Sequence record: ON862890.1
Source of the DNA: Escherichia phage A221
Length of the DNA: 64,000 nucleotides
Reading direction: 5' to 3' (one strand)
Shown here: positions 1 to 64,000 of the stretch, in pieces
How the letters are laid out: each line of letters starts with the position of its first letter
Numbering within the stretch: the first letter of the stretch is position 1
Notes under the pieces: generated by a model
Told to the model about the DNA's origin: nothing
Seen by the model: the letters and a program-made list of their open reading frames with translations, nothing else
Database searches by the model: none
Made by a program: the position numbers and the translations under genes

Positions 1-554
1 CTATCGCTGCGTTGGAGGGTGAACTGGAGGATCTATACCAGCGCCGCGAGGATGCCGACCAGGAACTCCAGGACTTACAGCACCTGCTGTTCTTCTTGAA
101 AGATGACCAGACCAAGGCGCGTATCATCGCCCTGTATCTGCCATTCCTCAATAGCAAGATCAACGAGTATCTTGAAGCCCTCAACATGTTCTTGGACATC
201 GTTGTTGACGATACCTTTGAGATCACCATGAGCGCAGCAGGCCGCAAAGGACAGAGTATCTTCTCCCTGTCTACTGGCCAGCGCAGTCGTCTGAACCTGG
301 CTGTGACATTAGCTCTGCGCGATGTAGCTAACCTCAAGGCGTCTGTACAATGTAACCTGTTCGTGCTGGACGAGATCCTTGAGAACATGAGCGAGCGCGG
401 GGTGCAGGAATCGGTTGAGATGTTGAAGCATAAGTTCGGCGGGAACAACCTGTTTGTCATCAGCCAGCGTGAGCAGGAGTTCCAGGAATACTTCCAACAC
501 AATATTCGCTATGGCCTGCGCAACGGCCTGACCGAAGTTATCAAGAAGGATTGA
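1..554 (+). CDS. Rad50/SbcC-like recombination ATPase, C-terminal fragment (T4 gp46-like); 5' end lies outside window
   Basis: Frame open to window edge; ABC-ATPase signature-like LSTGQRSRL followed by Walker B-like LFVLDE; tool start at 12 is an internal TTG. Confidence 0.55.
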   Translation, partial: IAALEGELEDLYQRREDADQELQDLQHLLFFLKDDQTKARIIALYLPFLNSKINEYLEALNMFLDIVVDDTFEITMSAAGRKGQSIFSLSTGQRSRLNLAVTLALRDVANLKASVQCNLFVLDEILENMSERGVQESVEMLKHKFGGNNLFVISQREQEFQEYFQHNIRYGLRNGLTEVIKKD

Positions 555-717
555 TCATGAACTACGAACAAATTAAACTCGCAATCCTGGTCTTTGCATG
601 CATCATTGACATCGTTGCGTTTTCTCGTGAAGTCGAAAGGAAAAACTACCTGAAAGCACTGGGGTATCTCGGGTTCTCTGTCTGCTTCTGTTATCTACTT
701 GCAGGTCAAATCCTGAA

Positions 718-1047
718 ATGAAAGTCGTCCACTTCAAGAAGGAGCCATATGACGTCTACATTGGTCGGCCTGGTAAATGGGGAAACCCGTTTGAGGTCAA
801 AGACCATGGACGAGGCGTCTGTATCGAACTGTTTGAGGACGACCTGTATGTGCGCCTGATTGAAGGGGATATCACTGAGGATGAACTCCTTGATCTTGAC
901 GGGAAGGTATTGGGGTGCTGGTGTAAGCCGCGCCCCTGCCACGGAGATGTTTACGTCAAAGTCATTGGTCGTATTAAACTATTCCGCAAGCTGGGTAAAT
1001 CCTTTACTGAACATCTGAGACAAACGTATGTCAGAAAACAAAGATGA
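718..1047 (+). CDS. hypothetical protein, DUF4326-like
   Basis: Pattern YDVYIGRPGKWGNPF ... GCWCKPRPCHGDV recalled from DUF4326 family; function unknown. Confidence 0.45.
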   Translation: MKVVHFKKEPYDVYIGRPGKWGNPFEVKDHGRGVCIELFEDDLYVRLIEGDITEDELLDLDGKVLGCWCKPRPCHGDVYVKVIGRIKLFRKLGKSFTEHLRQTYVRKQR

Positions 1048-1312
1048 AATTCAGGAATCCTGTGACATTGCTGTGGAGATATGGAATCACAGGAATCCTC
1101 ATTACCAAGTGACCGTCACTCCGAATCGTTATCTTGAGCAGGGTGGTCTGATTGTGGTTGATGCTGTACTCGCTTTCAACAAGTACCAAGATATGCAGAT
1201 CCTGGACGGCAACTTTACCGTCGCGACCAAGACGGCATGGGATGACCCTCTACAGTTCGTCTATGGCTGGCTGGAGTGTATCGAGGAATCCTACCACCTC
1301 ATCTACGAATGA
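1028..1312 (+). CDS. hypothetical protein
   Basis: 94-aa ORF overlapping upstream stop; no recognisable motif. Confidence 0.4.
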   Translation: MSENKDEIQESCDIAVEIWNHRNPHYQVTVTPNRYLEQGGLIVVDAVLAFNKYQDMQILDGNFTVATKTAWDDPLQFVYGWLECIEESYHLIYE

Positions 1313-1409
1313 GGCTGAAGGGCACTAAATACCACGTGCCCTTTATCTTTTAACCCCTGTCAGGAGGCTCAAGCGAGCTGCAAGTCGACAAAACATAAGG
1401 AACGCCATC

Positions 1410-2024
1410 ATGACGATGACAACGTTGAAGGCCATGGCCTTGTCCGTGACCTTTACCATTGCCAGCGGGAATGTGCACGCTTCCCAAAGTACCACCCAAT
1501 GTGATTATAATTTCTCCGAGCAACAACTTAATACGATGGCAACCGCCTATCACGTAGGCAAGACACAAGATCTTGGCTACACTCTGGCCGCCATATCTTG
1601 GCGTGAGAGCCGCGCTGGCGAAGATGTAGTGTCAATGCGATACGGCCTCAAGGCGGCCAACATGGGAGCCTTTCAGAACAAGGTGAAGACAGTTGGTGAT
1701 CGCGAAGGTTGTAAGAATCGCAAGTGCTATGCCAATGTCGCTATAAAGTTGCTGACCGACCAAGAATATGCCGCGCAAGCCGCCCTCGATGAGATGCAGT
1801 TCTGGCTGACCTATCACAATCAGAATATCCGCAAATCCCTCTCCTCTTACAATGCTGGCTTCGCCCGTAATCCTGCATCGAACGCTTATGCTGCCGACGT
1901 CGTGAAGAAAGCTAAATATCTTCAGAAATGTGTGTCCTTCGAAGGCCGGACCATCTCCGAGGTAGATCCTCAGGTGATCGCCATGAACAAGCACACAATA
2001 GAGAAACTGAAGAGGACAAGATAA
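1410..2024 (+). CDS. secreted lytic transglycosylase-like (SLT domain) protein
   Basis: N-terminal signal-peptide-like hydrophobic segment; SLT-like catalytic motif AISWRESR and downstream SYNAG; RBS AAGGAA. Confidence 0.5.
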   Translation: MTMTTLKAMALSVTFTIASGNVHASQSTTQCDYNFSEQQLNTMATAYHVGKTQDLGYTLAAISWRESRAGEDVVSMRYGLKAANMGAFQNKVKTVGDREGCKNRKCYANVAIKLLTDQEYAAQAALDEMQFWLTYHNQNIRKSLSSYNAGFARNPASNAYAADVVKKAKYLQKCVSFEGRTISEVDPQVIAMNKHTIEKLKRTR

Positions 2025-2662
2025 TGAACATCACTCCATCTCAGGCCGGATATGAACATATCTTGGTCTTCATTGCTCTACAGGGTGCGAAGGAAGGCAT
2101 CATCGTATCCGAGTACTCAGGTACGGTTCGCCTTGCTGATTATGTCGCACCGGAGGCATTTATCAAGAAGTGTATTGACGCATGGTGCCTCTATGCCCTC
2201 AGCACATACCCTGCTCCTCCTGAGGGTGAGCTGTTGTTTACTGTGCCGACTCCGGCTGTTGGCGATACAGACGCGATCTTTGCCGATATGCTGACCAAGG
2301 GGTATCTGGTGTATGACATCACCCACGATGTCTATTCCTTTACCTCACTGAACACCGTGTTTGGATTCACTATCACATCTGAAGCCAACATCCCTGACTG
2401 GGGCATCTTGGCTTGGGGTGTTGACGGCCTGGGTGCAACCTACGCATCGTCTGACGTCGGTGCGGTTCTGATTGATGAGGGTGTCACCATGGAGCAGTAC
2501 CTTGCCCAGTTCCCTCAGCACAATATCACAGGCAGCGACATCATTTTGGTCCAGCCTGGCGCTATCGCTCTCCCCCGTTTGGTGGATGGATGGAAGCCTC
2601 AGCTGAAGGACATCATCGCAGGTATTCGATCCCACATTCCGGTTGTGAATCTGACGCCGTAA
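2024..2662 (+). CDS. hypothetical protein
   Basis: ATG overlaps upstream stop (TAATG) indicating translational coupling; tool ORF began upstream in-frame. Confidence 0.5.
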   Translation: MNITPSQAGYEHILVFIALQGAKEGIIVSEYSGTVRLADYVAPEAFIKKCIDAWCLYALSTYPAPPEGELLFTVPTPAVGDTDAIFADMLTKGYLVYDITHDVYSFTSLNTVFGFTITSEANIPDWGILAWGVDGLGATYASSDVGAVLIDEGVTMEQYLAQFPQHNITGSDIILVQPGAIALPRLVDGWKPQLKDIIAGIRSHIPVVNLTP

Positions 2663-2675
2663 AAATAATTCAATA

Positions 2676-2700
2676 AAAGGGGCTTTCGCCCCTTTACTTC
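2676..2700 (+). terminator. rho-independent terminator
   Basis: Hairpin AAGGGGC-TTTC-GCCCCTT followed by T-rich TACTTCTTC. Confidence 0.6.
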
Positions 2701-2769
2701 TTCAATATCCTTCCCTATACTTCATTCCATAAGCAGTACGACACCGACTTGAATAGCAGGAACTATATC

Positions 2770-3045
2770 ATGAAAATTATCCTCGACGCATATATCCGCC
2801 ACGGTCAGAAATACCTGATGGCCAAGGTTTACGACGGCGAAGAATTGATCCACGCCCAGACCGCCCCAGCTGCCCAGCTGCGCGAAATCATGTCACGCGA
2901 CTTCCCTGGCGTTGAAATGGTAGAGCCTGCCAACCAGGCTGAAGTAGACAAAGAGTGGGAGCGCGAATGGAGTCCAGCGGCTATCGCTCGGGCTGAAAAG
3001 AATTGGTCTAACCGCGAAAACGCAAACCGCCCTTTCCGCCGTTAA
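2770..3045 (+). CDS. hypothetical protein
   Basis: ATG preceded by conserved AGGAACTATATC motif; tool start 2749 is TTG; E. coli-optimal codons. Confidence 0.5.
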   Translation: MKIILDAYIRHGQKYLMAKVYDGEELIHAQTAPAAQLREIMSRDFPGVEMVEPANQAEVDKEWEREWSPAAIARAEKNWSNRENANRPFRR

Positions 3046-3067
3046 TTTGAACCGAAGGAACTATATC

Positions 3068-3403
3068 ATGACACAACTCAAGAACTTCACCGCCGATGAC
3101 ATGTTTGCCTTCCAGGGTGCTGAGCACTTTGCTGACGGCTCCGTACCTCGCATCTACTACTTCTCCGACGAAGAAATGGAAGATTTCTTCTCCCTGATGG
3201 AAAAGGACTACGAACCAGACGACTTCGTTTATATCATCCATCACGCTGAAGGACTGACATTGGGTTGGACGGCCAACAACGAACCAGAAGAAGTAAACTT
3301 TCCTGAAGGTATCATGTCAGAGCGCGTCGAATATCTACTGGAAGCTCTGGACCCCCACACCCTCCCGCTCTGGGCGATGTCTGTAGCCCAAGTTCAAAAA
3401 TAA
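3068..3403 (+). CDS. hypothetical protein
   Basis: ATG preceded by AGGAACTATATC motif; tool start 3047 is TTG. Confidence 0.5.
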   Translation: MTQLKNFTADDMFAFQGAEHFADGSVPRIYYFSDEEMEDFFSLMEKDYEPDDFVYIIHHAEGLTLGWTANNEPEEVNFPEGIMSERVEYLLEALDPHTLPLWAMSVAQVQK

Positions 3404-3407
3404 GATA

Positions 3408-3432
3408 AGGGGGCTGACGCTCCCTTTTGGTT
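3408..3432 (+). terminator. rho-independent terminator
   Basis: GC-rich hairpin GGGGGC-TGAC-GCTCCC (one G-U wobble) followed by TTTTGGTTT. Confidence 0.5.
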
Positions 3433-3478
3433 TCGCTAATTAGAAGAAACCGCCGTTAATTCAGTCAGGAGATATAAA

Positions 3479-6199
3479 ATGTCAAAGCTAAGTTTCCTCC
3501 AGTTCATGCAGGAAAGAGATCAGTTGGACGAAGCGTTCAACTCCGCTCCGTATGAGCTGACCATGGGCAAGAAGAACGCAGGCGATGTGTTCTTCACCTT
3601 CATCGACGAAGATGAAAAGGAATACCGTATTCAGTTCTATACCCCTCAGGGGCTGGGTAAGAGTGTTCGTCAGGTTTTCATCGGCCAGAAGCGCGGCTCC
3701 GTCTATCCTGACGCCATCGCTCGCTTCAAGAACCCAATGCGCGTTATCGCTTCCATGATCGAAGCGACCAAACAATTCATGGCGACTCCTCTGGGTAAGA
3801 CCATCGATGGCTTTGCTGTCAACTTCTCTAAGAAAGCGCTGGATCGCGGTATGACCCTGATTCCTAAGATCATCCGCCAGTCCGGCCTGAAACAGAAACT
3901 GAATGTCATGGACCTGACCTACGCGCCTGTCCCCGACCGTGGTTATGTGTGGCTGGTCCGCAAGGGTAAAGATCCGGCGCAGGTATTTGACGGTCCGAAG
4001 ATGCAGGGTATCACCTGGGACGACCCAGACAAGGTCGGTGACGTTCCGGTTCAGAACAATACTCCGGATGTGGGTGTGTCATCTTCTGTTGATAATTCCA
4101 ACGGATGGAAATTAACTTCAAACGGGGATCAGCCCATGTTGTTATGGGCTGGTAAGGAGAGAGGCCGCATGAACACGGCAAATATCGCTCCCCACTACAA
4201 TGAGCCGGGCGTGTATGTTGGCGCATACATGAATGAGAAACCTGTGCGTGGGCAAAGTGCTGATTTCATTGCTCGTCAGTTGAAATTACCGCAAGTCCCT
4301 ATCAATATCCTGAATGATTTCACCATGGCGTCTACAAAATTTTGGAAAGGTTCTCAAAACAGTTCAGACAGAAATAACCCAGCCAACATTATCGGTTCTG
4401 GAACTGCTGTTATTGATGCCAAACGACTTGGTGCTCGAGAAGTAAACGTGGAACGATTCAAAAACGGTGTTCGCATGCGTTCTCAAAACGGTGACGTCGA
4501 CATCAGTATTTCCGACCCAGACTTTTCAAATGCAGCAAGTGCGACTGATGCTGCCACTGCCTCTGTTGTGGTCAAAAACGGGCGTTACGAAGGTGCCATC
4601 AATTCAAAGCGCAAGATTGCCCGCATCTCGAACGAGCAGGGTACTGAATGGGATATCATCGGTGTCAACGGGGAAACCCTTGTCTCTATCAAGTTGAACA
4701 AAGTGTCTAAATCCGCATCGGATTCGACCGAGGGTGCAACCAGTGTTGATCAATTACGTGACAGCGGTTTCATCGCTCGTGTTCTGGGTATCATTGATAC
4801 CAACGTTGGGCTGGACACTTCTATTCTTCCTGGTGAAAACATCCGTCGTGTGGGCGCTGGTCGTTACACGACAGCAGGCGGGTTGGTTATCGTTGTCAAC
4901 TTCACAAACGTCCTCGCTGGTTTCGTTCAATACTCAGTTTTCAGCGAAATTGCTGAAGAGGAGAGCGTGGCCAAAGGTAGCGCCCGTGACGTCGCCAATG
5001 CGGTAATTGCGTCCATCTTTGAGGTTGCCAAGACCCAGTACACTGGCAAATGGGAAATTAGCGCAGTGCCAACAAGCGCTCCATATCCTATCAAAGCCAT
5101 TCGCCGTTCTCGGGGCTGGGGTTATGTGGAAACCGCAAACTGGACTCTGACAGTGTCCGACGCTGTCCTGAATCGTGTGAAGCCAGGGAAAACTGCTCTA
5201 CTGGAACTCATCAAAGAACCTCCGCGTGGCAAGCACCCGCTGGAAATCATCCCAGAGAAGGGCGACAAGACCCTGATGCTGAAAGATCGTATTACCGGGG
5301 CCATCTATGGTTCTATCGACCTGAATGCCCAAGGCGCTGATCTGGTCAACTCTGGAACCCTGAAGATACCAAGCAACGCCATGGTGTTTGGTGAGACTGT
5401 CAACGGTATGTCCATCACTTGGTCTGGCGTCAATTTCCCGAAAACTGGGAAGTATGATGGTGCTGTATTGACCACGAATGTGACCTATTACTACGACAAA
5501 GGCAAAGTGGCGATCACGCCTATTGTATCCAATAAAGGTCGTACCCTGAACAATCCGAAGACATATGAACTTACTTTGAAGAAAGATATTGTTCAGGCCG
5601 TGATCGATGAAATTTCTTCTAAAATGGAAATGATATCTCGGAATATACAAACTCTGAAAAGCACGTCGTATAATCCGAAACAAGTATTTTTGGACGACAT
5701 TTCTGTTGACAACAACGGTTCAGTCCTTTGGCGCGGGTACGACATGGCGGATCGCCGCACTAATGAATTTATGTTGGGTATCCTGTCCAAAGAAACCGAG
5801 AGACTGGAGAAAGAGTCGAGTACTGCGAAGAAGACTGGTGCCGACCTTGCGGCATACGCCGACTCCATCCGCGACAACGCACCAAAAGGCCGCGACCTGG
5901 ATTGGCAGATCTATGCAAGCCGTGATGGTCAGACTCTGAACGTGGACTGGGATATCACCTTCCGCCGCAACACAACTGAAGGGGCATATCGCGAGTTCAA
6001 ATCTCAGATTGACCGCGCCAACCAGTACCTGCAGACTCTGTACCGGGATGCGAAGTCCAAGGGTTACAACCCGACTGAACCAAACCTGATGACTCTGGAT
6101 AGCGCCCAGCAGTCTGACCAGTGGGCACGAGACTACGGGGAAGGCGCATACAGCGAGTACGAGCAGTCCCTGGGTGGCAACATGCAGATTAAGATCTGA
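3479..6199 (+). CDS. large hypothetical protein (906 aa), function unknown
   Basis: Long ORF with RBS AGGAG; no polymerase or fiber motifs recognised; central third shows different codon choice from flanks. Confidence 0.6.
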   Translation: MSKLSFLQFMQERDQLDEAFNSAPYELTMGKKNAGDVFFTFIDEDEKEYRIQFYTPQGLGKSVRQVFIGQKRGSVYPDAIARFKNPMRVIASMIEATKQFMATPLGKTIDGFAVNFSKKALDRGMTLIPKIIRQSGLKQKLNVMDLTYAPVPDRGYVWLVRKGKDPAQVFDGPKMQGITWDDPDKVGDVPVQNNTPDVGVSSSVDNSNGWKLTSNGDQPMLLWAGKERGRMNTANIAPHYNEPGVYVGAYMNEKPVRGQSADFIARQLKLPQVPINILNDFTMASTKFWKGSQNSSDRNNPANIIGSGTAVIDAKRLGAREVNVERFKNGVRMRSQNGDVDISISDPDFSNAASATDAATASVVVKNGRYEGAINSKRKIARISNEQGTEWDIIGVNGETLVSIKLNKVSKSASDSTEGATSVDQLRDSGFIARVLGIIDTNVGLDTSILPGENIRRVGAGRYTTAGGLVIVVNFTNVLAGFVQYSVFSEIAEEESVAKGSARDVANAVIASIFEVAKTQYTGKWEISAVPTSAPYPIKAIRRSRGWGYVETANWTLTVSDAVLNRVKPGKTALLELIKEPPRGKHPLEIIPEKGDKTLMLKDRITGAIYGSIDLNAQGADLVNSGTLKIPSNAMVFGETVNGMSITWSGVNFPKTGKYDGAVLTTNVTYYYDKGKVAITPIVSNKGRTLNNPKTYELTLKKDIVQAVIDEISSKMEMISRNIQTLKSTSYNPKQVFLDDISVDNNGSVLWRGYDMADRRTNEFMLGILSKETERLEKESSTAKKTGADLAAYADSIRDNAPKGRDLDWQIYASRDGQTLNVDWDITFRRNTTEGAYREFKSQIDRANQYLQTLYRDAKSKGYNPTEPNLMTLDSAQQSDQWARDYGEGAYSEYEQSLGGNMQIKI

Positions 6200-6206
6200 T
6201 CATCGA

Positions 6207-6224
6207 AAGCCCCTTCGGGGGCTT
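6207..6224 (+). terminator. terminator-like hairpin overlapping late promoter
   Basis: Hairpin AAGCCCC-TTCG-GGGGCTT immediately after stop of 3479-6199. Confidence 0.45.
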
Positions 6225-6231
6225 ATAAATA
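6224..6231 (+). promoter_or_regulatory. T4-type late promoter box TATAAATA
   Basis: Exact TATAAATA about 24 nt upstream of ATG 6255. Confidence 0.5.
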
Positions 6232-6254
6232 ACTGAAATCCCGAGGAGATTAAG

Positions 6255-6560
6255 ATGAAACCGTTTATCGAATATTTTAAAGAACAAGCCGCTAAACCTC
6301 AGACCCATGCTGGTGTCCAGGGTAAGACCGTATCCATCACCAAGCAAGCTGACGGCACTCAGTGGTGCTCCGGTGCTACCGTGACCCAGATCACCCCTGA
6401 CAATCAGGCGGATGTCTACAACCTGGAGTTAACCAACGGCAACACTATCAAGGTGAAACTGACCCCAGACCAGACTCACGGTATCTCCCAAGGTCAGGAA
6501 GTCGTTGCTGTCCATGACGGTTTCGAATTCTTCTTTGGCAAGTCTGCCGACAAAGACTAA
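6255..6560 (+). CDS. hypothetical late protein (101 aa), probably virion-associated
   Basis: Follows perfect late promoter; RBS GAGGAG; strongly E. coli-optimal codons. Confidence 0.55.
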   Translation: MKPFIEYFKEQAAKPQTHAGVQGKTVSITKQADGTQWCSGATVTQITPDNQADVYNLELTNGNTIKVKLTPDQTHGISQGQEVVAVHDGFEFFFGKSADKD

Positions 6561-6600
6561 GTGAAACCATCAAGATGACTCTGGTCAAACAGTGATTACA

Positions 6601-6632
6601 ATCCCCCTAAATACAGGGGGATTTCTTTTTCT
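6601..6632 (+). terminator. rho-independent terminator
   Basis: Hairpin ATCCCCC-TAAATACA-GGGGGAT followed by TTCTTTTTCTG. Confidence 0.6.
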
Positions 6633-6645
6633 GAGGAAACAAATC

Positions 6646-6999
6646 ATGGTTAACGCGAGTATTTTCATCAACCGTGGACTGCTTGCTATAGCCCACTCTC
6701 ATGCCTTACACTTCGTTACAACGTCCTATGCCAAGCACAAGGCACTCGGGGAGTTCTACGGGGAACTGGAGGGCTTGCTGGACACGTTTACCGAAGCATA
6801 CATCGGTGCGGGTGGTCAGTATGTTCCATCATTCGAGAATATTAAATTGTACAACCCAGACCCTATCTCCTATATTAACAGTGTGGTGATAGACGTCGAT
6901 GGCATCTACAAGCAGTGTGACTCCCACCTTCAGAGCACTCTTGACGATATCAAGACACTGTGTTATCAGACGATCTACAAACTGAAGCAGCTGTCGTAA
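6646..6999 (+). CDS. hypothetical protein (possible ferritin/Dps-like helical fold)
   Basis: ATG with RBS GAGGAAAC after terminator; tool start 6592 is GTG inside the terminator hairpin; His-rich helical motif AIAHSHALHF. Confidence 0.45.
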   Translation: MVNASIFINRGLLAIAHSHALHFVTTSYAKHKALGEFYGELEGLLDTFTEAYIGAGGQYVPSFENIKLYNPDPISYINSVVIDVDGIYKQCDSHLQSTLDDIKTLCYQTIYKLKQLS

Positions 7000-7242
7000 G
7001 TCAATACGAAATAAAGGCATATAATTTGCTCATTATTCACCGAAAGGAAAGGACAATGAGCAAAATCTTTATCCCGTCACATGCGCAGCTACATGAATCT
7101 CTTGGACAACTTCGCCCACTTCGAGCACAACACGGCTGGTAAACAAATATTTTGTATAGAGGGCTTGTCGACCACTGTGTATAGCTCAAAGTCGTGATGT
7201 AGACTATACTGTGACCGAAGTGTTCCAGAGGCAGAAGATCTA

Positions 7243-8301
7243 ATGAAATTTCTTGATGAACAATTCATAAATTACGTTGCTCCCAGACTCGATAAATTCA
7301 AGTGGGAGCGCGTTGGTGCTGTCGCAAACTTCCGTTGTCCCCTGTGTGGAGATTCTCTCAAAAGTGCTAATAAGCGACGCGGTTATTTTTTCTTCGATCG
7401 AGATAATGACTGCTTCCGGTTTAAATGTCACAATTGCCATAACATGAATGGCTGGTCATTTGAGTTCTGGCTGAAGAAGTTCGACGAACGCCTCTCAACA
7501 GAGTACAACATGGAGAAGTTCCGTCTGCTGGGTGATACGTCGGGCAGACCACTTCCTTCCCTGAAGCCGTTGCCAAAGCTGACACAGACCGCCCGTATTG
7601 GCTCAGTGGCGGCGAAACGCGACGAGAGCCTCCTCGGCAATATGCTACGGCTTGATCTGCTACCGCCTGACCATAAGGCTCGACAGTACGTACAGTGGCG
7701 TGGACTGCCGGAGAGCGCTTTGTCCCTCCTGTATTACACACAGCACTTCCGCCAGGATCTACTCCAGTTCGAAACGAACCCTGAGAAGCAGCTGAAAATT
7801 CCCGATGACGAGCGCCTGGTAATCCCATTCTGGACTCAGGATGGTCGCATGAAGATCGTTCAGGGGCGTGCATTCGACAAGAATGCGACACTGCGCTACG
7901 CAACAGTCAAGCCCAAGGATGAAGACACTAAGGTGTATGGTGAAGACCGGGTGAACATTCACAAGACCAAGCTGGTTGTGGAAGGTCCGATTGACAGCCT
8001 GTTCCTACCCAACTGTCTTGCATCGGCCGACGCTGATCTACTGAGCGTGAAGGGTGACATTTATATCCCTGATAATCAGTACCGGAACCCGCAGGTGTGT
8101 GACAGTATTCAGAAGATGATAGATAAAGGTGTCAAAGTTGTACTGTTCCCACCAGACGTTCCTTGGAAGGATATCAACGACATGGTCATGCCATCAAAGG
8201 GCAACATGTCCATACAAGACCTCCTGAAACTGATCGCCAAGAACGTTTACCAAGGTATGGCTGCATCATTACAATTCGCTGAACTGAGGAAAGTGCGATG
8301 A
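7243..8301 (+). CDS. 61: DNA primase (T4 gp61-like)
   Basis: N-terminal zinc-binding motif FRCPLCGDS...KCHNCHN matching T4 gp61 CPVCGDS...HCYNC pattern; RBS GAGG. Confidence 0.75.
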   Translation: MKFLDEQFINYVAPRLDKFKWERVGAVANFRCPLCGDSLKSANKRRGYFFFDRDNDCFRFKCHNCHNMNGWSFEFWLKKFDERLSTEYNMEKFRLLGDTSGRPLPSLKPLPKLTQTARIGSVAAKRDESLLGNMLRLDLLPPDHKARQYVQWRGLPESALSLLYYTQHFRQDLLQFETNPEKQLKIPDDERLVIPFWTQDGRMKIVQGRAFDKNATLRYATVKPKDEDTKVYGEDRVNIHKTKLVVEGPIDSLFLPNCLASADADLLSVKGDIYIPDNQYRNPQVCDSIQKMIDKGVKVVLFPPDVPWKDINDMVMPSKGNMSIQDLLKLIAKNVYQGMAASLQFAELRKVR

Positions 8302-8504
8302 CGTTAGAAGAACTGAACAAACTGGACGACGGAGAGATCGTGCGGGGGTACTTGAAATCTCGTGAGGGGTATGTCTTATCTGGGGAAGAATCTCCGAGTT
8401 TCATCCACGGCTGGAAGAATGGTCAGGCGGACTTCCATGGGGTTCCCATCAGTGATGAGCAAGCCGAATTGGCTCACGAGTTTGTAAGATTTCGCCCGAA
8501 CTAA
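8298..8504 (+). CDS. hypothetical protein
   Basis: 68-aa ORF overlapping primase stop by 4 nt (translational coupling). Confidence 0.4.
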   Translation: MTLEELNKLDDGEIVRGYLKSREGYVLSGEESPSFIHGWKNGQADFHGVPISDEQAELAHEFVRFRPN

Positions 8505-8533
8505 AACTTTTTACTTCACATTACTTCCCTCCA

Positions 8534-8560
8534 GGCCTCATTCGACGAGGCCTTTTAAAA
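8534..8560 (+). terminator. rho-independent terminator
   Basis: Hairpin AGGCCTC-ATTCGAC-GAGGCCT followed by TTTTAAAA. Confidence 0.6.
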
Positions 8561-8569
8561 TACTTCAAA

Positions 8570-8589
8570 AATAATTTTTAAAAATTATT
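8570..8589. repeat. perfect 20-bp AT-only palindrome AATAATTTTTAAAAATTATT
   Basis: Sequence equals its own reverse complement; lies in AT-rich region upstream of promoter-like element. Confidence 0.6.
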
Positions 8590-8598
8590 GAAAAAGAC

Positions 8599-8627
8599 TT
8601 TACTCTTCAATAATGATGCACTATTAT
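8599..8627 (+). promoter_or_regulatory. sigma70-like promoter candidate TTTACT-N17-TATTAT
   Basis: -35/-10-like hexamers with 17-nt spacer, upstream AT-rich UP-like region. Confidence 0.3.
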
Positions 8628-8700
8628 AGTTCACATAGGGCGGCAACACACCGCCGAATGAAAAGTGAAACGCACCAACTACATTATGAGGAATTACATC

Positions 8701-9189
8701 ATGGCTACTACCAAAACTCTGATCACCAACGGCACCATCTCTTTCGAACTGAACACCGAAGTTGCTAAAGTTGAAATGTTCCGCATCGCTCAGGCGGCTG
8801 GCTTCACTGGTGGCAAAACTTCCTTCATGAACCTGCTGAACGGTAAAGTGAAATCGACTAACGGCTTCACCCTGGTAGAGCAGGTTGTGGTTGACAAAGC
8901 TGTGGTTGCTAAGACTGCTGACAAAGTTGGTATGCTGAAAAACCTGGGTCACGACATCCACATTGTCGAAGCAAGCACCGAAACTTACGGCACCATCGTA
9001 GTCGGTAAAGGTCGCATCCAGCTGAACCCGCTGAACAACGGTTCCTTCTCTGTGATGGTCTTCCCTAAGAAGGGGTATGACAACACCGACATCGTGAAAG
9101 CTGTTGGCGGCGAAGCAAAAGCTCAGTACGTCAAAATGGGTAAACTGAGCACCGACGCAGTTGAAGCTCTGGTGAGCAAACTGGCCTAA
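8701..9189 (+). CDS. hypothetical highly expressed protein (163 aa)
   Basis: RBS GAGG with GGAATTACATCATG start context; very strong optimal-codon bias; hairpin downstream; tool start 8665 is GTG. Confidence 0.55.
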   Translation: MATTKTLITNGTISFELNTEVAKVEMFRIAQAAGFTGGKTSFMNLLNGKVKSTNGFTLVEQVVVDKAVVAKTADKVGMLKNLGHDIHIVEASTETYGTIVVGKGRIQLNPLNNGSFSVMVFPKKGYDNTDIVKAVGGEAKAQYVKMGKLSTDAVEALVSKLA

Positions 9190-9203
9190 TCCATACGTGT
9201 AAC

Positions 9204-9226
9204 ATAGGGGAGGCAACTCCCCCTAT
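9204..9226 (+). terminator. stable hairpin (possible terminator or RNA-stability element)
   Basis: ATAGGGGAG-GCAA-CTCCCCCTAT stem-loop with GNRA-like loop; no clear U tract. Confidence 0.35.
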
Positions 9227-9373
9227 CAGGTCTTGGGAGGAGATCACAGTCATTCAATCCTCTTTAGGCGCTCTCTGGGTTGCTGACACATTCAGAACAA
9301 AGTCTCCCCCAGCTCCTCGAGTAGTTCACTTTCACTTTAAATACCTCTGCATTCATTGTGGAGGTATTTTCTT

Positions 9374-10168
9374 ATGGCCATTCTAAAACTTGGCAACCGT
9401 GGCACTGAAGTGAAGGCACTTCAGGATAGCCTCAACAAAATCGGCTTCACCCTCGTCGCTGATGGTGTCTTTGGCAAGGCAACAGAGAACGCCGTCAAGA
9501 CTGTTCAGGCGGGCGCGGGGCTTGTCATTGATGGTATCGTGGGTCCAAAGACCTCCTATGCTATTCGCAACGCCGGAGACGCCCATCAGGATCATCTAAC
9601 TGAGTCAGACCTGATTGATGCTGCTAACGATCTGGGTGTTGACCTTGCCTCTGTCAAGGCGGTGAATCAGGTTGAGTCGCGCGGCACGGGCTTCACCAAG
9701 TCAGGTAAGATCAAGACATTATTTGAGCGCCACATCATGTATAAGAAGCTGATGGCGAAGTTCGGACAGGCTCGGGCGAATGCCATGGGGCATATGTACC
9801 CGACGTTGGTCAACCCTTCTGCAGGCGGGTACACGGGCGGCGACGCGGAGTTGGATCGACTTCATGCGGCCATCAACATCGATGAGGATTGTGCGTACGA
9901 GAGCGCCTCTTACGGTCTCTTCCAGATCATGGGATTCAACTGCCAGGTCTGTGGATATGCCAACGCCAAGGAGATGTTCAACGACTTCCTGACAGGAGAA
10001 CGTGCTCATTTGATGGCATTCGTGAAGTTCATCAAGGCTGACGCCAAGCTCTGGCAGGCTCTGAAGGACAAGAACTGGGCTGAGTTTGCGCGGCGCTATA
10101 ATGGTCCGGCGTATGCCAAGAACCAGTACGACAAGAAGCTCACAGCAGCATACAAGAGTTTCAGTTAA
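9374..10168 (+). CDS. endolysin: N-terminal peptidoglycan-binding domain plus C-terminal N-acetylmuramidase-like (DUF3380) domain
   Basis: PG-binding-like repeat LQDSLNKIGF...DGVFGKATENAVKTVQ; C-terminal YGLFQIMGFN muramidase-family motif; RBS GGAGG. Confidence 0.7.
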   Translation: MAILKLGNRGTEVKALQDSLNKIGFTLVADGVFGKATENAVKTVQAGAGLVIDGIVGPKTSYAIRNAGDAHQDHLTESDLIDAANDLGVDLASVKAVNQVESRGTGFTKSGKIKTLFERHIMYKKLMAKFGQARANAMGHMYPTLVNPSAGGYTGGDAELDRLHAAINIDEDCAYESASYGLFQIMGFNCQVCGYANAKEMFNDFLTGERAHLMAFVKFIKADAKLWQALKDKNWAEFARRYNGPAYAKNQYDKKLTAAYKSFS

Positions 10169-10173
10169 CTCAA

Positions 10174-10198
10174 AGGCCGGAAACGGCCTTTTCTTTAT
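10174..10198 (+). terminator. rho-independent terminator
   Basis: Hairpin AGGCCG-GAAA-CGGCCT followed by TTTCTTTAT. Confidence 0.6.
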
Positions 10199-10270
10199 CC
10201 AATCCTCAGGTATGCTGGGGTTGTCACCTTAATTAGAGGTGATGACACCCTGAGATATAGGAAGGTTCCC

Positions 10271-11113
10271 ATGCAATCTGCCACCAAAGTTGTAAGTAAG
10301 AAGCCAGCGGGCAAGACCAAGTCAGCACGTAAGAAAGAGACAATCCAGAAAGAAGATGAATGGATGAAGTTCTCTAAAGGTGACTTCAGAATCGCTCCGT
10401 TCAATGGCCTCTCAGAAAATCAGAACCTCGCGTATCAATCTGCTCTTGAAGAAAACCTCACCATCGCAATCGGTCCGGCAGGCACAGGTAAATCGTATTG
10501 TGGTGCCTCAGCCGCCGCCAAGCTCCTGATCGATAAAGTGGTCAGTAAGATCGTCATCACGCGCTCTCCGCTGCCAACAGGCCAGACTGCAGGCTTCCGC
10601 CCTGGCGACACATACGAAAAACTGATGCCATATCTGATGCCCCTGATTCAGACACTGAAGAAGGTGCTGAAGACTGACACAGGCAGCGACGGTTTCTTCA
10701 ACTATCTGTGGGAGAAGCGGATCATTGAGATCCAGGATCTGGAGACCATCAAGGGAATGACCTTCGACGACACCTTCCTGATCATTGAAGAAGCGCAGGA
10801 ATGTGATATGGAGCAGCTGAAGAACCTACTGACCCGCGCATCCGACTCGACTTACATCTTCGTCAACGGTGACATCAAACAGTCCAACAAGCGCCTGCGC
10901 GACAGCGCCCTTGAAAAGTACGTCAGTTCCTTCCGCGACTTCAACGCCAAGCTGGAGACCGGAACCCTGAAGATCGATGGTGTTGGCGTCGGTGATGAGT
11001 ACCCTGAATGGGTTCAGCCGTTCAGTATCATCGAGTTCGACAAGTCTGACCGCAACGGGCGCGGCGACTTCACCCGCCTGATGCTGGAAGTCAACGATCT
11101 GTACGACATTTAA
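10271..11113 (+). CDS. phoH: PhoH-like ATPase
   Basis: Walker A GPAGTGKSY and PhoH-like architecture; RBS AGGAAGG. Confidence 0.85.
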   Translation: MQSATKVVSKKPAGKTKSARKKETIQKEDEWMKFSKGDFRIAPFNGLSENQNLAYQSALEENLTIAIGPAGTGKSYCGASAAAKLLIDKVVSKIVITRSPLPTGQTAGFRPGDTYEKLMPYLMPLIQTLKKVLKTDTGSDGFFNYLWEKRIIEIQDLETIKGMTFDDTFLIIEEAQECDMEQLKNLLTRASDSTYIFVNGDIKQSNKRLRDSALEKYVSSFRDFNAKLETGTLKIDGVGVGDEYPEWVQPFSIIEFDKSDRNGRGDFTRLMLEVNDLYDI

Positions 11114-11196
11114 GTAACTCGCCAACCCTCCCCGCCGCCTTCAATCTACGAGGGCGGCGTATAATAAAACCTGCGTAAACAAACCCGAGGAACACC

Positions 11197-13479
11197 ATGA
11201 TTAACGTTATAAAACGTGACGGATCTTCTGTCCCATTTGATATTGAGAAACTACACGCAGTCGTAGACCGCGCCTGTGATGGCCTGTCTGGTGTGTCAAT
11301 GTCAGAGGTGATCGCTGCATCGAAGATTCAGTTCACCGACAACATGAGAACAGATCGCATTCAGGATATCCTCATCCAGGCTGCGGCTTCACTGATCTCT
11401 GTAGACAAACCCAATTACCAGTATGTGGCTGCTCGTCTGAAGTCGTATGATCTGCGCAAGGCTGTCTATGGCCAGTACAAGCCGCCTCACCTGCTGGATA
11501 TCTTCGTCAAGAACATCAAACAGCGCGTGTATGATCGTGAGTTCCTTGATCTCTACACGACCGAAGAGTTCAACGAGCTGAACGATGTCATCAACCACAA
11601 ACGCGATAAGAACTTCACGTGGGCGGCCATGGGCCAGCTGACAGAGAAGTATCTGCTGCGCGACCGTTCCAAGAAAGACAGCAAGATCTACTACGAAACC
11701 CCTCAGGTCATGTACATGGGCATCTCCATGGCGTTGTTCTCTAACTGGGACAAAGACAGCCGCCTGGAGATGGTGAAAAAGTTCTATGAATATGCCAGCA
11801 CAGGCAAGTTCAGTCTTCCCACCCCGATTATGGCAGGTGTTCGTACTCCTACCCGTCAGTTTAGTTCCTGTGTGTTAATCAAGACTGATGACACCCTGAA
11901 CTCTATCAACGCAACAGCCAAGACCATCGTTGACTATGTGTCCAAACGTGCGGGTATCGGCTTCGACGTCGGGGCAATCCGTGGGATTGGTAGTCCTATT
12001 CGCGGTGGAGAGATGGTTCACACAGGCCTGATCCCGTTCATCAAGTATCTCACTGGGGCACTCAAATCGTGCTCTCAGGGCGGCATTCGTGGTGGTGCAG
12101 CAACAGCGTACATCCCTCTGTGGCATTACCAGTTCGATGACGTCGTTGTTCTGAAGAACAACCGTGGTACTGAAGAAAACCGCGAACGCCGTATCGACTA
12201 TGGCATTCAGATCAACCGCGTGATGTTTGAGCGCCTTGTTGCCAAGCAGCCTCTGTATCTGTTCGACCCGAAAGACAACCGCGAAATGTATGAAGCATAC
12301 TTCGCTGACGTTGACAAGTTCCGTACTCTGTATGAGAACATGATCAAGGCCGCTGATGCTGGTTTGGTTCGTGCTAAAAAGTTGCAGGCAGAAGAGGTGT
12401 TCCAGATGCTGTTGGACCAGCGTTCAGACACAGGCCGCATCTACATCGCGTTTGTCGATCACATGAATGAATATAGTCCATTCAACCTAGACACGATTTA
12501 TTCTTCAAATCTTTGTTTAGAAATCGCCCTACCGACCCGTGAGTTTGAGCAGTACAACGATGAAAACGGGCGCGTGGCTCTGTGCACCCTGGCTTCCTTC
12601 AACCTGACGGCGTTCGAAGATCCTACGGAAATGGAAGACGTGGCGTTCGTGTTGGTGTCTGCGCTGGACATGCTGTTGGAATATCAGGACTATCCAGCGA
12701 TTCAGGCTCGTAAAGCTGTTGAAGACTATCGTCCTCTGGGTGTTGGTATCGTGAACGTGGCTCACTTCTTGGCCAAGAACTTCACGGGCTATGGCTCACC
12801 AGCTGGTCTTGAAATGCTGGATGCGTGGATGGCACACCTGCACTTCTATCTGGTCAAGGCGTCCAACCGTCTGGCTATGAAGTTCGGGGCGTGTAAACGC
12901 AGAACCATCCATAATAATGGGCAGGTCACCGCCGACCTTCAGCCGCTTCCACTTGATATCCTACCAAATGGCAAGAAGCCAGAAGGGATGGCATACGGGC
13001 TGGATTGGGATGGGTTGAAGGATAATCTGAAGACCTATGGTATCCGCAACGCCACCCTGCTGGCAGTAGCCCCTACCGAAAGCTCCTCACAGGTCCTCAA
13101 CGCAACGAACGGCATTGAGCCACCGAAGGGCTTGGTGAGCATCAAGGGTAGCAAGGACGGCACTTATAAGCAGGTCGTCCCGGACGTTGAGACCCTTGGA
13201 CCGATGTATGACCTCAAGTGGGACCTGGACTGTATTGAGTACCTGAAGACCGCTGCTGTCATCCAGCGCTGGGTTGACCAGTCCATCAGTACCAACACGT
13301 GGTATGACCCAGAGAAGTACCCTGACAGCAAGATCCCTCGCGCCAAGATGATGCAAGATATCCTGTCGTTCTATATGTGGGGTGGCAAGACTCTGTATTA
13401 CAACACAAACAAGGACGCCAAGGAAGACGAAGAGCTGAAGCAGGCTGAGGAAACTCAGTGCGATAGTTGTGTTGTATAA
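11197..13479 (+). CDS. nrdA: ribonucleotide reductase class Ia large subunit
   Basis: 760 aa; N-terminal MINVIKRDGS...FD similar to T4 NrdA MQLINVIKSSG; C-terminal redox-active Cys pair CDSC in tail. Confidence 0.9.
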   Translation: MINVIKRDGSSVPFDIEKLHAVVDRACDGLSGVSMSEVIAASKIQFTDNMRTDRIQDILIQAAASLISVDKPNYQYVAARLKSYDLRKAVYGQYKPPHLLDIFVKNIKQRVYDREFLDLYTTEEFNELNDVINHKRDKNFTWAAMGQLTEKYLLRDRSKKDSKIYYETPQVMYMGISMALFSNWDKDSRLEMVKKFYEYASTGKFSLPTPIMAGVRTPTRQFSSCVLIKTDDTLNSINATAKTIVDYVSKRAGIGFDVGAIRGIGSPIRGGEMVHTGLIPFIKYLTGALKSCSQGGIRGGAATAYIPLWHYQFDDVVVLKNNRGTEENRERRIDYGIQINRVMFERLVAKQPLYLFDPKDNREMYEAYFADVDKFRTLYENMIKAADAGLVRAKKLQAEEVFQMLLDQRSDTGRIYIAFVDHMNEYSPFNLDTIYSSNLCLEIALPTREFEQYNDENGRVALCTLASFNLTAFEDPTEMEDVAFVLVSALDMLLEYQDYPAIQARKAVEDYRPLGVGIVNVAHFLAKNFTGYGSPAGLEMLDAWMAHLHFYLVKASNRLAMKFGACKRRTIHNNGQVTADLQPLPLDILPNGKKPEGMAYGLDWDGLKDNLKTYGIRNATLLAVAPTESSSQVLNATNGIEPPKGLVSIKGSKDGTYKQVVPDVETLGPMYDLKWDLDCIEYLKTAAVIQRWVDQSISTNTWYDPEKYPDSKIPRAKMMQDILSFYMWGGKTLYYNTNKDAKEDEELKQAEETQCDSCVV

Positions 13480-13510
13480 ATTGGTCTAAACATACTACCG
13501 TTATATCATC

Positions 13511-13535
13511 AGGGGTGAGAGATCACCCCTTATTA
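13511..13535 (+). terminator. terminator-like hairpin
   Basis: Hairpin AGGGGTGA-GAGA-TCACCCCT followed by TATTAATC. Confidence 0.5.
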
Positions 13536-13549
13536 ATCAGGAAAGAAAC

Positions 13550-14653
13550 ATGAGCGAACAGAAACAATTCTCCGTATTCGACCCAAGCTCGGACAACACT
13601 GGTCTACCGTTCTTCGGTGACCCAGTGAGCATTCAGCGTTACGATGTCGTGGCCTGGCCATTCGTACAGAAGTGGTATGAGAAAGGTCTCAGTCAGTTCT
13701 GGCGTCCTGAAGAGGTGGACATCACCAAGGACAAGGCAGACTTTGCTACCCTGAACGAAGCCGAGAAGCATGTCTACTTCAGCAACCTGAAGCGCCAGAC
13801 CATGCTGGACTCTATCCAGGGTGCGGCTCCGTTCGAGGCGTTTGGTCCATGGGCGTCTACCCCTGAAATGCAGTTTGCTGTCCTTGAATGGACGCGCCAG
13901 GAAGCCATTCACTCTTTATCGTACACCCACATTTTGCGCAACACTGTGAACGATCCAGGTATCGTGTTTGACCACGTACTGGATGTTGCAGAGATCGTGG
14001 ACTGTGCTCACCAGATCAGTGTGTACTACGATGACATGGTACAGTACAGTGGCATGCGTATGGCTGGACGCATCTTCACCCGAGAAGATCTGATGAATGC
14101 CAAACGCGCATTCTGGCGTGCTCTGTTTGCTGCCAACACACTGGAAGGCATCCGCTTCTACGTGTCCTTTGCATGCTCTTGGGCATTCACACAGTTTCAG
14201 AAGAAGATGGAAGGCAATGCCAAAATCATTCGACAGATCGCCCGTGATGAGCAGGATCACCTGATCCTGACCCAGACGCTGCTAAACCGCCTGCCTGGTA
14301 TGGACCCCGACTTTGCAATCATCCGTGAGGAACTGCGTGGTGAGATGACCCAGATGTTCCTGGACGTGGTCCATCAGGAGAAGGAGTGGGCGAACTACCT
14401 ATTCAAAGACGGTTCCATCCTGGGGCTGAACGCCAAGATCCTTCATCAGATGGTAGACTGGCTGGCAACCCACCGGATGGGCGCTATCGGGCATCCATAT
14501 CCCGGTGAACCTCGCAAGGAGAACCCAGTCCCATGGATTAATGACTGGCTAGATAATAAGGCAATGCAGTACGCGTTGCAGGAAGCGGAAGCTCCTGATT
14601 ATCTGATGGGTGTACTGACTGGTTCGGTATCCGATGGCCTCAAATTCGCTTAA
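13550..14653 (+). CDS. nrdB: ribonucleotide reductase class Ia small subunit
   Basis: 367 aa immediately downstream of nrdA; ferritin-like helical protein of expected size with C-terminal aromatic tail. Confidence 0.8.
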   Translation: MSEQKQFSVFDPSSDNTGLPFFGDPVSIQRYDVVAWPFVQKWYEKGLSQFWRPEEVDITKDKADFATLNEAEKHVYFSNLKRQTMLDSIQGAAPFEAFGPWASTPEMQFAVLEWTRQEAIHSLSYTHILRNTVNDPGIVFDHVLDVAEIVDCAHQISVYYDDMVQYSGMRMAGRIFTREDLMNAKRAFWRALFAANTLEGIRFYVSFACSWAFTQFQKKMEGNAKIIRQIARDEQDHLILTQTLLNRLPGMDPDFAIIREELRGEMTQMFLDVVHQEKEWANYLFKDGSILGLNAKILHQMVDWLATHRMGAIGHPYPGEPRKENPVPWINDWLDNKAMQYALQEAEAPDYLMGVLTGSVSDGLKFA

Positions 14654-14662
14654 AGGTGAGAA

Positions 14663-14887
14663 ATGATTACGATCTATTCCAAACAAGGTTGCGCTCAGTG
14701 TGTAACAGCCGAAAATCTGTGCAAAATGAAAGGGCTGGAACACAAGATCCTCAAGCTGGACAAAGATTACCGGCTGGAAGAACTTCAGCAGTTGACGGGT
14801 AAGCCGCGCGTGTCGATGCCTGTAATCGTCCTCGCTGACCAGACCGTGACCGACGTTAATGGACTCGCCGCCAGCATTAAACGCTGA
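14663..14887 (+). CDS. glutaredoxin/thioredoxin-like protein (NrdC/NrdH-like)
   Basis: CxxC active site KQGCAQCV near N-terminus; 74 aa; adjacent to nrdAB. Confidence 0.65.
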   Translation: MITIYSKQGCAQCVTAENLCKMKGLEHKILKLDKDYRLEELQQLTGKPRVSMPVIVLADQTVTDVNGLAASIKR

Positions 14888-14894
14888 CAAGCCA

Positions 14895-14920
14895 AAGCCC
14901 CTCATTGAGGGGCTTTACTT
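14895..14920 (+). terminator. rho-independent terminator
   Basis: Hairpin AAGCCCCTC-ATT-GAGGGGCTT followed by TACTTCTAT. Confidence 0.55.
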
Positions 14921-14992
14921 CTATAATCCCTGCGCTTATACTTCCCAGTAATTCATTGGCATTCGCCACAAATTGAAAGCGGGAACTATATC

Positions 14993-15454
14993 ATGACAAA
15001 CAAAGTACTCACCAACCCACTGCACAACTTCGGTTACATTCAACTCCCTCTGGTGATCGACACCCTGTACGCCGACGACAAAGAAGAGATCTGCTGGTCA
15101 CCCACCGCACTGATTGAACGCGAAATCTTCAAGTCTGTTGTTGATGTCATGTTCCGTATCGGTCGCAATGGACCTCTGGTCTACCTCGGCAAGGTGACTG
15201 AGTTGAAGACAAGCCACAACGAACGCTTCCTTCGTATCGATACAACGGGGTGCTCTCATCAGGACTTCAACACATTGCGCAATTATGTTCTGGTCAACCG
15301 CCCGGTCAGTCAACACCGCCCGTATCTGACTTCAATGCACATCGACAATTTCATCACCGACGTGCACCTCCGCGCCGAAACCCTCCATGAAGAGGAAACA
15401 GGCCGAGCTATCGACACAGTCTTAAATATGGTTGTGATCACCCTGGCGGAGTAG
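14993..15454 (+). CDS. hypothetical protein
   Basis: Start in GGGAACTATATCATG conserved context. Confidence 0.5.
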   Translation: MTNKVLTNPLHNFGYIQLPLVIDTLYADDKEEICWSPTALIEREIFKSVVDVMFRIGRNGPLVYLGKVTELKTSHNERFLRIDTTGCSHQDFNTLRNYVLVNRPVSQHRPYLTSMHIDNFITDVHLRAETLHEEETGRAIDTVLNMVVITLAE

Positions 15455-15459
15455 TCCTC

Positions 15460-15810
15460 ATGCAAGATTACAAAGAGTTGAGAATGCAGCTGGCAGTCCC
15501 CATACCAGACAAAGGTTTATACCAAAACCTGCATCATCTGATGTCTGAAGGGCATATGCTGCCTTTGCGGTCTGAGGATGGATCTCAGATCGGTTATGCC
15601 ACCAGTTGCGTAGTCTACGACAAACCAGGAGACGAAGAGCGCGGACAGGTCAGTGTGGGTTCCAGATTTGTGTTGAACAAGAAGCTGGAGGGATCAGTGG
15701 TTGACGTCAGGCCGATGATTATCCTCTACCAATTCAACGGTAAAGAGATGTTCAGGTTATTGAGCCACTTCATGTTAGTCGTGGCTCAGGCATTCAGGAC
15801 GAAATTCTAA
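15460..15810 (+). CDS. hypothetical protein
   Basis: 116-aa ORF with RBS GGAG; converges on gp25-like gene. Confidence 0.45.
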   Translation: MQDYKELRMQLAVPIPDKGLYQNLHHLMSEGHMLPLRSEDGSQIGYATSCVVYDKPGDEERGQVSVGSRFVLNKKLEGSVVDVRPMIILYQFNGKEMFRLLSHFMLVVAQAFRTKF

Positions 15811-16187
15811 TTCGTCCTTTTCAACCACACGGTGTCTGTTATTGGATCTGGATTGTTGACCACATAGAATGTGATGGTCACGCCCAGAGAATGGTAATCC
15901 TCTGACAGACTCACCGTGACTTCTTCTACCTCTGCTCTGGGTTCATACAGGGCGATGGCGTCCTCTACTTTGTTCTTCACATCTACCTGGATAGTCGGTG
16001 TCGTGTTTTCACCCAGCAGCCCATAAAGCCCCGCGCCGATCCCAGGATAAGTGGGCCAGTCCCCGACTGAAGACATGACGATATTCCGCACGGATTGTAA
16101 GACAGCATACACACCTGATTTCATGGTGACATCTTTGGTCACTGGATGCATGCCGAACTTCAGATCGACATCTTTATACTCTTTCAT
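15807..16187 (-). CDS. 25: baseplate wedge protein, gp25/GPW lysozyme-like family
   Basis: 126 aa; motif ALYEPRAEV and C-terminal NNPDPI similar to T4 gp25 RNYEPRIDK ... DNPDDI; RBS GAGAGG. Confidence 0.65.
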   Translation of the reverse strand: MKEYKDVDLKFGMHPVTKDVTMKSGVYAVLQSVRNIVMSSVGDWPTYPGIGAGLYGLLGENTTPTIQVDVKNKVEDAIALYEPRAEVEEVTVSLSEDYHSLGVTITFYVVNNPDPITDTVWLKRTN

Positions 16188-16260
16188 TTCGCGATCCTCT
16201 CAGGATGCCTATAAGGAGCAGAGAGACGTGCTGCCCCTCTGCCACTAAACTTATACCAAC

Positions 16261-17871
16261 TTACTCTTTGGTGCCGAAATTACCACCATTGTCTTTTAAT
16301 TCTGCCTTGATGTCAATCTCACCCGGACCCGTAGGGGATGCAGGGGTTGCACCTGACAGAGAAGAAGCGCGACCAGCACCTTCGGCATATATGATGTTAC
16401 CATTGATCGTCTGAGCGACAGTCAGTTTGTCAGCGATTATCTCAGTCGTTAGAATCTTAGGAACCTTCAATGTCCCGCCGACCTCCAGAGTCTCGCAGAT
16501 AATGCGTAGAATATTCTGCGCTTGCATTTCCGCTAGGTCACTGAATTTCATCAGCGCTGTGCCCGCAACCACGTTGGAGTAATTGTTGGAATGCAAATGA
16601 TAGACCTCACCTGTCTTGCGCTGAACTTCAGTTCCTTTGACCGTCAGGTTGTGGTCCCCGCCGACATAATAACGCTTGTTGAACATCGTCAGGTCATAGT
16701 GGTCTTTGACGGACTTGTTGACCACATCACCATCCGGCAACATTTGCTTGTAAGACCCAGACTTATGCATCCAATGAAGACGTTCACCACCAGGGGTGTC
16801 ATCCACTTCCATAATATGCCCAGCTCGGGACACCATGACGTTATTGTACGGGTATTTAGAGCCACCCGCAGCCGGAACCATGGTTTCTCCAGTGTTGTCA
16901 ATATCCTGTACTCGTCCAGTAGGAGCCGGAGTCGGTTGTTCCTTTGGAGTACGATCTGGGATAGGTTCTGACCATTTACCATTCTGCTGCGCAGGCACGG
17001 CTGTGGCTGTGTTAGCAGGACCAGGCCAACGATATCCCAAGACCGAAGAACGTCTGAAACGACTAACCTTCACTGAATCGGATTGGTTGCCACCAATACA
17101 CCAGACATAGTTTGCATCGAACTTCTGCACAAACGCTACGTGTCCAAATGTAGGGTTGTTACCACGCCGGAAGACTACGATAGCGCCATATTGTGGTGCT
17201 GACAGTGGAGTGCCCCATGTAAGGTAAGATCGGGCAAGAGCGGAGCGTGTAGACGTGTATCCAGCCTGTATCATAACCCAACCCACGAACGCCGCACACC
17301 ACGACACTTCATCTTCAGAAGCACCAAGGGAGGTTGTCTTGTGATATTCTATAATGCGCGGGTTGTTGTTGAACTTTCCGGCATACTCCTTGATACCTAA
17401 TTCGCCACGAGCGATTGTCATCCACTTCTCTGGATCATACCCGCCAACAGGTGGTTGTGGATCTGGTTGTGGTTCGTCTTCTTGTTTCACAGGAACGTCA
17501 GTGACAGCGTTGTACGCCTGACGTTCTACAGATTGAACGACCTGCCCGAGAGCCAGTGGGTTTGTGTCGGCACCATCAGTAGGACTTGAACCAGTCCAAG
17601 TCCAGGTGATGCGTAAATTCTGGTATGCTTCGTCAAGGGCGAACCCCATAACCTCAGTGCCAGGAATGATACCCGTTGGAGACCAACCTAAACCAGCAGA
17701 GGAGGCATTTGAAGCAGGCATCAGTACCTTCGCCCATGGGAGTTTGTCTGTAGGCAGGAGGACGGGATCGTCGGTGTGTACGCCATATATGCGAACAGCA
17801 ACTCGCCCGTTTTGGTCTGGATCGTTGACATCTTCAACGGTGCCGTAAAACCATCTCATATTGTCTAACAT
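16261..17871 (-). CDS. 5: baseplate central spike (gp5-like) with embedded CHAP/NlpC-P60-like cysteine peptidase domain
   Basis: N-terminal gp5 OB-fold pattern WFYGTVEDVNDP...VRIYGVHTDD; mid-region Cys/His pair SWCAAFVGWV / GHVAFV; C-terminal beta-helix-like needle. Confidence 0.7.
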   Translation of the reverse strand: MLDNMRWFYGTVEDVNDPDQNGRVAVRIYGVHTDDPVLLPTDKLPWAKVLMPASNASSAGLGWSPTGIIPGTEVMGFALDEAYQNLRITWTWTGSSPTDGADTNPLALGQVVQSVERQAYNAVTDVPVKQEDEPQPDPQPPVGGYDPEKWMTIARGELGIKEYAGKFNNNPRIIEYHKTTSLGASEDEVSWCAAFVGWVMIQAGYTSTRSALARSYLTWGTPLSAPQYGAIVVFRRGNNPTFGHVAFVQKFDANYVWCIGGNQSDSVKVSRFRRSSVLGYRWPGPANTATAVPAQQNGKWSEPIPDRTPKEQPTPAPTGRVQDIDNTGETMVPAAGGSKYPYNNVMVSRAGHIMEVDDTPGGERLHWMHKSGSYKQMLPDGDVVNKSVKDHYDLTMFNKRYYVGGDHNLTVKGTEVQRKTGEVYHLHSNNYSNVVAGTALMKFSDLAEMQAQNILRIICETLEVGGTLKVPKILTTEIIADKLTVAQTINGNIIYAEGAGRASSLSGATPASPTGPGEIDIKAELKDNGGNFGTKE

Positions 17872-17905
17872 ATTGAATTCCGGTTGTCAAACAAGGATTT
17901 GAAGG

Positions 17906-17913
17906 TATTTATG
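17906..17913 (-). promoter_or_regulatory. late-promoter-like box CATAAATA (7/8 match)
   Basis: Reverse strand reads CATAAATA about 35 nt upstream of gp5-like start. Confidence 0.2.
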
Positions 17914-18211
17914 CGCAGCTGATTTTGCCTTATATACTATAGGAAGCTCTGCTTCCGTTCATTTTATTTGTTTTATTCGATCCTATTCGCTTCGCTCATC
18001 AAACCGCCCTATGCGGGCAGCACCATTCCAATGCCATGGAGGCATAAGGGCGAGTCAATAACTGTACACCCCAGAACACTCCTTGAAAAATGGTATTTTA
18101 CTGACAATCTGATTCAAAACAGACAAACACCAACAAATGACTCGGGAACAAGCCCATTATAGCAATTTCAGGTAAAGAGAGTGCGTGTTAACCGATTTTA
18201 CAGTTAAGCCA

Positions 18212-18236
18212 ATAAAAATCCCGCCGAAGCGGGATT
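18212..18236 (-). terminator. rho-independent terminator (minus strand)
   Basis: Hairpin AATCCCGC-(CGAA)-GCGGGATT followed on minus strand by TTTTATT. Confidence 0.55.
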
Positions 18237-18383
18237 ACTGTTTCTTAGACAACCTGACCTTGAGGGCTTCGGTTAACAAGTCAAGATGCCATGGCATCGA
18301 CTCGTTGATTTCAAATATGCTATAGCCGTGTAACTTCAATTCATCACACATCACGAAGTAGGATAATAAATCAGTTTCAAACA

Positions 18384-19190
18384 TTAAATGAAAATTTCAT
18401 TAATACTATTGAATTCGATTTTGTGCTCCTTACCACATTTCGGACACTTGATCGAACTCTTGTAGTGGATGCGCGGTATTTTGTGGAAGAAGTTCTTCGT
18501 AATGCTGTCAATAACATCTGATTCGATGTTATCCTTCACCCATTCAACAAACGCTTCTTTCACACGGCGGCGCTCAGTAGCCTCTTCCGGAGTGATTCCG
18601 ATTTCTTCAGGATTCTCAACCTTCCACACCTGACCGTCATCATCGTACAGACAGTCGATAAAGGTGGCCAGCATCATCTCAACGCTTGCAGCATCAGACA
18701 GTGCCGTAGCGTCCGAGAAGGAAGGTTGGCGCATCTTGAGGTGATATCCACCTGGCAGGTCAAACGTCTCCCGGAAGCCGTCCTGAGCAATGCATTTGAC
18801 GTTGTTCAACGGGATAGGTAGAGTCAGTTCCTGCTCACAGGGAACCATCTGGTGCTTTTCTTGACCATCTCCCAGATCGATCATTTCTTCAATCTGATTA
18901 TTGCACTTATAACGAATCTTCATCAATTCACCGATGGAGATCATGCGCATGCGGATGAACACTTCCTCAACAACGCCGATTGGCAGTTTACTGAAAGGTG
19001 CGCCTGCATTTACACACTCGCTAAAGAGACTCTCCATCATGGCCGCGCGTTCTTCAATCGGCGTTTGCGGATCTGACACCTGAAGTAATAAAGTTTGTTG
19101 CCCCGCAGTAAAGGCGCGATATTTGATCACAGTAGGCCAAAAGTCGCTTTTATATGTCTTTTCTGTTCTGGGCAATGATGGTAAATTCAT
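18384..19190 (-). CDS. hypothetical protein with C-terminal zinc ribbon (possible baseplate-hub-associated)
   Basis: C-terminal CPKCGKEH motif; ATG at 19190 with RBS GGAG; tool start 19304 is upstream in-frame. Confidence 0.45.
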   Translation of the reverse strand: MNLPSLPRTEKTYKSDFWPTVIKYRAFTAGQQTLLLQVSDPQTPIEERAAMMESLFSECVNAGAPFSKLPIGVVEEVFIRMRMISIGELMKIRYKCNNQIEEMIDLGDGQEKHQMVPCEQELTLPIPLNNVKCIAQDGFRETFDLPGGYHLKMRQPSFSDATALSDAASVEMMLATFIDCLYDDDGQVWKVENPEEIGITPEEATERRRVKEAFVEWVKDNIESDVIDSITKNFFHKIPRIHYKSSIKCPKCGKEHKIEFNSINEIFI

Positions 19191-19233
19191 AATGTATCTC
19201 CACGGTATATTGTAAGAGTAATTATAACGAGGA

Positions 19234-19764
19234 ATGAAAATGCGCGGATTTTGTTTTAGTGAAATAGGCAAAGAACTGTCTATACAATATCCCGATCCCA
19301 ACACAGACTTCTTTATCTTCCTGACCGATTATGCCAAGAAAGAGAATATCCTCCATGTGGCAATGAAACACGAAGATTATAAGTTCTGCCGGCTGGGTGT
19401 CAAAGACCTGCTGCGTTATGGTCTACAAGTGGTCATCGTAGACCCATACTACAGCCCTATCGACGATGAAGAAGTTCTGCCCGTATATGTTCACCGCAAC
19501 ATCAATACATTGGAAAAGCATTATCCAGATTGTATTGTCATCGGCGAACTCATCTCGTATTATCATCGTGTGCGAAAGCTGGAACAGATTAAAAGTTATT
19601 TTCAAGAGGGTGTTGGTCAATATAAGATGAATGCCCTTAGTAGTGGATGGATGGTGCTGTCTTCAGCAGGCAGTGCTGACTATATTAAGATGCGTGTCTA
19701 CCAATACGTTGTGGAGCGCGATTATGAACTGGAGAAAAGTAATGCAAAACGAAAAACCCGTTGA
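19234..19764 (+). CDS. hypothetical protein
   Basis: 176-aa ORF divergent from 18384-19190; RBS GAGGAA. Confidence 0.45.
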   Translation: MKMRGFCFSEIGKELSIQYPDPNTDFFIFLTDYAKKENILHVAMKHEDYKFCRLGVKDLLRYGLQVVIVDPYYSPIDDEEVLPVYVHRNINTLEKHYPDCIVIGELISYYHRVRKLEQIKSYFQEGVGQYKMNALSSGWMVLSSAGSADYIKMRVYQYVVERDYELEKSNAKRKTR

Positions 19765-20233
19765 ACGTGCTCCGATTGAGGAAGTACAACAACACGTCCT
19801 GGACCTTATGAAACACACAGTTTCTGATGCCGAAGGTAAAGTGCCGGATGAGTTCATCGGTGCGTTCGATCAGGTGGCTTTCGATACCGAGGGAGTTCCT
19901 TTGATCCAGACGATCGCTGGTATGGTTTTGTTTGAACCGAAAGCAGTAGAAAATGGCGTAATCGTCTACTCAGCCAACATTGGTGTGGACGGTGAGTCCC
20001 TGTCTCTCGAAGTTAGCAACATTGCTAAGTACCTGATCAAGTGTGGTTATGATCTGCAGGTTGTGACAGCCCACTATATCGATCCTCAGGGGCAGATCTC
20101 CTACGGTGATGAAGCGCGCAAAGTGAAACGCCACATCGACACTACCGTGATCCTGCAGAGTATCCAACAGATGCAGAAGAACCTGGACCACCCTGGTCTG
20201 ATCCTGCCTGACAGCAAAATCATCACTCGTTAA
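19741..20233 (+). CDS. hypothetical protein
   Basis: ATG overlapping upstream gene end; 164 aa. Confidence 0.45.
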
Positions 20234-20284
20234 CCCAGCGTAAATAGCCCATACACCAATGAAACTTTGTTATGGGCTATTTAC

Positions 20285-20875
20285 ATGAAATATTGCGGAA
20301 TCGACTACTCCTATGGTTGTCCATCCCTGTGCTTCTGGGATGATAAAGACCCTCTTGATTTTGATCATCTGCGCTTCTACGCATATTATACTGTGGAGAA
20401 GTACTGCACTCAGATTCGTCAGAACATCCTTATCATGAAGCAACCGAAGTGGGAGACCCCAGAAGAACGCTTCTATAACATCTGTAAATGGGCTGAGGCT
20501 GTCCTGTTGACTGAGAAGCCGGATGCGATCACTCTTGAAGGGTATGCTATGGGCAACTCTAAGAACTCCAACAACATATGCCAGACCGCAGAGAACACCT
20601 CACTGTTGAAGCAAGCCCTGCGCCGTAACAATTTCGACTTCCAGATCGTGACGCCATCCCATGTGAAGAAGATGTTCACCGACAAGGGCAACGCCGATAA
20701 ACACGCCATGATCGCTCACTTCGAGTCACTGTTCAATGTTAGCATGCGCGGTATAATGGATATGTTGGAAGTTAAGGATCCTAAGCCAATCGATGACCTC
20801 GTGGATTCGTTTGCAATAATGGCTTGTGGCTCTTACTTCATTGAGAATAATCCAGACTTCAACAGAGGTGTATAA
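20285..20875 (+). CDS. putative RuvC-family Holliday junction resolvase
   Basis: N-terminal YCGIDYSYG resembles RuvC GID catalytic motif; acidic residues at expected downstream positions; about 197 aa. Confidence 0.35.
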   Translation: MKYCGIDYSYGCPSLCFWDDKDPLDFDHLRFYAYYTVEKYCTQIRQNILIMKQPKWETPEERFYNICKWAEAVLLTEKPDAITLEGYAMGNSKNSNNICQTAENTSLLKQALRRNNFDFQIVTPSHVKKMFTDKGNADKHAMIAHFESLFNVSMRGIMDMLEVKDPKPIDDLVDSFAIMACGSYFIENNPDFNRGV

Positions 20876-21186
20876 TGGTCGATTACTGGTTGTTGGCGAA
20901 CTTCCTGACGTTCGCTTTGTTGTTAGTGGTTGTCTTGGTCTGGGTGAAGTCGTTCTTCACTCTGGTTCATGCGTATGTGTACCAGATCAACTTCTACACA
21001 CTGTCCCCACATCGTGACACGAACGTTCGTGCCGATCAACAGGCCGAGGCTATCCTCTCATATCAGTTCATCCACATGCGCGATAAAATGATCAAGCGTG
21101 TAGTGTTTTCTACAGTGATGTTGCTGGTTATCATTATGGTACGTTTCGTGCTGACAACCGTGGGGGTGTTCCATGCCGCTGTATGA
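20875..21186 (+). CDS. small membrane protein
   Basis: Two hydrophobic helices; RBS AGAGGTG; start overlaps upstream stop. Confidence 0.45.
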   Translation: MVDYWLLANFLTFALLLVVVLVWVKSFFTLVHAYVYQINFYTLSPHRDTNVRADQQAEAILSYQFIHMRDKMIKRVVFSTVMLLVIIMVRFVLTTVGVFHAAV

Positions 21187-21418
21187 TTATCAATGCAAGG
21201 GCTGTGGTAACGCGATGACACTGCGTAAATCTATTGCAGATCGCCACGAGCCTGAATCCAACCCCTGTACTGAGTGCGGAGGGGAGATTAAAATGATCGT
21301 GGGTGCTCCCAAGATTGTCTCTGGGGTGAAGGGACCGCAATCAGCTCCAGACGGCTTCAAGGACGTCTTGCGTACGATAAAGAAGGGTTCGGGTAAGGGG
21401 AACACAATCGATGTCTGA
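21173..21418 (+). CDS. FmdB-like zinc-ribbon protein
   Basis: MPLYDYQCKGCG ... CTECGG pattern typical of FmdB family zinc ribbon. Confidence 0.5.
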   Translation: MPLYDYQCKGCGNAMTLRKSIADRHEPESNPCTECGGEIKMIVGAPKIVSGVKGPQSAPDGFKDVLRTIKKGSGKGNTIDV

Positions 21419-21656
21419 CGAAAAACAGCCAGCGCTTGTGATGACACCAGAATTATTTTCTGAAATCGTCCTACTACGCGCTGCCCAAACCAAGGATAGT
21501 ATCCTTGAGACTCTGGCAGCTGTCTGTGAAGAGAACGACATAGACGAGACCAAAGTCAAAAAGATGATTACAGCACCATTGTTGTCACGACTGACAGCTG
21601 AGTGCTCCGATGCGCGCCTGATCAAAGACGCGCTAAAGTCCAAGAAATTAGTGTAG
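21411..21656 (+). CDS. hypothetical protein
   Basis: 81-aa ORF overlapping upstream stop. Confidence 0.4.
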   Translation: MSDEKQPALVMTPELFSEIVLLRAAQTKDSILETLAAVCEENDIDETKVKKMITAPLLSRLTAECSDARLIKDALKSKKLV

Positions 21657-21663
21657 GTCTATT

Positions 21664-21903
21664 ATGAGCAAAGAATCAATTTACAGCGCAATGAAAGCCT
21701 CCGAGTTCCTTCCTGGCTCTATGCGCTGGCGTGTGGGTAGCCTGAACGAGCATGCCGACCAGACGGATCGTATTCGTTACGTTACCCCTGATGGTCGCTC
21801 ATATGTCGTTGAGTATCACACGCACGACGAAGGCAAGAAGACGTTTTCGGACGTGTTCGACATTATTGAAATTGACCCAGCAAATCAAGTGCTTAAAGGT
21901 TAA
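21664..21903 (+). CDS. hypothetical protein
   Basis: 79-aa ORF. Confidence 0.4.
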   Translation: MSKESIYSAMKASEFLPGSMRWRVGSLNEHADQTDRIRYVTPDGRSYVVEYHTHDEGKKTFSDVFDIIEIDPANQVLKG

Positions 21904-21916
21904 TTCAATGTAAGAT

Positions 21917-21940
21917 CGGGGTATAATTACCCCGCTTTGT
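21917..21940 (+). terminator. terminator hairpin with TATAAT in loop/stem (terminator-promoter overlap)
   Basis: CGGGGTA-TAAT-TACCCCG followed by CTTTGT; contains GGGTATAAT box about 75 nt upstream of gp32 start. Confidence 0.45.
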
Positions 21941-22002
21941 AGCAAACTGAAAATACATGTAACAGAATAGCCCTGAGGGGCGGAAACAGAGGAAATTAAG
22001 AA

Positions 22003-23019
22003 ATGGGTAATTTATTCGATCGTCTGAAAGCGTCCCGTGGCCAGCAAACTGAAGCTATGCAGGCGCGTCTTGCACAGCAAGGCCAGAAGTCCGGTTTCCA
22101 GAAGGATCCTCGCATCTGGAAATGGACTTGGAACAAAGATGGTATCTCCGAGAACATCATCCGCTTCCTGCCAGTCCCGCTGGTAGACCTCAAGGCACAG
22201 GAAGAAGGGACGATCGATAAAGATCAGATCCTCACCCCTTGTGCCATGATCATGAAACATCAGTTCCAGGGACCTGGTGGTTGGTACATTGAGAACTCAC
22301 CTCAGACGTTCGGCAACGACGATCCGGTGCGCGACCATGACCGTCCGCTGTGGGCGCAGCAGAAAGAAACGAACGACGAAAAGCTGAAGGACATCCTGAA
22401 GAAACGTCTACCCGACACCAAATACTACGCTAACATCCTGGTGATCAAAGATGTCAACGTACCGGAAAACAACGGCAAGGTCTTCCTGCTGGAATTTGGT
22501 AACGCCATCAAGAAAATCCTGGATCAGGCGCAGAATCCTAAGTTCCCAACCGACCCTAAATTCGATCCGTTCGATCTGTGGGAAGGTGCCAACCTGAACC
22601 TGAAGCTCTTTGGCGAGCAGAAGAAGTTTGGGAACTGGGAAGGTCTGGTGGCAAACTTCAGTAAGGTGGTGTGGGAGAACCCTGCCCCGCTGAGTGATGA
22701 CGAAGCGTATATGGAAGACGTCTGGTCTCGCGAGCACAGCCTGTTTGAATTCTTCAATCCGGCTAACTTCAAAGACTACGACTCCCTGGAAAAGCGCCTG
22801 CGCAAAGTTCTGGCAATCCCTGATGACCAGCCTCTGGTTGAAGGTGGTGCAGCCACGATGGCTCATGCTCCTAGCACCCAGACTACACATCAGCCAACTG
22901 CTCAAGACAGCCTGAAACAGCAACAGGCCGCGCCGTCGCAGGCTCAGGCTCAGGCTCAACCAGATGCCAGAAACACGGCTTCCATTGACGACTTCGAGCG
23001 GTATCTCAAGTCTAACTGA
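22003..23019 (+). CDS. 32: single-stranded DNA-binding protein (T4 gp32-like)
   Basis: Motifs IIRFLP, YYANILVIKD...PENNGKVF, WEGAN match T4 gp32 VIRFLP, YWANILVVKD...PENEGKVF, WEGAN; acidic C-terminal tail. Confidence 0.85.
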   Translation: MGNLFDRLKASRGQQTEAMQARLAQQGQKSGFQKDPRIWKWTWNKDGISENIIRFLPVPLVDLKAQEEGTIDKDQILTPCAMIMKHQFQGPGGWYIENSPQTFGNDDPVRDHDRPLWAQQKETNDEKLKDILKKRLPDTKYYANILVIKDVNVPENNGKVFLLEFGNAIKKILDQAQNPKFPTDPKFDPFDLWEGANLNLKLFGEQKKFGNWEGLVANFSKVVWENPAPLSDDEAYMEDVWSREHSLFEFFNPANFKDYDSLEKRLRKVLAIPDDQPLVEGGAATMAHAPSTQTTHQPTAQDSLKQQQAAPSQAQAQAQPDARNTASIDDFERYLKSN

Positions 23020-23046
23020 TCAACAAGCCATCTTCGGATGGCTTTT
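23017..23046. terminator. bidirectional terminator between convergent genes
   Basis: Hairpin AAGCCATC-TTCG-GATGGCTT followed by TTTTATTTT. Confidence 0.6.
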
Positions 23047-23990
23047 TATTTTCCCAACACGTCTTGCAATATTCCCAACAGGCTTGTCTTCTCCGCCGCC
23101 GTCAGGTTATCGTTACCCATGATGTCACGAGAGATACCTACCGAGATGCGCTCGAAGTCCTGTATGCTTATCCCAGCCAGGTTGTTTACAAGTTGGTCAA
23201 GCTGTTTGTAAGCCAGGAGAGCCTCTCCTGTGAAGTTCCCTTCTTTCACCTTGCGATAAAGCTGTCCAGCTTTTGAGGCCGCAGTTTCCCAGTCACCACT
23301 GGTAAGAGCGTCAGCAATGCCGAGAGGAAGAAAATCGCTGGAAAGGCTGCGTGTTTCATATTCTGTCTCCGAAAGCACTTTGTTGTAAGAGAAAGAAATG
23401 TTGTACTGGTTGAACTGGTCTGTGGCACCTTTATCCAGCTCAATAGAACTGAAATTTATTGGGTGAGCCTCGACGATGTAGACGCGGTGGACCACTTGAT
23501 CTTCGGTGTCAAGCTGTTCAATGCATATGTCAGTCACGAAGTCTTCGTAATATCCCATTTTGGTGGTGTGTGGATCAAAGATCAGACTCTTCCACTTGTC
23601 CATCACAGACTTCTCATAATAGTCATTGGCTAATAAGAATGACAAGTCGAGGTCGACGTTGGACTTGTTGTTCGGCATCTTGATGTGATTACCGTTGTTT
23701 GTCATTGGAGTGGTGTCGATACCAACTCCTGGCAATGAGGCAACCATACACATCATCTGAAGGGAACGGGACGTCTGGTTTGTCCCTCCAAAGAAAGCGT
23801 TTACAATACGGGCTGACTGCTTAAACAAGTCACCGAAAGATGAATTGGTTCTATACGCCTTTCCGTCATTAGCCAGAGTGGCATTGGAGTCAAAGATCCC
23901 TGGTGGTAGAGGGATGGTCACTCTGAAGCGGTTCTTGCGCGACAAGCCCCGCTGTAATATCTGTGTGATAAAATTGCGATAGTCTTCCAC
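23046..23990 (-). CDS. hypothetical late protein (314 aa), possibly structural
   Basis: GTG start with RBS GGAG; perfect late promoter TATAAATA 35 nt upstream on minus strand. Confidence 0.5.
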   Translation of the reverse strand: MEDYRNFITQILQRGLSRKNRFRVTIPLPPGIFDSNATLANDGKAYRTNSSFGDLFKQSARIVNAFFGGTNQTSRSLQMMCMVASLPGVGIDTTPMTNNGNHIKMPNNKSNVDLDLSFLLANDYYEKSVMDKWKSLIFDPHTTKMGYYEDFVTDICIEQLDTEDQVVHRVYIVEAHPINFSSIELDKGATDQFNQYNISFSYNKVLSETEYETRSLSSDFLPLGIADALTSGDWETAASKAGQLYRKVKEGNFTGEALLAYKQLDQLVNNLAGISIQDFERISVGISRDIMGNDNLTAAEKTSLLGILQDVLGK

Positions 23991-24024
23991 GGTGAGGACT
24001 CCACTTAAATAAAATAACTGTTAT

Positions 24025-24032
24025 TATTTATA
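24025..24032 (-). promoter_or_regulatory. T4-type late promoter box TATAAATA (minus strand)
   Basis: Plus-strand TATTTATA = TATAAATA on minus strand, upstream of 23990 start. Confidence 0.45.
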
Positions 24033-24043
24033 GGAGTTGACAA

Positions 24044-24748
24044 ATGGCAAAGAATGCAGCTGGCGAAGAAGATCCGTTGCTGTTTCCGGCCGAGATGGAC
24101 GCCCCCGAGCTGGTCAAGCGTTACATCCGCAAGTACCGTCAACACTTCGGTCCAGAGGCGAAGCGTAACATCCGCCGTTCGCATGTGTGGTTCATGGAGC
24201 GTGTGTCTAAGGACGCCAACCTGAGTCCCAACCATATGAAACAGGCGTTTGCTGATCACAAACGTCCGGTACAAGGTGTGCGGTATATAGTCGGGCGTAT
24301 GTTCTATTTCAAATATGATGCTCTGACGAAGAATGAACTACCCTACTGGGATATGTACCCTCTGGTGTTCTTCTTCAACTTTGTCAAGGGTGATGGTATC
24401 ACCTTTGGAGAGAAGGGTGTGACATACCTCTGGGGGCTCAACATGCACTACCTGCCACCGAAGCTCAGGCTGTTGGTGTTTGAGGATCTGATCAAGTTGC
24501 GTAACGAACGGGCATACCGCTCAAAGACGCGTCTGAAGCTCACCTGGGAAGCCCTGAAGCGCTTCGCCAACCATCCGCTGTACAATCACTGTGTGAAGCT
24601 GTACCGCGCCGATCAGTTCCGTTCACAGCTTTACGAGATTGAGCCACAGTACTGGGAGATCGTTCTCTTCATGCGCACTGCCCGCTTCCAGAAACAGAGC
24701 CAGATGTCTGTGTGGAAAGATGCACGTCGTATGCATAAGAAGAAATAG
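24044..24748 (+). CDS. hypothetical protein (234 aa)
   Basis: RBS TAGGAG; basic C-terminus; no recognisable motif. Confidence 0.5.
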   Translation: MAKNAAGEEDPLLFPAEMDAPELVKRYIRKYRQHFGPEAKRNIRRSHVWFMERVSKDANLSPNHMKQAFADHKRPVQGVRYIVGRMFYFKYDALTKNELPYWDMYPLVFFFNFVKGDGITFGEKGVTYLWGLNMHYLPPKLRLLVFEDLIKLRNERAYRSKTRLKLTWEALKRFANHPLYNHCVKLYRADQFRSQLYEIEPQYWEIVLFMRTARFQKQSQMSVWKDARRMHKKK

Positions 24749-24810
24749 TTCTATAACCCGTTCCGAGGGATAATTCGTGAACAGGTAATCCTAAATGATG
24801 AGGCTATAAC

Positions 24811-25560
24811 ATGTCACAAATTTATCGTATGTTCGGGTTAGAGTTTACCCCAGCTCGCCTTGATATGAAACTCCCAAATTTTGAAAAGAGTGGATTCGAA
24901 GTCGGTTGTGTTCTGGGTTTCGATCGAAACGGCAGATCCGTTCGTGAACAAAATATTTTCGATGTTCTGGGTGTGAAACCGGACAGTGAAACAGCAATCC
25001 GCTTCGAAGAGGACATCCGTTTTGGTCATTCCGACCTGTACGATTATGTCCGTGATGTGATCGCTGGTTATGAACACGCTAAAGCACACATGAAGATGGC
25101 CACCGATGCATGCCTGAAACTGGCGCATTGTCTATACTTCTTTGGTCGCAAGCGTCAGAATCTCGATATGGTATTCCCATCAGAACTGCTTGAACGCTTC
25201 TCTGAAACCGAATTTCTACTGAAGCAAGCCGACGGAGTTGCTGTCAAATCTAGTGAAGTATTCAAATACCCGATAAATCTGGTTTCTGGACATCTGCTGG
25301 TAGGGCGTGATCAGGTCGACCTGGCGATTCATCCGGATATGGAGTATGATCAGAACTCCTGTCGTGCCATCCACAACTACGTAGGTGTCATTCTAGAAAA
25401 CTTGTACTCAGCCATGGAAGAAGTGATGGCAGCAGAACAACAGGAAGAAGTGATTCGTCGTATCCGCGAAGATATCGAAGGGAAGGTGAAACAGGATGTT
25501 CTAGGGGAATATCCACCAGAGTATTTCCCTGAAGTTCCAAACTTCTACTTGTCCAAATAA
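24811..25560 (+). CDS. hypothetical protein (249 aa)
   Basis: RBS GAGG; no recognisable motif. Confidence 0.5.
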   Translation: MSQIYRMFGLEFTPARLDMKLPNFEKSGFEVGCVLGFDRNGRSVREQNIFDVLGVKPDSETAIRFEEDIRFGHSDLYDYVRDVIAGYEHAKAHMKMATDACLKLAHCLYFFGRKRQNLDMVFPSELLERFSETEFLLKQADGVAVKSSEVFKYPINLVSGHLLVGRDQVDLAIHPDMEYDQNSCRAIHNYVGVILENLYSAMEEVMAAEQQEEVIRRIREDIEGKVKQDVLGEYPPEYFPEVPNFYLSK

Positions 25561-25580
25561 CTCCACTGTGAGAGGTGTGT

Positions 25581-25856
25581 ATGAAACGTTATCTGAAGCT
25601 GACGACTGTCCTTGAGTCGATCATAGAGTATTTCATCATGCAACACCTCCGCGCCGACAACATGCATTTAGACGGTTGCCTGACGTATGACCACAAGATC
25701 ATTGTCCATTCTGTTGAAGTGGTGGATGATGATCTGATGATTGCAAATGTAGAACACTGTCTGTTTGATGAGTCGGTTGATGCGTACTGTCAACCACGGT
25801 TCGCAAAAGTCGAGCTAACAAATTGTTGGCCGCCGGAAATGGTTTTTCTATATTGA
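25581..25856 (+). CDS. hypothetical protein
   Basis: ATG with RBS GAGAGG; tool start 25575 is GTG. Confidence 0.4.
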   Translation: MKRYLKLTTVLESIIEYFIMQHLRADNMHLDGCLTYDHKIIVHSVEVVDDDLMIANVEHCLFDESVDAYCQPRFAKVELTNCWPPEMVFLY

Positions 25857-25902
25857 CGTAGAAAGTTAATATTCACGCAAGTTCGCGCTCCGCTTGGTCG
25901 CG

Positions 25903-25935
25903 CACCTTATAACACTAAGGTGTTAACTTTCTTTT
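25903..25935 (+). terminator. rho-independent terminator
   Basis: Hairpin CACCTTA-TAACAC-TAAGGTG followed by TTAACTTTCTTTTC; flanked by 9-bp inverted repeat GAAAGTTAA/TTAACTTTC. Confidence 0.45.
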
Positions 25936-25947
25936 CAATAAAAAGTA

Positions 25948-25976
25948 GTTTACATCTATGAAAATGCAGTATATTA
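25948..25976 (+). promoter_or_regulatory. sigma70-like promoter candidate TTTACA-N17-TATTAT
   Basis: Near-consensus hexamers with 17-nt spacer in a 190-nt intergenic region upstream of 26046. Confidence 0.4.
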
Positions 25977-26045
25977 TGTTCTCACTACACAGTCAGAACA
26001 ACAATATGCCGCGGATACGGTCTTAATAACGAAAGGGTTTTTATT

Positions 26046-26882
26046 ATGTCATATATTCTTCATGTGGAATCTGGAACCAAAATTGAAATTGAAGGCAAAG
26101 ACGTTGCTGCTATTCAGGCTGAAATCAAAGAAGCAGGTCTGATCATCGGAAACGTTACCCTGCGCCGTATGGTTGAAGGTGTTCTTCAGGCTGCCAACGG
26201 CTTCGAACTGATTGAAGGTCTGAGCGCCGAAGAGAAGGAAGAAACCCAGCAGGCTCTGGCGCAAGCCCAAGAGCAAGCCCAAGCTGAAGTATCCCTGAAA
26301 GTCGCTGAAACCGTTGATACTGAAGCACCGATCTCTGCCGATGCATGTGTAGCCCCAGTGTCCGACGCCCCGGTAGACGCGGTTGAAGATGCCGTCAACG
26401 CGGCGCTGGAAGAAGGCAATCAGCCGTCCGACGCGAAAATCGGTTCCTTGGCGTCTTCGATGCTGAAAGAAGCATCGAAGGGTAAGACCCTGACCCCGCA
26501 GGCAGCGCTGGTAGAGCGTAAACGCCGTCACACCAAACGTGAGGAAATGGTTGACTTGGCTCGCGCTTCTAATCACGGTCCGGTCTTGGCGGCGATTGAA
26601 GCTGGTGTTGTCCCCGGCGTGTTCCTGAGCTACGTGAACCCAGACATGCGTTGGTTCCAGTTCCCGGTCACCGAACTGGCTAACCCTGAAAACCTTCATG
26701 CTCGCACCAATACGTATGTCGACGTTGCGCCTATCGTTTCCGGTGGCTGGGGCTTCAGTCTGTACGTGAACGGCAAGTCCTTCACCAAACGTCAGAAGAT
26801 CAAAGAGTCTGATGCTGAGTCTCTGGTTAAGGCGATCAATGAATGGCTTCCACAGGCTCTGGCTGAAGCGAAAGCTGTGTAA
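26046..26882 (+). CDS. hypothetical protein (278 aa) with acidic low-complexity linker
   Basis: First gene after long intergenic region; AQAQEQAQAE repeat; no recognisable catalytic motif. Confidence 0.5.
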   Translation: MSYILHVESGTKIEIEGKDVAAIQAEIKEAGLIIGNVTLRRMVEGVLQAANGFELIEGLSAEEKEETQQALAQAQEQAQAEVSLKVAETVDTEAPISADACVAPVSDAPVDAVEDAVNAALEEGNQPSDAKIGSLASSMLKEASKGKTLTPQAALVERKRRHTKREEMVDLARASNHGPVLAAIEAGVVPGVFLSYVNPDMRWFQFPVTELANPENLHARTNTYVDVAPIVSGGWGFSLYVNGKSFTKRQKIKESDAESLVKAINEWLPQALAEAKAV

Positions 26883-26900
26883 ATTTAAGTTCAGAAACTG

Positions 26901-26927
26901 TTCAATAGATGAAGGGGTTGCTATAAT
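26901..26927 (+). promoter_or_regulatory. promoter candidate TTCAAT-N15-TATAAT inside imperfect hairpin
   Basis: GGGTTGCTATAATAGCAGC box followed by TTTTGTTT; upstream of kinase start 26958. Confidence 0.3.
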
Positions 26928-26957
26928 AGCAGCTCCTTTTGTTTATCGGAGCAGTTT

Positions 26958-27617
26958 ATGTCCTACTCCCTGAAGGGGCTGATGAAGCGCCCCGTCCACA
27001 CATTCTTTAAACCACCCGTCGTAAAGGGGATCTACCCAGCACGAGGGCAAATCTACTACGTCAAAGGCTCCAATGGTAGCGGTAAATCCACTGTGCCGTC
27101 TCAGCTGGCGGAGAGGGATCCTCAGGCGTATGTCGTGACCCATAACGGCAAGGTAATGCTGACTGTCTGTCCTTCGTTCAACGTGGTCTGTATCGGTAAA
27201 TATGACAAGTCGAAGTCCAAGGGGGTTGATTCCCTGAAGGACACTGAGCAGATGTTGTTCGCGTTGTCTATTGCTGACCAACCAGAATACTTGAAATATG
27301 ATGTGATTTTCGAAGGTATCATTCCATCAACATTATTGAGTTCTTGGATCCCCCGCCTGACACGCCCACCACGTGAATTGGTTGTGCTCTTTATGGACAC
27401 TCCCCTTGAAACGTGTATCTCCCGCGTTAAATCACGTAACGGTGGTGTGGACTTCAATGAAGGTCTGGTGGTCGAGAAGTGGGAGAGAGTTCATGACCAT
27501 CGTCAACGACATAAAGACTTGTTCCCTACGGTAGCTGCGGGTATGATGAAGTCTCACGGCCTAACGGTAGACCAGGCTGTGATGGCATTCCTCTGTCGTG
27601 ATTTTGGGAGTATCTGA
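26958..27617 (+). CDS. P-loop kinase, polynucleotide-kinase-like (candidate modified-nucleotide or DNA kinase)
   Basis: Walker A VKGSNGSGKST resembling T4 Pnk GCPGSGKST; first gene of coupled operon. Confidence 0.6.
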   Translation: MSYSLKGLMKRPVHTFFKPPVVKGIYPARGQIYYVKGSNGSGKSTVPSQLAERDPQAYVVTHNGKVMLTVCPSFNVVCIGKYDKSKSKGVDSLKDTEQMLFALSIADQPEYLKYDVIFEGIIPSTLLSSWIPRLTRPPRELVVLFMDTPLETCISRVKSRNGGVDFNEGLVVEKWERVHDHRQRHKDLFPTVAAGMMKSHGLTVDQAVMAFLCRDFGSI

Positions 27618-28663
27618 TGGAAATCAAAGCAATTAACAACAATGACATGCTGAAGCAGGCTGTCTTGGCTATCCGTGAATTCGGGATCGAATCTGATCCT
27701 GGTAATGCTGAAATAAATACTGATAGCACCCGCTTCCTTGATGGCGTGACCATAACCGTCGCCGACATCCGTGACCGCTGGCTATCCGTTGAAGGTCGTA
27801 ACTCATCGGCTATCGCTGCCATCGGCGAGACCTTCTGGGTTCTGTCCGGGCGCGATGACGTTCGCTTCCTGTCCCGCGTGTTGCCCCGCGCCGCCAACTT
27901 TTCCGACAACGGCCACACATGGCGAGCCGCTTATGGTCCGCGTCTGTACGCCCATGGCCAGCTGGATAGCGTTATCAACCGCCTGCGCAAGAACCCAAAC
28001 ACTCGCCAGGCGTACCTCACCATCTATGACCCGGCTCTAGATTCGGATGCTGGTCTGGCGAAGTTCAGCGAGAGCGGCGAAGCGAAGACCAAGGACATGG
28101 TGTGTAACTTGGCTCTGTTGTTCGCCATCGTTGAAGGTCGTCTGAACCTGACGGTCATCAATCGCTCACAGGATGTTCTTTGGGGGATGAGTTCAATTAA
28201 CTTCATTGAGTTCTCTATTCTTCAGGAAGTGATTGCTCGGGTGCTGGATGTTGATGTCGGTCAGTACAAGCTATTCTCTAATAATCTTCATTACTACAAC
28301 AATGAAGTCAGCCAGAAGCAGCTGGGCAAGATCACGAAGGACACCAAAGTAGAAGCTGGGTTCATCAACTCCATGATTCACTTCACGAACGTGACCAACC
28401 AGAACCATATCCGCAATCTGTTCACTGGTGTGCTTCATCACTGTGATATCGGCAGCCCGTGGGAAACTGTGGTCGCCCACCTGAAGGAATATGATGCTGA
28501 TCGTGGCCTGATTGTACAGATGGCGTACTGTCTGCACTGCAAACTGAACGAAAAGCTCATTAACCTGGACCTGATTCAGGATCATGGCTTGAACATCGCG
28601 CTCACCCATTCCCCGGTTGACCGCAAGATCGTTGATCCTAAGTTCCTGGAAGGTGTAGTATGA
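27617..28663 (+). CDS. thymidylate-synthase-family pyrimidine hydroxymethylase/methylase-like enzyme (348 aa)
   Basis: Motifs DMVCNLALLFAI (catalytic Cys) and INRSQDVLWGMSSIN align with T4 gp42 DFMCTNTVQYLI / NMRSNDVVFGFRND and ThyA RSxDxxLGxPFN; start overlaps upstream stop. Confidence 0.7.
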   Translation: MEIKAINNNDMLKQAVLAIREFGIESDPGNAEINTDSTRFLDGVTITVADIRDRWLSVEGRNSSAIAAIGETFWVLSGRDDVRFLSRVLPRAANFSDNGHTWRAAYGPRLYAHGQLDSVINRLRKNPNTRQAYLTIYDPALDSDAGLAKFSESGEAKTKDMVCNLALLFAIVEGRLNLTVINRSQDVLWGMSSINFIEFSILQEVIARVLDVDVGQYKLFSNNLHYYNNEVSQKQLGKITKDTKVEAGFINSMIHFTNVTNQNHIRNLFTGVLHHCDIGSPWETVVAHLKEYDADRGLIVQMAYCLHCKLNEKLINLDLIQDHGLNIALTHSPVDRKIVDPKFLEGVV

Positions 28664-29229
28664 TGTACCCAAATCTTGAATTCTTTACGGGGCGCAAACG
28701 CTCCGGTAAGGACTTCTGTTTGGAGTCCCTCATCAGCTATCACCAACTACAGGGTGATATGGACATACAGCGCCTTTCTTTCTCTGATGAACTGCGCCGT
28801 GTAGCCAACTACATCTACCCATGGCTCCCAGCGGAGGTAGAGGATGCCGTGAAGGACGTTCCTTACGTGCACCCTGATAACCCCAAGGGCTTAACTCCAC
28901 GGCAGATCTGGCTTCATCTAGGCAGCGATACGGGCTTGCGTTACGTACAACCCGATCTGTTCCTGGCATTCTTCAAGCGCTTCCAGCTTCCTCTGGTAGA
29001 GCAGAACCCCCACGTCCATTATATCGTGAGCGATCTGCGTACCCCTCAGGAATATGAATGGGCGCTGAGTACGAAATGTCCTATCACCCGTATTTCAAAG
29101 GCCGACCGTGCTGGTATCATAGAGGATGATATAGAGGCTTTCATTGACCAAATGAAAGTGGACTACGAATTCCTCAATCCATTTGATGGTTGGGAACCGT
29201 TCGTTAAATTCTACGGAGAACGTAAATGA
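28660..29229 (+). CDS. 1: deoxynucleoside monophosphate kinase (T4 gp1-like)
   Basis: N-terminal GRKRSGKD matches T4 gp1 GVKRSGKD; YIVSDLRTPQE matches YIVPDTRQDHE; 4-nt overlap with upstream gene. Confidence 0.75.
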   Translation: MMYPNLEFFTGRKRSGKDFCLESLISYHQLQGDMDIQRLSFSDELRRVANYIYPWLPAEVEDAVKDVPYVHPDNPKGLTPRQIWLHLGSDTGLRYVQPDLFLAFFKRFQLPLVEQNPHVHYIVSDLRTPQEYEWALSTKCPITRISKADRAGIIEDDIEAFIDQMKVDYEFLNPFDGWEPFVKFYGERK

Positions 29230-29780
29230 TCACAGCAGGGCATATCAAAAGCCTGCTCGAACTCCAAAAGGCCACCAACGTGGCCTACTTTGGGGAAGAG
29301 TGGAAGAATGTATGGAGTCAGAACGCAGTCATCAACTCTATCTATCGTGAGTGGGCAGAGTTCCTTGATGAAACCACCCGTGACTGGAAGGTCTATGGCA
29401 ACGACATCGGGTTTGACCATACGAACGCAGTTTATGAACTGGTGGACGTGGTACACTTCATGTTGTGCTTCATCCTTGTGGACCGCACCAAAGGTGAGAT
29501 CGAAGAAGAATTTGAAGTCCTTAGTAATCGCGAATTCACCCCATCTGCTTTGGGTGTTGTAGGGCATCGCAATGTTACGTACCGCCTTGGGCAATTCATG
29601 AACGATCCTTGCGTTGAGACTCTCATGTTCTTCCTGTCGTCTGCGTGTTCTTATATGGAGATCGACATTGAGACTTACATACTGGCACACAAACGCAAGA
29701 ACGATCGCAATCGCCTGCGTGCTGCTGGTGGCGCGGATTACGATAAGTCCGCAGAAACCCCTCTGACCCTGGAGTTCTAA
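29226..29780 (+). CDS. 56: dNTP pyrophosphatase, T4 gp56 (dCTPase/dUTPase) family
   Basis: YELVDVVHFMLCF matches T4 gp56 FELVDIFHFVLNMF; 184 aa; 4-nt overlap with upstream gene. Confidence 0.65.
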   Translation: MITAGHIKSLLELQKATNVAYFGEEWKNVWSQNAVINSIYREWAEFLDETTRDWKVYGNDIGFDHTNAVYELVDVVHFMLCFILVDRTKGEIEEEFEVLSNREFTPSALGVVGHRNVTYRLGQFMNDPCVETLMFFLSSACSYMEIDIETYILAHKRKNDRNRLRAAGGADYDKSAETPLTLEF

Positions 29781-30322
29781 TGTTTACAGTCGTCGTTTCA
29801 TATCATGCAGACAACGCGGCGAACGCATCCGCTAATTTCGCCGAGCACATCATCGGCGGCGGTCATAATGTATTCCTTACTGAATACACCAGGCCTGTTA
29901 AACCAGGCGACGGTCTTTCGGCGACTGTTACGCATAAGATCGCCAGCGAGCAACCAGAGTCTCTGTTCAGGATGATCGAAGAGTATGCCGGTGGTGGCAT
30001 CAAGATACCAGATGAACTGGTAGACGTCTATTTTGAAGGCTCGATCTATTACATCCACGCTATGCCAAAGGATGTAACCATTGAACAGATGATGTATATC
30101 CTGAATATAGCACTGAACACTGCGTGCATCAACCGCACGAACTACAACAATCTGCGCAATATGTACCTAACCGACCGGCATAATGACGCATCGTCACTTG
30201 TTGAGACAATGTCCCTGAAGAGCATCCAAGAGGCGGTTAACATTTTGTCCCAGAAGGTTATGGGTGTAGAATTATTAACGACGATCAACAATAAAGAGGA
30301 AGTGAAATGGCCAGTTCATTAA
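29780..30322 (+). CDS. hypothetical protein (180 aa)
   Basis: Start overlaps upstream stop (TAATG); no recognisable motif. Confidence 0.5.
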   Translation: MFTVVVSYHADNAANASANFAEHIIGGGHNVFLTEYTRPVKPGDGLSATVTHKIASEQPESLFRMIEEYAGGGIKIPDELVDVYFEGSIYYIHAMPKDVTIEQMMYILNIALNTACINRTNYNNLRNMYLTDRHNDASSLVETMSLKSIQEAVNILSQKVMGVELLTTINNKEEVKWPVH

Positions 30323-31392
30323 TGGACCGCATGCTGAAGGTTGCTAAGAAACACGATGACCAGGCTTCAGTGCTGTCCAAATCCGACGCTCTGGAACCGT
30401 CTATCATCTGTTCTACTGGTATTCCCCTGATCGATATCGCATGGTCTGGGCGTATTGACGGCGGTCTGATCTCCGGTATCAAGATGATGGTGGGTGATTC
30501 CCGTACCTTCAAAACGATGTTCGGTCTGGTAGACGTCAAGGCGTACATGGACAAGTTCCCTGATGCTATCTGCGTCTTTGCGGACTCAGAAAAGGGTGCC
30601 AACGCCGATTACTGGACCTCTATGGGCATTGACATGGACCGCGTCCTGTACGTACCGATCGACAACGTTGAACAGACCAAGATCCGCTTGCTGCAGATCC
30701 TACAGGAAGTCAAGAAAGGTGACCATGTTATAATCTTCATCGACTCTATCAGCCAACTTCCCTCCACCAAGGAAGTTGAAGATGCGATCAAAGGGAACGA
30801 CACTCAAGACATGACCCGCGCCCGTGCCCTTAACAGCTTCTGGCGTGTCATGACTCCCGAAATCAACAGCAAAAATCTCGTGTGTGTTTGGATCAACTCC
30901 TATTACGATGAGATCGGCAACCAATATGCCGAGCCTAACATCAAAGGCGGCAAACAGGGCTTCTTATCCTCCAACTTGATCTGGTTTATCACCCGTTCTC
31001 AGGTGAAGGAAGACAAAGATCTGCTGGGTTGGAACTTCAACATAAGCATCATGAAAGGTCGCCATGTCAAAGAGAAAGCCAAGCTCCCTGTGACGGTACT
31101 GTACAACGGTGGTATTGATCGCTGGAGCGGCCTGCTTGAGATCGCTCGTGCTCTGGGTTATGTTGATATGCCGTCTTCCGGTTGGTATGTGCGTACAGCC
31201 AAGGGTGGTTTCGATCCTGAGAAGGAAAAGAAATATCAGAAGCGTCAGATGGATGATGATTTCTGGTATCCGCTGCTGGAGAATGTCAACTTCGCCGATG
31301 ACGTGAAGAAAATGTTCGGTGTTTCTAACGGTACTGTTATGCCTGCTAACATGCTGGAGCAAATGGACCATGTTATCAACACAAGCGAATAA
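30307..31392 (+). CDS. uvsX: RecA-like recombinase UvsX
   Basis: PDAICVFADSE and TRARALNSFWRVMTP match T4 UvsX PDAVCLFYDSE and TRAKTMKSLFRIVTP; RBS GAGGAAG. Confidence 0.9.
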   Translation: MASSLMDRMLKVAKKHDDQASVLSKSDALEPSIICSTGIPLIDIAWSGRIDGGLISGIKMMVGDSRTFKTMFGLVDVKAYMDKFPDAICVFADSEKGANADYWTSMGIDMDRVLYVPIDNVEQTKIRLLQILQEVKKGDHVIIFIDSISQLPSTKEVEDAIKGNDTQDMTRARALNSFWRVMTPEINSKNLVCVWINSYYDEIGNQYAEPNIKGGKQGFLSSNLIWFITRSQVKEDKDLLGWNFNISIMKGRHVKEKAKLPVTVLYNGGIDRWSGLLEIARALGYVDMPSSGWYVRTAKGGFDPEKEKKYQKRQMDDDFWYPLLENVNFADDVKKMFGVSNGTVMPANMLEQMDHVINTSE

Positions 31393-31699
31393 CAGTGGAG
31401 GGGGAGGAGACTCCCCCAATAACTACACAATCATCGACCCTGGTGCTGATCAGCTGGCGATCATCAAGATCACTTCTGGCAAATTCCGTGGTGTTCAATT
31501 CCGGTTCGGCAAGGTGGCCATCAACGAAGTGGACTGCGAACCCCGCCTGTCTTTCGTGACTGATATATTGAAGAAACCATTGCGTCTGATGTTTGTGAAT
31601 TTGAAAGAAAATGACTTGTTCACTGAGGTGTCAGGGGATATCCTTGTAGACCTCATGCAGCGTAATGCTCAGGAATATAATAAATTTTTGGTGGGGTAA
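31370..31699 (+). CDS. hypothetical protein
   Basis: ATG inside end of uvsX with RBS GGAG; Gly-rich N-terminus; tool start 31319 is upstream in-frame. Confidence 0.35.
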   Translation: MLSTQANNSGGGGDSPNNYTIIDPGADQLAIIKITSGKFRGVQFRFGKVAINEVDCEPRLSFVTDILKKPLRLMFVNLKENDLFTEVSGDILVDLMQRNAQEYNKFLVG

Positions 31700-31706
31700 G
31701 TGGCCA

Positions 31707-33131
31707 ATGTTACTCGAATCTGTCGTGCTTTCACAGTTGATTTACAATGAAGATTACCAAAGAAAGATCCTGCCGTACCTGAAAGCCGATTATTTTGACA
31801 ACGAAGGCGAAAAGGTCATCTTTGGTCTGATTGACAGTTATACCTCAGAGTACAATGCCCGCCCGTCTGTCGAAGCACTATCTATAATTCTTGAACGGAC
31901 AAAGCTGAACGAATATGTGTTTGACCAGGCGGTATCTGCCCTGGAGAACATCAACGACAACACCTTCAATGAAGAGTGGCTGGCGAAGGAAACCGAGGCT
32001 TGGGCGCGACAAAAGGCCGTACACAACGCAATCAAGACCGCCGTTAACATCTACGGTGACGAGAAGCGCAAGGACGAGATGAACAACATCCCGACCATGT
32101 TGCAGGAAGCCCTGGCTATCCGGTTTGATTCATATCTCGGTCACATCTATTGGGAGATGGCGGCAGAGCAGTATGACCACATGAACTCCAACGAGGCCAA
32201 GATCCCGTTCGCAGTTGAGATATTCAATAAGGCGACACGTGGTGGCGTTGGTAAGAAGACACTGAACATCGTAACAGGTGCGATCAACGCAGGTAAGACC
32301 ACAACGCTGATTGACCTGACCGCAGGGTACTCGGAGCAGGGGCTGAACGTCTTTGTCTTCACCCTTGAAGTGGCCGAGAACGTCTGGCGACACCGTCTTG
32401 ATGCCCGTATCATGCGACGCGACTTTGAGTCTTTAGAGAAACTCACAAGGCACGAGTATATTGCAACGATAGAGAAGCTCCGCAGTCGCCAAGATGGTGC
32501 GCCCAAGGGTGATATCGTCATCAAGGAATATCCTTCCGGTACTGGACACACAGGTTTATTCCGCCGCGATATCCTTGAGTACATCCAGGCAACAGGTCGT
32601 GCTCCTGATGTTATCGTTATTGACTATCTTGGCGAAGCTGCTTCCTCGCGCCTGCCTGCCCACCTGATGCAGAACACGAACGTCTATTACACGTCTGTGG
32701 CTCGTGAGTTTCGTGCGCTGGGATTTGAGTTTGATGTCCCTGTATGGACTGGTATGCAGTTCAATCGTGAGAATCAGAATAGCACTGATGGCGGAATCAG
32801 CGATTTGGCAGATGCTATCGGTATTCCGAAGGTGGCCGACTTCATCATGGCATTCTATGCTCCTGACGAACTGGCGGCGGTCAAGAAAGCCCGAGCCTCA
32901 ATACTCAAGAACCGTTATGCCAACAAGCAGAAGCTGAAATCATTCCTGTTTGGTATGGACCAAGACAAACAGATCCTGTTTGACCTGGACTGGAATGAAG
33001 TTAAGAAGGACCTGACTGAGGCTGAGGCCAAATATGTCGAAAACGTACACATCAAACATGACCTCAACAAGTCCGGGGCTGCTGCCAGCGATGAGCAGAA
33101 AGCCCAAACGGTCAATAATTGGAAATTCTAG
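31707..33131 (+). CDS. 41: replicative DNA helicase (T4 gp41/DnaB-like)
   Basis: Walker A GAINAGKTT, DnaB-like C-terminal RecA fold; 474 aa vs T4 gp41 475 aa. Confidence 0.8.
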   Translation: MLLESVVLSQLIYNEDYQRKILPYLKADYFDNEGEKVIFGLIDSYTSEYNARPSVEALSIILERTKLNEYVFDQAVSALENINDNTFNEEWLAKETEAWARQKAVHNAIKTAVNIYGDEKRKDEMNNIPTMLQEALAIRFDSYLGHIYWEMAAEQYDHMNSNEAKIPFAVEIFNKATRGGVGKKTLNIVTGAINAGKTTTLIDLTAGYSEQGLNVFVFTLEVAENVWRHRLDARIMRRDFESLEKLTRHEYIATIEKLRSRQDGAPKGDIVIKEYPSGTGHTGLFRRDILEYIQATGRAPDVIVIDYLGEAASSRLPAHLMQNTNVYYTSVAREFRALGFEFDVPVWTGMQFNRENQNSTDGGISDLADAIGIPKVADFIMAFYAPDELAAVKKARASILKNRYANKQKLKSFLFGMDQDKQILFDLDWNEVKKDLTEAEAKYVENVHIKHDLNKSGAAASDEQKAQTVNNWKF

Positions 33132-33135
33132 GCAA

Positions 33136-33163
33136 TTCAATAAGGCGGGTCATAGGGTATAAT
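33136..33163 (+). promoter_or_regulatory. promoter candidate TTCAAT-N16-TATAAT (GGGTATAAT box)
   Basis: Hexamers with 16-nt spacer about 35 nt upstream of ATG 33196. Confidence 0.3.
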
Positions 33164-33195
33164 TCTATGATCTGAATGTAAACCAGGAGCACATC

Positions 33196-33531
33196 ATGTC
33201 ACACAATGATTTTATGGCTGGCCTGGTGCAGGCCGCCAAACAGGTGTGCCACACCAAACAAGCGATTGAGCTGAGTCCGGAGCAGACTCTGGAGTTCTTC
33301 AACAATCGTAAAATCTGGGAGGAATATGGAATTGGTATGATATGCCAAGAGGGTGAACTCGTACAGCTAGATCTGCCGTCATTCCCCCTTCCAGTGCGCA
33401 CCAACACAGTGGAATGGTATACGACGGAAGATGGTGTAGAGATCATCCCGAAGTTCCAGTATCACTCAATCGTAAACTTCTTTTTACGCCGTTGCGGGAC
33501 TAATCTGATCCCACAAGGTATGAGATCTTAA
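33196..33531 (+). CDS. hypothetical protein
   Basis: RBS AGGAG; 111 aa. Confidence 0.45.
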   Translation: MSHNDFMAGLVQAAKQVCHTKQAIELSPEQTLEFFNNRKIWEEYGIGMICQEGELVQLDLPSFPLPVRTNTVEWYTTEDGVEIIPKFQYHSIVNFFLRRCGTNLIPQGMRS

Positions 33532-33546
33532 CAAGAGGAACACCAA

Positions 33547-33861
33547 ATGTCTGTAGAACAAATCGGCTTTTATGTACTACCATCTGATCCTGAATCCCGT
33601 CGCAAGCTGATAGGTGCAATTGAAAACTGTCGTGCCGCCCAGGTCCGCATCAAGTCGGAACAGACTTTCATTACTGAGACTCTGGCCGAGCTGGCGAAAG
33701 ACACGGGTATCAAGGCCAGCGACTTGCGCAAGGTTGTATCCGACCGCGCCAATGGAACTTACCATAAGACGATCGAAACGAGCGAGAAATATCAAGACTT
33801 ATACGAGTCTCTATTCCCGAACGCCAAGCCCGATCGAGATCCGAATGCCAGTGGCGAATAA
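33547..33861 (+). CDS. hypothetical protein
   Basis: RBS AGAGGAA; 104 aa. Confidence 0.45.
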   Translation: MSVEQIGFYVLPSDPESRRKLIGAIENCRAAQVRIKSEQTFITETLAELAKDTGIKASDLRKVVSDRANGTYHKTIETSEKYQDLYESLFPNAKPDRDPNASGE

Positions 33862-33976
33862 GTCAATAGAACACCAAGAAGCCCAGTCAAGTACTGGGCT
33901 TTTTAACTTCAATAACTTTACTTTCAAGAAATAATCGCCTAATATTTAATCTGTATTGAAGAGTTACAACTACATC

Positions 33977-35182
33977 ATGAGGCTGGAAATGAACGTCAAA
34001 ACATTCAATATTCCGATCGACAATGGAGGGTTGGTAGTTGAGCGACTGAAGAAGCTCGAGCGCACTGCCGAAAGGCTGGGTGTTCCGTTTCCGACCGTGA
34101 CTTATGGTGAACCCTTCAAAACCCACACCCGCGACTTCACTGGTGAGATCCTTACTCACTGGTGGAAACCTGTTACTCTCGAAGGCGAAGGCATTGACCG
34201 CCCCATCTCTTATGGTGGCTGGAAGATCATCGGTCAGTTCAATCACGAATATCCAAAGGTTATTCTTAACCGCCTGTCCGACAACATCAATCCCGACTTC
34301 ATCCGTCGCTTCGAGGCAGAGAACGTCTCTTGGTGCCAGCATTGCAATCTAGCCATCCGTCGCAAGAACACATATGTGATTGAAAATGAGGAAACACACA
34401 CCCAGATGCTGATTGGTAGCACCTGTATGCATCATTATGTGCCTCATCAGAAATCGCTTGACGCGATTATGTCTTACTATCTGGAAATCCAAGAGTTCTT
34501 CATGCCAGACGAGGACGATCCAGAGGGTATATATCGCGTCCAAAATGAGCGCTTCACCGACACCCACAGTTTCCTGCGCGCATGCTTCCAGGTGATGCTG
34601 GCAGGCGTGGATATCAAGTCTGAACTGTTTGACAAAGTACTGGGCTATGTCCGGTCTCACCAGAAACCAAAAGCAGGTTCCGATGAAGAGTATTTCGTAA
34701 ACAAGGCACACGAATACCGTGAAGATGCCGAGTCGGAAATGTACCATATGAAGCTCTTCATCAGTGCGCTGTCCGAATCTAATGAGTTCAATGTTCGCCT
34801 GAAACGCATGTGTGAACCCGGCTATCACCTCATCAAGGATAACAACACAGTCCGCTGGGGTGCCAAGAAGTATTACGATTACATCCATCGTCCTCGTACT
34901 GACCGCAAGGTGGAGAACAAATGGGTGGGTGAAGTCGGTGAAATGCTGGAAGTGCAAGTCAGGTTCGACAAGCGCACCTTTCTCTTCTCCAATGAATATG
35001 GTGATAGTTACCTGTTTACTTTCAAAACAGCAGAAGGCAATACAATTACCTGGAAGACCTCTTATATGGATACAGAGTTCTTGCAGGGCGATATGATCAT
35101 CCGTGGTCGTGTCAAAGAACTGACTGAGTACAACGGCGTTAAACAAACTCAGGTCACCAGAGCCAAATTGAGGAAATTATGA
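33977..35182 (+). CDS. hypothetical protein (about 401 aa) with Cys/His cluster
   Basis: ATG in AACTACATCATGAGG conserved context; CQHCN ... CMHH motif; tool start 33956 is TTG. Confidence 0.5.
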   Translation: MRLEMNVKTFNIPIDNGGLVVERLKKLERTAERLGVPFPTVTYGEPFKTHTRDFTGEILTHWWKPVTLEGEGIDRPISYGGWKIIGQFNHEYPKVILNRLSDNINPDFIRRFEAENVSWCQHCNLAIRRKNTYVIENEETHTQMLIGSTCMHHYVPHQKSLDAIMSYYLEIQEFFMPDEDDPEGIYRVQNERFTDTHSFLRACFQVMLAGVDIKSELFDKVLGYVRSHQKPKAGSDEEYFVNKAHEYREDAESEMYHMKLFISALSESNEFNVRLKRMCEPGYHLIKDNNTVRWGAKKYYDYIHRPRTDRKVENKWVGEVGEMLEVQVRFDKRTFLFSNEYGDSYLFTFKTAEGNTITWKTSYMDTEFLQGDMIIRGRVKELTEYNGVKQTQVTRAKLRKL

Positions 35183-35295
35183 ATTTGATTGAGTTTGTTC
35201 TGAAGTCGTTCGCCTTTGGTCTGATAGCATGTGGGATGATTACAGCTATGCTTCTCATCATAGCCCTGGTCATCCCCTTTAAGAGGAAACGCTGA
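35179..35295 (+). CDS. small membrane protein (38 aa), not in ORF track
   Basis: ATG overlaps upstream stop (ATGA) and its stop overlaps next ATG (TGATG); single hydrophobic helix; RBS GAGGAAA. Confidence 0.35.
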   Translation: MNLIEFVLKSFAFGLIACGMITAMLLIIALVIPFKRKR

Positions 35296-35507
35296 TGGAA
35301 TGTTCATGCGGAGGGCAGGGCACAAGTGCTTACCTGCCATTCACCACTGTGAAGGAAGCCGAAGCCGCTGGATTTGCCGTGGACAAGGCTCCCTGTGTAA
35401 TCGCCACGAAGGATTGCCCGTGCTGTAAGAGGCACTCTCAGGACGTCTTCTACGCCCCTGATGCGCGCCCGGCTACGGTCAACCTTCTTTCACTGATGAG
35501 GAAGTGA
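35295..35507 (+). CDS. small cysteine-rich protein
   Basis: CSCGG ... CPCC motifs; 70 aa. Confidence 0.4.
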   Translation: MECSCGGQGTSAYLPFTTVKEAEAAGFAVDKAPCVIATKDCPCCKRHSQDVFYAPDARPATVNLLSLMRK

Positions 35508-35508
35508 C

Positions 35509-35883
35509 ATGATCAAGTTTATCAACTGGTTGTTCTGTATACCGCCGCTGAGTGCTGAGATTCGTTGTCTGATTGACGCCATTGACGCTGATGACGTTGA
35601 ATGGAACGGAGAGCGGCTGGTCGGGATCGACGCTGTGATCTATAACGGTGTCAAAGTGTATGCTTACACGGTCAACAACAGTTCAGGCTACACAGTCGAT
35701 ATTGGTTATCACACAGATTGCCTGCCTCGCCATGAAGCCAAGGCTGTGTACAAAGCTCTGGAGCGACACCACAAGCGCCGGATTAATCGCGCAGAGGCTC
35801 AGACCGAAATTAAAATCGTGAAGAAGTCCGCAAGGCTCTGGGTTTCCATAACAAATAATTCAATAAACTATTCACCCATATAA
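35509..35883 (+). CDS. hypothetical protein
   Basis: RBS GAGGAAG; 124 aa. Confidence 0.45.
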   Translation: MIKFINWLFCIPPLSAEIRCLIDAIDADDVEWNGERLVGIDAVIYNGVKVYAYTVNNSSGYTVDIGYHTDCLPRHEAKAVYKALERHHKRRINRAEAQTEIKIVKKSARLWVSITNNSINYSPI

Positions 35884-35912
35884 TACATCGGAACTTACAG
35901 AAGGAACAGACC

Positions 35913-36254
35913 ATGACTACACTCGTAGAAACATTATTCCCAGGCTGCGTACTTGGGCGCGGTGGATCCGAAGCCAACGGGCTACCGATTGACGTCGAAC
36001 CTCAGAACTGTGTTATTGTTGACAAGTTTCACGACAACCATTATGCCCTGAACAATCGTCGTGACCACTATCTTGTTTCCGTAGGAGATTCTTTGGTCAG
36101 TCTGCGCATCTGCAAGGCTATGCCAGGATCCGGCTATGGAGCATTCGCCTATATTCACAGCGTGTCAAATGACGAGCTGGGTAAAGAAGCTCTGGTTGAA
36201 AAATTCAAGAGTTGGAAGGATTCTTTCACCTCAATTGAACCCCCGAAGAAATAA
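35913..36254 (+). CDS. hypothetical protein
   Basis: RBS AGAAGGAA; 113 aa. Confidence 0.45.
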   Translation: MTTLVETLFPGCVLGRGGSEANGLPIDVEPQNCVIVDKFHDNHYALNNRRDHYLVSVGDSLVSLRICKAMPGSGYGAFAYIHSVSNDELGKEALVEKFKSWKDSFTSIEPPKK

Positions 36255-36325
36255 CTGAGGACTACACACTGACCTCATTATCGGCCAGGCAAAATCCCGC
36301 ACCTGCCAATAATCTATTGAAGTCC

Positions 36326-36358
36326 CCAGGGTTATAATAGCAGCACATATAACCCTGG
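36326..36358 (+). promoter_or_regulatory. 11-bp perfect stem-loop containing TATAAT box and overlapping ligase Shine-Dalgarno
   Basis: CCAGGGTTATA-(11 nt loop)-TATAACCCTGG; 3' arm runs into GGAG 8 nt before ATG 36368. Confidence 0.5.
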
Positions 36359-36367
36359 AGACACCAC

Positions 36368-37798
36368 ATGATCCCTATCCTTGAAACAGTCCACCGACTT
36401 CGCGAAACCAAAGGCAGCAATGCGAAGAAAGCCGTGCTGACCGAAGCATTCAAGAACAACCCAGACTTGGCAGACTTCCTGCAGTATGTCTATGACCCAA
36501 TGACGTCGTTCTATCGGACTGAGTTGAAGCTCAGCGCGTATCCTCGCATGCTCGTCCGTGAGAAGACTGATGACATTAGCGAAGTCTATGAAGTCCTCGA
36601 CCAGATGGCACAGCGCCTTGTCGGTGGCCAAAAGGCTGATGCCCTGTTGGCCTCTGTCGCCCTGAAGATGGATCCCCAATACCACGAACTCATTCAGATG
36701 ATCCTAGACCGTGATATCAAGGCGGGTATCGCTGAGAAGGGCATCAACGCTGCATTCAACGCCGCCGGAGGCACTGGACGCCTGATCAACATCCTTCCAT
36801 ATCATCGTTATGACAACATGACGATTGACCTGCTGAAGAAGATGGACTTCAAGCGCGGCGTCTACAGCCAGCTGAAGTCAGACGGTATGTTCGCCAACAT
36901 CATATGTCGGTACAATAAAGAGCCTGAGATTCGCTCTCGCTCCGGTTCCCTTATCGCAGGTGGTTCGGTTGATAACCTTTCACTGGTGTTCAAAGACCTG
37001 ATCTACGATGCGGGGATTGGTGAGAGTGTGTTCCATGGTGAACTTCTCGTTGTTGACCTCAAGTCGAATACCATCCTGCCTCGTGCTGTCGGTAACGGTA
37101 AACTCAACAGCGTGATTCAGACAGGAGAACCCCTGGAAGATCGTTATCGGGTGATCTACCGGGTGTGGGATGTTGTGCCGTATGAACAATGGTTCAACGC
37201 CCAGCGCGTGGACACCCCGTATGAGCGCCGCTTCGATATTATCCAGCAACTGTTTGATGAAGACGACGGTCTGGTTCAGGTTCAAGAAACCCGCGTTGTT
37301 CACTCATTTGCCGAAGCCGTCGACCACTTCAAAGACGCGCTGGCTCGCAAAGAAGAAGGCACGATATGTAAGGCCGCAGACATGCCGTGGGAAGATGGTA
37401 CTTCTTCTGAAGGTCTGAAGCTGAAGATGGAGGTTGAGTGTGACCTTGAAATCGTGGGCTTCAACGAGGCTGACAAGAAGGGTAAACACGCCAAGACTTT
37501 TGGCTCACTGATTTGTAAAACTTCCGACAGCCTGCTTGTCGTTGGCGTATCAGGGATCTCAGATGAGCTGAGACGCCATATGTGGGAGAACCAGGGCGAC
37601 TACATTGGCAAGATCGCCGCAGTGCTCTCCAATGGCGTACAGGATAAGACCGATGATGCGATGAAGTCTTTGTTCCTACCTCGCCTTGTAGAAGTCCGCA
37701 TTGACAAGAAAGTGGCCAACACACTGGATGAAGTCTATGCGATACAGAAAGCGTACATTGAAAACATCGCATTCCTGTTGGAGAAGAGTAATGGGTGA
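36368..37798 (+). CDS. 30: ATP-dependent DNA ligase (T4 gp30-like)
   Basis: Adenylation motif LKSDG (KxDG); 476 aa vs T4 ligase 487 aa. Confidence 0.8.
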   Translation: MIPILETVHRLRETKGSNAKKAVLTEAFKNNPDLADFLQYVYDPMTSFYRTELKLSAYPRMLVREKTDDISEVYEVLDQMAQRLVGGQKADALLASVALKMDPQYHELIQMILDRDIKAGIAEKGINAAFNAAGGTGRLINILPYHRYDNMTIDLLKKMDFKRGVYSQLKSDGMFANIICRYNKEPEIRSRSGSLIAGGSVDNLSLVFKDLIYDAGIGESVFHGELLVVDLKSNTILPRAVGNGKLNSVIQTGEPLEDRYRVIYRVWDVVPYEQWFNAQRVDTPYERRFDIIQQLFDEDDGLVQVQETRVVHSFAEAVDHFKDALARKEEGTICKAADMPWEDGTSSEGLKLKMEVECDLEIVGFNEADKKGKHAKTFGSLICKTSDSLLVVGVSGISDELRRHMWENQGDYIGKIAAVLSNGVQDKTDDAMKSLFLPRLVEVRIDKKVANTLDEVYAIQKAYIENIAFLLEKSNG

Positions 37799-37802
37799 GT
37801 AT

Positions 37803-38024
37803 ATGAGTTTCTGGTGGGCGAAGTTCTTGGTTGAACTTCAGATATCCGGCATCGTCTTCTTGATCGCCGTGATCCTAGTTGCCCGTTCGGCGTTCAAGCA
37901 ATGGCGCTGCAAACACAGCACCTATCGTGAGAACCATGCTTGCCATGCTATCTGCACCCATTGCGGGAAGGATCTTGGGTTTGTAGGCACTGTTCGCGAG
38001 ATGAAGAAACACAAAGAGGTGTGA
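37803..38024 (+). CDS. small membrane protein with Cys/His motif
   Basis: N-terminal hydrophobic helix; CKHS...CHAICTHCG; ATG just after ligase stop. Confidence 0.4.
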   Translation: MSFWWAKFLVELQISGIVFLIAVILVARSAFKQWRCKHSTYRENHACHAICTHCGKDLGFVGTVREMKKHKEV

Positions 38025-38028
38025 TCTG

Positions 38029-38286
38029 ATGGACGAGCTATTCGCATTGGTGATTGCATTAACGTTCTTACTGTCCTTGATTATCAGCTCGCTTGTGTTG
38101 TTGCTGGTGTGGATAGCTATTCCCGAGATCAATAACCACAAGGCGCTCGTTGTCGTGATTATCCTAGGTCTGAGTGCTTCCCTTACTCTTCACTATTCCA
38201 AACAGGAGTATAATCCTAACAAATATTACAAGACATTAGCGGACAAGTATCATGAGTTTAAGAATGAAAGAGCTTCCGGTAAATGA
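38029..38286 (+). CDS. small membrane protein (two TM helices)
   Basis: Hydrophobic segments; RBS AGAGG. Confidence 0.45.
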   Translation: MDELFALVIALTFLLSLIISSLVLLLVWIAIPEINNHKALVVVIILGLSASLTLHYSKQEYNPNKYYKTLADKYHEFKNERASGK

Positions 38287-38503
38287 CAAGAAGTACATGT
38301 ACAAGGTTCTGCTGAGCCTCGGGGTGTCACAATCTGGGCTGGCTCGTTTATTGGATTGTTCTAATGTTGTGAACTACTGGGCGAAGGGTTATCGTGTTGT
38401 CCCCCGCTCCTTCCGTCGCTTCATCCTGGTGTTACAGTTCATCAAGAAGAAAGGGCTGATGGAAGAGTTATTGCAATTTATTAAAGAAGAGGAACGCAAA
38501 TGA
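38252..38503 (+). CDS. hypothetical protein, possible HTH
   Basis: LGVSQSGLARLL helix-turn-helix-like segment; overlaps neighbours. Confidence 0.35.
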   Translation: MSLRMKELPVNDKKYMYKVLLSLGVSQSGLARLLDCSNVVNYWAKGYRVVPRSFRRFILVLQFIKKKGLMEELLQFIKEEERK

Positions 38504-39195
38504 ACTATACCCGAGCGTTGGTTTCTATCCTTGAAAGGTCTTATTCTCGCAATCTGATTGGGTATTCAGAAAGACACCATAAAGAACCCAGGAGCTTGGG
38601 AGGGACTGATACTGCGGAGAATATTGCTGTTCTAACTGCTCGGGAACATTTCATAGTTCACAAACTTTTGGCCAAGATATTCAGTACGTCTCCTGCATAC
38701 GTGAAAATCTTTTCTTTGATGAGAAATATATCAAAATCACAAACTTCACGTCAATACGAAGAGTTCGCTCTCAGAAAATGGGAAAGGGTGAAGACAGCCA
38801 ACAGTACTCCAGAGTTTAAACAAAAATGCAGTGAAAGATTCAAGGGGGTGGCGTTATCCCGTGAACACAGATCGAAAATTTCCGATTCGCTGATGGGCAG
38901 ACCCAAATCAGATTCACAACGTTCCAAATTAAAACAAATCCATTCAAAGCCTTGGGAAAGTCCAAATGCGACACATACCCGCAAATATTGGGCTTTGGCA
39001 GGAATATTCTATGATTGGTGGGTAGCCGATGGTGCCAGGTTAGGCATATGTCGAAATGTAACGATGGTCAAGGAATTGGGGGTGGATCGCGCCGAAATGA
39101 CCGCCAAAAGTTGCATACAAAGATTTCAAAAAGGATGGGTGCCGTACAATGATGAGAATTGGGTTAAGTTTTTCGAGGAAATGAAAAATGCGTGA
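38500..39195 (+). CDS. HNH homing endonuclease (intact, free-standing)
   Basis: HNH motif ERHHKEPRSLGGTDTAENIAVLTAREH; C-terminal domain homologous to 54632-54835; RBS GAGGAA. Confidence 0.8.
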   Translation: MNYTRALVSILERSYSRNLIGYSERHHKEPRSLGGTDTAENIAVLTAREHFIVHKLLAKIFSTSPAYVKIFSLMRNISKSQTSRQYEEFALRKWERVKTANSTPEFKQKCSERFKGVALSREHRSKISDSLMGRPKSDSQRSKLKQIHSKPWESPNATHTRKYWALAGIFYDWWVADGARLGICRNVTMVKELGVDRAEMTAKSCIQRFQKGWVPYNDENWVKFFEEMKNA

Positions 39196-39853
39196 GTATA
39201 CCGATTGGGAAAAAATGCAGTTCGAGCGGGCGTTCAACGTTTACTGTGTCTTCATGGCGATCAAGCTGCACTTCACCACTAAGGACTTCGATTACAGCTT
39301 GTATGGACCGATGAATTACAAGTTCGAGACGTTCTTGGCGAAGGAGGCCGTGTGCAAACAGTTTGCTCGCCTTGCCCGTCGATTCGAGTCATCACAGGGT
39401 GAAGTGGTAGAGAACTACATCATTGCCAACTTCATCAAATCACCCAAGACCTGGGTGACGACATTGCTTACACGCCAGGCTCAGGCCAATTATGATGAAT
39501 ACCGTAAGCTGTACGAGAACTTCACATATAACTTCCTTGAGGAGTTCGAGCGGGAGATGATCCCTGCCATAAGGGAGCGCAACTGCACCTTCATTGAGTA
39601 CATCAAGGGGACGGGTACAGGTCATCCACCGTTGCTAACAGACATCATCATCAAGAAGTTCCCGATTTGGTTCCTTGTCGGTCTGAACAAGATCGTTGGT
39701 TTCATTCATCTATACGATACGATTCTGCGTGATGACATCTACTGGAACTCAGAGGCGTTCTTGCTCAGGAAGACGAATGCTGTGGTTCCGGATGAGGATA
39801 CCACATATTCAAAACAGAGACTCCGTGAGCTAATACAAGCCCACGGAATCTGA
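39188..39853 (+). CDS. hypothetical protein (weak resemblance to helicase loader gp59)
   Basis: 221 aa vs T4 gp59 217 aa; only loose pattern similarity. Confidence 0.35.
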   Translation: MREYTDWEKMQFERAFNVYCVFMAIKLHFTTKDFDYSLYGPMNYKFETFLAKEAVCKQFARLARRFESSQGEVVENYIIANFIKSPKTWVTTLLTRQAQANYDEYRKLYENFTYNFLEEFEREMIPAIRERNCTFIEYIKGTGTGHPPLLTDIIIKKFPIWFLVGLNKIVGFIHLYDTILRDDIYWNSEAFLLRKTNAVVPDEDTTYSKQRLRELIQAHGI

Positions 39854-41800
39854 TTACCATTCCCACAGGATGCGGGAATTATCTGTTTTGTTCTCAGGCT
39901 CAAGATATGAGCTGTTGAAGTTATTGGTCGTGTTGATCCTCTTAGAAGCATCCACATTCTGCTGTACTGGCATCACGACGCTGGCCGGAGGCGGTGAATA
40001 GCCGCCTTGTACTTGCTCAATATTAGACAGCGCCCTCCCTTGTGATGGCATGGCCCCGCCCAGAGTACCACCCCCGATAGAACCATACGCAGCTTTCAGC
40101 TGAGAGGTGCGGTCATTAGTCATATTCTTGTAATCTGAAGACGCACCAGAAGGTATTGGAGTCAGCGTTTGTGGATCGATGTTCGGTTGTGCTGGCGTCT
40201 GTGGCTGCTGGGTCTCTGTCACATCAGGAGACGGATTCTCATCAGTGTCAATCAGCATAGACTGGCGAGCCTCATCCATCTTCTGCTTCGCAGCCTGTCC
40301 ACCCAGAGCGTCAGGGATGATGCTGACGAACTTGTCAACGATATCGAACATCGCATTGGTGATTGTGTTCAGCATGTTGAAGAAAGGTTTCTTCACATTT
40401 TCGGCAAATCCCTTCTTGATATCGTCAATGACCTTGTTGGCCACACCCATGCCCTCGTCGATCACACTACTGATACCCCCTGTGATCCAGTCTACCAGCT
40501 TTATCAACTCGGACTGTAGGTTGTCTGCTAACTTGCCAGGGATATCCGTAAGAGACGTGTCTCTCCCGATCCCTGCAAACAAGTCGTTGCTAATCCAGTC
40601 GATAATACCATTCAGCCAACGAGCGGGAGCCTCAGTGATCATGAGGGTGTATTTGCGCAGGGTTTCACCCGCCTCGGTATCAAAGCCAAAGATCTTGGAC
40701 ACCCAGTCAAATAGATCACCAAATCCACCAACCAGTTCTGATATCCCCGCCCGTACTCGGTCAACTATCGTGACAGCACCTTTACCTAGGATCTCCTTCG
40801 CATCAATGAAGCCTTTACCGAAGTCCCAGATCATAGACAGGAGAGCCAGTGGGCCGACTTTCAGGAACTTGAACACCTTCCCAAATGGGCCCAGAAGTTT
40901 GGTGATACCTTCTCCCAGTTTGGAGAACATGCCGAGGAAAGTCCCGACAACACCACCGATGATCTTGAACGGCTTGAGCAAGAAGCCCTTCAGTGCATTC
41001 AGGCCAAGCATGGCCGCCACAGCAGCCCCGATACCGGAGGAATCGTCTTTCTGGTCATCGTCTTTGGGTATAACAGAACCCGCCTGAGGATGACCACCCG
41101 TTTCTTTGTCGGTTTCCCCACGGCGCATCTCGTCCTTCTCACGCCACTTCTGGTCTTCATCAAAGATGCGTGTCAGCACTCCAACGATATGACCGCCCGT
41201 GCGCCCAATCTTGTTTTCAATGCTAGACAAGCGAGTAAGGGTGTCATCGGAGTTCTTTTTCAGTTCAGCAACATCGTCACGAACCTCGATCATCACTCCG
41301 TCGATCATGTTCAAGAATGATCCCACGCGGACCAGAGACACACTCTGCTCGTCCATGCGCTTGAGGGTGTCATCATTAGCAGACTTCAGCTGGTCTGAGA
41401 TCAGGTTAAGATACTCCAGGGACGTGTCATCTGTTGGCATGCGGGTGATCTCACCGAGGCGGTCAATCTTGCCTGCGATATTCTCCAGTTCCCGATTGCC
41501 TTCGTTACCCACATCGACAGTATCCTTCATCCATACGCTGAAGTCGCGGGTGAAGATCGGAGACATGCGAGCGAATCCCATGACGATCTCATTGACTGTC
41601 GGGATACGGATTTCAAATGGCTTGGACTCGGCCTTGGTGCCCTGTTTAGTGGCAGATTCCAGCTTGGCCAGATTCTTGTTCATCCGGTCAAGCTGTTTGT
41701 TGGTTTCATTCTGAGCGCGGAGTTGTTTGCGCTGCATCATCTCCGCCTTGATCTTGTCTAGAACTTTGACAACATCATTGTTCGTTGCTTCCTGTGCCAT
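39854..41800 (-). CDS. tail tape measure / tail length determinator (gp29-like)
   Basis: 648 aa; N-terminal coiled-coil, central Gly-rich hydrophobic segments, position in baseplate/tail module. Confidence 0.6.
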   Translation of the reverse strand: MAQEATNNDVVKVLDKIKAEMMQRKQLRAQNETNKQLDRMNKNLAKLESATKQGTKAESKPFEIRIPTVNEIVMGFARMSPIFTRDFSVWMKDTVDVGNEGNRELENIAGKIDRLGEITRMPTDDTSLEYLNLISDQLKSANDDTLKRMDEQSVSLVRVGSFLNMIDGVMIEVRDDVAELKKNSDDTLTRLSSIENKIGRTGGHIVGVLTRIFDEDQKWREKDEMRRGETDKETGGHPQAGSVIPKDDDQKDDSSGIGAAVAAMLGLNALKGFLLKPFKIIGGVVGTFLGMFSKLGEGITKLLGPFGKVFKFLKVGPLALLSMIWDFGKGFIDAKEILGKGAVTIVDRVRAGISELVGGFGDLFDWVSKIFGFDTEAGETLRKYTLMITEAPARWLNGIIDWISNDLFAGIGRDTSLTDIPGKLADNLQSELIKLVDWITGGISSVIDEGMGVANKVIDDIKKGFAENVKKPFFNMLNTITNAMFDIVDKFVSIIPDALGGQAAKQKMDEARQSMLIDTDENPSPDVTETQQPQTPAQPNIDPQTLTPIPSGASSDYKNMTNDRTSQLKAAYGSIGGGTLGGAMPSQGRALSNIEQVQGGYSPPPASVVMPVQQNVDASKRINTTNNFNSSYLEPENKTDNSRILWEW

Positions 41801-41810
41801 GGGTCACCTC

Positions 41811-43199
41811 TTAAACCTTCTGTGCTTGGCCTTTCTCAATCGCCTGAGGAGTAGTGGTGGAAGCAGTTGTCTGATTGGTCTGAGGTGGAAGCACCTGCTC
41901 CAGCAAACTGTCCTTGGCAATCTCAGCGATGCACTGATAATCTTTGGTCAGGCGGGAAATCTTGTGACGCACTTTGGTCACGATATAGTGGCCTGTAGAT
42001 AGCTTACTTAACTCTGCCAGGTTTTCGTTCTTCTTAGGACGGTTGGACTGGTCTTCGACGTAGAACACCTGACCGACGTTCAGGCGGTTATCACCAACGA
42101 GCAACACGCGCATCACAGTGCTGGCAAGACTGAAGTTGATAACACGACGAGCATAATCAATCTGCTCCGCTCCATCCGGCTGGGCTTCAATGTAACGGAC
42201 GTTCTGACGATTGAATTCATCTGAGAACATTGGGAACGGATCAAGGTGAGCCGTCTCTGCAAACCACTCAGTATAGATGCGCTGTGTTGGGGTAACTGTC
42301 TTGGTCTCAAAGTCGTAGACGCGCTCGTTCACCGCCAGGACATCGCGGTAGTTTGCCATGAACTGGTCACGCGCCAGCTTCTTCTCTGCCTTGATGATCG
42401 TGCGCATAAAGCGCTCAGAGTTGAAGTTGTTATCCTGCATGAGCGGCGCGTCCTGAGGATCACGGAACAACTTGTTCTGCTGAGCTAGTTCCTGCTTCTC
42501 TTCTGCTGTCAATGACTGGCTGCCCTGGTTGAACAACGTCGTCAGGCTCTTGAAGTGATAGCCATTGAAGTCTTCATAGAACACGAATGGCATGAACAAT
42601 TCGTCATAAGAACGGCTCGCCATATAATCAATAGATCGCAGCACGGGCCAGAGCGGGGTGGCGAACCGCTCTTGAATTCCATATGAAGGGTCGATGTCTT
42701 CGAACTTGGTGCGCGACTCCAGCTGATTGAAGATTGTCTTCGCCATGTCAGAATACGAACCGTCAAGACCGAGGGAGCATCGGATCATGCTGTCCTTATA
42801 GGCATCGGTGGTCACCATGTGCAACCAGAATGCTTTCTTGGACGAGCTGTTGGACTCATCAGCTACACGCCCAACACGCGCTACGCGCAGGGAGAGAGTG
42901 GTGTATTCCGAGGCCGCCGGACTCTTGAATGACACCACAACTTCTTCACCACCCAAGATAGGCATTGTGTCAAGAATGTCCCACCCCTCTTTTATCAAGA
43001 CATTGGCTGTAAGTGATGGAGATGACTTCCCTTCAAGACCCAGATCCTGGAAGACGTTGAACTCCTCAAACAACGCCGTCAGGTCATATGGTGTTGGTGA
43101 TCCACCCTGGGGTGTATGAGGGAGTATCGCCATATACTTCAGGTCAAATGTTGTTGACGGTGTTACAATACCGTCTTGGGTCTCTCTGTTTTCGATCAT
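41811..43199 (-). CDS. putative baseplate hub subunit (gp27-like)
   Basis: 462 aa, translationally coupled (ATGA overlap) within tail module; assignment by synteny and size. Confidence 0.4.
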   Translation of the reverse strand: MIENRETQDGIVTPSTTFDLKYMAILPHTPQGGSPTPYDLTALFEEFNVFQDLGLEGKSSPSLTANVLIKEGWDILDTMPILGGEEVVVSFKSPAASEYTTLSLRVARVGRVADESNSSSKKAFWLHMVTTDAYKDSMIRCSLGLDGSYSDMAKTIFNQLESRTKFEDIDPSYGIQERFATPLWPVLRSIDYMASRSYDELFMPFVFYEDFNGYHFKSLTTLFNQGSQSLTAEEKQELAQQNKLFRDPQDAPLMQDNNFNSERFMRTIIKAEKKLARDQFMANYRDVLAVNERVYDFETKTVTPTQRIYTEWFAETAHLDPFPMFSDEFNRQNVRYIEAQPDGAEQIDYARRVINFSLASTVMRVLLVGDNRLNVGQVFYVEDQSNRPKKNENLAELSKLSTGHYIVTKVRHKISRLTKDYQCIAEIAKDSLLEQVLPPQTNQTTASTTTPQAIEKGQAQKV

Positions 43200-43750
43200 T
43201 TCGCCAACTCCTGCTCCAGCTGATTGACAAACGAAGACACATAATCTGGGTCGAGTACTTGGATGTTCCGTTTGGCTTCATTCTTACTGATTGCATCATC
43301 ATGGTATGAAACTGCCGTCAGACCATAGTTAGCAATTATGGACGGCTCATCCAGGTCTAGGTTATATGCAAATTTGATAGCACGGGCGTCGGTTACATTG
43401 TTGAACTGGTCGACATAATAGGCTGTATCCCACATACCATCGATGCCATAATCTGCAGTCAGTTCTTCAATAATACGGCGTTCCGGTTTCGGCCAGTCCT
43501 TATTGATGTCCATGATGCCGTTTATCAGACAAGGTATCCAAAACAACTCGAAGGATCCGTAAACGCGTTCTGCAAAAGACCTTGGGGTTTCCCCCTCTTG
43601 GATCGTATACGGCAGGAGAAGCCCTTCGATGTCCTTAATTTTCTGTAAGATCATCACCCGGCGCGTTAAATTCTGTAACAGCACCTGATCATTCTCTTGG
43701 ACATCTTGCAATTGATGCCAAACAAGTGGAAACTTCTCAAAATATTTCAT
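43196..43750 (-). CDS. putative baseplate hub distal subunit (gp28-like)
   Basis: 184 aa vs T4 gp28 177 aa; synteny only. Confidence 0.35.
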   Translation of the reverse strand: MKYFEKFPLVWHQLQDVQENDQVLLQNLTRRVMILQKIKDIEGLLLPYTIQEGETPRSFAERVYGSFELFWIPCLINGIMDINKDWPKPERRIIEELTADYGIDGMWDTAYYVDQFNNVTDARAIKFAYNLDLDEPSIIANYGLTAVSYHDDAISKNEAKRNIQVLDPDYVSSFVNQLEQELAK

Positions 43751-43761
43751 GGCATCCTCTC

Positions 43762-44730
43762 TTAGAAGCTATCGCCTTCGGTTTCAAAGCGCCCTTTATG
43801 CAGAGGCTCCAGTTCGATGAAGGTCATGTCAACCTGCGTGGACACGATACCATCATCTTTGTGAACCGCGTATGAACTGTCCGGCGTCTCGTTGACGAAC
43901 ATGTTGGAAAGTACACAAGTGGAGATGCGGTGCAGCCACTGGTTACGCTCCCCATTGACCATGAACGTAATGTCGAATGTTGAAGGATGCAAGTAAAACG
44001 CGCTGGAATTCTTGTTGTACTTGTACTCTGGGTACATATGCATCTTGAACATGCGGATGATCTCACGGACCATCTTGGCTTCCTTCTGAGATCGCGGCGT
44101 GAATTTGAATGTAAATGGAATCTCACGGTTGCGAACACCCTGGAAGATCATCTCCACATATGGGTTGGTCATGGTGCCTGTGAACAACTCAAGGGTGTCA
44201 TGGGCGTTAATGCTCGGCAGGAATGGAATAGCCTCCGACGCAGATTGGATAGCCTTGGTGGCAGCGAATCGCCCCATCTCCTTCCCGACGTTGAGCGCAT
44301 CACCCAGTTTAAACTGAGTCATGTCTTGGGCGGCGCGGGAAAGGAACTGTGCCCCCATACCAGCCAACCCCAGCTCGCTACCGTTCCAGCCAACACCATA
44401 GTTGGTTGTAATGGACTCGGGCATACAAAGTACGATAGACTCGTTTGAACGAACGTGACGCGCCCATGCATATTTGGTGATGGAACCAGACTTGGACCCA
44501 TAGACCACAGGAGTATTCCCCAGAGGGTTCTGTATTGGGTTCTCGATAGTCTGAGTAGCCGTGTTGCCATAAGATGAACCGGAGATACGGTTGATGTTGA
44601 ATAGGACATAGTGTCCTAAAGTCTTACCCCCAGTGACGTCTAGGGGATAAGACAATTGCTTCTGAGCCTGGGACAATCCCTTCGTGTTCAGAACCTTGAT
44701 CTTATCGATTGTCTTCTTGAAGTCGGCCAT
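43762..44730 (-). CDS. putative baseplate-tail tube junction protein (gp48/gp54-like)
   Basis: 322 aa first gene of tail module; synteny and size. Confidence 0.35.
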   Translation of the reverse strand: MADFKKTIDKIKVLNTKGLSQAQKQLSYPLDVTGGKTLGHYVLFNINRISGSSYGNTATQTIENPIQNPLGNTPVVYGSKSGSITKYAWARHVRSNESIVLCMPESITTNYGVGWNGSELGLAGMGAQFLSRAAQDMTQFKLGDALNVGKEMGRFAATKAIQSASEAIPFLPSINAHDTLELFTGTMTNPYVEMIFQGVRNREIPFTFKFTPRSQKEAKMVREIIRMFKMHMYPEYKYNKNSSAFYLHPSTFDITFMVNGERNQWLHRISTCVLSNMFVNETPDSSYAVHKDDGIVSTQVDMTFIELEPLHKGRFETEGDSF

Positions 44731-44780
44731 GGTCTCAGCCCTTAAATAGATAGAGTGTTATGGCTATTTAGGACTAGATT

Positions 44781-45395
44781 ATGAGCAACTATCTTCAGGG
44801 GAAGTACACCCCAGTTAATCCCAAGAAGTATCAGGGGAATGTGAATAACATCATCTTCCGCTCTTCGCTGGAGTTGGTGGCTTTCAAGTTCTGTGATATG
44901 AACTCCGCGATAGTGAAGTGGTCTAGTGAGGAGACTGTTATCCCTTACATTTCCCCAGTCGACGGGCGCACCCATCGTTACTTCATGGACCTCAAGGTCT
45001 GGACGCGCCGTGAAGGGCAAGAGGAACTACAGGTCACCCTCATTGAGATCAAGCCCAAAGACCAGATCAAGCAGCCGAAGAAGACTCCGAACATGAAGGA
45101 GTCGACATTCAACAATGCGATGCGAACCTGGTTGGTCAACTCTGCCAAGTGGGAGGCCACCCGCGAACTGTGTGCCAAGAAGAACTGGAAGTTCATTATA
45201 TGGACCGAAGAGCATCTTGTTCCGGGTGAAGATCCGGATGTTCGTAAACAGTTTGAGCTGAAGTCGAAAAAGAAACGGGATATGGAGATGCAAGATCGCC
45301 GACATGCCGAACGTGTCAGGGTGCTGAAGGAACAGATGCGGAAGGAGATTAAACCCGCCCCAACGGAGCGGGATGATGGACTGCTCTTACCTTAA
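44781..45395 (+). CDS. hypothetical protein with possible PD-(D/E)xK nuclease motif
   Basis: FMDLKVW ... LIEIKPK resembles D...E-x-K core; 204 aa. Confidence 0.3.
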   Translation: MSNYLQGKYTPVNPKKYQGNVNNIIFRSSLELVAFKFCDMNSAIVKWSSEETVIPYISPVDGRTHRYFMDLKVWTRREGQEELQVTLIEIKPKDQIKQPKKTPNMKESTFNNAMRTWLVNSAKWEATRELCAKKNWKFIIWTEEHLVPGEDPDVRKQFELKSKKKRDMEMQDRRHAERVRVLKEQMRKEIKPAPTERDDGLLLP

Positions 45396-45604
45396 CTTCT
45401 CTTGTGGCCAGGGGCGTAACAGGTATGCCTGTCGCGCCCAATTTGCCAGCCGTCTGCTCGCGCCTGTTTGACACACTCACCCCAAGTCTCACCAGTGTAT
45501 TGTTTGAACCCGCACTTGGGGTGATGCTCTTCCCAAGCCCAACTGCATGCCTTGCAATCTGAGCATTCACAATAAAGATCGATGGTGTAACCTGAAATGA
45601 TCAT
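45392..45604 (-). CDS. small cysteine-rich protein
   Basis: CECSDCKAC...C...C pattern; 70 aa. Confidence 0.4.
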   Translation of the reverse strand: MIISGYTIDLYCECSDCKACSWAWEEHHPKCGFKQYTGETWGECVKQARADGWQIGRDRHTCYAPGHKRS

Positions 45605-45606
45605 GA

Positions 45607-46014
45607 TCAGTCTTCTAGGTGATCGTAGATCTTCTGGCGGAACGCATTACCACCAGCACAACCCTTGGCCAGCAGGTGGGTGCCGCCCGTACCGATCACG
45701 CTGATTGTTGAGAAGCCCAGGATGCGACCTGTGATGGACTGATCAACCTTCACTGTCTCCACCTTACCAATGCGCAACTCATCAGCATCACGACGGATGA
45801 AACCACGTTTGACGATGACGCGCTTGTTAGTCACAGCGAATTCAGTTGTCAATACATTTAAAATTGTTGGTATCAGAAATAACAAGCTGAATCCAAATGT
45901 TGGGATAAACGTTAAAATAACCAGAACGTAAATCCAAAAACCGCTCCACCAAGTCGGGCGGGTGAAGGCAATAACGTGCTCGTCTTTGCCGAGCATACGA
46001 TCTACATAACGCAT
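45607..46014 (-). CDS. membrane protein with bacterial PH-like domain
   Basis: Two N-terminal TM helices followed by YdbS/YdbT-like segment. Confidence 0.4.
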   Translation of the reverse strand: MRYVDRMLGKDEHVIAFTRPTWWSGFWIYVLVILTFIPTFGFSLLFLIPTILNVLTTEFAVTNKRVIVKRGFIRRDADELRIGKVETVKVDQSITGRILGFSTISVIGTGGTHLLAKGCAGGNAFRQKIYDHLED

Positions 46015-46024
46015 GATAAATTCC

Positions 46025-46534
46025 TTATTTGTCAGGGTTCACTAAAACAGGGGTGGATACCAGTTCGCCGCTCTTCACAGAATGCTGGACTACAACAATC
46101 TGATCGACCATGCGATATACTTCAATCCCAGCAGCCAGCATTTCAATAATGCCGTCTATGATACGATATGGTCGGTCATAGAACACTTTAGCGATCTTGC
46201 CACTGTCGATAATACGACGGGTGCACTCTGGGCATGGACTATGAGTGACAAACATCACCAGGCCACAACAGTCTTCAGTGTGCTGGGGGAGTTTGCTCAG
46301 AGCATTCTCCTCGGCGTGGATAACACCCACCGATACCAGTTGACCGTCTACTTCCTTCTCACAGACATTAGGAGCGCCAGGAGCAGTCCCGTTCCAACCG
46401 ATAGACAGGGGCTGGTCAACACGCGGGTCAACGATAACACAGCCGACCTTCAGGCGCTGGGCATAGCTGGACAGAGCGTATGCATGAGCCGAGCGCATAT
46501 GCGCAAATAACATACGGGGTTTGATAGCCATCAC
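46025..46534 (-). CDS. cd: dCMP deaminase
   Basis: Zinc-binding motifs HAEENA and SPCPECTRRI match T4 Cd HAELNA / SPCPDCAKAI. Confidence 0.85.
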   Translation of the reverse strand: MMAIKPRMLFAHMRSAHAYALSSYAQRLKVGCVIVDPRVDQPLSIGWNGTAPGAPNVCEKEVDGQLVSVGVIHAEENALSKLPQHTEDCCGLVMFVTHSPCPECTRRIIDSGKIAKVFYDRPYRIIDGIIEMLAAGIEVYRMVDQIVVVQHSVKSGELVSTPVLVNPDK

Positions 46535-46845
46535 ATCACCAGTTTCTTTTCAAGGAGGAAGATCATGTCGTCTTGGTCTGCACGACCAAAGATCTGACCC
46601 ATGGCGACCATCTGGTGGACTTCCCTGACAATGATTTCTTTGCCAGGAGTAACTTCATCCAGGTCCATGATAGTGCTGACGCGGTCTACCATGCGCGGCG
46701 GGTGATTAATGTAGCGCTGCAGGTACTTCTCACGAGTGGCGATCAAAGTGTTCAGCTCGGACAGTTCTGTCTCTTCTTCTGAGAAGCGCTTTTCCTTCGC
46801 CTGTAGTTCAGCCAGACGCTCATACATTTCTTTTAATGGGGTCAT
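46531..46845 (-). CDS. hypothetical protein
   Basis: 104 aa, coiled-coil-like N-terminus; 4-nt overlap with downstream gene. Confidence 0.4.
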   Translation of the reverse strand: MTPLKEMYERLAELQAKEKRFSEEETELSELNTLIATREKYLQRYINHPPRMVDRVSTIMDLDEVTPGKEIIVREVHQMVAMGQIFGRADQDDMIFLLEKKLVM

Positions 46846-46914
46846 TTCCGGTTCCTCTTAATAAACGAAGGGAAGTATATACTCCCCCTTCTTCAATAAC
46901 CGCTGAATCTTTAT

Positions 46915-47253
46915 TCAGAGATAAGATTTACCGAGTTCGGTCAGGCGATAGAACGTCACCTCAGTGTTCGGCCAGTTCACGTAAGAACCGTCATGAACCA
47001 TTGAGCCAGCTGGTTCGATCAACCCCTTGGCGAGCAGGGAAGCCCCTGTGCGGGTGTCCCATGGGTCGCCTTTGACGGAGGTGAAACCACCAGCGTTCGG
47101 GCATACCTGGAACGTCCAGACGGTGTTGCCCTTGTCATTGGTCCAGGATTTGGGATGCAAGTACCATTGACCATAACGGTAATGACCTTTCTCAAAGTTC
47201 TCTATCCCGTAGAGAACCGAGAGTTGGTGTCCTGTGATGCGCGGCTTTTTCAT
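46915..47253 (-). CDS. hypothetical protein
   Basis: Internal ATG (MKKPRITGH) chosen; tool start 47304 upstream in-frame. Confidence 0.35.
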   Translation of the reverse strand: MKKPRITGHQLSVLYGIENFEKGHYRYGQWYLHPKSWTNDKGNTVWTFQVCPNAGGFTSVKGDPWDTRTGASLLAKGLIEPAGSMVHDGSYVNWPNTEVTFYRLTELGKSYL

Positions 47254-47567
47254 GACAATACTCCTTTCAGAGCCAAAACGGAAAGCACACCAATAATCAA
47301 CCATGTCGGGATAATCGGCTTGCAGTTCATGTGGGTTTCTCCACCTTCGATGTTCGGACTTCCTTGTATAAGAACGTGTTTACAGGAAGCTCTGAACGTC
47401 ATTACACAGCCCATCAACACAATCGGCCTGATATAATAACCCGTTTTAGTTTGCTTCACGATACATGGAGAGGAGAAGCGCAGATATGGATCCCCTTTCC
47501 GGTAGCCTGTGATTGTGACCTTCTGCACTTCAGAAGGCACTTTTTGGCCAGGAAAATAAATTTTCAT
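47250..47567 (-). CDS. hypothetical protein with C-terminal hydrophobic helix
   Basis: 105 aa; overlaps neighbours by 4 nt. Confidence 0.4.
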   Translation of the reverse strand: MKIYFPGQKVPSEVQKVTITGYRKGDPYLRFSSPCIVKQTKTGYYIRPIVLMGCVMTFRASCKHVLIQGSPNIEGGETHMNCKPIIPTWLIIGVLSVLALKGVLS

Positions 47568-48124
47568 ATTTCAATCCCCAGATTGGTGTATAACAACTCA
47601 GACAGGGTTACAGGGCGCTTGAATTGTTCCCAACTACAGTTCAGGTATTCACGTTCTTCACGCATTTCACTGTGAAGATGACCATGGATATTATACGCCC
47701 AGCGGTCTAATTGATAAGGAACGTGAGTGGTCAGCACACGACCAACCGGAGTATCACGCTCATACATCGCACCAAAGGAGCTAATCTATCCCTCTTGATA
47801 TAGCTTCATCAACATCTTGAAGCTGTCATGGTTGCCTTGCGCCACCCTGATGATAAAGTTCGGTCGCCAGTCATCGGGAACCGGGCGGCGCTTGAACTCA
47901 TCAATATTCCGCTTGGCACCCTCGCGCATCAGGCGAATGAACCCCTCAGCCCCGATGAAGCAGATGTCGCCTGCAAGTTCAAGGACGTCTCGTGACTTCA
48001 GCCCCTGAAAGATACTGTCGATAACTGCAGCATCATGCGCCTCTTGGGTATCGAACCCACGGGGCTTGAAGATCTTCTTGTGCCCAAGGTGGGTGTCTCC
48101 CAGATACTTCACAATTCCTGCCAT
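47564..48124 (-). CDS. calcineurin-like metallophosphoesterase interrupted by one in-frame TAG (47786-47788)
   Basis: Motifs GDTHLG, GDICFIG, GNHD upstream of TAG and HGHLH downstream, all in the same frame; RBS GAGGAG before ATG 48124. Confidence 0.55.
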
Positions 48125-48465
48125 TATGGTCTCCTCAACCATTCTAAAATCGGTACGTTCACAAACCCTTTATGCCAGCGATGTGGTTTATGGCCTCTGT
48201 TGTGTTCGAGCAAACACGTATCCGGTGGGACACTGAAGTGGATGCCTTCGATGTCGTAGTAATGCCCATCAATCAGAGTATACACATGACCTTCGGTCTG
48301 ACTGTAATGGATCTCTGCTTGAGGGTACACGTGCTTCAACAACAGAGCGACCTGGTAACACTTCCCGTTCTTCCCCACGTACTCGACATCCACCTGTTGT
48401 GGAAACACATCTTTGACAAAGTTTATCAATCTCGTGATGTCATTTACAACAACCGAACGTTTCAT
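48124..48465 (-). CDS. hypothetical protein
   Basis: ATG with RBS GGAGAGG; stop overlaps next start (TAATG). Confidence 0.4.
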
Positions 48466-48529
48466 ATCGCCTCTCCCGAGGATTCGTTGGTGAACCAATG
48501 ATACTCTATACCGGATATAGAAAAGCCCC

Positions 48530-48832
48530 TCACGGGGCTTGATCGTCTTCATCAGGGAATATACGCCATCGACCTATTCCATACCACTCACCGATAGAGT
48601 TCCATGTCCTTTCCCCAGGCCAGCCGCCGACCGTGTAGTAATGCGCTACCAGCCGCCAGTAAGGAAGAGAGGCCATGTTCACGCCGCCGTCGGCCTTTAG
48701 GCAGGCCAAGTACCAATTCGTGAGACTGAACGCCTGAAATAACGGATGAAGGAACATGAAGTATAGGTAGCCCAATATGGCTGCGAACACCCCAGCTGTT
48801 ACGATCACACCGATGACAGTGAATACAATCAT
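48530..48832 (-). CDS. small membrane protein
   Basis: Two hydrophobic helices; 100 aa. Confidence 0.4.
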   Translation of the reverse strand: MIVFTVIGVIVTAGVFAAILGYLYFMFLHPLFQAFSLTNWYLACLKADGGVNMASLPYWRLVAHYYTVGGWPGERTWNSIGEWYGIGRWRIFPDEDDQAP

Positions 48833-49461
48833 CCCACAACCTCCAGCCCCATCAGATCTTCCATGGTCTTCTGAATACGCAGCCAGTCAAGCGCAGCGTC
48901 ATAACGAGGGTCGTGATAGATCATACCTTCCAGTTCCCATGCCTTGATGCCAGCGTAGCGATCCTGTTGACCAACACCCTTCAGCCAGCTCACGATGTCG
49001 AAGGTGTGGTGGTAATCCCAAGGCTCGTTGGAGTCCTGCTTACATGTCACCTCAATGATGTGCTGAGCCTTGCGCAGATCGAACAAGTTACGGTCACACC
49101 AGTCAACCGAGCGCGGGTCTACCCCAAGACGATGACAACCCTTGCGGATTTCATCGGCCAGCTGGAAGATAGAGATGTCCTGCTCAGTCGGGTACAGACT
49201 GACGGCGCGAGCCGCATCACACGGGTTACGTTTACCCGTCCCCAACCACCATTCTACCGTCCCCTGGTCCTTCACGCGACCGAGTTCGAGCTGCTCTTTG
49301 ACATTCAGCTTAATGAACGTCGTGCGCTCCTCAACCAGCTGCTGAAGAGTATAACGCTTGGTCAGGTCGGCGATGGTGTGTGCCCAAGACAGCATGACTG
49401 CATCATCCCAGCGCCCCAGGGTTTCGCTGTCGGCAACTGCAAGGAAATTAGACTTGTACAT
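48829..49461 (-). CDS. dexA: exonuclease A (DexA-like DEDD 3'-5' exonuclease)
   Basis: Exo I motif AVADSETLG; TVEWW and YHDPRYDAA match T4 DexA TIEWW and AHDSIHDCA. Confidence 0.75.
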   Translation of the reverse strand: MYKSNFLAVADSETLGRWDDAVMLSWAHTIADLTKRYTLQQLVEERTTFIKLNVKEQLELGRVKDQGTVEWWLGTGKRNPCDAARAVSLYPTEQDISIFQLADEIRKGCHRLGVDPRSVDWCDRNLFDLRKAQHIIEVTCKQDSNEPWDYHHTFDIVSWLKGVGQQDRYAGIKAWELEGMIYHDPRYDAALDWLRIQKTMEDLMGLEVVG

Positions 49462-50076
49462 TTACGCCTCCTCGTCGATGATTTCTTGCTCATCTTCGAC
49501 AATCATGATACCTTCTGTGTCCAGATGAGAAAGTTCCATCAGATCATCATCGAATCCGTCTCCTTCCCTGATATAGAAGACTGGGACGACACGACGGCGG
49601 GTCTCTTCATACACGCTTTCAGAGATTCGATTGATATGGCGCACTACACTGTAGAGGTTCAGGCCACCAATGCCACAGCCGATAGCAGGCAGGCCGACAT
49701 AGACAGTTTCGTCTTTAGTTGCTTCCACAATTTCATGCACCTGCTCAAACAGGGTCTGAACAGAACTGATGACTGACGGCATTCGAGCGTTCGGACCTGG
49801 ATAAAACTGAGTGTAGAGGTTCGCGCCCCAAACGCCCTTGCTGTGGTCAAATGCATAGGACATACCACCCAGGCGTTGCTCTGGACCACGAGGGTCGTTC
49901 GCATCGACTTCACGCAGGGCTGGGAAGTTGTTACCGATGTGCAGAGCAATGCCCGCGCCCATGGTAGACCAACAGTTGGCACCGTGGGCAAAGATGTCGA
50001 TCAGATTGAAGCTACAGGCGGCTTTCAGTAGATCGCCACCATTGATTACATATGTGGTCATGCGTACTGTCTCCAT
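49462..50076 (-). CDS. macro domain protein (ADP-ribose binding/processing)
   Basis: GGDLLKAACSFNLIDIFAHGANCWSTMGAGIA fits macro-domain G(D)...VNAAN...GGGV pattern; acidic C-terminal tail. Confidence 0.6.
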   Translation of the reverse strand: METVRMTTYVINGGDLLKAACSFNLIDIFAHGANCWSTMGAGIALHIGNNFPALREVDANDPRGPEQRLGGMSYAFDHSKGVWGANLYTQFYPGPNARMPSVISSVQTLFEQVHEIVEATKDETVYVGLPAIGCGIGGLNLYSVVRHINRISESVYEETRRRVVPVFYIREGDGFDDDLMELSHLDTEGIMIVEDEQEIIDEEA

Positions 50077-50300
50077 TCAATAATGCTGTTGTCAACACAT
50101 GACACCTGGATGATGCCTGTGTGGTGGTGATAATCAGTCATCTGCATGATAAAGTTGTTCCCATTGCGGATAATGGTGTTGACAACGATACCCTTGGCAG
50201 CAAGGCGTATTACAATGGCAGTGCAAAGGCGGTCCATGTAACCGGACACAGAACCTGGTTCGAAGCATCGCTCGAACAGATTTTCAAATTCTGGGCTCAT
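50058..50300 (-). CDS. hypothetical protein
   Basis: 80-aa ORF overlapping macro gene start. Confidence 0.35.
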   Translation of the reverse strand: MSPEFENLFERCFEPGSVSGYMDRLCTAIVIRLAAKGIVVNTIIRNGNNFIMQMTDYHHHTGIIQVSCVDNSIIEWRQYA

Positions 50301-50350
50301 TTGATGTTACCAAACAAGGGGTCGAGGCGGTAATAATACCGCCTTTTTCT

Positions 50351-50761
50351 TCAATAGAGGTCTTCGGAAAAGAGTTCGCGGAAAGGGGTTGTCTTCAGGC
50401 GCACCTGATTGATCTGTCCAGCTTCACGGGCTACGATGCATGCCTCTTCACGAGTGAGGAAGTTGCCCTGGTTGTCGATGAATCCCTGTTCGCGGGTATG
50501 GGTGGATTTAATGACGCCTGCCTCTTTCAGGATCTTGAGCTGACTGTTCATGAATTTGCTATGGTGACGGTCGGCAACGACGATTACATCACCATATTTG
50601 TTGGCGGCAGCGACCACACGGCGCTCCCAGGCACCTTCGGCAGGAAGTTCACGAGTGTACAATGGAATCATCGTATCACCGATGTCATCCCCCTTCACCT
50701 GTGAGAACAACTTGCCTTCAGTTCCCGTTGGGAGTTCACGAAAATATCCCAGTAATTTCAT
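50351..50761 (-). CDS. hypothetical protein
   Basis: 136 aa; no recognisable motif. Confidence 0.4.
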   Translation of the reverse strand: MKLLGYFRELPTGTEGKLFSQVKGDDIGDTMIPLYTRELPAEGAWERRVVAAANKYGDVIVVADRHHSKFMNSQLKILKEAGVIKSTHTREQGFIDNQGNFLTREEACIVAREAGQINQVRLKTTPFRELFSEDLY

Positions 50762-50764
50762 AAT

Positions 50765-51043
50765 CTATTCAATCCAAATTTCAGGTTCAGAGATGTCGGC
50801 CATATCCACTGTCTGGTTCTTCAGATCATGGAAACAGTCGCCGAGGAATTGTATTTTGCCGTCGGTCAGGAACAGATGGCAAAATAATGCTGGATCGGTT
50901 GCATTCACCAGCAGGCTCGGTGTGAACGTAGGCTCAATAACATTGTTGTTCCACATCCACATCGGACCTTGGGCTTCGCCCTTAATGCGATATAGATGAA
51001 GTATACCACACCCAGGACAATGAAAATACAAGGAATCATCCAT
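50765..51043 (-). CDS. small Cys/His-rich (zinc-binding-like) protein
   Basis: CPGCG ... CHLF ... DCFH pattern; 92 aa. Confidence 0.4.
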   Translation of the reverse strand: MDDSLYFHCPGCGILHLYRIKGEAQGPMWMWNNNVIEPTFTPSLLVNATDPALFCHLFLTDGKIQFLGDCFHDLKNQTVDMADISEPEIWIE

Positions 51044-51078
51044 AGGCAGAAGTTTAGGACTCAGAAGCTATGTTACGA

Positions 51079-51366
51079 TCAACCGTCTACAGTGGCTTCA
51101 GGAACGTAGGGGCGCAGTTCACCAACTAGTTTCGGAAAGAGTGCAATCCCGAACAGGTTGAAAGAACGCATGGTGCCGACCATTGCAACATCTTCCCCTT
51201 CCTCGATATCTTTCAGGGCGCACATTGGGTAATATTCATCGACCTCTGGGTCTTCCGTCTCACCATAGAGACCAAACGCTACCTCTTCTTTGATAAAGCG
51301 AGGAACCAGGAAATCAAATAGGAAAATGATGAATACCATAGGTGCTGCAGAACGGAGATAGAACAT
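51079..51366 (-). CDS. small membrane protein
   Basis: N-terminal hydrophobic helix; 95 aa. Confidence 0.4.
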   Translation of the reverse strand: MFYLRSAAPMVFIIFLFDFLVPRFIKEEVAFGLYGETEDPEVDEYYPMCALKDIEEGEDVAMVGTMRSFNLFGIALFPKLVGELRPYVPEATVDG

Positions 51367-51407
51367 AGCACAACCCTCCAGGTGAGGAGGGGCGAACCCC
51401 TCCGATG

Positions 51408-52739
51408 TTATAGGCCAAGAGCCTTTTCAAGGTCATCAAGGTCTTCAGTGTAAAGATCGATGTCCTCTTTCTTACTTAATTCCTTATATTGTGCTTCAAG
51501 GTTCTCAATCTGCTTGAGTAGGCACTCACGGGCGTCCAGAGTAATAGACGACAGAGGCATCTTGAACAACTCGTCAAGATCACCACCAAAGTCCGGGTAG
51601 TCCTGCATGAACAGAGACTTCAGCACGTCAATCTTTTGGCGGAGATCAACACGCGTCGCCCATTCAATGAACACCGCCCGGTCACCCAGCTTGCGGATCC
51701 TGTCTGCCATGTCCTTCAACAGATACTGGCGACGGTCTTCGTACCGTGACAGGCGATAATTGAAGAACGGCAGCAACATGTCCCGCCAACCAGAATAACG
51801 ATGAATAACACCGTCTTCATCCCACGCTGTCCAAACAGGCTTGGTGGCTGAATACAGCTTGAACATCTGCTCAACCTGCTCGTCACTCAGCTTAGAGAGT
51901 TCGCCGCGCTTAAACACAACCGTGATATCCCAGCCATCTTCGGTCGTGTCGTTGGCGTACTCGGTGAGGATACCTGCCTTGTACAGAGGCAGCAACACCT
52001 TGGTCTCATAGGTTTTGGCAAACCAGCCCACTGGGACTTCGGTGATATGCAGGGTCGTGGCATTGACCCGACGGAAGATACCACGACTGTATGCTCTTCC
52101 TTCCTCAGTATAGCCTGTCTCTCCTTTGAAGCCGTTCCAGTACGGTTTTAAGTCTTTCGGGTCTTCGCCACGGAGAAGCGCTCTCAGGGCACTGAGCACG
52201 GACTTAACGCAATGACACGGGGTGTCGGTGGAATATCCGGTGCCGATACCATTGATCCCATTCACCAGGAACATGGGTAGGATGGGCAGAAAGAACTTCG
52301 GCTCCAGCCTTTCTTCACCAAGGTAGTTGTATTCCAAGATACCCTCATCCTCCTTGCGGAAGATCTTACGGATAACGTCAGATACAGCGACGGATATGTA
52401 TCGGGCAGATGAAGCATCACGCCCCATGATAGAACCAAACTGGCCATCGCGGTCAAAGTACGGGATGTTGTTCGTGCCTGGGAACCCCTGAGCCATGTTC
52501 ACGATAGTGCCGCTCATGTTCTCACCACCAGACTTGTAGTTGGTCCGGGCGGCGGCGAACATACCAAGGCGGTCAACAATCTCCTCCTTGTTGTACTCAA
52601 GAGCAGCGAAAAGGATCTTGCGCTGGCTTGGCTTGAGGCTGTCAATCAGCTGAGGGATTTGACGGATGCTGTTGACCACAGAAAACTGTTTATGGTCAGT
52701 GTTGACAAAGTCCGTTACAGTAATGCTCTTAGCAACCAT
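51408..52739 (-). CDS. 52: DNA topoisomerase II medium subunit (gp52, GyrA-like)
   Basis: SLKPSQRKILFAA motif; ATG at 52739 with RBS GAGG gives 443 aa vs T4 gp52 442 aa. Confidence 0.85.
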   Translation of the reverse strand: MVAKSITVTDFVNTDHKQFSVVNSIRQIPQLIDSLKPSQRKILFAALEYNKEEIVDRLGMFAAARTNYKSGGENMSGTIVNMAQGFPGTNNIPYFDRDGQFGSIMGRDASSARYISVAVSDVIRKIFRKEDEGILEYNYLGEERLEPKFFLPILPMFLVNGINGIGTGYSTDTPCHCVKSVLSALRALLRGEDPKDLKPYWNGFKGETGYTEEGRAYSRGIFRRVNATTLHITEVPVGWFAKTYETKVLLPLYKAGILTEYANDTTEDGWDITVVFKRGELSKLSDEQVEQMFKLYSATKPVWTAWDEDGVIHRYSGWRDMLLPFFNYRLSRYEDRRQYLLKDMADRIRKLGDRAVFIEWATRVDLRQKIDVLKSLFMQDYPDFGGDLDELFKMPLSSITLDARECLLKQIENLEAQYKELSKKEDIDLYTEDLDDLEKALGL

Positions 52740-52740
52740 C

Positions 52741-54639
52741 TTATTCATCCTCAGTTTCAAATAGGCAAACATCGCTAAACCAGGTTTTGCGGTAATCGGC
52801 GGCCTCATCACCGAAGCCATTCTTCAGTGACTGTTGATAGCCATCGTCCAGCGTGACCGTCGTAGTATACGCATCCAGGTTGTTTAGAATACGTTTGAAG
52901 TCTTCAGTGCTGTTACCGCCAAGACCTTTCAGATATTTCTTCTTCGTGATCTTCTTGGCATCAGGTGTCTTCAGGAACTCCTCATACTCTGCGTTGTTCA
53001 TGAACTCATACATCACCTTACCACACCACACACGCATGTAAGGGGTGCGCAGGAGCTTCAGTCTGCCCTGACGGACGTACTCCGGCCAGTAGGTGCAATA
53101 CAGGGTGATCAACAACCCACGGATGTGGATGCCGTCATCGTCCGCATCGGTAGCCACAACAGTCTGTGGGTAACGGGTGATATCAAGGGGCTGGCCTGGC
53201 ACTGCGCCGCCATGGATCGTACACAGGTTCTTGAACTCTTCATTGTTCATCACCTTTGAGCGCGGGGCGTTCAGGCAGTTGATGAACTTACCACGAAGCG
53301 GGAACAACCCGATCTTCTTGGTGTCGCGGGCGTTCAGGATAGGATTGGAGGCACTATCACCCTCTGTCAGCAACAGGGAGCATCCGCTGCGGTCACCACG
53401 GGCGGTCGCCGGGTAATACTTCTCAATCTCACGATAATCCCGCTTGCTGATGTCCTTCTTGGCCTTTTCAAACTCAGCATCGTCCTGCTCATTGCGCAGG
53501 GAAGCCAGTTCTTTGCTCAGACCAGCCGTAACGAACTCAAGCGCCTTGCGGATCAGTTTATCACTGGGCTTGTACGACGTACCGAACTGGCTGACAGGAG
53601 TGGTCATGCGCTCCTTGGTCTGGCTGTCAAAGCGCGGGTTGTTGATGTCGGCGGCGATGAACAAGGACATGTGGTTCTTGATCATTGCTGGCTTCAGTTC
53701 GGTCTTGAACTTCTTCACCAGCTGGGGACGAATCGCTGCCACGATCTGGTCAGCAACATAATCAACGTGAGGACCACCGATGTGGGTGGCAATAGAGTTC
53801 ACGTATGATGCGTGCATGAACGTACCGGATGAAGGGGCTACAGCAACAGACCAATCCCCGGTTTCGTCAACAGCCGAACCAGCATGGAAGTAATCAACGA
53901 AGTGGCCAAAGCGGTCAATCCGGATTTGCTTCCCATTGAGAACAATCTTCAGGCGCGGGTTACACGCAGCCACTTCAAACGCGCGGCGATAGATCATCAG
54001 CAGGTTGTTCTGGTCAAGTCCTTTGACGCCCAGACGAGCATAGTCAGGGATCCAGGCGATGGATGTGCCGGGACTGTTCACGTTGCTGATGACTGGGTTA
54101 GATTTCTTGCTCATGTTGTCTTCAAACGTCTGAGTATAAGACTTCTTGCCGTCATTAGTCGTGACGCGGAACCATTTGGAGAACACGTTGACGAGGGACG
54201 CCCCTTCGCCATTCTGACCACCGGACTTCTGGTTGTTGTACTCTTCGTCTTCGTCGTTGAAGTTCGATCCCGCAAACAATTCTGAAAATAACATTTCTGG
54301 CAACCACATACCAGATTCATGCTTGACCACAGGGATACCCCCGTTGTCAGCAACGATGATTTGACCGTTCATCGGGGAAACTGTGACGGTGATTTCCGTC
54401 AGGGATTTACCCTCAGGGGTCTTGCTGTGGTCAACACAGTTGGTGATGATTTCATCAAACTGTTTGATAAGAGCGGGGTTATATTCAAAATTGTCTTTAA
54501 ACACAACTTTGTCTTTGCTGAGATCATATACCCAAGCCATCCCGACAGAAGAACGGATACTCCCTAGATGGCGCTCTGGGCGAAGGAGTATATGCTCGAT
54601 GTGTGAGAGCTTTTTGTATTTTCTGTTTACATCAACCAT
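52741..54639 (-). CDS. 39: DNA topoisomerase II large subunit (gp39 with gp60 portion fused; GyrB-like ATPase + TOPRIM)
   Basis: GHKL motif ITNCVDH, TOPRIM LLLTEGDSA; 632 aa single ORF; RBS GGAG. Confidence 0.85.
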   Translation of the reverse strand: MVDVNRKYKKLSHIEHILLRPERHLGSIRSSVGMAWVYDLSKDKVVFKDNFEYNPALIKQFDEIITNCVDHSKTPEGKSLTEITVTVSPMNGQIIVADNGGIPVVKHESGMWLPEMLFSELFAGSNFNDEDEEYNNQKSGGQNGEGASLVNVFSKWFRVTTNDGKKSYTQTFEDNMSKKSNPVISNVNSPGTSIAWIPDYARLGVKGLDQNNLLMIYRRAFEVAACNPRLKIVLNGKQIRIDRFGHFVDYFHAGSAVDETGDWSVAVAPSSGTFMHASYVNSIATHIGGPHVDYVADQIVAAIRPQLVKKFKTELKPAMIKNHMSLFIAADINNPRFDSQTKERMTTPVSQFGTSYKPSDKLIRKALEFVTAGLSKELASLRNEQDDAEFEKAKKDISKRDYREIEKYYPATARGDRSGCSLLLTEGDSASNPILNARDTKKIGLFPLRGKFINCLNAPRSKVMNNEEFKNLCTIHGGAVPGQPLDITRYPQTVVATDADDDGIHIRGLLITLYCTYWPEYVRQGRLKLLRTPYMRVWCGKVMYEFMNNAEYEEFLKTPDAKKITKKKYLKGLGGNSTEDFKRILNNLDAYTTTVTLDDGYQQSLKNGFGDEAADYRKTWFSDVCLFETEDE

Positions 54640-55463
54640 TATTATCTCCGTAAAATTTCAACCAGGCGGGATCTTCTTTTGGTATCCAACCTTTCTGAAA
54701 TTTAGATATACAAGTTTGAGCTGTGGCCTTAGAACAAACAGAGCTTAACCCGGTTTCTTTCAACATTAAACAATAACGGTTCTTCACTTTGTCTTCACCG
54801 TTACTATACCACCATTCAAAGAATTCACCAGCCAAGAGCCATTGTCGGGATTTACCCGTCTTTACGACAGTCGGGTGTTCCCCAAGGTTGTATGTTATTC
54901 ATGGGATTGTTCTGGCGCCACATAGCAGAATACCTCTCCCTTTCTTCTGGTCGCCTCATCCGTTCGGTGACTGATTTGGTAAGATTGGCTTTGTGTGCTT
55001 CGGAGTGTGGTATCCCTTTCCTGGATTTTGACAACCTGCGCCTTGATTCGTCATTCCAAGTGTAACCTCTCAAGCTATCCGCACGTTTCTTCTGTACTTC
55101 TGGGTTCAATGAGTTTTTCTTGGATTGCTTACGACAACGTTCCTTTTGTTCATCAGATGACATCACTTCTTTCATTCTGGTGGAATTATTTCTCCTCAAT
55201 TCCCCAAACTCTTTGTTGTTCCTAGACATGTTGTTCATCCCAGTCCATGCCTTCCTGATACCGGGGTTGAGTGGTTTTGTTCTCCAAAGTAGGTGATGTA
55301 CGACATAATGTTCTTCTGGTGTCAACCATACAAGATTAGAGAAGTGGTTAGTGCCACCCAAGCACACAGGGATTATATGGTGGCGTTCTTGATAAACGCC
55401 ATCCATTTTACCTCTCTGTATTGCTCTCTGTATGAGAGCGTCTAAGATGATTTCGTATTTCAT
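54632..55463 (-). pseudogene. HNH homing endonuclease disrupted by frameshift near 54850-54857
   Basis: N-terminal ORF has HNH motif HHIIPVCLGGTNHFSNLVWLTPEEH; C-terminal ORF in +1 frame is homologous to C-terminus of intact paralog 38500-39195; total length not a multiple of 3. Confidence 0.6.
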
Positions 55464-56041
55464 AAGCCAAATTTGCTACGCCACTTTTCAACCTTGTGTT
55501 CAATAGCGTGCTCCACTTTAATGCGAGTGGCCATCAAAGAGGATCCACGGATCGCCCCTTCCCCACACCCCATGCGCGCAACATGCTTGATTAGGTCATT
55601 GACAAGATGATCCAATCTGTCTTGACTGCGATAAGGCTGGTTGCACAATCGGATAATCCGGCCATGATAATGATGAATAAGATTCAGATGCTTTTGAGGA
55701 TCACGATCAATCAGACGGAACCAGTCTTCTTCCAACAGATTAGAAGAAATATCGTTCACTGTCGCCATGTGGTTGATGACAGAGTCGATCATTTCGGCCT
55801 TGTTCAGAGAGCCGCGCATTTGGACGTCGTCATAATCCATGACGTACAGAAGGTCAATAGCAGAGATAATGACATCAGCAACTTCGCCATTCAACGGCTC
55901 GGAAGATACTATGCCATGAAACACATCAGACAGTTCACAGATCTCTTCACCTAGTTTGTTCAGAACAAACACAGGCGAACGGTCTGGGGTATGAGCAGTG
56001 CAGTCATAAGAAGCGTCGACGATAGTGTGTAGAAATTTCAT
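55460..56041 (-). CDS. hypothetical protein, possible MazG-like nucleotide pyrophosphohydrolase
   Basis: LGEEICELSDV ... GEVADVIISAIDLL resembles MazG EExxE/ExxD helices; weak. Confidence 0.35.
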   Translation of the reverse strand: MKFLHTIVDASYDCTAHTPDRSPVFVLNKLGEEICELSDVFHGIVSSEPLNGEVADVIISAIDLLYVMDYDDVQMRGSLNKAEMIDSVINHMATVNDISSNLLEEDWFRLIDRDPQKHLNLIHHYHGRIIRLCNQPYRSQDRLDHLVNDLIKHVARMGCGEGAIRGSSLMATRIKVEHAIEHKVEKWRSKFGL

Positions 56042-56526
56042 TTCAAAGTTCCTTGTATGCGGAGACGATTAATGTGGGCAATGATATAGTCCATAGAGTT
56101 TTGAAAACTGTATTTCCCGTTCTGAACATATGCATGGATCAGGGGTAGGCGACTGTACGCCAATCTGATCTTCAGACGTTCAGGCATTGTCTGGAGTTTC
56201 ATGCTAGTTGCAAATAGGATATCGCGCTTGAATTCTTCGGTAGACGGGTCCAGGACAATGAAGCGAGAAGCCGCCAATCCCTGTCCATATTGCTTGGCCT
56301 CATAACCGTCGAGCAGGCGCAGGTTGTCATCCCTATACTTCAGCCAATACCAGTACCCCTCCATGGAGTTAAACACACCATGTTCATGGGTAGTCATTGG
56401 ATGATGGGTAAAATGCGAGAGGAAGCGCCCGAGTTCCGTCTGGCTCCGGCTGTAGATGTTGAAGTGATTCTTGCCCTCTGTTGCAGGGGTCATCTTGTTC
56501 TGTGGAACGCTCATTAACAGCATCAT
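56038..56526 (-). CDS. hypothetical protein
   Basis: ATG in GAGAAACTACATCATG conserved context; tool start is TTG. Confidence 0.45.
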   Translation of the reverse strand: MMLLMSVPQNKMTPATEGKNHFNIYSRSQTELGRFLSHFTHHPMTTHEHGVFNSMEGYWYWLKYRDDNLRLLDGYEAKQYGQGLAASRFIVLDPSTEEFKRDILFATSMKLQTMPERLKIRLAYSRLPLIHAYVQNGKYSFQNSMDYIIAHINRLRIQGTLK

Positions 56527-56568
56527 GATGTAGTTTCTCAAATCAAAGTATTGCTGTGTGTAGTGAAA

Positions 56569-56766
56569 TTACTTCTTCATGCAGCCCATATAACTACAGG
56601 CCAAGCCGATAGCGGCGAATACGATAGCCAGGACAAATCGGGTTATCTGCATTTGTGGTATTGTGAGCAGCCCGATCACGTTTTCGATCGTCAGGAAGAA
56701 ACACACCCCAGCGACGACACCGAATTTGAACGAGTTTCGTTCTTTGTAGATCTTGAACCTGAACAT
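56569..56766 (-). CDS. small membrane protein
   Basis: RBS GGAGG; two hydrophobic helices; 65 aa. Confidence 0.4.
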   Translation of the reverse strand: MFRFKIYKERNSFKFGVVAGVCFFLTIENVIGLLTIPQMQITRFVLAIVFAAIGLACSYMGCMKK

Positions 56767-56811
56767 ATGCGCCTCCTGATTGAAGCGGGGAGTTTCCTCC
56801 CCTGTAACTAT

Positions 56812-57312
56812 CTAGCCCAGAAACACTACTAAAGTCAAATTAGTGAGGGCGCTGCGACCTTCCCGCAGCATTTCATGCGCAGATGCAAGGCGCTTGGGGT
56901 CATGCAACGTATCAGAGAACACGATGATGTTTGCTTTATCGATGTCCGTGCCCATGTAATGGGAGATGGTTGTCGTGTGCTGTTTCTTGTCTACATCGGG
57001 CAATGATACATCCGCGCCTGCTCGGGAGCGGAAGAAAGAATCGCGTTCACTAACGCTATGGAAGACACCCATGATGTTGAGGTTGTTCTCTGTCTGGAAA
57101 TCATAGGACAGAATCTTCTTCAGCGCGGCGGTGTGCCCAGTCTGGCGCAGCATGCGATAGTACAGTATGTTTCCAGGACAGGTGGGGTCCGTCACACCTC
57201 CCCTCGATTGGCGATCTTTCTGGATTTCATACGCATCCAGGATAAGTTGTTGGACCATTTCAATATGGGTAGTCAGGGAGATTTCGACTTTACGTTTGAC
57301 CATGGATTTCAT
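56812..57312 (-). CDS. hypothetical protein
   Basis: RBS GAGGA; 166 aa. Confidence 0.45.
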   Translation of the reverse strand: MKSMVKRKVEISLTTHIEMVQQLILDAYEIQKDRQSRGGVTDPTCPGNILYYRMLRQTGHTAALKKILSYDFQTENNLNIMGVFHSVSERDSFFRSRAGADVSLPDVDKKQHTTTISHYMGTDIDKANIIVFSDTLHDPKRLASAHEMLREGRSALTNLTLVVFLG

Positions 57313-57380
57313 TTGGTGTATCCTCAGTTAGGTTCCGCTCATGGGGAACGGGTCCATTATACACCAAATGCTGGAAATGA

Positions 57381-57403
57381 AAAAGAGGCCGGAGCCTCTT
57401 TTA
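57381..57403. terminator. bidirectional rho-independent terminator
   Basis: Hairpin AAGAGGC-CGGA-GCCTCTT flanked by A-run and TTTAG; core GAGGCCGGAGCCTC repeated at 59461. Confidence 0.55.
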
Positions 57404-57655
57404 GTCTTCATATTTGCCTGTCCTGAAGTTCCACTTTCGCGCATTCTTCAGGTCGAGGTCTTTGAAGATGTTTCCAAAGATCTTTTGGAAGGAGGTCTGC
57501 TCTTGTTCTTCCTCAAGATCCTTGGGCTTCTTGACAGGCTCTTTCACCATACCGCCTTCGGGTTTCCCCACATCGGCGGTCGTGGTTCCAGGGGCTGCCG
57601 AGTCTTCAAGGAAGTCCTGGAAGCCTTTCATGATTAGACCGCAGCCATTTCGCAA
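57401..57655 (-). CDS. hypothetical protein
   Basis: 84-aa ORF, Lys/Glu-rich. Confidence 0.35.
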   Translation of the reverse strand: MRNGCGLIMKGFQDFLEDSAAPGTTTADVGKPEGGMVKEPVKKPKDLEEEQEQTSFQKIFGNIFKDLDLKNARKWNFRTGKYED

Positions 57656-58443
57656 CGAGTAGAGGTCACAGAGTGGCCGTCAGCGTCTTCAACAACACAC
57701 CAGTACTCACCCTCGTTTTCGGCAGCAACTGCAGTGATAACCAGGCTCGCAGTTGCAGCAGTGGGGTTAGTGCCAGCATCGATCACCTCACCTTCACCAC
57801 CAGGGACATCAGAGAAGTACCAAGTATGTGTGTATGGGGTAGTGCCGCCTGTAGCAGCGATGGTGAAGGTTGCGGATTCACCTGTTGTTACATCCTGAGA
57901 AGCAGCCAGATCGGTAGACAGAGACAGAGCGCCAGCCACTGTGATGACGGTAGAGTCAGTGTGGTCACCTTCGATGGTAACGCCATAGACTGTTACCGAG
58001 CCGGGGGCCAGCAACTTGAATTTACCACCACCGATGTGTACAGCTTTGGTCAGATCGCCAGAGTACCAGTTGACACCCTGGTAGGTCGCGTTCTCCGGAG
58101 CGACGACCGCCTTCAGTTCAACAACCTGACCGACTTCACCATTAGCAGTTTCAGGGGTGATGGTCAGGCCAGTGGTCAGCACAGCGCTTGGGTCGTGGAT
58201 TTCATAAGACAGCTGGAAGCCAACGGGCTTGGTTGGATCCACTTTGGTGACGCCATCGGCCTGCAAATTGCTCTTGGTCAGCAGTGCATCCAGACCTTTA
58301 CACTCAGTCAGGATCTCGTCTGGGTCTTGGTTAAGACTGGTCTTTTCCCAACCACGAGCAGTACCTGTTACAGTGTGAAGACGCTCAGTTTCCGGTTTGT
58401 TGCGAACAACTTCCGGTGCTACTAATACAGTGATCGTTGGCAT
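57634..58443 (-). CDS. Ig-like domain protein (BIG_2 plus I-set-like domains; Hoc-like)
   Basis: BIG_2-like segment VAPENATYQGVNWYSGD; Ig motif GEYWCVV; ATG with strong RBS GGAGG. Confidence 0.6.
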   Translation of the reverse strand: MPTITVLVAPEVVRNKPETERLHTVTGTARGWEKTSLNQDPDEILTECKGLDALLTKSNLQADGVTKVDPTKPVGFQLSYEIHDPSAVLTTGLTITPETANGEVGQVVELKAVVAPENATYQGVNWYSGDLTKAVHIGGGKFKLLAPGSVTVYGVTIEGDHTDSTVITVAGALSLSTDLAASQDVTTGESATFTIAATGGTTPYTHTWYFSDVPGGEGEVIDAGTNPTAATASLVITAVAAENEGEYWCVVEDADGHSVTSTRCEMAAV

Positions 58444-58814
58444 GGTTTCCTCCACTCATCCAAATCGTTGTTCAGAGCCATCATCAGCTCATTATCTGGT
58501 TCGTATGAACCGGAACATAAATCATCGCGCCATACGCCTAATGTCAACAAAGCAGCCTTGAGGCGTGGCAACTGGGGCTTATCCACCTTCAAAACGAGCA
58601 TGCGGCAAGCGGCCTCTGTTTCGAACGTATTGAAGACAGTAATCAATTGATTGAGAATCAACCGAGGACTCTTACCAGGGACAAATCTCTTCAATGATTG
58701 ATTAATTAGCGAAATCCGCTGAATGTCTACCAGCAGTTCATCCCACGAGACAGAATCTACAATATAATGCCTCAGTGCATAATCCATCAAGTTGCTTTCG
58801 TCAACGATAGGCAT
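58422..58814 (-). CDS. hypothetical protein
   Basis: 130 aa; overlaps downstream gene. Confidence 0.4.
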   Translation of the reverse strand: MPIVDESNLMDYALRHYIVDSVSWDELLVDIQRISLINQSLKRFVPGKSPRLILNQLITVFNTFETEAACRMLVLKVDKPQLPRLKAALLTLGVWRDDLCSGSYEPDNELMMALNNDLDEWRKPCQRSLY

Positions 58815-58844
58815 ATTGAATAAGTTCAGCTGTTGTACACCGGC

Positions 58845-59270
58845 TTATTTAATCTGCAATTTTTCGATCAGCTTCGCAATCAGCTGAATGCGATCTTCTT
58901 CTGTGATACCCAGCGGCGCAGCCAACAACTTGAGATCGTCAACCCCCAACAGGTTCAGAGTCTCGACTGTGATGTTGGTTTCAATCACAGCCCCGGTTTC
59001 AAACGGCTTGCCGAACTTGTCGCGACCATAACGCTTGAGGGTCGCAGCCAGCCCTGGAAGCTCCTGGAGGAGTTCCTTCGTGCCGTCTTGGTATTCGCAC
59101 ACCCAACCGTACCCGCCAGCGTAGACGACGCCTCCGTCTCCCCCTGGAGGGATGTTATCGATGGCGCGTTGTAGGTAGGTAGGCAACACACCTTCCTCCT
59201 TCGCCTGGATGTCATCGACTGGGGCTTCGGTTTTAATTTCAACTTTCTTGACTTCAGGTTTCTTCGCCAT
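58845..59270 (-). CDS. hypothetical protein
   Basis: RBS GGAG; 141 aa. Confidence 0.45.
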   Translation of the reverse strand: MAKKPEVKKVEIKTEAPVDDIQAKEEGVLPTYLQRAIDNIPPGGDGGVVYAGGYGWVCEYQDGTKELLQELPGLAATLKRYGRDKFGKPFETGAVIETNITVETLNLLGVDDLKLLAAPLGITEEDRIQLIAKLIEKLQIK

Positions 59271-59458
59271 GTTTGGTTCTCCTATAGACTGTTACGTATT
59301 TACCACAGCAATTGCAGCAGTATACGTGCATCACGTATCCTTCGTCTGTGAAGTCGCAACCACCACAGCGACAGAACAATTTCACGAACTGTTGGTCATG
59401 AACTTCACGGGGAGGAAAGTTCTTGTGGGAGTATTCCCTGGTCTCGCCTTCGAACTGA

Positions 59459-59480
59459 AAAGGAGGCCGGAGCCTCCTTG
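59459..59480 (-). terminator. terminator hairpin downstream of rIIB
   Basis: Hairpin AAGGAGGC-CGGA-GCCTCCTT; same core as 57381 terminator. Confidence 0.5.
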
Positions 59481-59495
59481 GTGGATGGGGTTTGG

Positions 59496-61061
59496 TTACT
59501 TGTACAGACCTGTCACGTCAATGGACTTGTGCTGGCGGTTGTACTCAGCAGTGTAGTCATCCAACACCAGGTATTCACAGCAGCGGATCTTGCTGGAGCC
59601 ATAGTCGTTGGTAATAGACACGATGTCTTTCGGGTTCAGCTTACAGCGAACAACGCGCTGGCCAACAGAACCGAAGCACTGTTTCAGATAGGCCAGGGAG
59701 CAAACGTGCAAACCGTATGAACACAGGTCAGAGTTGTTGTCGTTCACGAATGAGCGAGCCATCCGCACGATAGTGCCTGGGGCGTTGCTGATCGTGTTGC
59801 TGTGCTTGTCCATGTAGTTGCCGCGCACCGATTTGTAGAGGATGATGTCACCATCGTCGTCAATTTCGATGTCAGAGTACGCCATGAACTCATAGATGCG
59901 CCCAGACTGAACCAGAGAAGCTGACGGGTTCTGGAACATTTTGTCCATAAACTTCGCCATGCGGTCCAGGTTGTGGAAGTCACCCTTCAGCATCAGCGCC
60001 AGTACACGCTTGGCGATGGATGTGCCTGTGATGTCATGACCGGACCAGCGGACACGGTTGTCAGACACGTCTACTAGACCAGCAGCGTACTTCGCGATGG
60101 CTTCACGAGGGCGCATCAGCGAGTATGCCAGTTTCACGTCTTTGTCTTTGATCGCCTGTACGATGCGGTCATAGGCCGGGTGTGAAGTGGTGATCGTTTC
60201 CGGCTTGCCGTCAATCGCGATAACAACGCTGTCAGGAAGAATCAGGATCTGGTGTTCGTTCAGGAACACGTCCAGGTCTTTCGCGCCGAAGTCCTGCTTG
60301 GTCTTCTTATCATCAGCCACTTCTTCAACGTCTTTGACAGCGACGGCGAATTCTACAGAAGACAGAGCCAGGCGCAGGGTGCGACCGAGGATGCCATCAA
60401 AGTAACCAACACGGCGACGGGCATCCAAGGATCCACGAATAGGATAGGTTTCCCCGTCAACCACAACGCTGATTTCAACGTTGCCCGGGACTTTGTCCAC
60501 ACCTTCTGACAGCGCCACAGAAATTTCTGCCATCTTGCCGATATCTTCAACATCGAAAGCGCGACTATCACCTTCCACAGGAGTCAATTCAGACTTTTCA
60601 AAGAAAGCCCCTTTGAAATTGCCGTCGTTAGTGAGACACAGATACTTGTTGTGGTTCGGCAGATATGCCCCAACATACCATTCTGTGCCATCTTTGTCTT
60701 TAGCCGTGCCGCCCGGTTGGACCTCGAACACTTCTTGTTCTTCCGGCTTGATAGGAGAGATCACAGTTACCTTGTTTTTCTCCTCGGTAATCCGGACCAA
60801 CAGGGCACGGGCGATCGTCTTGGCGGACACACCGTACACCTTAGCCAAGAATGCATTGCTGACATTACCTGCCGCCGAATCCCTTTGGATATTGGCGATC
60901 TGATCTGTTGTCAGGGATTTCAGCGAAGTAGGGTCAACACCGAGTTCCGTGTCGGAAACACGTTGTACAGTCGAGCGGGGTATGCCCAACAGAGTAGCAA
61001 TTGCGCTCTGGCTTTTGCCTTCCTTCAAATATTTCAGGATCTTTTCGTCAATCTTGTTCAT
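59496..61061 (-). CDS. rIIB: rIIB protein
   Basis: C-terminus LCSYGLHVCSLAYLKQCFGS...IRCCEY matches T4 rIIB CSRGLHVCSKSYIRHFGS...MRTCQY; N-terminal HTH; ATG at 61061 in GGGAACTACAAGATG context. Confidence 0.8.
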   Translation of the reverse strand: MNKIDEKILKYLKEGKSQSAIATLLGIPRSTVQRVSDTELGVDPTSLKSLTTDQIANIQRDSAAGNVSNAFLAKVYGVSAKTIARALLVRITEEKNKVTVISPIKPEEQEVFEVQPGGTAKDKDGTEWYVGAYLPNHNKYLCLTNDGNFKGAFFEKSELTPVEGDSRAFDVEDIGKMAEISVALSEGVDKVPGNVEISVVVDGETYPIRGSLDARRRVGYFDGILGRTLRLALSSVEFAVAVKDVEEVADDKKTKQDFGAKDLDVFLNEHQILILPDSVVIAIDGKPETITTSHPAYDRIVQAIKDKDVKLAYSLMRPREAIAKYAAGLVDVSDNRVRWSGHDITGTSIAKRVLALMLKGDFHNLDRMAKFMDKMFQNPSASLVQSGRIYEFMAYSDIEIDDDGDIILYKSVRGNYMDKHSNTISNAPGTIVRMARSFVNDNNSDLCSYGLHVCSLAYLKQCFGSVGQRVVRCKLNPKDIVSITNDYGSSKIRCCEYLVLDDYTAEYNRQHKSIDVTGLYK

Positions 61062-61092
61062 CTTGTAGTTCCCACGTTGGTTAACAGGACTA

Positions 61093-63849
61093 TTATGCCC
61101 TGATAATGGAATTTGAAATAACGTCCAAGTAATCCGAAGAATTTTCAATCGGGTTCAGGGCGCTTGGTTTATAATTCTCTTTCAAGAACCGGACAACACG
61201 ATGACGCTCGATGGTCATGCGGTTCGCCTTTTTCGCGTTCCGTGTTGGCGTCTTCAGTAAATCAAACGGCACGAATCCATGAATCCTCAGAACTTCCGAT
61301 GCGTGACTGAAGATTTGCAACATGCGTTGTTCTGCGCGGAACACCCTTTCATCCCGCTCATTGGTGTACAGATTCAGATTCAGAGTGCTGATCGTATCCT
61401 GGAAATGTTTGAAGCGGCGAACATCATGAAGGGAAACACTACGCTTCGACATCGCCTGATAATGGCGGATAGTTTGTTCGTCCAAGATATCGTCAACATA
61501 ATCCAGCATTTGGTTATACCGATTAACCAGCTGATTATAACGCCCGTCTTCCCCTTCACCGAACGCCTGTTTTACCAGATGACACCCGTATTTCAGGCGA
61601 TTAGAACCAAGGTGAAGTCTCTGATGAGATTTCAGCAACCGTATCGCGTTGTGGCGTTCCAGCATCGGTCTGGCATTCTCCAACATAATCTTCAGAATCT
61701 CATCAATCGGTATGAAGACCTCTGGGAACTTCTTCATCATTGGCACGGATTTACGGCGAGCCAAGAAGATTCGGTTGTGAACGTTCAACATATCGCTGAT
61801 ATACACCGGCTTGCCATCTTCATCCGCGTGAACGGCATGTTTGTAGAGAGACTCGCGAATACCCCGCGCCGCATCTGTGGTCAACGTTCTGCCCATCACC
61901 TGGTGGATACACTCATAGCCAGACACCTCAATATAGACGATGCGCTCGCCCTTGTTGATGATATCTGAGATCTGGTCGCCCGTCAGTTCTTCATGCTGGT
62001 ATATGTCGAAGTTGCTGCGCGTGAACGGAAACAGGCCAGGGTCTTTGGTGACCGGGGGCGTGACATACGACAGTTCGTTCATGAACTTGACTTCAGCAGG
62101 CTCCAACACCGCACTCAGCCAATCGACGAACTTGTCGGCGAAGCACAGATAATCAACCGTCGTTTCTTCTTTACCAATCCAAGTTTCAAAGAAATCATAG
62201 AGAGCCTGAGAATTCTTGAACGCAGGGTTGTCCTTAGATTGGTTGCGCTTGGTGACATAGGATGTGTTCGGCTTGGCCACGATGACTATCGTCCCTGTAT
62301 CTTTCAGCTGCTTGATCTTCAGGTTACGAGCACGAACACTATCTTCGATCACCACAGTAACATGCTGGCCGCGATCAATCCACTTCTGGATTTCTGAAAT
62401 GGTCAGGGTACTGGACTCGCCCCAATCATAGAAGATCTCCATAGAGAATGGCGATGACAGATCATTGAACGGCGCGGTATGGTCATAATCGCGATCAATC
62501 TCAACAGGCAGCGGGTAACGGTAATATGAATCATGAAAGCGCTTGTCTGCCGGGTATTCCTTTTCAACCATCTTGCGGAACCCACTGCCGAACATTTCAC
62601 TCAGTTTTACCTTCTCCATATACAGGGCAAGAGGACCGCGCTTACACGCCAGCTCCAGGTCACGCATCTTTTCTTTCAAGATTGCATTGGCGGTCTCTTT
62701 AAACTCCTCAGAGAGCGTCTCACGCGTGAATTCGTCATATGAAAGGTCTTCACGCGACGGTGGTACGTTCAGCGAGCCAAGTTCGAAGAACGTATAGGAC
62801 GATGGAAACTTGCTCATGATGGAAGCAGTGTCCGGGTCCAGCTGGTCCAGGTCAATCGGGTACGACACACCACCCATTACAGCGTAGTGGGTGTTCCCCT
62901 GGCCTTTCGGCTGGATGTACGTGTTGTTGACCTTGAATTCATAACTGATATCTTCCCAGCTGAAGCGGTATGAAGCGTTCTCAACAATTGGACGTTGTTC
63001 AGGGCGCATAACACGACCAAGGCGAACCAGCTCATCAGAGAATGCAGAGAAGCGAGCGTTCTTCACCGGGATCTTCACCGTCATGCCGTTGAACTCATCG
63101 GTGTCTTCCGGCTTAGGATCACGGGTTTCAAGATCTTTGGTGATCAGATCAACAGTCGGGATGCGCTTGGCATTCAGGTACATCAGGAAGCGATGGAGTT
63201 TACCGTCCATGCGGCTTTCCACAGTGAACGAATCCGATACCGCAAATGGTGATTTGGAGCCAAGACCGAATGCCCCAATCTGATCATCATCTTCTTCCTT
63301 CGTACTGTGGAAAAGAGTGGTATACAACCCAGGCGTACGAATGATTTCACCATCTTCGCGACGGAACACTAGACCACCATTATAGAACGCAGGCACGCCG
63401 ATGACCTCAGCTGAGTCAGGGATCTCGTCTTCCTTGACCACCATGTTGCCTTCCAGCAACACTTCATCTTCCTGCGCTGGGATAGGCTCGCCAATGATCT
63501 TCTCTAGTGGCAGACCGATGCCGTAATCACGGATTTCCAGCCATGGTTCAAAGTCGTCAGGCAGATGGACGATGACTGGTGTACCCTTCGGTGCCAGGAA
63601 CTTACTATGGCGCTGTGGAGGGGGAGTGAGAGGCGCGTAGTGGGATGCTACCATACGGTGCATACGATCACGCATGCCATGGGAGTCGATGGCGTTACAG
63701 ACGGTTTCGCGCAGGGCTGCAGCCTCTTTGTAACGATACAATGATGAGAACAGAGTCTCAAACATCTTATCGTTCATCTTCACGTTGAACGCCTGCCCCT
63801 GAATGGAAGACGACGAGCGGATAAAGTGCTCGGACTTGCGCATTTTCAT
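61093..63849 (-). CDS. rIIA: rIIA protein (GHKL-type ATPase domain)
   Basis: GHKL motifs ETVCNAIDS, IRDYGIGLP, GAFGLGSKS; immediately upstream of rIIB; 918 aa. Confidence 0.8.
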   Translation of the reverse strand: MKMRKSEHFIRSSSSIQGQAFNVKMNDKMFETLFSSLYRYKEAAALRETVCNAIDSHGMRDRMHRMVASHYAPLTPPPQRHSKFLAPKGTPVIVHLPDDFEPWLEIRDYGIGLPLEKIIGEPIPAQEDEVLLEGNMVVKEDEIPDSAEVIGVPAFYNGGLVFRREDGEIIRTPGLYTTLFHSTKEEDDDQIGAFGLGSKSPFAVSDSFTVESRMDGKLHRFLMYLNAKRIPTVDLITKDLETRDPKPEDTDEFNGMTVKIPVKNARFSAFSDELVRLGRVMRPEQRPIVENASYRFSWEDISYEFKVNNTYIQPKGQGNTHYAVMGGVSYPIDLDQLDPDTASIMSKFPSSYTFFELGSLNVPPSREDLSYDEFTRETLSEEFKETANAILKEKMRDLELACKRGPLALYMEKVKLSEMFGSGFRKMVEKEYPADKRFHDSYYRYPLPVEIDRDYDHTAPFNDLSSPFSMEIFYDWGESSTLTISEIQKWIDRGQHVTVVIEDSVRARNLKIKQLKDTGTIVIVAKPNTSYVTKRNQSKDNPAFKNSQALYDFFETWIGKEETTVDYLCFADKFVDWLSAVLEPAEVKFMNELSYVTPPVTKDPGLFPFTRSNFDIYQHEELTGDQISDIINKGERIVYIEVSGYECIHQVMGRTLTTDAARGIRESLYKHAVHADEDGKPVYISDMLNVHNRIFLARRKSVPMMKKFPEVFIPIDEILKIMLENARPMLERHNAIRLLKSHQRLHLGSNRLKYGCHLVKQAFGEGEDGRYNQLVNRYNQMLDYVDDILDEQTIRHYQAMSKRSVSLHDVRRFKHFQDTISTLNLNLYTNERDERVFRAEQRMLQIFSHASEVLRIHGFVPFDLLKTPTRNAKKANRMTIERHRVVRFLKENYKPSALNPIENSSDYLDVISNSIIRA

Positions 63850-63899
63850 AGTATAGAAATCCTATCAATGTCAAAGGGGAACATATTGGTTGAGTGGGT

Positions 63900-63926
63900 A
63901 TAATACGGTGGGTGTCTTCAATTGAA
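63900..63926 (-). promoter_or_regulatory. promoter candidate TTCAAT-N15-TATTAT for rIIA (minus strand)
   Basis: Hexamers on minus strand about 45 nt upstream of rIIA ATG; same site reads GGGTATAAT on plus strand. Confidence 0.25.
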
Positions 63927-63950
63927 AAAGCCCTCGGCTGAGGGCTTTGT
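63927..63950 (-). terminator. terminator hairpin upstream of rIIA
   Basis: AAGCCCTC-GGCT-GAGGGCTT followed on minus strand by TTTTCAAT. Confidence 0.4.
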
Positions 63951-64000
63951 TCAGATCAATCTTCGGTGGCGAATCGCGCCTGGAAGTCGAATGTTGGGCG

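Follow-up and report, generated by a model that had tools for sequence, protein, structure and literature searches.

In the window analysed here, a stretch of 64,000 nt of Escherichia phage A221 DNA (record ON862890.1), positions 45392-51366 hold a block of 15 minus-strand genes, which appear as 16 open reading frames since a stop codon splits one of them (Table 1). The run of small genes described in the original prediction is therefore real, although it had been put at about 14, and the tight packing and frequent overlap claimed for it are borne out. Overlaps of 1-4 nt occur at seven of the 15 junctions (14 between block genes plus that with the topoisomerase gene), gaps of 35-69 nt occur only four times within the block, and non-coding sequence totals approximately 233 nt, so that about 96% of the block is coding. 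All of the genes match a PHROG family at E<=1e-15 and this, with their low dN/dS, indicates that they are more than chance reading frames. Those that had been called ORFans all belong to conserved phage families (Pfam, PHROG). The Arn.3-like, YunG-like and DUF7234 genes had been overlooked. The block is not a compositional island, its GC content of 0.46-0.55 being no different from that of its flanks. It forms the downstream end of a leftward gene run in which rIIA, rIIB, a MazG-like gene and the genes for the large and medium subunits of topoisomerase II lie upstream on the same strand. Its placement between the tail module and topoisomerase II holds on the topoisomerase side, but on its left the block adjoins gp4, a head-completion gene on the plus strand, with the baseplate genes beyond it.

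Table 1. Genes and hairpins of the block and its left neighbour, in window positions.
Feature	Position	Strand	Match or remark
gp4, head completion	44781-45395	plus	left neighbour of block
Terminator-like hairpin closing block, inside gp4 3' end	45354..45372	minus	stem + TTTAAT
70-aa protein, 7 Cys	45392..45604	minus	phrog_926 E=5.6e-26; last gene of block
Membrane protein with bacterial PH domain (YdbS/YdbT-like)	45607..46014	minus	Pfam bPH_2 E=1.9e-12
dCMP deaminase, T4 Cd-like	46025..46531	minus	Pfam dCMP_cyt_deam_1 E=4.3e-16; phrog_174 E=9e-53
104-aa protein	46531..46845	minus	phrog_4059 E=2.7e-53
Intergenic hairpin, 112-aa/104-aa junction	46868..46889	minus	region z=-2.7
112-aa protein	46915..47253	minus	phrog_4677
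DUF7618 protein	47250..47567	minus	Pfam DUF7618 E=2.3e-49
Calcineurin-type metallophosphoesterase	47564..48124	minus	phrog_547 'phosphoesterase'
YunG-like phage protein, 113 aa	48124..48465	minus	Pfam Phage_YunG-like E=2e-42
Hairpin + U-run, after 100-aa membrane-protein gene	48523..48540	minus	region z=-2.1
100-aa protein, N-terminal membrane helix	48530..48832	minus	phrog_2531 E=2e-24
DexA-like DEDDh 3'-5' exonuclease	48829..49461	minus	phrog_255 E=4.6e-53
Tk.4/AdfM-like macrodomain, DarG/TARG1 clade	49462..50061	minus	candidate anti-DarT2 factor
DUF7234 protein, 80 aa	50058..50300	minus	Pfam DUF7234 E=4.8e-41
GC-rich intergenic hairpin, Arn.3-like/DUF7234 junction	50324..50345		terminator-like site
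Arn.3-like protein, 136 aa	50351..50761	minus	T4 Arn.3 E=3e-20
Stand-alone BubE/DUF6527-family protein, 92 aa, Cys/His-rich	50765..51043	minus	Pfam PF20137 E=1.1e-11
95-aa protein, N-terminal membrane helix	51079..51366	minus	phrog_2241 E=4e-35

Judged by its sequence, A221 is an Agtrevirus-like member of the Ackermannviridae (ViI-like phages), its DNA being 97.8% identical to Escherichia phage YX22 and relatives. Megablast matched 231 phage records and blastn 305, of which 185 had matches to 80% or more of the region. This is an ordinary accessory region, known from earlier sequenced phages, and nearly all ViI-like phages carry it beside the topoisomerase genes. Comparison with Ag3, CBA120, May and Magnus showed the block to be syntenic across Agtrevirus, Kuttervirus and Taipeivirus, with gene order kept in the three genera and protein identities of 60-98%. 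Limestonevirus lacks the central 3.8 kb (window 47095-50905), including DexA, the macrodomain and the phosphoesterase, through a single deletion that has a clean junction and one of whose breakpoints (47094/47095) falls inside the 112-aa gene; the central part is therefore dispensable. Three block genes are missing from Klebsiella phage Magnus, CBA120 has four extra genes, and a QueC-like gene is inserted in Kuttervirus. Among the 14 block genes that Ag3 carries, dN/dS against that phage ranges from 0.02 to 0.45, with 12 at 0.02-0.21. Most of the block has been kept in three genera and is under strong purifying selection, which fits a purely 'optional' set less well.

The small genes differ in how widely they are kept. 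The 70-aa Cys-rich protein, the stop codon of whose gene overlaps that of the convergent gp4, is found in all compared genera (94% identity in Limestonevirus; dN/dS 0.05), and Limestonevirus has also kept the 104-aa protein (95%; dN/dS 0.10) and the 95-aa membrane protein (86%), whose gene is the first after that of the topoisomerase II medium subunit. The PH-domain protein (phrog_3707 'membrane-flanked domain', E=9e-75) is 77-93% identical in other genera, and the hydrophobic stretch N-terminal to its bPH_2 domain probably forms two membrane helices. The DUF7234 protein is 71% identical in Ag3, and the Arn.3-like protein has a conserved core of about 90 aa with LFSEDLY at its end. The DUF7618 slot is variable, the gene being missing in Ag3, May, Magnus and XF4 and a different gene occupying the slot in Ag3; the YunG-like gene is missing in Taipeivirus and Limestonevirus. 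The most divergent protein of the block is the 100-aa membrane protein (dN/dS 0.35), with 39% identity to Ag3 as against 91-98% for its neighbours. The 129-aa reading frame start for the 112-aa gene was rejected as too early, since phrog_4677 covers residues 18-128 and the coding sequence in relatives is 339 bp. For the YunG-like gene, the Phage_YunG-like match spans residues 42-139 of the long reading frame, and the phrog_4814 alignment starts at residue 30.

The likeness to the plastic early region of T4 that had been proposed stands as regards variation in content between genera and some synteny. In T4, arn.3 is three genes away from gene 52 and dexA is downstream of gene 39, and in A221 rIIA and rIIB are upstream of the block. 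The block would comprise five translationally coupled gene groups with GC-rich hairpins between them, and these hairpins coincide with junctions annotated as terminators in Taipeivirus. The hairpin at the Arn.3-like/DUF7234 junction (fold energy -19.5 kcal/mol, z=-4.2) and that at the 112-aa/104-aa junction have their counterparts in Magnus, and that after the 100-aa membrane-protein gene in both May and Magnus. The hairpin closing the block, whose 8-bp stem contains 7 GC pairs and precedes TTTAAT, lies where a rho-independent terminator is annotated in Ag3; its fold is no better than that of shuffled sequence (z=-1.5). Sigma-70-like promoter sites numbered 8 against 12 expected by chance, giving no signal above chance, and the authors of the CBA120 study likewise failed to find early promoters. 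Transcriptome or expression data for the ViI-like family were not found in the searchable literature. The hairpins may act as terminators, and transcription of the genes, before or during replication, would probably start at promoters upstream of the block and read through. The 'early' timing in the original prediction was itself an inference.

Two of the enzymes have well-known housekeeping roles. The zinc motifs HAE and PCxxC can be seen in the translation of the dCMP deaminase, which would produce dUMP, the precursor for the 5-hydroxymethyl-dU pathway of these phages. The DexA-like protein (dN/dS 0.02) aligns with T4 DexA over its full length (BLASTP E=4e-10), including the D-x-E and H-x4-D motifs, and would recycle DNA to nucleotides. 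Both are ordinary precursor-supply enzymes. In ViI-like phages about 40% of thymidines are hypermodified (PMC5889632), and the whole block could be a nucleotide-metabolism and DNA-modification support cluster for this purpose, in which the macrodomain would serve as a phosphatase for ADP-ribose-1''-phosphate or nucleotides and the phosphoesterase as a nucleotidase. Besides dCMP deaminase and DexA, the MazG-like pyrophosphatase just upstream, the Kuttervirus QueC-like gene and the database label of Tk.4, 'A1pp phosphatase', fit this theme. However, the set of five ViI genes that suffices to bring about the modification (gp67, gp160, gp226, gp243 and gp247; PMC5889632) is located outside the block, Limestonevirus does without three of the enzymes concerned, most block genes have no metabolic signature, and the macrodomain groups with the DNA-de-ADP-ribosylating DarG. 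We therefore regard this explanation as unlikely.

The macrodomain protein, whose acidic C-terminal tail is about 50 aa long, is by sequence a true homologue of T4 Tk.4 (BLASTP E=1e-15, 33% identical). Its best NCBIfam and PADLOC matches are to antitoxin DarG (E=2.5e-8 and 2.6e-7, respectively), and in a search of its family profile against the PDB the DarG structures 5m31 (2.4e-17) and 5m3i (6e-17) came first, followed by TARG1, with Poa1p-type phosphatases scoring below the DarG macrodomains. According to a 2025 preprint T4 needs Tk.4, there named AdfM, to resist DarTG2, the knockout being sensitive. PhiKZ AdfM strips ADP-ribose off DNA in vitro. At the position of the essential, catalytic K80 of TaqDarG and of K78 of PhiKZ AdfM the block protein has Gln90, which excludes a DarG-type lysine mechanism. 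The case for its activity comes from the genetics of T4 Tk.4, a homologue just 33% identical; most likely, it would bind ADP-ribosylated thymidine in phage DNA and neutralise DarT2 damage. This is the sole block gene with a documented link to counter-defence, through its homologue, and the link is credible. Given the homology to Tk.4/AdfM and the DarG-like profiles, the earlier suggestion that damage done to nucleic acids by defences is repaired, and the naming of DarTG among the systems to be tried, were well aimed for this gene, but for this gene only.

The phosphoesterase gene does carry the amber codon that had been reported. In A221 TAG (47786-47788), between motifs III and IV, replaces the TGG of Trp113, which is invariant in these phosphoesterases along with the motifs GDxH, GD, GNHD, H and GHxH. 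The two fragments match phrog_547 (E=1e-24 and 2e-15) and the intact copy of LHE287, which has TGG at the site, does so at 6.7e-43; the 186-aa coding sequence is also intact in YX22, PC3, RPN242, Ag3 and CBA120. The nonsense mutation is private to A221 and is predicted to knock the enzyme out. The dN/dS of 0.05 suggests that the lesion is very recent.

The 92-aa protein belongs to the BubE/DUF6527 family of ubiquitin-like deconjugases (44.9 bits to PF20137, cut-off 23.6). Its homologues have 103 aa, and the A221 form lacks the first 11 residues, the original ATG having become ATA and codon 3 TAG in the A221 clade. Frameshifted copies occur in the four closest relatives (LHE287, YX22, PC3 and RPN242), and the gene has a dN/dS of 0.45; S43 and H56 are invariant, and the model has a pLDDT of 78. 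This stand-alone gene appears to be decaying in the A221 lineage, and a counter-defence role for it would be speculative.

According to the original prediction, the block is a dedicated anti-defence or host-takeover island in which macrodomain, DexA and phosphoesterase degrade CBASS, Thoeris or Pycsar signals or repair defence damage. Besides the kinship of the macrodomain to anti-DarTG2 factors, this would be favoured by the BubE-family gene, by the occurrence of the Arn.3 fold in phage polyvalent proteins, by the dispensability of the central genes in Limestonevirus, and by the macrodomain and DexA genes, which abut without a gap, are both present in Ag3, CBA120, May and Magnus and have been jointly lost in XF4. 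Yet the three do not form a conserved unit. The phosphoesterase is missing in Magnus, XF4 and Limestonevirus as well as interrupted in A221, a CBA120 gene intervenes between the macrodomain and DexA genes, and T4 tk.4 and dexA lie about 52 kb apart. Only the macrodomain matches a PADLOC model, searches with Pfam, PHROGs and NCBIfam brought up no family known to counter CBASS, Thoeris or Pycsar in the block, and no link to degradation of immune signalling nucleotides was found for DexA or the phosphoesterase. Such an island is in our view more doubtful still than a metabolic cluster, and the interpretation as a whole is partly supported. That the block consists for the most part of filler, be it decaying, selfish or neutral, with outgoing pseudogenes, as the nonsense mutation, lost start codon, frameshifts and 3.8-kb deletion might suggest, is very improbable and is largely refuted by the selection analysis; the conserved order and the recency of the amber lesion also speak against it.

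We consider it likely that the block is a conserved accessory gene block of the Ackermannviridae, and that it is a mosaic, not one functional module. It would combine DNA-precursor enzymes (dCMP deaminase and DexA exonuclease), one gene whose homologue has a documented role in counter-defence, one stand-alone, decaying BubE-family protein and about nine small conserved proteins, three of them with membrane segments.

A minus-strand island of about 14 small genes had been predicted at 45392-51366, and the region indeed holds 15 protein-coding genes, every one on the minus strand, with overlaps of 1-4 nt at seven junctions and a non-coding total of about 233 nt. Four start codons were re-set using family profiles and the annotations of relatives, and one of the genes, that of a metallophosphoesterase, is interrupted by an in-frame stop codon and so appears as two ORFs. 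Several of the products had been taken for ORFans. This did not hold, as all of the products have PHROG family matches at E<=1e-15 and none is therefore an orphan. Against Shigella phage Ag3, dN/dS lies between 0.02 and 0.21 in 12 of the 14 block genes present in that phage, and these values together with the PHROG matches identify the ORFs as real genes under purifying selection. A plus-strand ORF of 287 aa (48913-49776), which runs antisense to the genes for DexA and the macrodomain protein, has no family match and is considered spurious. The block has the same GC content as its flanks and is not a compositional island.

Features of the block and its surroundings in window coordinates, followed by sites in other phages and prophages, each named by its locus
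Feature	Position	Strand	Remark
Head-completion protein gp4	44781-45395	+	left flank
70-aa protein, 7 Cys	45392-45604	-	
Membrane protein with bacterial PH domain	45607-46014	-	
dCMP deaminase	46025-46531	-	
104-aa protein	46531-46845	-	
112-aa protein	46915-47253	-	
DUF7618	47250-47567	-	
Metallophosphoesterase	47564-48124	-	in-frame TAG at 47786-47788
YunG-like protein	48124-48465	-	
100-aa membrane protein	48530-48832	-	
DexA-like exonuclease	48829-49461	-	
Macrodomain protein	49462-50061	-	
DUF7234	50058-50300	-	
Arn.3-like protein	50351-50761	-	
DUF6527/BubE protein	50765-51043	-	
95-aa membrane protein	51079-51366	-	
HNH homing endonuclease	54852-55463	-	right flank
MazG-like pyrophosphatase	55460-56041	-	right flank
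GC-rich hairpin	46868-46889		
GC-rich hairpin	48523-48540		
GC-rich hairpin	50324-50345		
GC-rich hairpin	51386-51403		
Deletion junction, Dickeya phage XF4 (L008)	8698-8704		
Prophage DUF6527 locus (L025)	5355-6779		
Prophage DUF6527 locus (L019)	5437-6686		
Prophage DUF6527 locus (L045)	5408-6758		
DUF6527 gene, Mu-like prophage on Klebsiella plasmid (L099)	4001-4330		

The left-hand neighbour of the block is the plus-strand head-completion gene gp4, whose end meets that of the block, and baseplate genes follow farther out; the gp4 product has a Pfam hit (E=1.1e-17) to the TnsA-like endonuclease N-terminal domain. On the right of the block, and on the same strand, are the genes for the medium and large subunits of topoisomerase II. 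Directly upstream of the large subunit gene are the HNH homing endonuclease and MazG-like pyrophosphatase genes, and histone-like, Hoc-like, rIIB and rIIA genes are also found in this farther region.

The block is an ordinary accessory region of a well-known phage family, already sequenced many times and known from more than 200 published genomes. The DNA closest to the region is that of Escherichia phage YX22 (97.8% identity), followed by PC3, PH4, RPN242, LHE287, fGh-Ecl02, ZQ1 and vB_CECAV_050 (97.0-97.7%) and by AV101 (96.3% across 95% of the length). The number of matching phage records was 231 by megablast and 305 by blastn, and those with a taxonomy line belong to the Ackermannviridae, subfamily Aglimvirinae. 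A tblastn matrix revealed a common gene order in Agtrevirus Ag3, Kuttervirus CBA120 and the Taipeivirus members May and Magnus. Another gene occupies the DUF7618 slot in Ag3, CBA120 has four additional genes (one of them QueC-like), three of which stand at hairpin-containing junctions, and Magnus is without the phosphoesterase, YunG-like and DUF7618 genes. In Limestonevirus XF4, window positions 45292-47094 and 50906-51506 have collinear counterparts and 47095-50905 are missing. The loss is one clean deletion of 3.8 kb whose breakpoints fall within the 112-aa gene and the DUF6527 gene, and the fusion ORF made by the same event is an annotated gene in LIMEstone1 (P0081). The central ten genes of the block are thus ancestral yet dispensable in at least one genus. 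The genes for the 70-aa protein, the PH-domain protein, dCMP deaminase, the 104-aa protein and the 95-aa membrane protein are kept in every genus compared.

Gene content therefore differs among related genomes between fixed flanks, and the presence/absence matrix, the Limestonevirus deletion and the CBA120 additions bear out the suggestion that this region is plastic in the manner of the T4 early region. The T4 pre-replicative regions round genes 39 and 52 (dexA, dda, mod; motA, arn.1-arn.4, asiA) also consist of small genes packed on one strand beside topoisomerase II; the block likewise holds homologues of arn.3 and dexA, and in both cases the content varies among related phages. However, T4 cd and tk.4 are located elsewhere in the T4 genome, and across three genera the block is largely stable.

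Five gaps in the block or at its right border are of 35 nt or more. GC-rich hairpins, one of them with a UUCG loop, are found in four (51367-51407, 50301-50350, 48466-48529 and 46846-46914), and the fifth (51044-51078) folds no better than shuffled sequence. Three of the hairpins beat shuffled sequence, with z-scores of -4.2, -2.7 and -2.1. Taipeivirus May and Magnus have annotated terminators at these junctions, and the Ag3 annotation has one, at the block end. From the hairpin-bearing gaps and the annotated terminators the block is therefore divided into five translationally coupled groups. A sigma-70 scan of 44500-55500 gave 8 sites against an expected 12.0 +/- 3.7, none of them in a minus-strand intergenic gap, and Rfam at gathering thresholds gave no match in the same interval. 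The T4 late motif TATAAATA has two matches in the 64 kb, which is not above chance, and none near the block. Early promoters were not identifiable by the CBA120 authors either, and the Ackermannviridae have no homologues of MotA, AsiA, Alt or Mod (ModA) (PMC3184105); in this, and in having no recognisable early or middle promoters, they differ from the T4 gene 39/52 regions. No relevant transcriptome of Ackermannviridae or Kuttervirus turned up in literature searches. By homology with the pre-replicative genes of T4, early or delayed-early expression could be brought about by read-through from upstream.

The original prediction also placed the macrodomain protein among enzymes that might repair nucleic-acid damage caused by host defences, and of its parts this is the one best supported. 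The protein is homologous to T4 Tk.4 (BLASTP E=1e-15, 33% identity over 115 aa), with which it shares 13 invariant alignment columns and the motifs HGxNC, NLYTQ and PxIGxGIGG. Both are single macrodomains amid small phage genes, without a DarT partner. They differ in that the block protein exceeds T4 Tk.4 by about 45 residues and has an acidic C-terminal tail (about 50 aa in Ackermannviridae copies) that is absent from the T4 protein, and in that the block gene adjoins dexA whereas the T4 gene adjoins tk. Transposon sequencing picked out T4 tk.4 as the single T4 gene needed on a DarTG2 host, a clean knockout confirmed this, and the gene was named adfM (bioRxiv 10.1101/2025.11.20.689424). The AdfM of PhiKZ, a chimallivirus of unrelated lineage, strips DNA of ADP-ribose in vitro and confers protection from DarTG2 (2026, PMC13309987).

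The Pfam Macro model scores below its cut-off on the block protein (16.4 vs 22 bits), and the best NCBIfam and PADLOC models for it are those of the DarG antitoxin. A 20-sequence family profile that included T4 Tk.4, when compared with the PDB, placed DarG macrodomains on top (5m31 at 2.4e-17 and 5m3i at 6e-17, from Thermus aquaticus and Mycobacterium tuberculosis, respectively), then TARG1 at 3e-13. In the block protein, Asn34 aligns with N22 of DarG, which binds ADP-ribose, Thr89 with T79, and the GIGG of the glycine-rich loop with G119-G121. These results point to a macrodomain fold of the DarG/TARG1 clade, to which DarG (PDB 5M31, 5M3E, 5M3I) and PhiKZ AdfM belong, with the ADP-ribose-binding Asn and Gly-rich loop in place. 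A full-length DarG antitoxin is ruled out, because only positions 6-135 of the 338-position model match, at 33.6 bits against a cut-off of 250, and the C-terminal DarT-binding domain of DarG is missing. No DarT-like gene was found in the block among the ORFs or with PADLOC, which matched the macrodomain alone (DarG model) when run on ten island proteins. NCBIfam, also run on ten proteins, gave nothing beyond DarG and one weak PdeM match.

The catalytic lysine of TaqDarG (K80), TARG1 (K84) and PhiKZ AdfM (K78), essential in DarG and PhiKZ AdfM, is missing from the block protein, in which the NLYTQ residue Gln90 stands opposite the K of FPTKKHW. A glutamine at this position is invariant throughout the Tk.4 family, T4 included, and K80A abolishes DarG activity. 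Because the Asn, the Thr and the glycine loop are retained, the family probably binds ADP-ribosylated DNA; with Gln in place of the catalytic Lys, its members cannot use the lysine mechanism. The mechanism of T4-type AdfM therefore differs from the published one. Since about 60% ordinary thymidine remains in ViI-like DNA (PMC5889632), DarT2 would still be expected to find targets there. The block macrodomain is a new member of the AdfM-type family and a candidate anti-DarT factor.

It had further been proposed that the macrodomain, the DexA-like exonuclease and the metallophosphoesterase form a trio, and that immune signalling nucleotides are degraded. Neither idea was supported. The overall interpretation is borne out in part, for the macrodomain and the plasticity of the region. 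The dCMP deaminase matches PF00383 (E=4.3e-16) and its translation contains the zinc motifs HAEENA and SPCPEC. The DexA-like protein aligns over its full length with T4 DexA (BLASTP E=4e-10 over 217 columns) and retains the catalytic motifs D-x-E and H-x4-D (DSE aligned with DFE, and HDPRYD with HDSIHD); its sole Pfam match is sub-threshold, to the Rv2179c-like family. Both enzymes are therefore homologues of T4 proteins, Cd and DexA, with catalytic motifs intact, and their simplest roles would be dUMP supply and DNA recycling, respectively. The parallel with Cd is incomplete in that Ackermannviridae dUMP probably goes to dUMP hydroxymethylase and not to thymidylate synthase (PMC3184105, PMC5889632).

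All five calcineurin-type metal-binding motifs (DxH, GD, GNH[DE], H, GHxH) are present in the metallophosphoesterase, and GDTH, GD, GNHD, H134 and HGHLH are invariant across five homologues. The intact copy matches phrog_547 'phosphoesterase' at E=6.7e-43. There was no match to Pfam Metallophos at E<=0.1 or in PDB searches with the single sequence and the profile, and that to NCBIfam PdeM was weak (E=9.5e-4, 18.6 vs 150 bits); the protein appears too divergent for Pfam or PDB sequence searches. The TAG stands where LHE287 reads TGG for Trp113, a residue invariant across three genera, even in Taipeivirus May at 55% identity, and it splits motifs I-III from IV-V. The change is private to the window genome: the gene is intact in all six relatives checked (LHE287, YX22, PC3, RPN242, Ag3 and CBA120), with a product of 186 aa in the latter five. 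Recoding of the stop codon was rejected, as a search for an amber suppressor found no tRNA within the 64-kb window and TAG ends the DUF6527 gene as an ordinary stop. Given a dN/dS of 0.05 in the rest of the gene, the TAG may be either a mutation of very recent date or an error in sequencing.

The Arn.3-like protein is 39% identical to T4 Arn.3 over 97 aa (E=3e-20), the C-terminal SEDLY included, and T4 arn.3 is three genes away from gene 52. Its model (pLDDT 84) has no solved structural relative. Foldseek searches of BFVD recovered the fold in further phage proteins and as a domain of several 'large polyvalent protein' entries from uncultured phages (E=5e-4 to 4e-3), which hints weakly at an association of the predicted fold with conflict-related proteins. 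The 100-aa membrane protein shares no more than 39% identity with its counterpart in Ag3, compared with 91-98% for its neighbours, and identity between genera is 38-45%. This contrast suggests either allele replacement or diversifying pressure on a fast-evolving host-interaction gene. The remaining small block proteins gave no informative match.

The DUF6527 gene product matches Pfam PF20137 at E=1.1e-11 (44.9 bits vs a gathering score of 23.6). As two 2024 preprints show, bioRxiv 10.1101/2024.11.21.623953 among them, DUF6527 proteins are BubE, a serine protease of weak activity that has a zinc site and a Ser-His dyad and takes the ubiquitin-like BubA off its targets in Bub (6E) operons, for which an antiphage role is suspected, not proven. 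In an alignment of 21 phage-type homologues only eight columns are invariant, S43 and H56 among them, and C9, C12, C55 and C70 are conserved in at least 90%. The AlphaFold model is a small beta-sandwich (pLDDT 78) with no solved structural relative, in agreement with the BubE authors, and a PDB sequence search gave no match. The likeness to BubE lies in the Pfam score, the predicted beta-sandwich, the four conserved Cys and the invariant Ser and His, a putative equivalent of the S92 and H102 dyad of Citrobacter BubE. However, the cysteines are spaced differently (CxxC...C...C in the block protein, CxCxC...C, or C57/C59/C61/C99 of the C4 zinc site, in BubE of Bub operons), and the long hydrophobic extension of the latter is absent.

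In the block this gene lies between the Arn.3-like gene and a membrane-protein gene, and in metagenomic phage contigs the phage-type BubE stands alone amid small ORFs. It lies between endolysin and Rz spanin genes in the three prophages examined (Pseudomonas, Acinetobacter and a contig labelled Gordonia), and, in the Mu-like prophage carried by a Klebsiella plasmid, between lysis genes and terL. No E1, E2 or Ubl genes were found beside it in the block, the phage contigs or the prophages examined. A genome scan, in which all copies recovered were of the phage type, found 328 bacterial genome loci that encode a stand-alone copy, and tblastn against plasmids yielded prophage copies and one isolated Deinococcus gene. 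The A221 lineage is losing the gene. Its original start has gone (ATG>ATA) in the window and the four closest relatives, all of which carry TAG at codon 3 (51044-51078 region), and the frame is shifted by a 1-nt deletion in LHE287, YX22 and PC3 and by a 1-nt insertion in RPN242. The window alone keeps it open, from an internal ATG (92 aa), and dN/dS against Ag3 is 0.45.

We consider it rather unlikely that stand-alone BubE-family proteins are orphan Ubl deconjugases that strip ubiquitin-like conjugates put in place by bacterial Bub-type systems, a reading which may cover the copies in Ackermannviridae, Mu-like phages and many prophages, all of them without an E1/E2/Ubl partner. If it were such a deconjugase, orphan BubE would parallel the phage-borne orphan DarG-like and NADAR antitoxin enzymes that act against DarT. 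As counter-defence this is an attractive and speculative lead, and stand-alone phage BubE homologues are flagged here as candidates against ubiquitin-like defence; if true, it would mark the first counter-measure by a phage against a ubiquitination-like pathway of bacteria.

The value of the present analysis lies in re-reading a known block with the knowledge of 2024-2026. The natural 3.8-kb deletion, the private nonsense mutation and the pseudogenised copies reveal which genes are expendable, and this could be useful for phage engineering. With its Lys-to-Gln active site, the T4/Ackermannviridae subfamily also prompts the question of how such macrodomains work. ViI-like phages, which are widely used in biocontrol against Salmonella, E. 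coli O157, Shigella and Dickeya, are predicted to carry an AdfM-type anti-DarTG2 factor, and this would help to account for their host range.

Follow-up and report, generated by a model that had tools for sequence, protein, structure and literature searches.

A private amber codon interrupts a conserved gene for a predicted metallophosphoesterase in the sequence of Escherichia phage A221

In Escherichia phage A221, two open reading frames encoding 118 and 67 amino acids follow one another in a common frame on the minus strand (47786-48142 and 47564-47767), and their products look like the two halves of a single enzyme. Are they one gene broken by a stop codon, one gene whose stop codon is bypassed, or two genes? 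We addressed this question in a stretch of 64,000 nucleotides from the A221 sequence record (ON862890.1), hereafter the window; coordinates are those of the window unless a record is named. A preliminary description of the locus, made from the letters of the sequence, had claimed that a single amber codon splits an otherwise complete metallophosphoesterase gene. Translation confirmed the arrangement: only the TAG at 47788-47786 and six sense codons (ATT AGC TCC TTT GGT GCG) separate the two frames, the second of which opens with the ATG at 47767. The motifs quoted in that description are also present, namely GDTHLGH (48100-48080), GDICFIG (47971-47951) and GNHD (47836-47825) upstream of the TAG, and HGHLH (47686-47672) downstream of it. 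The features of the locus are as follows.

47564-48124, minus strand: phosphoesterase gene, disrupted, running from ATG 48124-48122 to TGA 47566-47564 (186 codons, the internal TAG being counted)
47786-47788, minus strand: premature amber codon TAG, at the position of Trp113 (TGG) in relatives
47786-48124, minus strand: CDS of the N-terminal fragment, 112 residues, with motifs I-III (D10/H12, D53, N98-H99-D100)
47564-47767, minus strand: C-terminal open reading frame, 67 residues, carrying H134 and H147/H149/H151
48131-48136, minus strand: GAGGAG resembling a Shine-Dalgarno sequence, read directly from the DNA and located 6 nt before the start codon at 48124
47250-47567, minus strand: downstream gene of 105 residues, whose ATG overlaps the phosphoesterase stop codon (ATGA, 47567-47564), an arrangement also annotated in relatives

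The frame is open from the ATG at 48142, as the preliminary description had it, but the true start is most likely the ATG at 48124-48122, 18 nt downstream. This start is preferred because M1-A2-G3 is invariant in all homologues, because four close relatives annotate a 561-nt CDS from there, and because the ATG follows the GAGGAG at 48136-48131 and overlaps the TAA that ends the gene before it (TAATG). Read from this start, the disrupted gene is collinear with a single 561-nt CDS in phages fGh-Ecl02, PC3, vB_CECAV_050 and RPN242, and a tblastn alignment of the PC3 protein to it shows 97.8% identity, no gaps and one stop. The PHROG 547 'phosphoesterase' profile is matched by the 118-residue frame at positions 23-115 (E 1e-24) and by the 67-residue frame at positions 139-202 (E 2e-15), and by the joined sequence at positions 23-202 (E 2e-44). 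The two frames thus carry consecutive segments of the same profile, indicating one gene cut in two rather than a chance juxtaposition of frames. GenBank lists the pieces as two CDSs, UTQ72683.1 (112 residues, from ATG 48124) and UTQ72682.1 (67 residues), both named 'putative serine/threonine protein phosphatase'. An exact-sequence look-up among approximately 15 billion proteins found each of them in one contig of 153,297 bp and nowhere else.

The minus-strand early genes of this region (47564-48552 and 47250-47567) are chained by stop/start overlaps, TAATG at 48126-48122 and ATGA at 47567-47564. Judged from the sequence, these overlaps imply translational coupling through the disrupted gene. 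The downstream gene of 105 residues is probably coupled in this way, and would thus be exposed to polarity from the premature stop.

The preliminary description had proposed comparison with related genomes as a check, and named as contrary evidence homologues in which the two halves are normally separate genes. By megablast, the window is 97-99% identical to Ackermannviridae phages, the best matches being Escherichia phages PC3 and PH4, phage RPN242, Enterobacter phage fGh-Ecl02 and Salmonella phage vB_CECAV_050. A DNA alignment of the phosphoesterase gene with four relatives of 97-98% identity contains no indels, and all four have the sense codon TGG (Trp113) where A221 has TAG; the halves are one gene in relatives, encoding a single protein of 186 residues. 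The central claim, that one amber codon breaks an otherwise complete gene of the metallophosphoesterase type, therefore stands. The lesion amounts to a single G>A change at 47787 (C>T on the plus strand), column 338 of the DNA alignment. A protein alignment of 13 full-length homologues, reaching down to 50% identity, has Trp113 in every sequence. Homologues were found by tblastn in 580 phage records, and in 571 of these a single location accounts for at least 80% of the protein.

Purifying selection on the gene is strong, as judged from substitution rates: dN/dS is 0.04 between Agtrevirus and Kuttervirus copies and 0.06 between PC3 and A221 (13 synonymous and three non-synonymous differences, the stop not being counted). 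Downstream of the stop, there are no changes in the gene that are private to A221. Given this lack of further decay, the lesion must be either very recent or not real. The locus thus has a single disabling lesion and no additional decay, with intact relatives under purifying selection, as expected of a recent pseudogene.

The TAG allele is private to A221. Scans for its exact pattern found nothing in IMG/VR and nothing in GTDB genomes, and the local haplotype of A221, with either base at the variable position, was found neither in IMG/VR nor in JGI metagenomes. The control pattern with TGG was present in three IMG/VR contigs.

What kind of protein has been interrupted? A Pfam scan of the joined protein and of both fragments gave no match at E<=1, including to the metallophosphoesterase models (Metallophos and Metallophos_2), and the family assignment rests on PHROGs, motifs and predicted fold. 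The NCBIfam model PdeM, a metallophosphoesterase, was matched below threshold (E 0.001; 18 bits against a cut-off of 150). A profile search of the PDB with the homologue alignment gave a marginal match to 1xm7 (E 0.03), the other matches being noise. D10, H12, D53, N98, H99, D100, H134, H147, H149 and H151 are invariant in the 13 homologues, and all of these metal-ligand residues are present in the A221 sequence, on either side of the TAG. They occur in the order characteristic of the metallophosphoesterase (MPP) superfamily: DxH, GD, GNH[D/E], H and GH/GHxH.

The fold was examined on an AlphaFold model of a homologue with 96% identity, P0001, rather than of the A221 protein itself (pLDDT 90.4, pTM 0.88). 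The P0001 model has the α/β sandwich of the MPP superfamily. A Foldseek search of the PDB with this model returned 1xm7 (AQ_1665) as the best match (E 1.3e-6, TM-score 0.59), followed by MJ0936, LpxH, GpdQ, Mre11 and Vps29; every one of these belongs to the calcineurin-like metallophosphoesterases. Residue 113 is located between a helix (102-110) and a strand (116-118) in the middle of the model's single domain. Fold and motifs together support the protein being a predicted metallophosphoesterase, and the label used in the preliminary description is backed by both. The name in GenBank is not: the PPP-type Ser/Thr protein phosphatase signatures GDxHG, GDxVDRG and GNHE are unmatched by the GDTHLG, GDICFIG and GNHD of this protein, no PPP family was found in Pfam or NCBIfam, and no PPP structures are among the Foldseek matches listed. 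In relatives, the annotations of neighbouring genes include a MazG-like pyrophosphatase, dCMP deaminase, subunits of topoisomerase II and the exonuclease DexA. These nucleotide and DNA enzymes suggest a role as a nucleotide or nucleic-acid phosphodiesterase. A literature search for the function of this protein in Ackermannviridae returned nothing relevant.

We consider it probable that a nonsense mutation has very recently abolished the function of this gene in A221, a gene that is conserved and selectively maintained, yet dispensable. A single G>A transition would have turned the invariant Trp113 codon, TGG, into an amber codon in this member of the genus Agtrevirus (family Ackermannviridae), in an early gene for a small enzyme of the metallophosphoesterase fold. 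Read as a normal stop, the TAG would end translation after 112 residues. The product would keep metal-binding motifs I-III. Missing from it would be the latter half of the fold, where His134 and H147-G-H149-L-H151 are found; lacking these four C-terminal histidines, the product should be catalytically dead. Occasional reinitiation at the ATG six codons downstream of the TAG, where the possible ribosome-binding site is only a weak GGTG, may yield the C-terminal piece of 67 residues. Neither piece would have a complete active site. The 220 nt left untranslated may also lower expression of the ATGA-joined gene of 105 residues. The lesion would most likely have arisen during isolation or propagation of the A221 stock. 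A221 is a wild isolate, obtained on the pig E. coli strain GXXW-1103; it is not described as a laboratory mutant, and mutagenesis is not mentioned (PMC10510151). The same paper, in which A221 (ON862890.1, an Agtrevirus) was given as oral therapy to piglets, is silent on the phosphoesterase gene (PMC10510151).

Other phages suggest that the gene can be lost. In Escherichia phage FEC14 (MG383452.2, 601-1184), the homologue is frameshifted by a 23-nt tandem duplication and appears in GenBank as two CDSs (ATW66909.1 and ATW66908.1). In Dickeya phage RC-2014, a limestonevirus, most of the gene is deleted, and a C-terminal remnant of ~75 nt (~24 codons) is left at about 2500-2572. Three Logan assemblies (P0015, P0016 and P0017) encode a normal N-terminus of ~70-85 residues followed by unrelated sequence; their contigs measure 1-2.7 kb, and the sequences look like frameshifted gene calls in short contigs of low quality. 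The independent breakage in FEC14 and RC-2014, together with the frameshifted Logan versions, indicates that loss of the gene is tolerated.

The alternative that survives best is that the TAG stems from an error in sequencing or in the consensus, the phage itself carrying TGG and an intact gene. We regard this as a real possibility, though not the likelier one. The TAG allele is a singleton in every collection searched, and the gene shows no relaxation of constraint. Ackermannviridae DNA contains hypermodified thymidines, which can disturb some sequencing chemistries. There is also a local anomaly. Three A221-private substitutions fall within 20 nt, at 47806 (Q107K), 47801 (synonymous, Leu) and 47787 (W113stop), and all three create a T on the plus strand. 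Among the 14 private substitutions in the surrounding 4.1 kb, a cluster of this kind has a probability of about 0.02 by simulation. A simple single-hit model does not predict it; several nucleotides may have changed in one event, a short tract may have been acquired by recombination from a relative that has not been sampled, or the consensus or assembly may be faulty at this spot. Set against this, 14 is the lowest number of private substitutions among the five phages compared, so the assembly is not rich in errors overall, and a deep short-read consensus rarely contains substitution errors. Losses of this kind also occur naturally, as the independently disrupted copies in FEC14 and RC-2014 show. 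On the side of an error, the A221 paper specifies neither sequencing platform nor coverage (PMC10510151).

A second private lesion, 7 kb away, adds to the case for an error. At 54877-54880, one extra G (+1) in a run of three, read on the minus strand as GGGG within CCTTGGGGAACACC, frameshifts the gene for an F-LimI-like HNH homing endonuclease of 276 residues (about 54635-55463), which adjoins the gene for the topoisomerase II large subunit. The tblastn match to this endonuclease is split between frame -3 (query 1-203) and frame -1 (query 195-276). The region measures 901 nt in A221 and 900 nt in PC3 and all 12 relatives listed, in which the gene length is intact. This frameshift is a second isolate-specific disruption, of a type to which sequencing errors give rise, and may be either real or a homopolymer sequencing error. 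It is the only frameshift among the other 86 PC3 proteins matched in the window, none of which contains an internal stop, and this argues against a generally faulty sequence.

The amber allele could also be both real and favoured by selection. A221 would then grow better on GXXW-1103 without the phosphoesterase, or through polarity on the coupled downstream gene, for instance because a protein that sets off an abortive-infection or defence system of the host is gone. On this account, the separate losses of this otherwise strongly conserved gene in FEC14 and the Dickeya limestoneviruses would reflect recurrent counter-selection that depends on the host. We think this improbable.

Also improbable is a functional bypass, in which full-length enzyme is made in useful amounts thanks to a host amber suppressor, a phage suppressor tRNA encoded beyond the window, or leaky readthrough. 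The part of the gene past the stop is fully intact, and the base after the stop is an A. The UAG-A context has been reported to favour amber suppression in E. coli. A programmed readthrough site can nevertheless be rejected, as no relative conserves the in-frame stop: the codon is Trp/TGG in the four close relatives, and Trp in all 13 full-length homologues. ARAGORN found no tRNA genes within the 64-kb window, and in the whole genome of PC3, the closest complete relative, it found just tRNA-Ser(GCU) and tRNA-Met(CAU); the search for a suppressor tRNA thus covered the window and PC3, the latter standing proxy for the remaining ~89 kb of A221, so that a suppressor is excluded there by proxy only. 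Among the 84 genes in the window whose C-terminal end could be aligned to PC3, the stop codon is TAA in 43, TGA in 33 and TAG in eight, and efficient suppression would extend the last eight. Insertion of anything but Trp would replace an invariant residue, and A221 is propagated on a wild isolate from pig rather than on a laboratory strain that carries a suppressor. Thus, of the explanations offered in the preliminary description, amber mutation with recent pseudogenisation and sequencing error hold up; programmed readthrough and phage-encoded suppression are disfavoured, because the stop is not conserved in relatives, TAG ends eight other genes, and the window and PC3 lack a suppressor tRNA.

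That TAG has been reassigned to a sense codon, or that the two frames are normally separate genes, can be dismissed: only the in-frame TAG itself speaks for it, and against it stand the single in-frame stop among the 87 of 92 annotated PC3 proteins that matched the window by tblastn (that of the phosphoesterase), the TAG at eight conserved gene ends, the absence of a tRNA(CUA) from the window and PC3, the near full-length homologue in one place in 571 of 580 phage records, and the single CDS of 186 residues annotated in the four close relatives inspected. A crude scan for adjacent same-frame open reading frames with one stop between them gave dozens of pairs and told us little; the homology-based tblastn comparison was the useful test.

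The A221 lesion is thus an ordinary isolate-specific knockout or a base-call error, and not a recoding signal. GenBank already shows it, in the form of a split annotation, and there is nothing unusual in an accessory phage gene with a private nonsense allele or an error.

The comparison with PC3 also revealed differences in gene content, at about 3400-4364, 9190-9370, 13480-13550 and 37790-38020 of the window. Four small PC3 CDSs (record 74636-74824, 74821-75162, 79415-79708 and 103803-104018) have no counterpart in the window, and neither do the N-terminal 189 residues of a PC3 protein of 800 residues (record 69180-71582). These differences resemble the mosaic indels that typically affect small accessory genes.

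Beyond annotation, the lesion matters little. The entries UTQ72683.1 and UTQ72682.1 should be combined and marked as a single disrupted gene, or else corrected upon resequencing. The name 'serine/threonine protein phosphatase', used throughout the Ackermannviridae, is unsupported, and 'metallophosphoesterase' would be safer. Given that A221 has been used therapeutically in piglets, a natural knockout would mean that the phage can infect that host productively without the gene. Should the lesion be real, A221 and the relatives with an intact copy would form a ready-made, isogenic-like pair for probing a widespread, strongly conserved and uncharacterised phage phosphoesterase.

Among known proteins, the A221 phosphoesterase most resembles the small calcineurin-like metallophosphoesterases AQ_1665 (1xm7) and MJ0936 (1s3l) and, more distantly, LpxH, GpdQ and Mre11. 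It shares with them the predicted fold and the motifs D10-x-H12, G52-D53, G97-N98-H99-D100, H134 and H147-x-H149-x-H151, but differs in lacking a Pfam metallophosphoesterase match and in a TM-score to 1xm7 of only 0.59. Full-length phage homologues in PHROG 547 include the early-region 'phosphoesterase' of T5-like phages (T5 orf4c), with 26-30% identity, and g187 of Yersinia phage phiR1-37, with 37% identity. Both are distant from the A221 protein, and we found no reported function for either in the searchable literature. The Ser/Thr protein phosphatase of phage lambda, a PPP enzyme and the source of the GenBank name, belongs to the same broad superfamily of dinuclear metallophosphoesterases, but its signatures GDxHG, GDxVDRG and GNHE do not occur in the A221 phosphoesterase. 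The closest parallel to the lesion itself is the split homologue of FEC14. There, as in A221, a conserved single gene has become two adjacent CDSs of the same name through an isolate-specific lesion, and the gene is non-essential; the FEC14 lesion is a frame-shifting tandem duplication of 23 nt, whereas that of A221 is a point nonsense change, TGG>TAG.

Follow-up and report, generated by a model that had tools for sequence, protein, structure and literature searches.

The closest described relative of the locus is F-LimI (ORF12) of Dickeya phage vB_DsoM_LIMEstone1, a free-standing homing endonuclease with the DNA topoisomerase II gene downstream of it (PMC3296691). Annotated orthologs are found in Aglimvirinae and Kuttervirus phages, namely RPN242 gp011, CECAV_050 gene 011 and PC3_000150. 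Carstens et al. 2018 report "deletions or frameshift mutations" in some of the homing endonuclease genes of LIMEstone-like phages (PMC6267328). A literature search retrieved no experimental work on F-LimI, a Mob-like gene for a free-standing HNH homing endonuclease. In phage T4, the HNH endonuclease MobA is inserted at 60.1/39 and targets gene 39 (PMC2988022). The initial annotation of the present locus had named mobE as the T4 gene between genes 39 and 60, but the gene at 60.1/39 is mobA, and mobE is located between nrdB and nrdA (PMC2988022, Table 1).

The window, i.e. the whole 64,000-nt stretch of Escherichia phage A221 analyzed here, derives from a phage of the Ackermannviridae (Aglimvirinae, Agtrevirus-like) and not from a T4-like phage. 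It contains a gene at the same MazG-like/topoisomerase II locus as F-LimI, with the same overlaps on both sides and a nucleotide identity of 98-100%. The sole difference of the window copy from the F-LimI group is an additional G (GGGG instead of GGG), which splits the gene. The relevant features are as follows.

52741-54639, minus strand: topoisomerase II large-subunit gene, 632 aa, with HATPase_c, DNA_gyraseB, Toprim and TOPRIM_C domains; ortholog annotations agree
54469-54639, minus strand: co-conversion tract of ~170 nt, the first ~57 topoisomerase codons, which travels with the endonuclease gene
54632-55463, minus strand: F-LimI-type HNH homing endonuclease gene, whole, 832 nt as compared to 831 nt (276 aa) in intact orthologs
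54632-54835, minus strand: remnant ORF of the C-terminal part, 67 aa with a TTG start, in a frame open from 54898; encodes EFFEWW...CISKFQKGWIPKED
54646-54649, minus strand: topoisomerase Shine-Dalgarno sequence GGAG, within the 3' end of the endonuclease gene and 6 nt upstream of the ATG at 54637-54639; read from ACGGAGATAATAATGGTTGATG
54852-55463, minus strand: N-terminal ORF, 203 aa, consisting of native residues 1-194 and nine out-of-frame residues (GTPDCRKDG), with a TAA at 54852-54854
54880-54883, minus strand: the lesion, GGGG for GGG (CCCC on the plus strand), a 1-nt insertion leading into the +1 frame
55460-55463, minus strand: ATGA overlap between the endonuclease start and the stop of the upstream MazG-like pyrophosphatase gene (55460-56041)
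38500-39195, plus strand: intact paralogous HNH homing endonuclease, 231 aa (PHROG 655, E 3.3e-53), overlapping the helicase-loader gene (39188-39853) by 8 nt

The two minus-strand ORFs of the initial annotation, 54852-55463 (203 aa) and 54632-54835 (67 aa, TTG start), are present at exactly these coordinates, and the latter is offset by +1 from the frame of the former, as claimed (55463 - 54835 = 628; 628 mod 3 = 1). The gene was also correctly placed at the topoisomerase II locus, immediately upstream of the large-subunit gene, with which its end shares the 8 nt at 54632-54639. As written in the window sequence, 54632-55463 is a pseudogene; the uninterrupted frame of 276 codons is absent from its 832 nt, which include the extra G at 54880-54883 and the TAA at 54852-54854. 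The downstream host gene, encoding the topoisomerase II large subunit, is the likely target of the endonuclease.

By locus and organization, the window gene is similar to T4 mobA. Both are free-standing HNH genes tied to a topoisomerase II large-subunit gene, and both are promoter-less cassettes that overlap the upstream ORF (PMC2988022). The T4 topoisomerase gene is divided by the insertion into 39 and 60, whereas the window endonuclease is located upstream of an undivided topoisomerase gene, whose single 632-aa ORF encodes all four domains. The topoisomerase split in the T4 gene 39-60 cassette is accompanied by a 50-nt bypass element. The mobA parallel is real and already implicit in the LIMEstone1 paper. 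A scan for promoters and terminators identified no minus-strand promoter-like sites at 55464-56018 or within the endonuclease gene, and promoter-like sites were overall not more common than in shuffled sequence. The cassette itself shows no obvious promoter.

Similarity to the T4 Mob family (MobE, MobD) covers the N-terminal ~120-165 residues, with ~31% identity and E-values of about 1e-9 to 1e-10, and the matches are Mob-type genes adjoining nrdA in T4-like phages and mobE of Aeh1. The architecture, in which an HNH domain is joined to a different domain at the C-terminus, is shared with the family (PMC2988022). However, the C-terminal domain of the window gene is not common to the T4 Mob proteins, for which the coverage ends at ~60%, and the phage family and the insertion site also differ. 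Another comparison is offered by I-TevIII, an HNH homing endonuclease that is defunct and truncated in T4 but intact in RB3 (PMC2988022, Table 1 and reference 42 therein). I-TevIII is intron-encoded and not an ortholog, whereas the loss in the window is due to a single-base frameshift.

The HNH motif claimed for the 203-aa ORF was found (ERHHIIPVCLGGTNHFSNLVWLTPEEH), and residues E26, R27, H28, H29, N43, H52 and H56, with the His...Asn...His catalytic motif, are invariant in the alignment (A1). Native residues 1-194 comprise the HNH nuclease core and NUMOD3-like helical repeats; matches of the N-terminal ORF to Pfam HNH_5 (E 0.0027), HNH (E 0.017) and NUMOD3 are all below the gathering thresholds. 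The C-terminal domain, which is presumed to be DNA-binding, matches the C-terminal-only families PHROG 25551 (E 5e-35) and PHROG 26163. When the frame is repaired, the protein is 100% identical to that of PC3 and matches PHROG 655, "homing endonuclease", from end to end (residues 1-274, E 2.7e-66). A search of a large protein database gave six hits, too few for a deep profile, and a sequence search of the PDB with the endonuclease gave no significant match. The AlphaFold2 model built from a seven-sequence alignment had a pLDDT of 73 and a pTM of 0.33. All Foldseek matches to the PDB were HNH nucleases, at weak E-values of at least 0.3, and provided nothing useful on the C-terminal domain.

The indel was located by alignment with the orthologs of RPN242, vB_CECAV_050, PC3 and LIMEstone1, each of which has one 831-nt ORF in the same place. 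The sole gap column against these four intact orthologs is the run in which GGG has become GGGG, in the gene-strand context CCTTGGGGAACACC. The remaining differences in the five-way alignment are each private to one relative, and the window has no private substitution. The extra G was also seen in alignments of the window to 50 kb of RPN242 and of CECAV_050. The initial annotation had placed the frame switch at about 54850-54857, ~30 nt downstream of the true indel. The run to which it had pointed, GACGGGTAAATCC, is only where the shifted frame reaches the TAA, 26-29 nt further on, and is identical in the intact orthologs. Alignment of the paralogous gene copies at the nucleotide level, the check proposed with the initial annotation, was set aside as a means of placing the indel, because the amino-acid identity between them is only 32-40%, too distant for the placement of a 1-nt indel.

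The gene is a single 831-nt ORF in 31 related records, and all 31 full-length copies have GGG. An 81-nt query across the lesion aligned to 80 nt in 31 of the 31 full-length records and reached 100% identity in none. No contig in the public gene catalogue encodes the exact 203-aa product, and the GGGG variant had no match among the IMG/VR or JGI metagenome contigs. A pattern permitting either GGG or GGGG matched LIMEstone1 alone (GGG) in IMG/VR and gave zero matches in the JGI metagenomes. Thus, the allele has no independent replicate.

Homologs at this locus were found in several states. The endonuclease gene is present in 32 of the 188 related records, a presence/absence polymorphism at one fixed position flanked by conserved genes, and the empty site of phage AV101 is a 49-nt spacer. 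The copy in phage maane has an in-frame TAG, and a 96-aa C-terminal ORF is annotated there. In ZQ1, a deletion of 561 nt has left an 89-aa C-terminal ORF that starts, in frame, from the original ATG, and 4HA11 contains a 187-nt remnant of the gene. Across these alleles, the locus shows the usual life cycle of a homing endonuclease, with intact, frameshifted, nonsense, deleted and empty states.

The endonuclease gene, together with the initial ~170-240 nt of the topoisomerase gene, is 98-100% identical across genera, as compared to 77-93% in the flanks. Relative to LIMEstone1, the window is 99-100% identical in the tract, 91-93% in the deeper topoisomerase gene and 77-79% in the MazG-like gene. 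Relative to AV101, which lacks the insertion, the corresponding values are 76-85%, 94% and 97-99%, with sharp divergence exactly in the 5' tract of the topoisomerase gene. There are 20 synonymous and nine non-synonymous codon differences in tract codons 7-57 and two differences in codons 58-106, with a sharp boundary near codon 57. The site that is cleaved or recognized in endonuclease-free alleles probably falls within the tract at 54469-54639, and these ~170 nt are where to look for the F-LimI target site. The locus provides a textbook example of the life cycle, in a clean series of states with a sharply bounded co-conversion tract, and it matters little beyond correct annotation.

We interpret the split as a recent inactivating mutation of one gene, an ortholog of F-LimI, with a probability of about 0.7. 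The initial annotation was right in viewing the two ORFs as halves of one HNH homing endonuclease gene that a +1 frameshift has divided; the frameshift is caused by the extra G at 54880-54883. It had further described the gene as decaying or frameshift-regulated; decay is the best reading, given the lone indel and the decayed copies in relatives, whereas none of the 31 records has the extra base that regulation by frameshifting would require. Based on the family and the sequence pattern, we suggest that the intact element would be translated within the upstream operon, with the endonuclease ATG overlapping the MazG-like stop, and that its product would nick or cut the topoisomerase 5' end of endonuclease-free relatives in co-infections. 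Repair off the endonuclease-carrying genome would then copy the endonuclease gene along with ~170 nt of the topoisomerase 5' end. In the window, the extra G shifts the frame after residue 194, and a stop follows nine codons later, yielding a product that would keep the HNH core. The window endonuclease is most likely dead, because the presumed DNA-binding domain of 82 C-terminal residues would be lost. Topoisomerase expression should be unaffected, since the gene retains its own GGAG ribosome-binding site. The lesion is probably very recent, judging from a copy that is otherwise without private substitutions, and probably represents the first step in the usual degeneration of a homing endonuclease gene with nothing left to invade.

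The lack of secondary damage in the window copy fits a very recent mutation and an artefact equally well. It is conceivable, albeit less likely, that the phage truly has GGG and an intact 276-aa F-LimI ortholog, and that the consensus has one G too many through a homopolymer overcall. This explanation agrees with the type of lesion, a +1 change in a homopolymer run, and with the identity of the rest of the window gene to the consensus of the closest relatives. The GGGG allele is unique among the 31 records and absent from the other collections. Moreover, RPN242, the closest relative, has two paralog-side homopolymer-length differences, and such differences are frequent in the deposited genomes of the group, whatever the cause. 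However, three bases make a short run for a homopolymer error to reach the consensus, and no other frameshifted gene of at least 90 aa was found in comparison with CECAV_050 or RPN242 over ~50 kb. A random error would also need to fall by chance in 832 of the 64,000 bases (~1.3%), in a dispensable selfish gene, which is precisely where real frameshifts are expected to survive.

The only other private-looking indels in G/C runs lie in a hairpin at 51389-51400, where the window shows two single-base G/C gains over RPN242 and CECAV_050. Systematic overcalling of G3 as G4 was rejected, since the hairpin allele is 100% identical in phage 4HA11 and is thus a natural allele. Because of this, and because no other gene of at least 90 aa is frameshifted, indel errors are not rife in the assembly. 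A scan for split genes identified one other real broken gene, an accessory (phosphoesterase) gene with TGG changed to TAG at 47786-47788; most of the other "split" ORFs in the scan were antisense, non-coding frames and were discarded. The genome holds at least one other gene-disrupting change, and this one is not a homopolymer miscall, since it is a base substitution. The finding is in either case one that is already known, ordinary gene decay or a sequencing slip, with no new mechanism. Correct annotation calls for a single entry spanning both ORFs, either a frameshifted pseudogene or, should reads show GGG, an intact gene; two separate "HNH" proteins would be wrong.

Programmed or tolerated +1 frameshifting, for example by P-site slippage at GGG-UAA-A (54851-54857), could in principle yield low levels of near-full-length endonuclease and serve as an expression throttle. 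The two frames overlap at 54852-54898 (14 codons), and a +1 shift anywhere in this segment joins them; a stop directly after a GGG codon is broadly reminiscent of the "shift at a hungry stop" sites of prfB, and tight down-regulation is a known trait of homing endonucleases (PMC2988022). Nevertheless, we consider this very improbable. The frameshift is needed in none of the 31 orthologous records, with nothing conserved for recoding, and the intact genes carry the run at the stop in identical form, as normal codons. The GGG-UAA-A site has no Shine-Dalgarno-like stimulator 3-6 nt upstream, G4 is too short for transcriptional slippage, and the lesion site, CCU UGG GGA, is not a known slippery motif.

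It is equally hard to believe that the split is functional, with the 203-aa nuclease cooperating with a separately initiated C-terminal part, or with the C-terminal part acting alone, e.g. as a site-binding protector. C-terminal-only ORFs do recur in the family (89 aa in ZQ1 and 96 aa in maane), and PHROGs 25551 and 26163 are families of this type, but a common gene that decays independently time and again would give such recurrence as well. Only the window genome has this split, and the C-terminal ORF has a TTG start only, with neither an ATG nor a Shine-Dalgarno sequence or other ribosome-binding site visible ahead of it on inspection of the sequence. Finally, there is little reason to credit the idea that reciprocal changes in the G runs of the two paralogous endonuclease genes (G3 to G4 on the topoisomerase side in the window, G5 to G4 on the helicase-loader side in RPN242) reflect, instead of decay in one direction, reversible slipped-strand on/off switching or low-level +1 recoding, by which a phage population would tune the dose of a potentially toxic nuclease.

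The intact paralog that had been reported elsewhere in the window corresponds to the 231-aa ORF at 38500-39195, and its homology to both halves of the split gene was confirmed. The N-terminal part is 32% identical to it over 146 aa (E 5e-21), and the C-terminal part is 40% identical over 62 aa, matching paralog residues 166-225 (E 2e-16). The paralog was said to adjoin the DNA ligase gene (36368-37798), but three small ORFs are located between the two, and the gene that it abuts is that of the helicase loader, with the junction sequence ATGCGTGA. It is equal in length to the annotated homing endonuclease of CECAV_050 (24680-25375). In RPN242, two homopolymer-length differences break the paralogous endonuclease gene, in which G5 is replaced by G4, and the ORF upstream of it.

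The homing endonuclease gene of the window is divided between two open reading frames (ORFs) on the minus strand, which are listed here with the two flanking genes.

54852-55463, minus strand: N-terminal ORF, 203 aa, ATG start, carries ERHHIIPVCLGGTNHFSNLVWLTPEEH
54632-54835, minus strand: C-terminal ORF, 67 aa, TTG start
52741-54639, minus strand: topoisomerase II large subunit, 632 aa, with HATPase_c, DNA_gyraseB, Toprim and TOPRIM_C domains
55460-56041, minus strand: MazG-like gene, the upstream neighbour, PHROG 1247

Both ORFs are present as described in the initial annotation, with 54632-54835 in the +1 frame relative to 54852-55463 (628 nt separate the starts). Since both align to the intact 231-aa paralog at 38500-39195, with E-values of 5e-21 for the N-terminal part and 2e-16 for the C-terminal part (paralog residues 166-225), we conclude that they are the halves of one gene.

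A megablast search of the phage collection with positions 54400-56100 retrieved 188 related records, all from Ackermannviridae-type phages, and the T4-like framing in the initial annotation was thus mistaken. The top matches were Escherichia phage vB_EcoM-RPN242 (99.7%), Salmonella phage vB_CECAV_050 and Escherichia phages PC3 and PH4. These four phages and Dickeya phage LIMEstone1 carry a single 831-nt ORF (276 aa) at the locus, annotated as a homing endonuclease and named F-LimI in LIMEstone1. The five-way ortholog alignment contains only one gap column, at which the window reads CCTTGGGGAACACC and the others CCTTGGGAACACC, corresponding to CCCC at 54880-54883 on the plus strand. The remaining 4 variable positions are each private to a single relative, which leaves the added G as the sole departure of the window copy from the consensus. 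The suggestion of a decaying homing endonuclease was essentially right, but the frame switch had been placed at GACGGGTAAATCC, which is unaltered in the intact genes and merely marks where the shifted frame meets TAA (54852-54854).

The extra G was absent from all 31 full-length records: an 81-nt query with the run at its midpoint aligned to 80 nt in each of them, and none was 100% identical. The records come from phages of Dickeya, Salmonella, Escherichia, Yersinia and Shigella. The exact 203-aa product was missing from the public gene catalogue, and when contigs of IMG/VR and the JGI metagenomes were scanned for the pattern, the sole match was LIMEstone1, with GGG.

With the extra G removed, the repaired protein is 100% identical to the PC3 protein and matches PHROG 655 ("homing endonuclease") over its full length (E 2.7e-66); the Pfam matches to HNH_5, HNH and the NUMOD3 repeat were all sub-threshold. 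The N-terminal ~165 residues share ~31% identity with T4-type Mob endonucleases (E about 1e-10), including ones encoded next to nrdA, the mobE position. The T4 proteins do not share the C-terminal domain. The 203-aa product retains residues 1-194, which comprise the HNH core plus helical repeats of the NUMOD3 type, and lacks the 82-residue C-terminal domain. Because this domain is presumed to bind DNA in this enzyme class (PMC2988022), the product would have lost site-specific activity. PHROGs 25551 (94 positions) and 26163 (120 positions), both labelled "homing endonuclease", match residues 173-275 of the repaired protein and consist of the C-terminal domain only. This type of gene is evidently found split or truncated in phage genomes often enough for such copies to make up separate families.

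We consider the extra G to be a real and recent inactivation, with a probability of about 0.7. A sequencing or assembly artefact is an unlikely but serious alternative: a lone random error would have had to hit, by coincidence, a dispensable selfish gene covering 1.3% of the window, and such genes are exactly where real frameshifts survive. Single-base indels are few over about 50 kb of the window compared with RPN242 and with CECAV_050, and most are intergenic or compensated pairs. When every ORF of at least 90 aa was scanned against these two genomes, no second frameshifted gene was found. A second accessory gene in the window is disrupted, by a substitution rather than an indel: TGG to TAG at 47786-47788 on the minus strand (LYQEG*ISSFG versus LYQEGWISSFG) splits a 186-aa "phosphoesterase" gene into ORFs 47786-48142 and 47564-47767. 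The gene is unbroken in vB_CECAV_050 (15750-16310) and RPN242 (gp022), and this change, being a substitution, cannot come from a homopolymer miscall. The biology of the locus is unchanged whether the extra G is real or an artefact.

Programmed frameshifting, as implied by the "frameshift-regulated" alternative of the initial annotation, is not supported: no ortholog in the 31 records is frameshifted or requires a frameshift, CCU-UGG-GGA is not among the known slippery sites, transcriptional slippage needs a longer run than G4, and GGG-UAA-A has no Shine-Dalgarno-like stimulator upstream, the same bases being plain coding sequence in the intact genes.

Two other sets of run-length differences were observed. 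The hairpin GAGGGGCGAACCCCTC at 51389-51400, in the spacer separating the topoisomerase II medium-subunit gene from the following gene, has one additional nucleotide in each arm compared with RPN242 and CECAV_050, and the paired indels preserve the stem. These G/C-run changes, which also bear on whether the extra G is real, were rejected as window-private, the hairpin being a natural allele that is 100% identical in phage 4HA11. RPN242 (OL656110.1, about 24695-25620) shows the reciprocal state, with the topoisomerase-side gene intact and the helicase-loader-side paralog frameshifted (G4 versus G5 in the window and CECAV_050; annotated length only 199 aa). An 83-aa ORF upstream of that paralog has C6 instead of C5; the two differences correspond to window positions 39078-39082 and 38401-38405, respectively.

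The endonuclease ATG shares bases with the MazG-like stop codon (ATGA), and the final 8 nt of the endonuclease gene are the start of the topoisomerase gene. With its own GGAG at 54646-54649, 6 nt before the ATG, the topoisomerase gene should be expressed independently of the endonuclease reading frame. Both paralogs overlap their downstream gene by 8 nt at the 3' end (54632-54639; 39188-39195), with the shared pattern ATGNNTGA (ATGGTTGA at the topoisomerase gene, ATGCGTGA at the helicase-loader gene), which points to a common cassette end or to translational coupling.

Relatives display several states of the locus in addition to intact copies. In phage maane an in-frame TAG interrupts the gene, which therefore carries two ORF annotations, ZQ1 (MW650886.1, locus 1740-1999) has a 561-nt in-frame deletion bounded by two ATGAA(A/T)A repeats, 4HA11 retains a remnant of 187 nt, and in AV101 and others the site is empty, with a spacer of 49 nt. 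In ZQ1, the C-terminal domain is left as an 89-codon ORF that sits at the original start codon and is not annotated, and the topoisomerase gene is annotated from a later start (locus end 1641, not 1740). The topoisomerase N-terminus of the empty-site phages also differs (MSNKIDIERKYKKL against MVDVNRKYKKL).

Nucleotide identity of the window to two relatives
LIMEstone1 (another genus): MazG-like gene 77-79%; endonuclease gene 98-99%; topoisomerase gene, first 240 nt 99-100%, rest 91-93%
AV101 (empty site): MazG-like gene 97.5-99.3%; endonuclease gene absent; topoisomerase gene, first 120 nt 76%, next 120 nt 85%, rest about 94%

Between the window and AV101, topoisomerase codons 7-57 contain 20 synonymous and 9 non-synonymous differences, and codons 58-106 only 2 differences. 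We interpret the identity pattern as the classic signature of a free-standing homing endonuclease gene that spreads together with a short stretch of its target gene by co-conversion, which would place the likely target within the ~170 nt at the 5' end of the topoisomerase gene.

Both the element and the decay of such genes are already described. Adriaenssens et al. (2012) reported LIMEstone1 ORF12 as the free-standing F-LimI with Mob homologs, upstream of ORF13 (DNA topoisomerase II) (PMC3296691), and Carstens et al. (2018) noted that some homing endonuclease genes of LIMEstone-like phages "contain deletions or frameshift mutations" (PMC6267328). The analogy to T4 fits mobA rather than mobE, which the initial annotation had placed between genes 39 and 60: mobA lies at 60.1/39 and targets gene 39, whereas mobE lies at nrdB/nrdA (Edgell et al., 2010; PMC2988022). 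T4 I-TevIII is a known defunct HNH endonuclease gene (PMC2988022).

Table 1 of PMC3296691 places ORF12 under "GIY-YIG" and gives the name F-LimI to both ORF12 and ORF17; the ORF12 protein has a clear HNH motif, and the "GIY-YIG" entry thus looks like an error. 4HA11 (MN445184.1), filed under Kuttervirus, is strongly mosaic relative to window positions 52900-57600, with 98.6-99.2% identity in two stretches, the 3' portion of the topoisomerase gene and positions 56542-57600, but only 89% in mid-topoisomerase and 73-81% in the MazG-like gene. The unannotated 111-kb record OR844942.1, "Enterococcus phage Efm 3-10", contains the Ackermannviridae locus at 89% identity and is probably mislabelled or contaminated.
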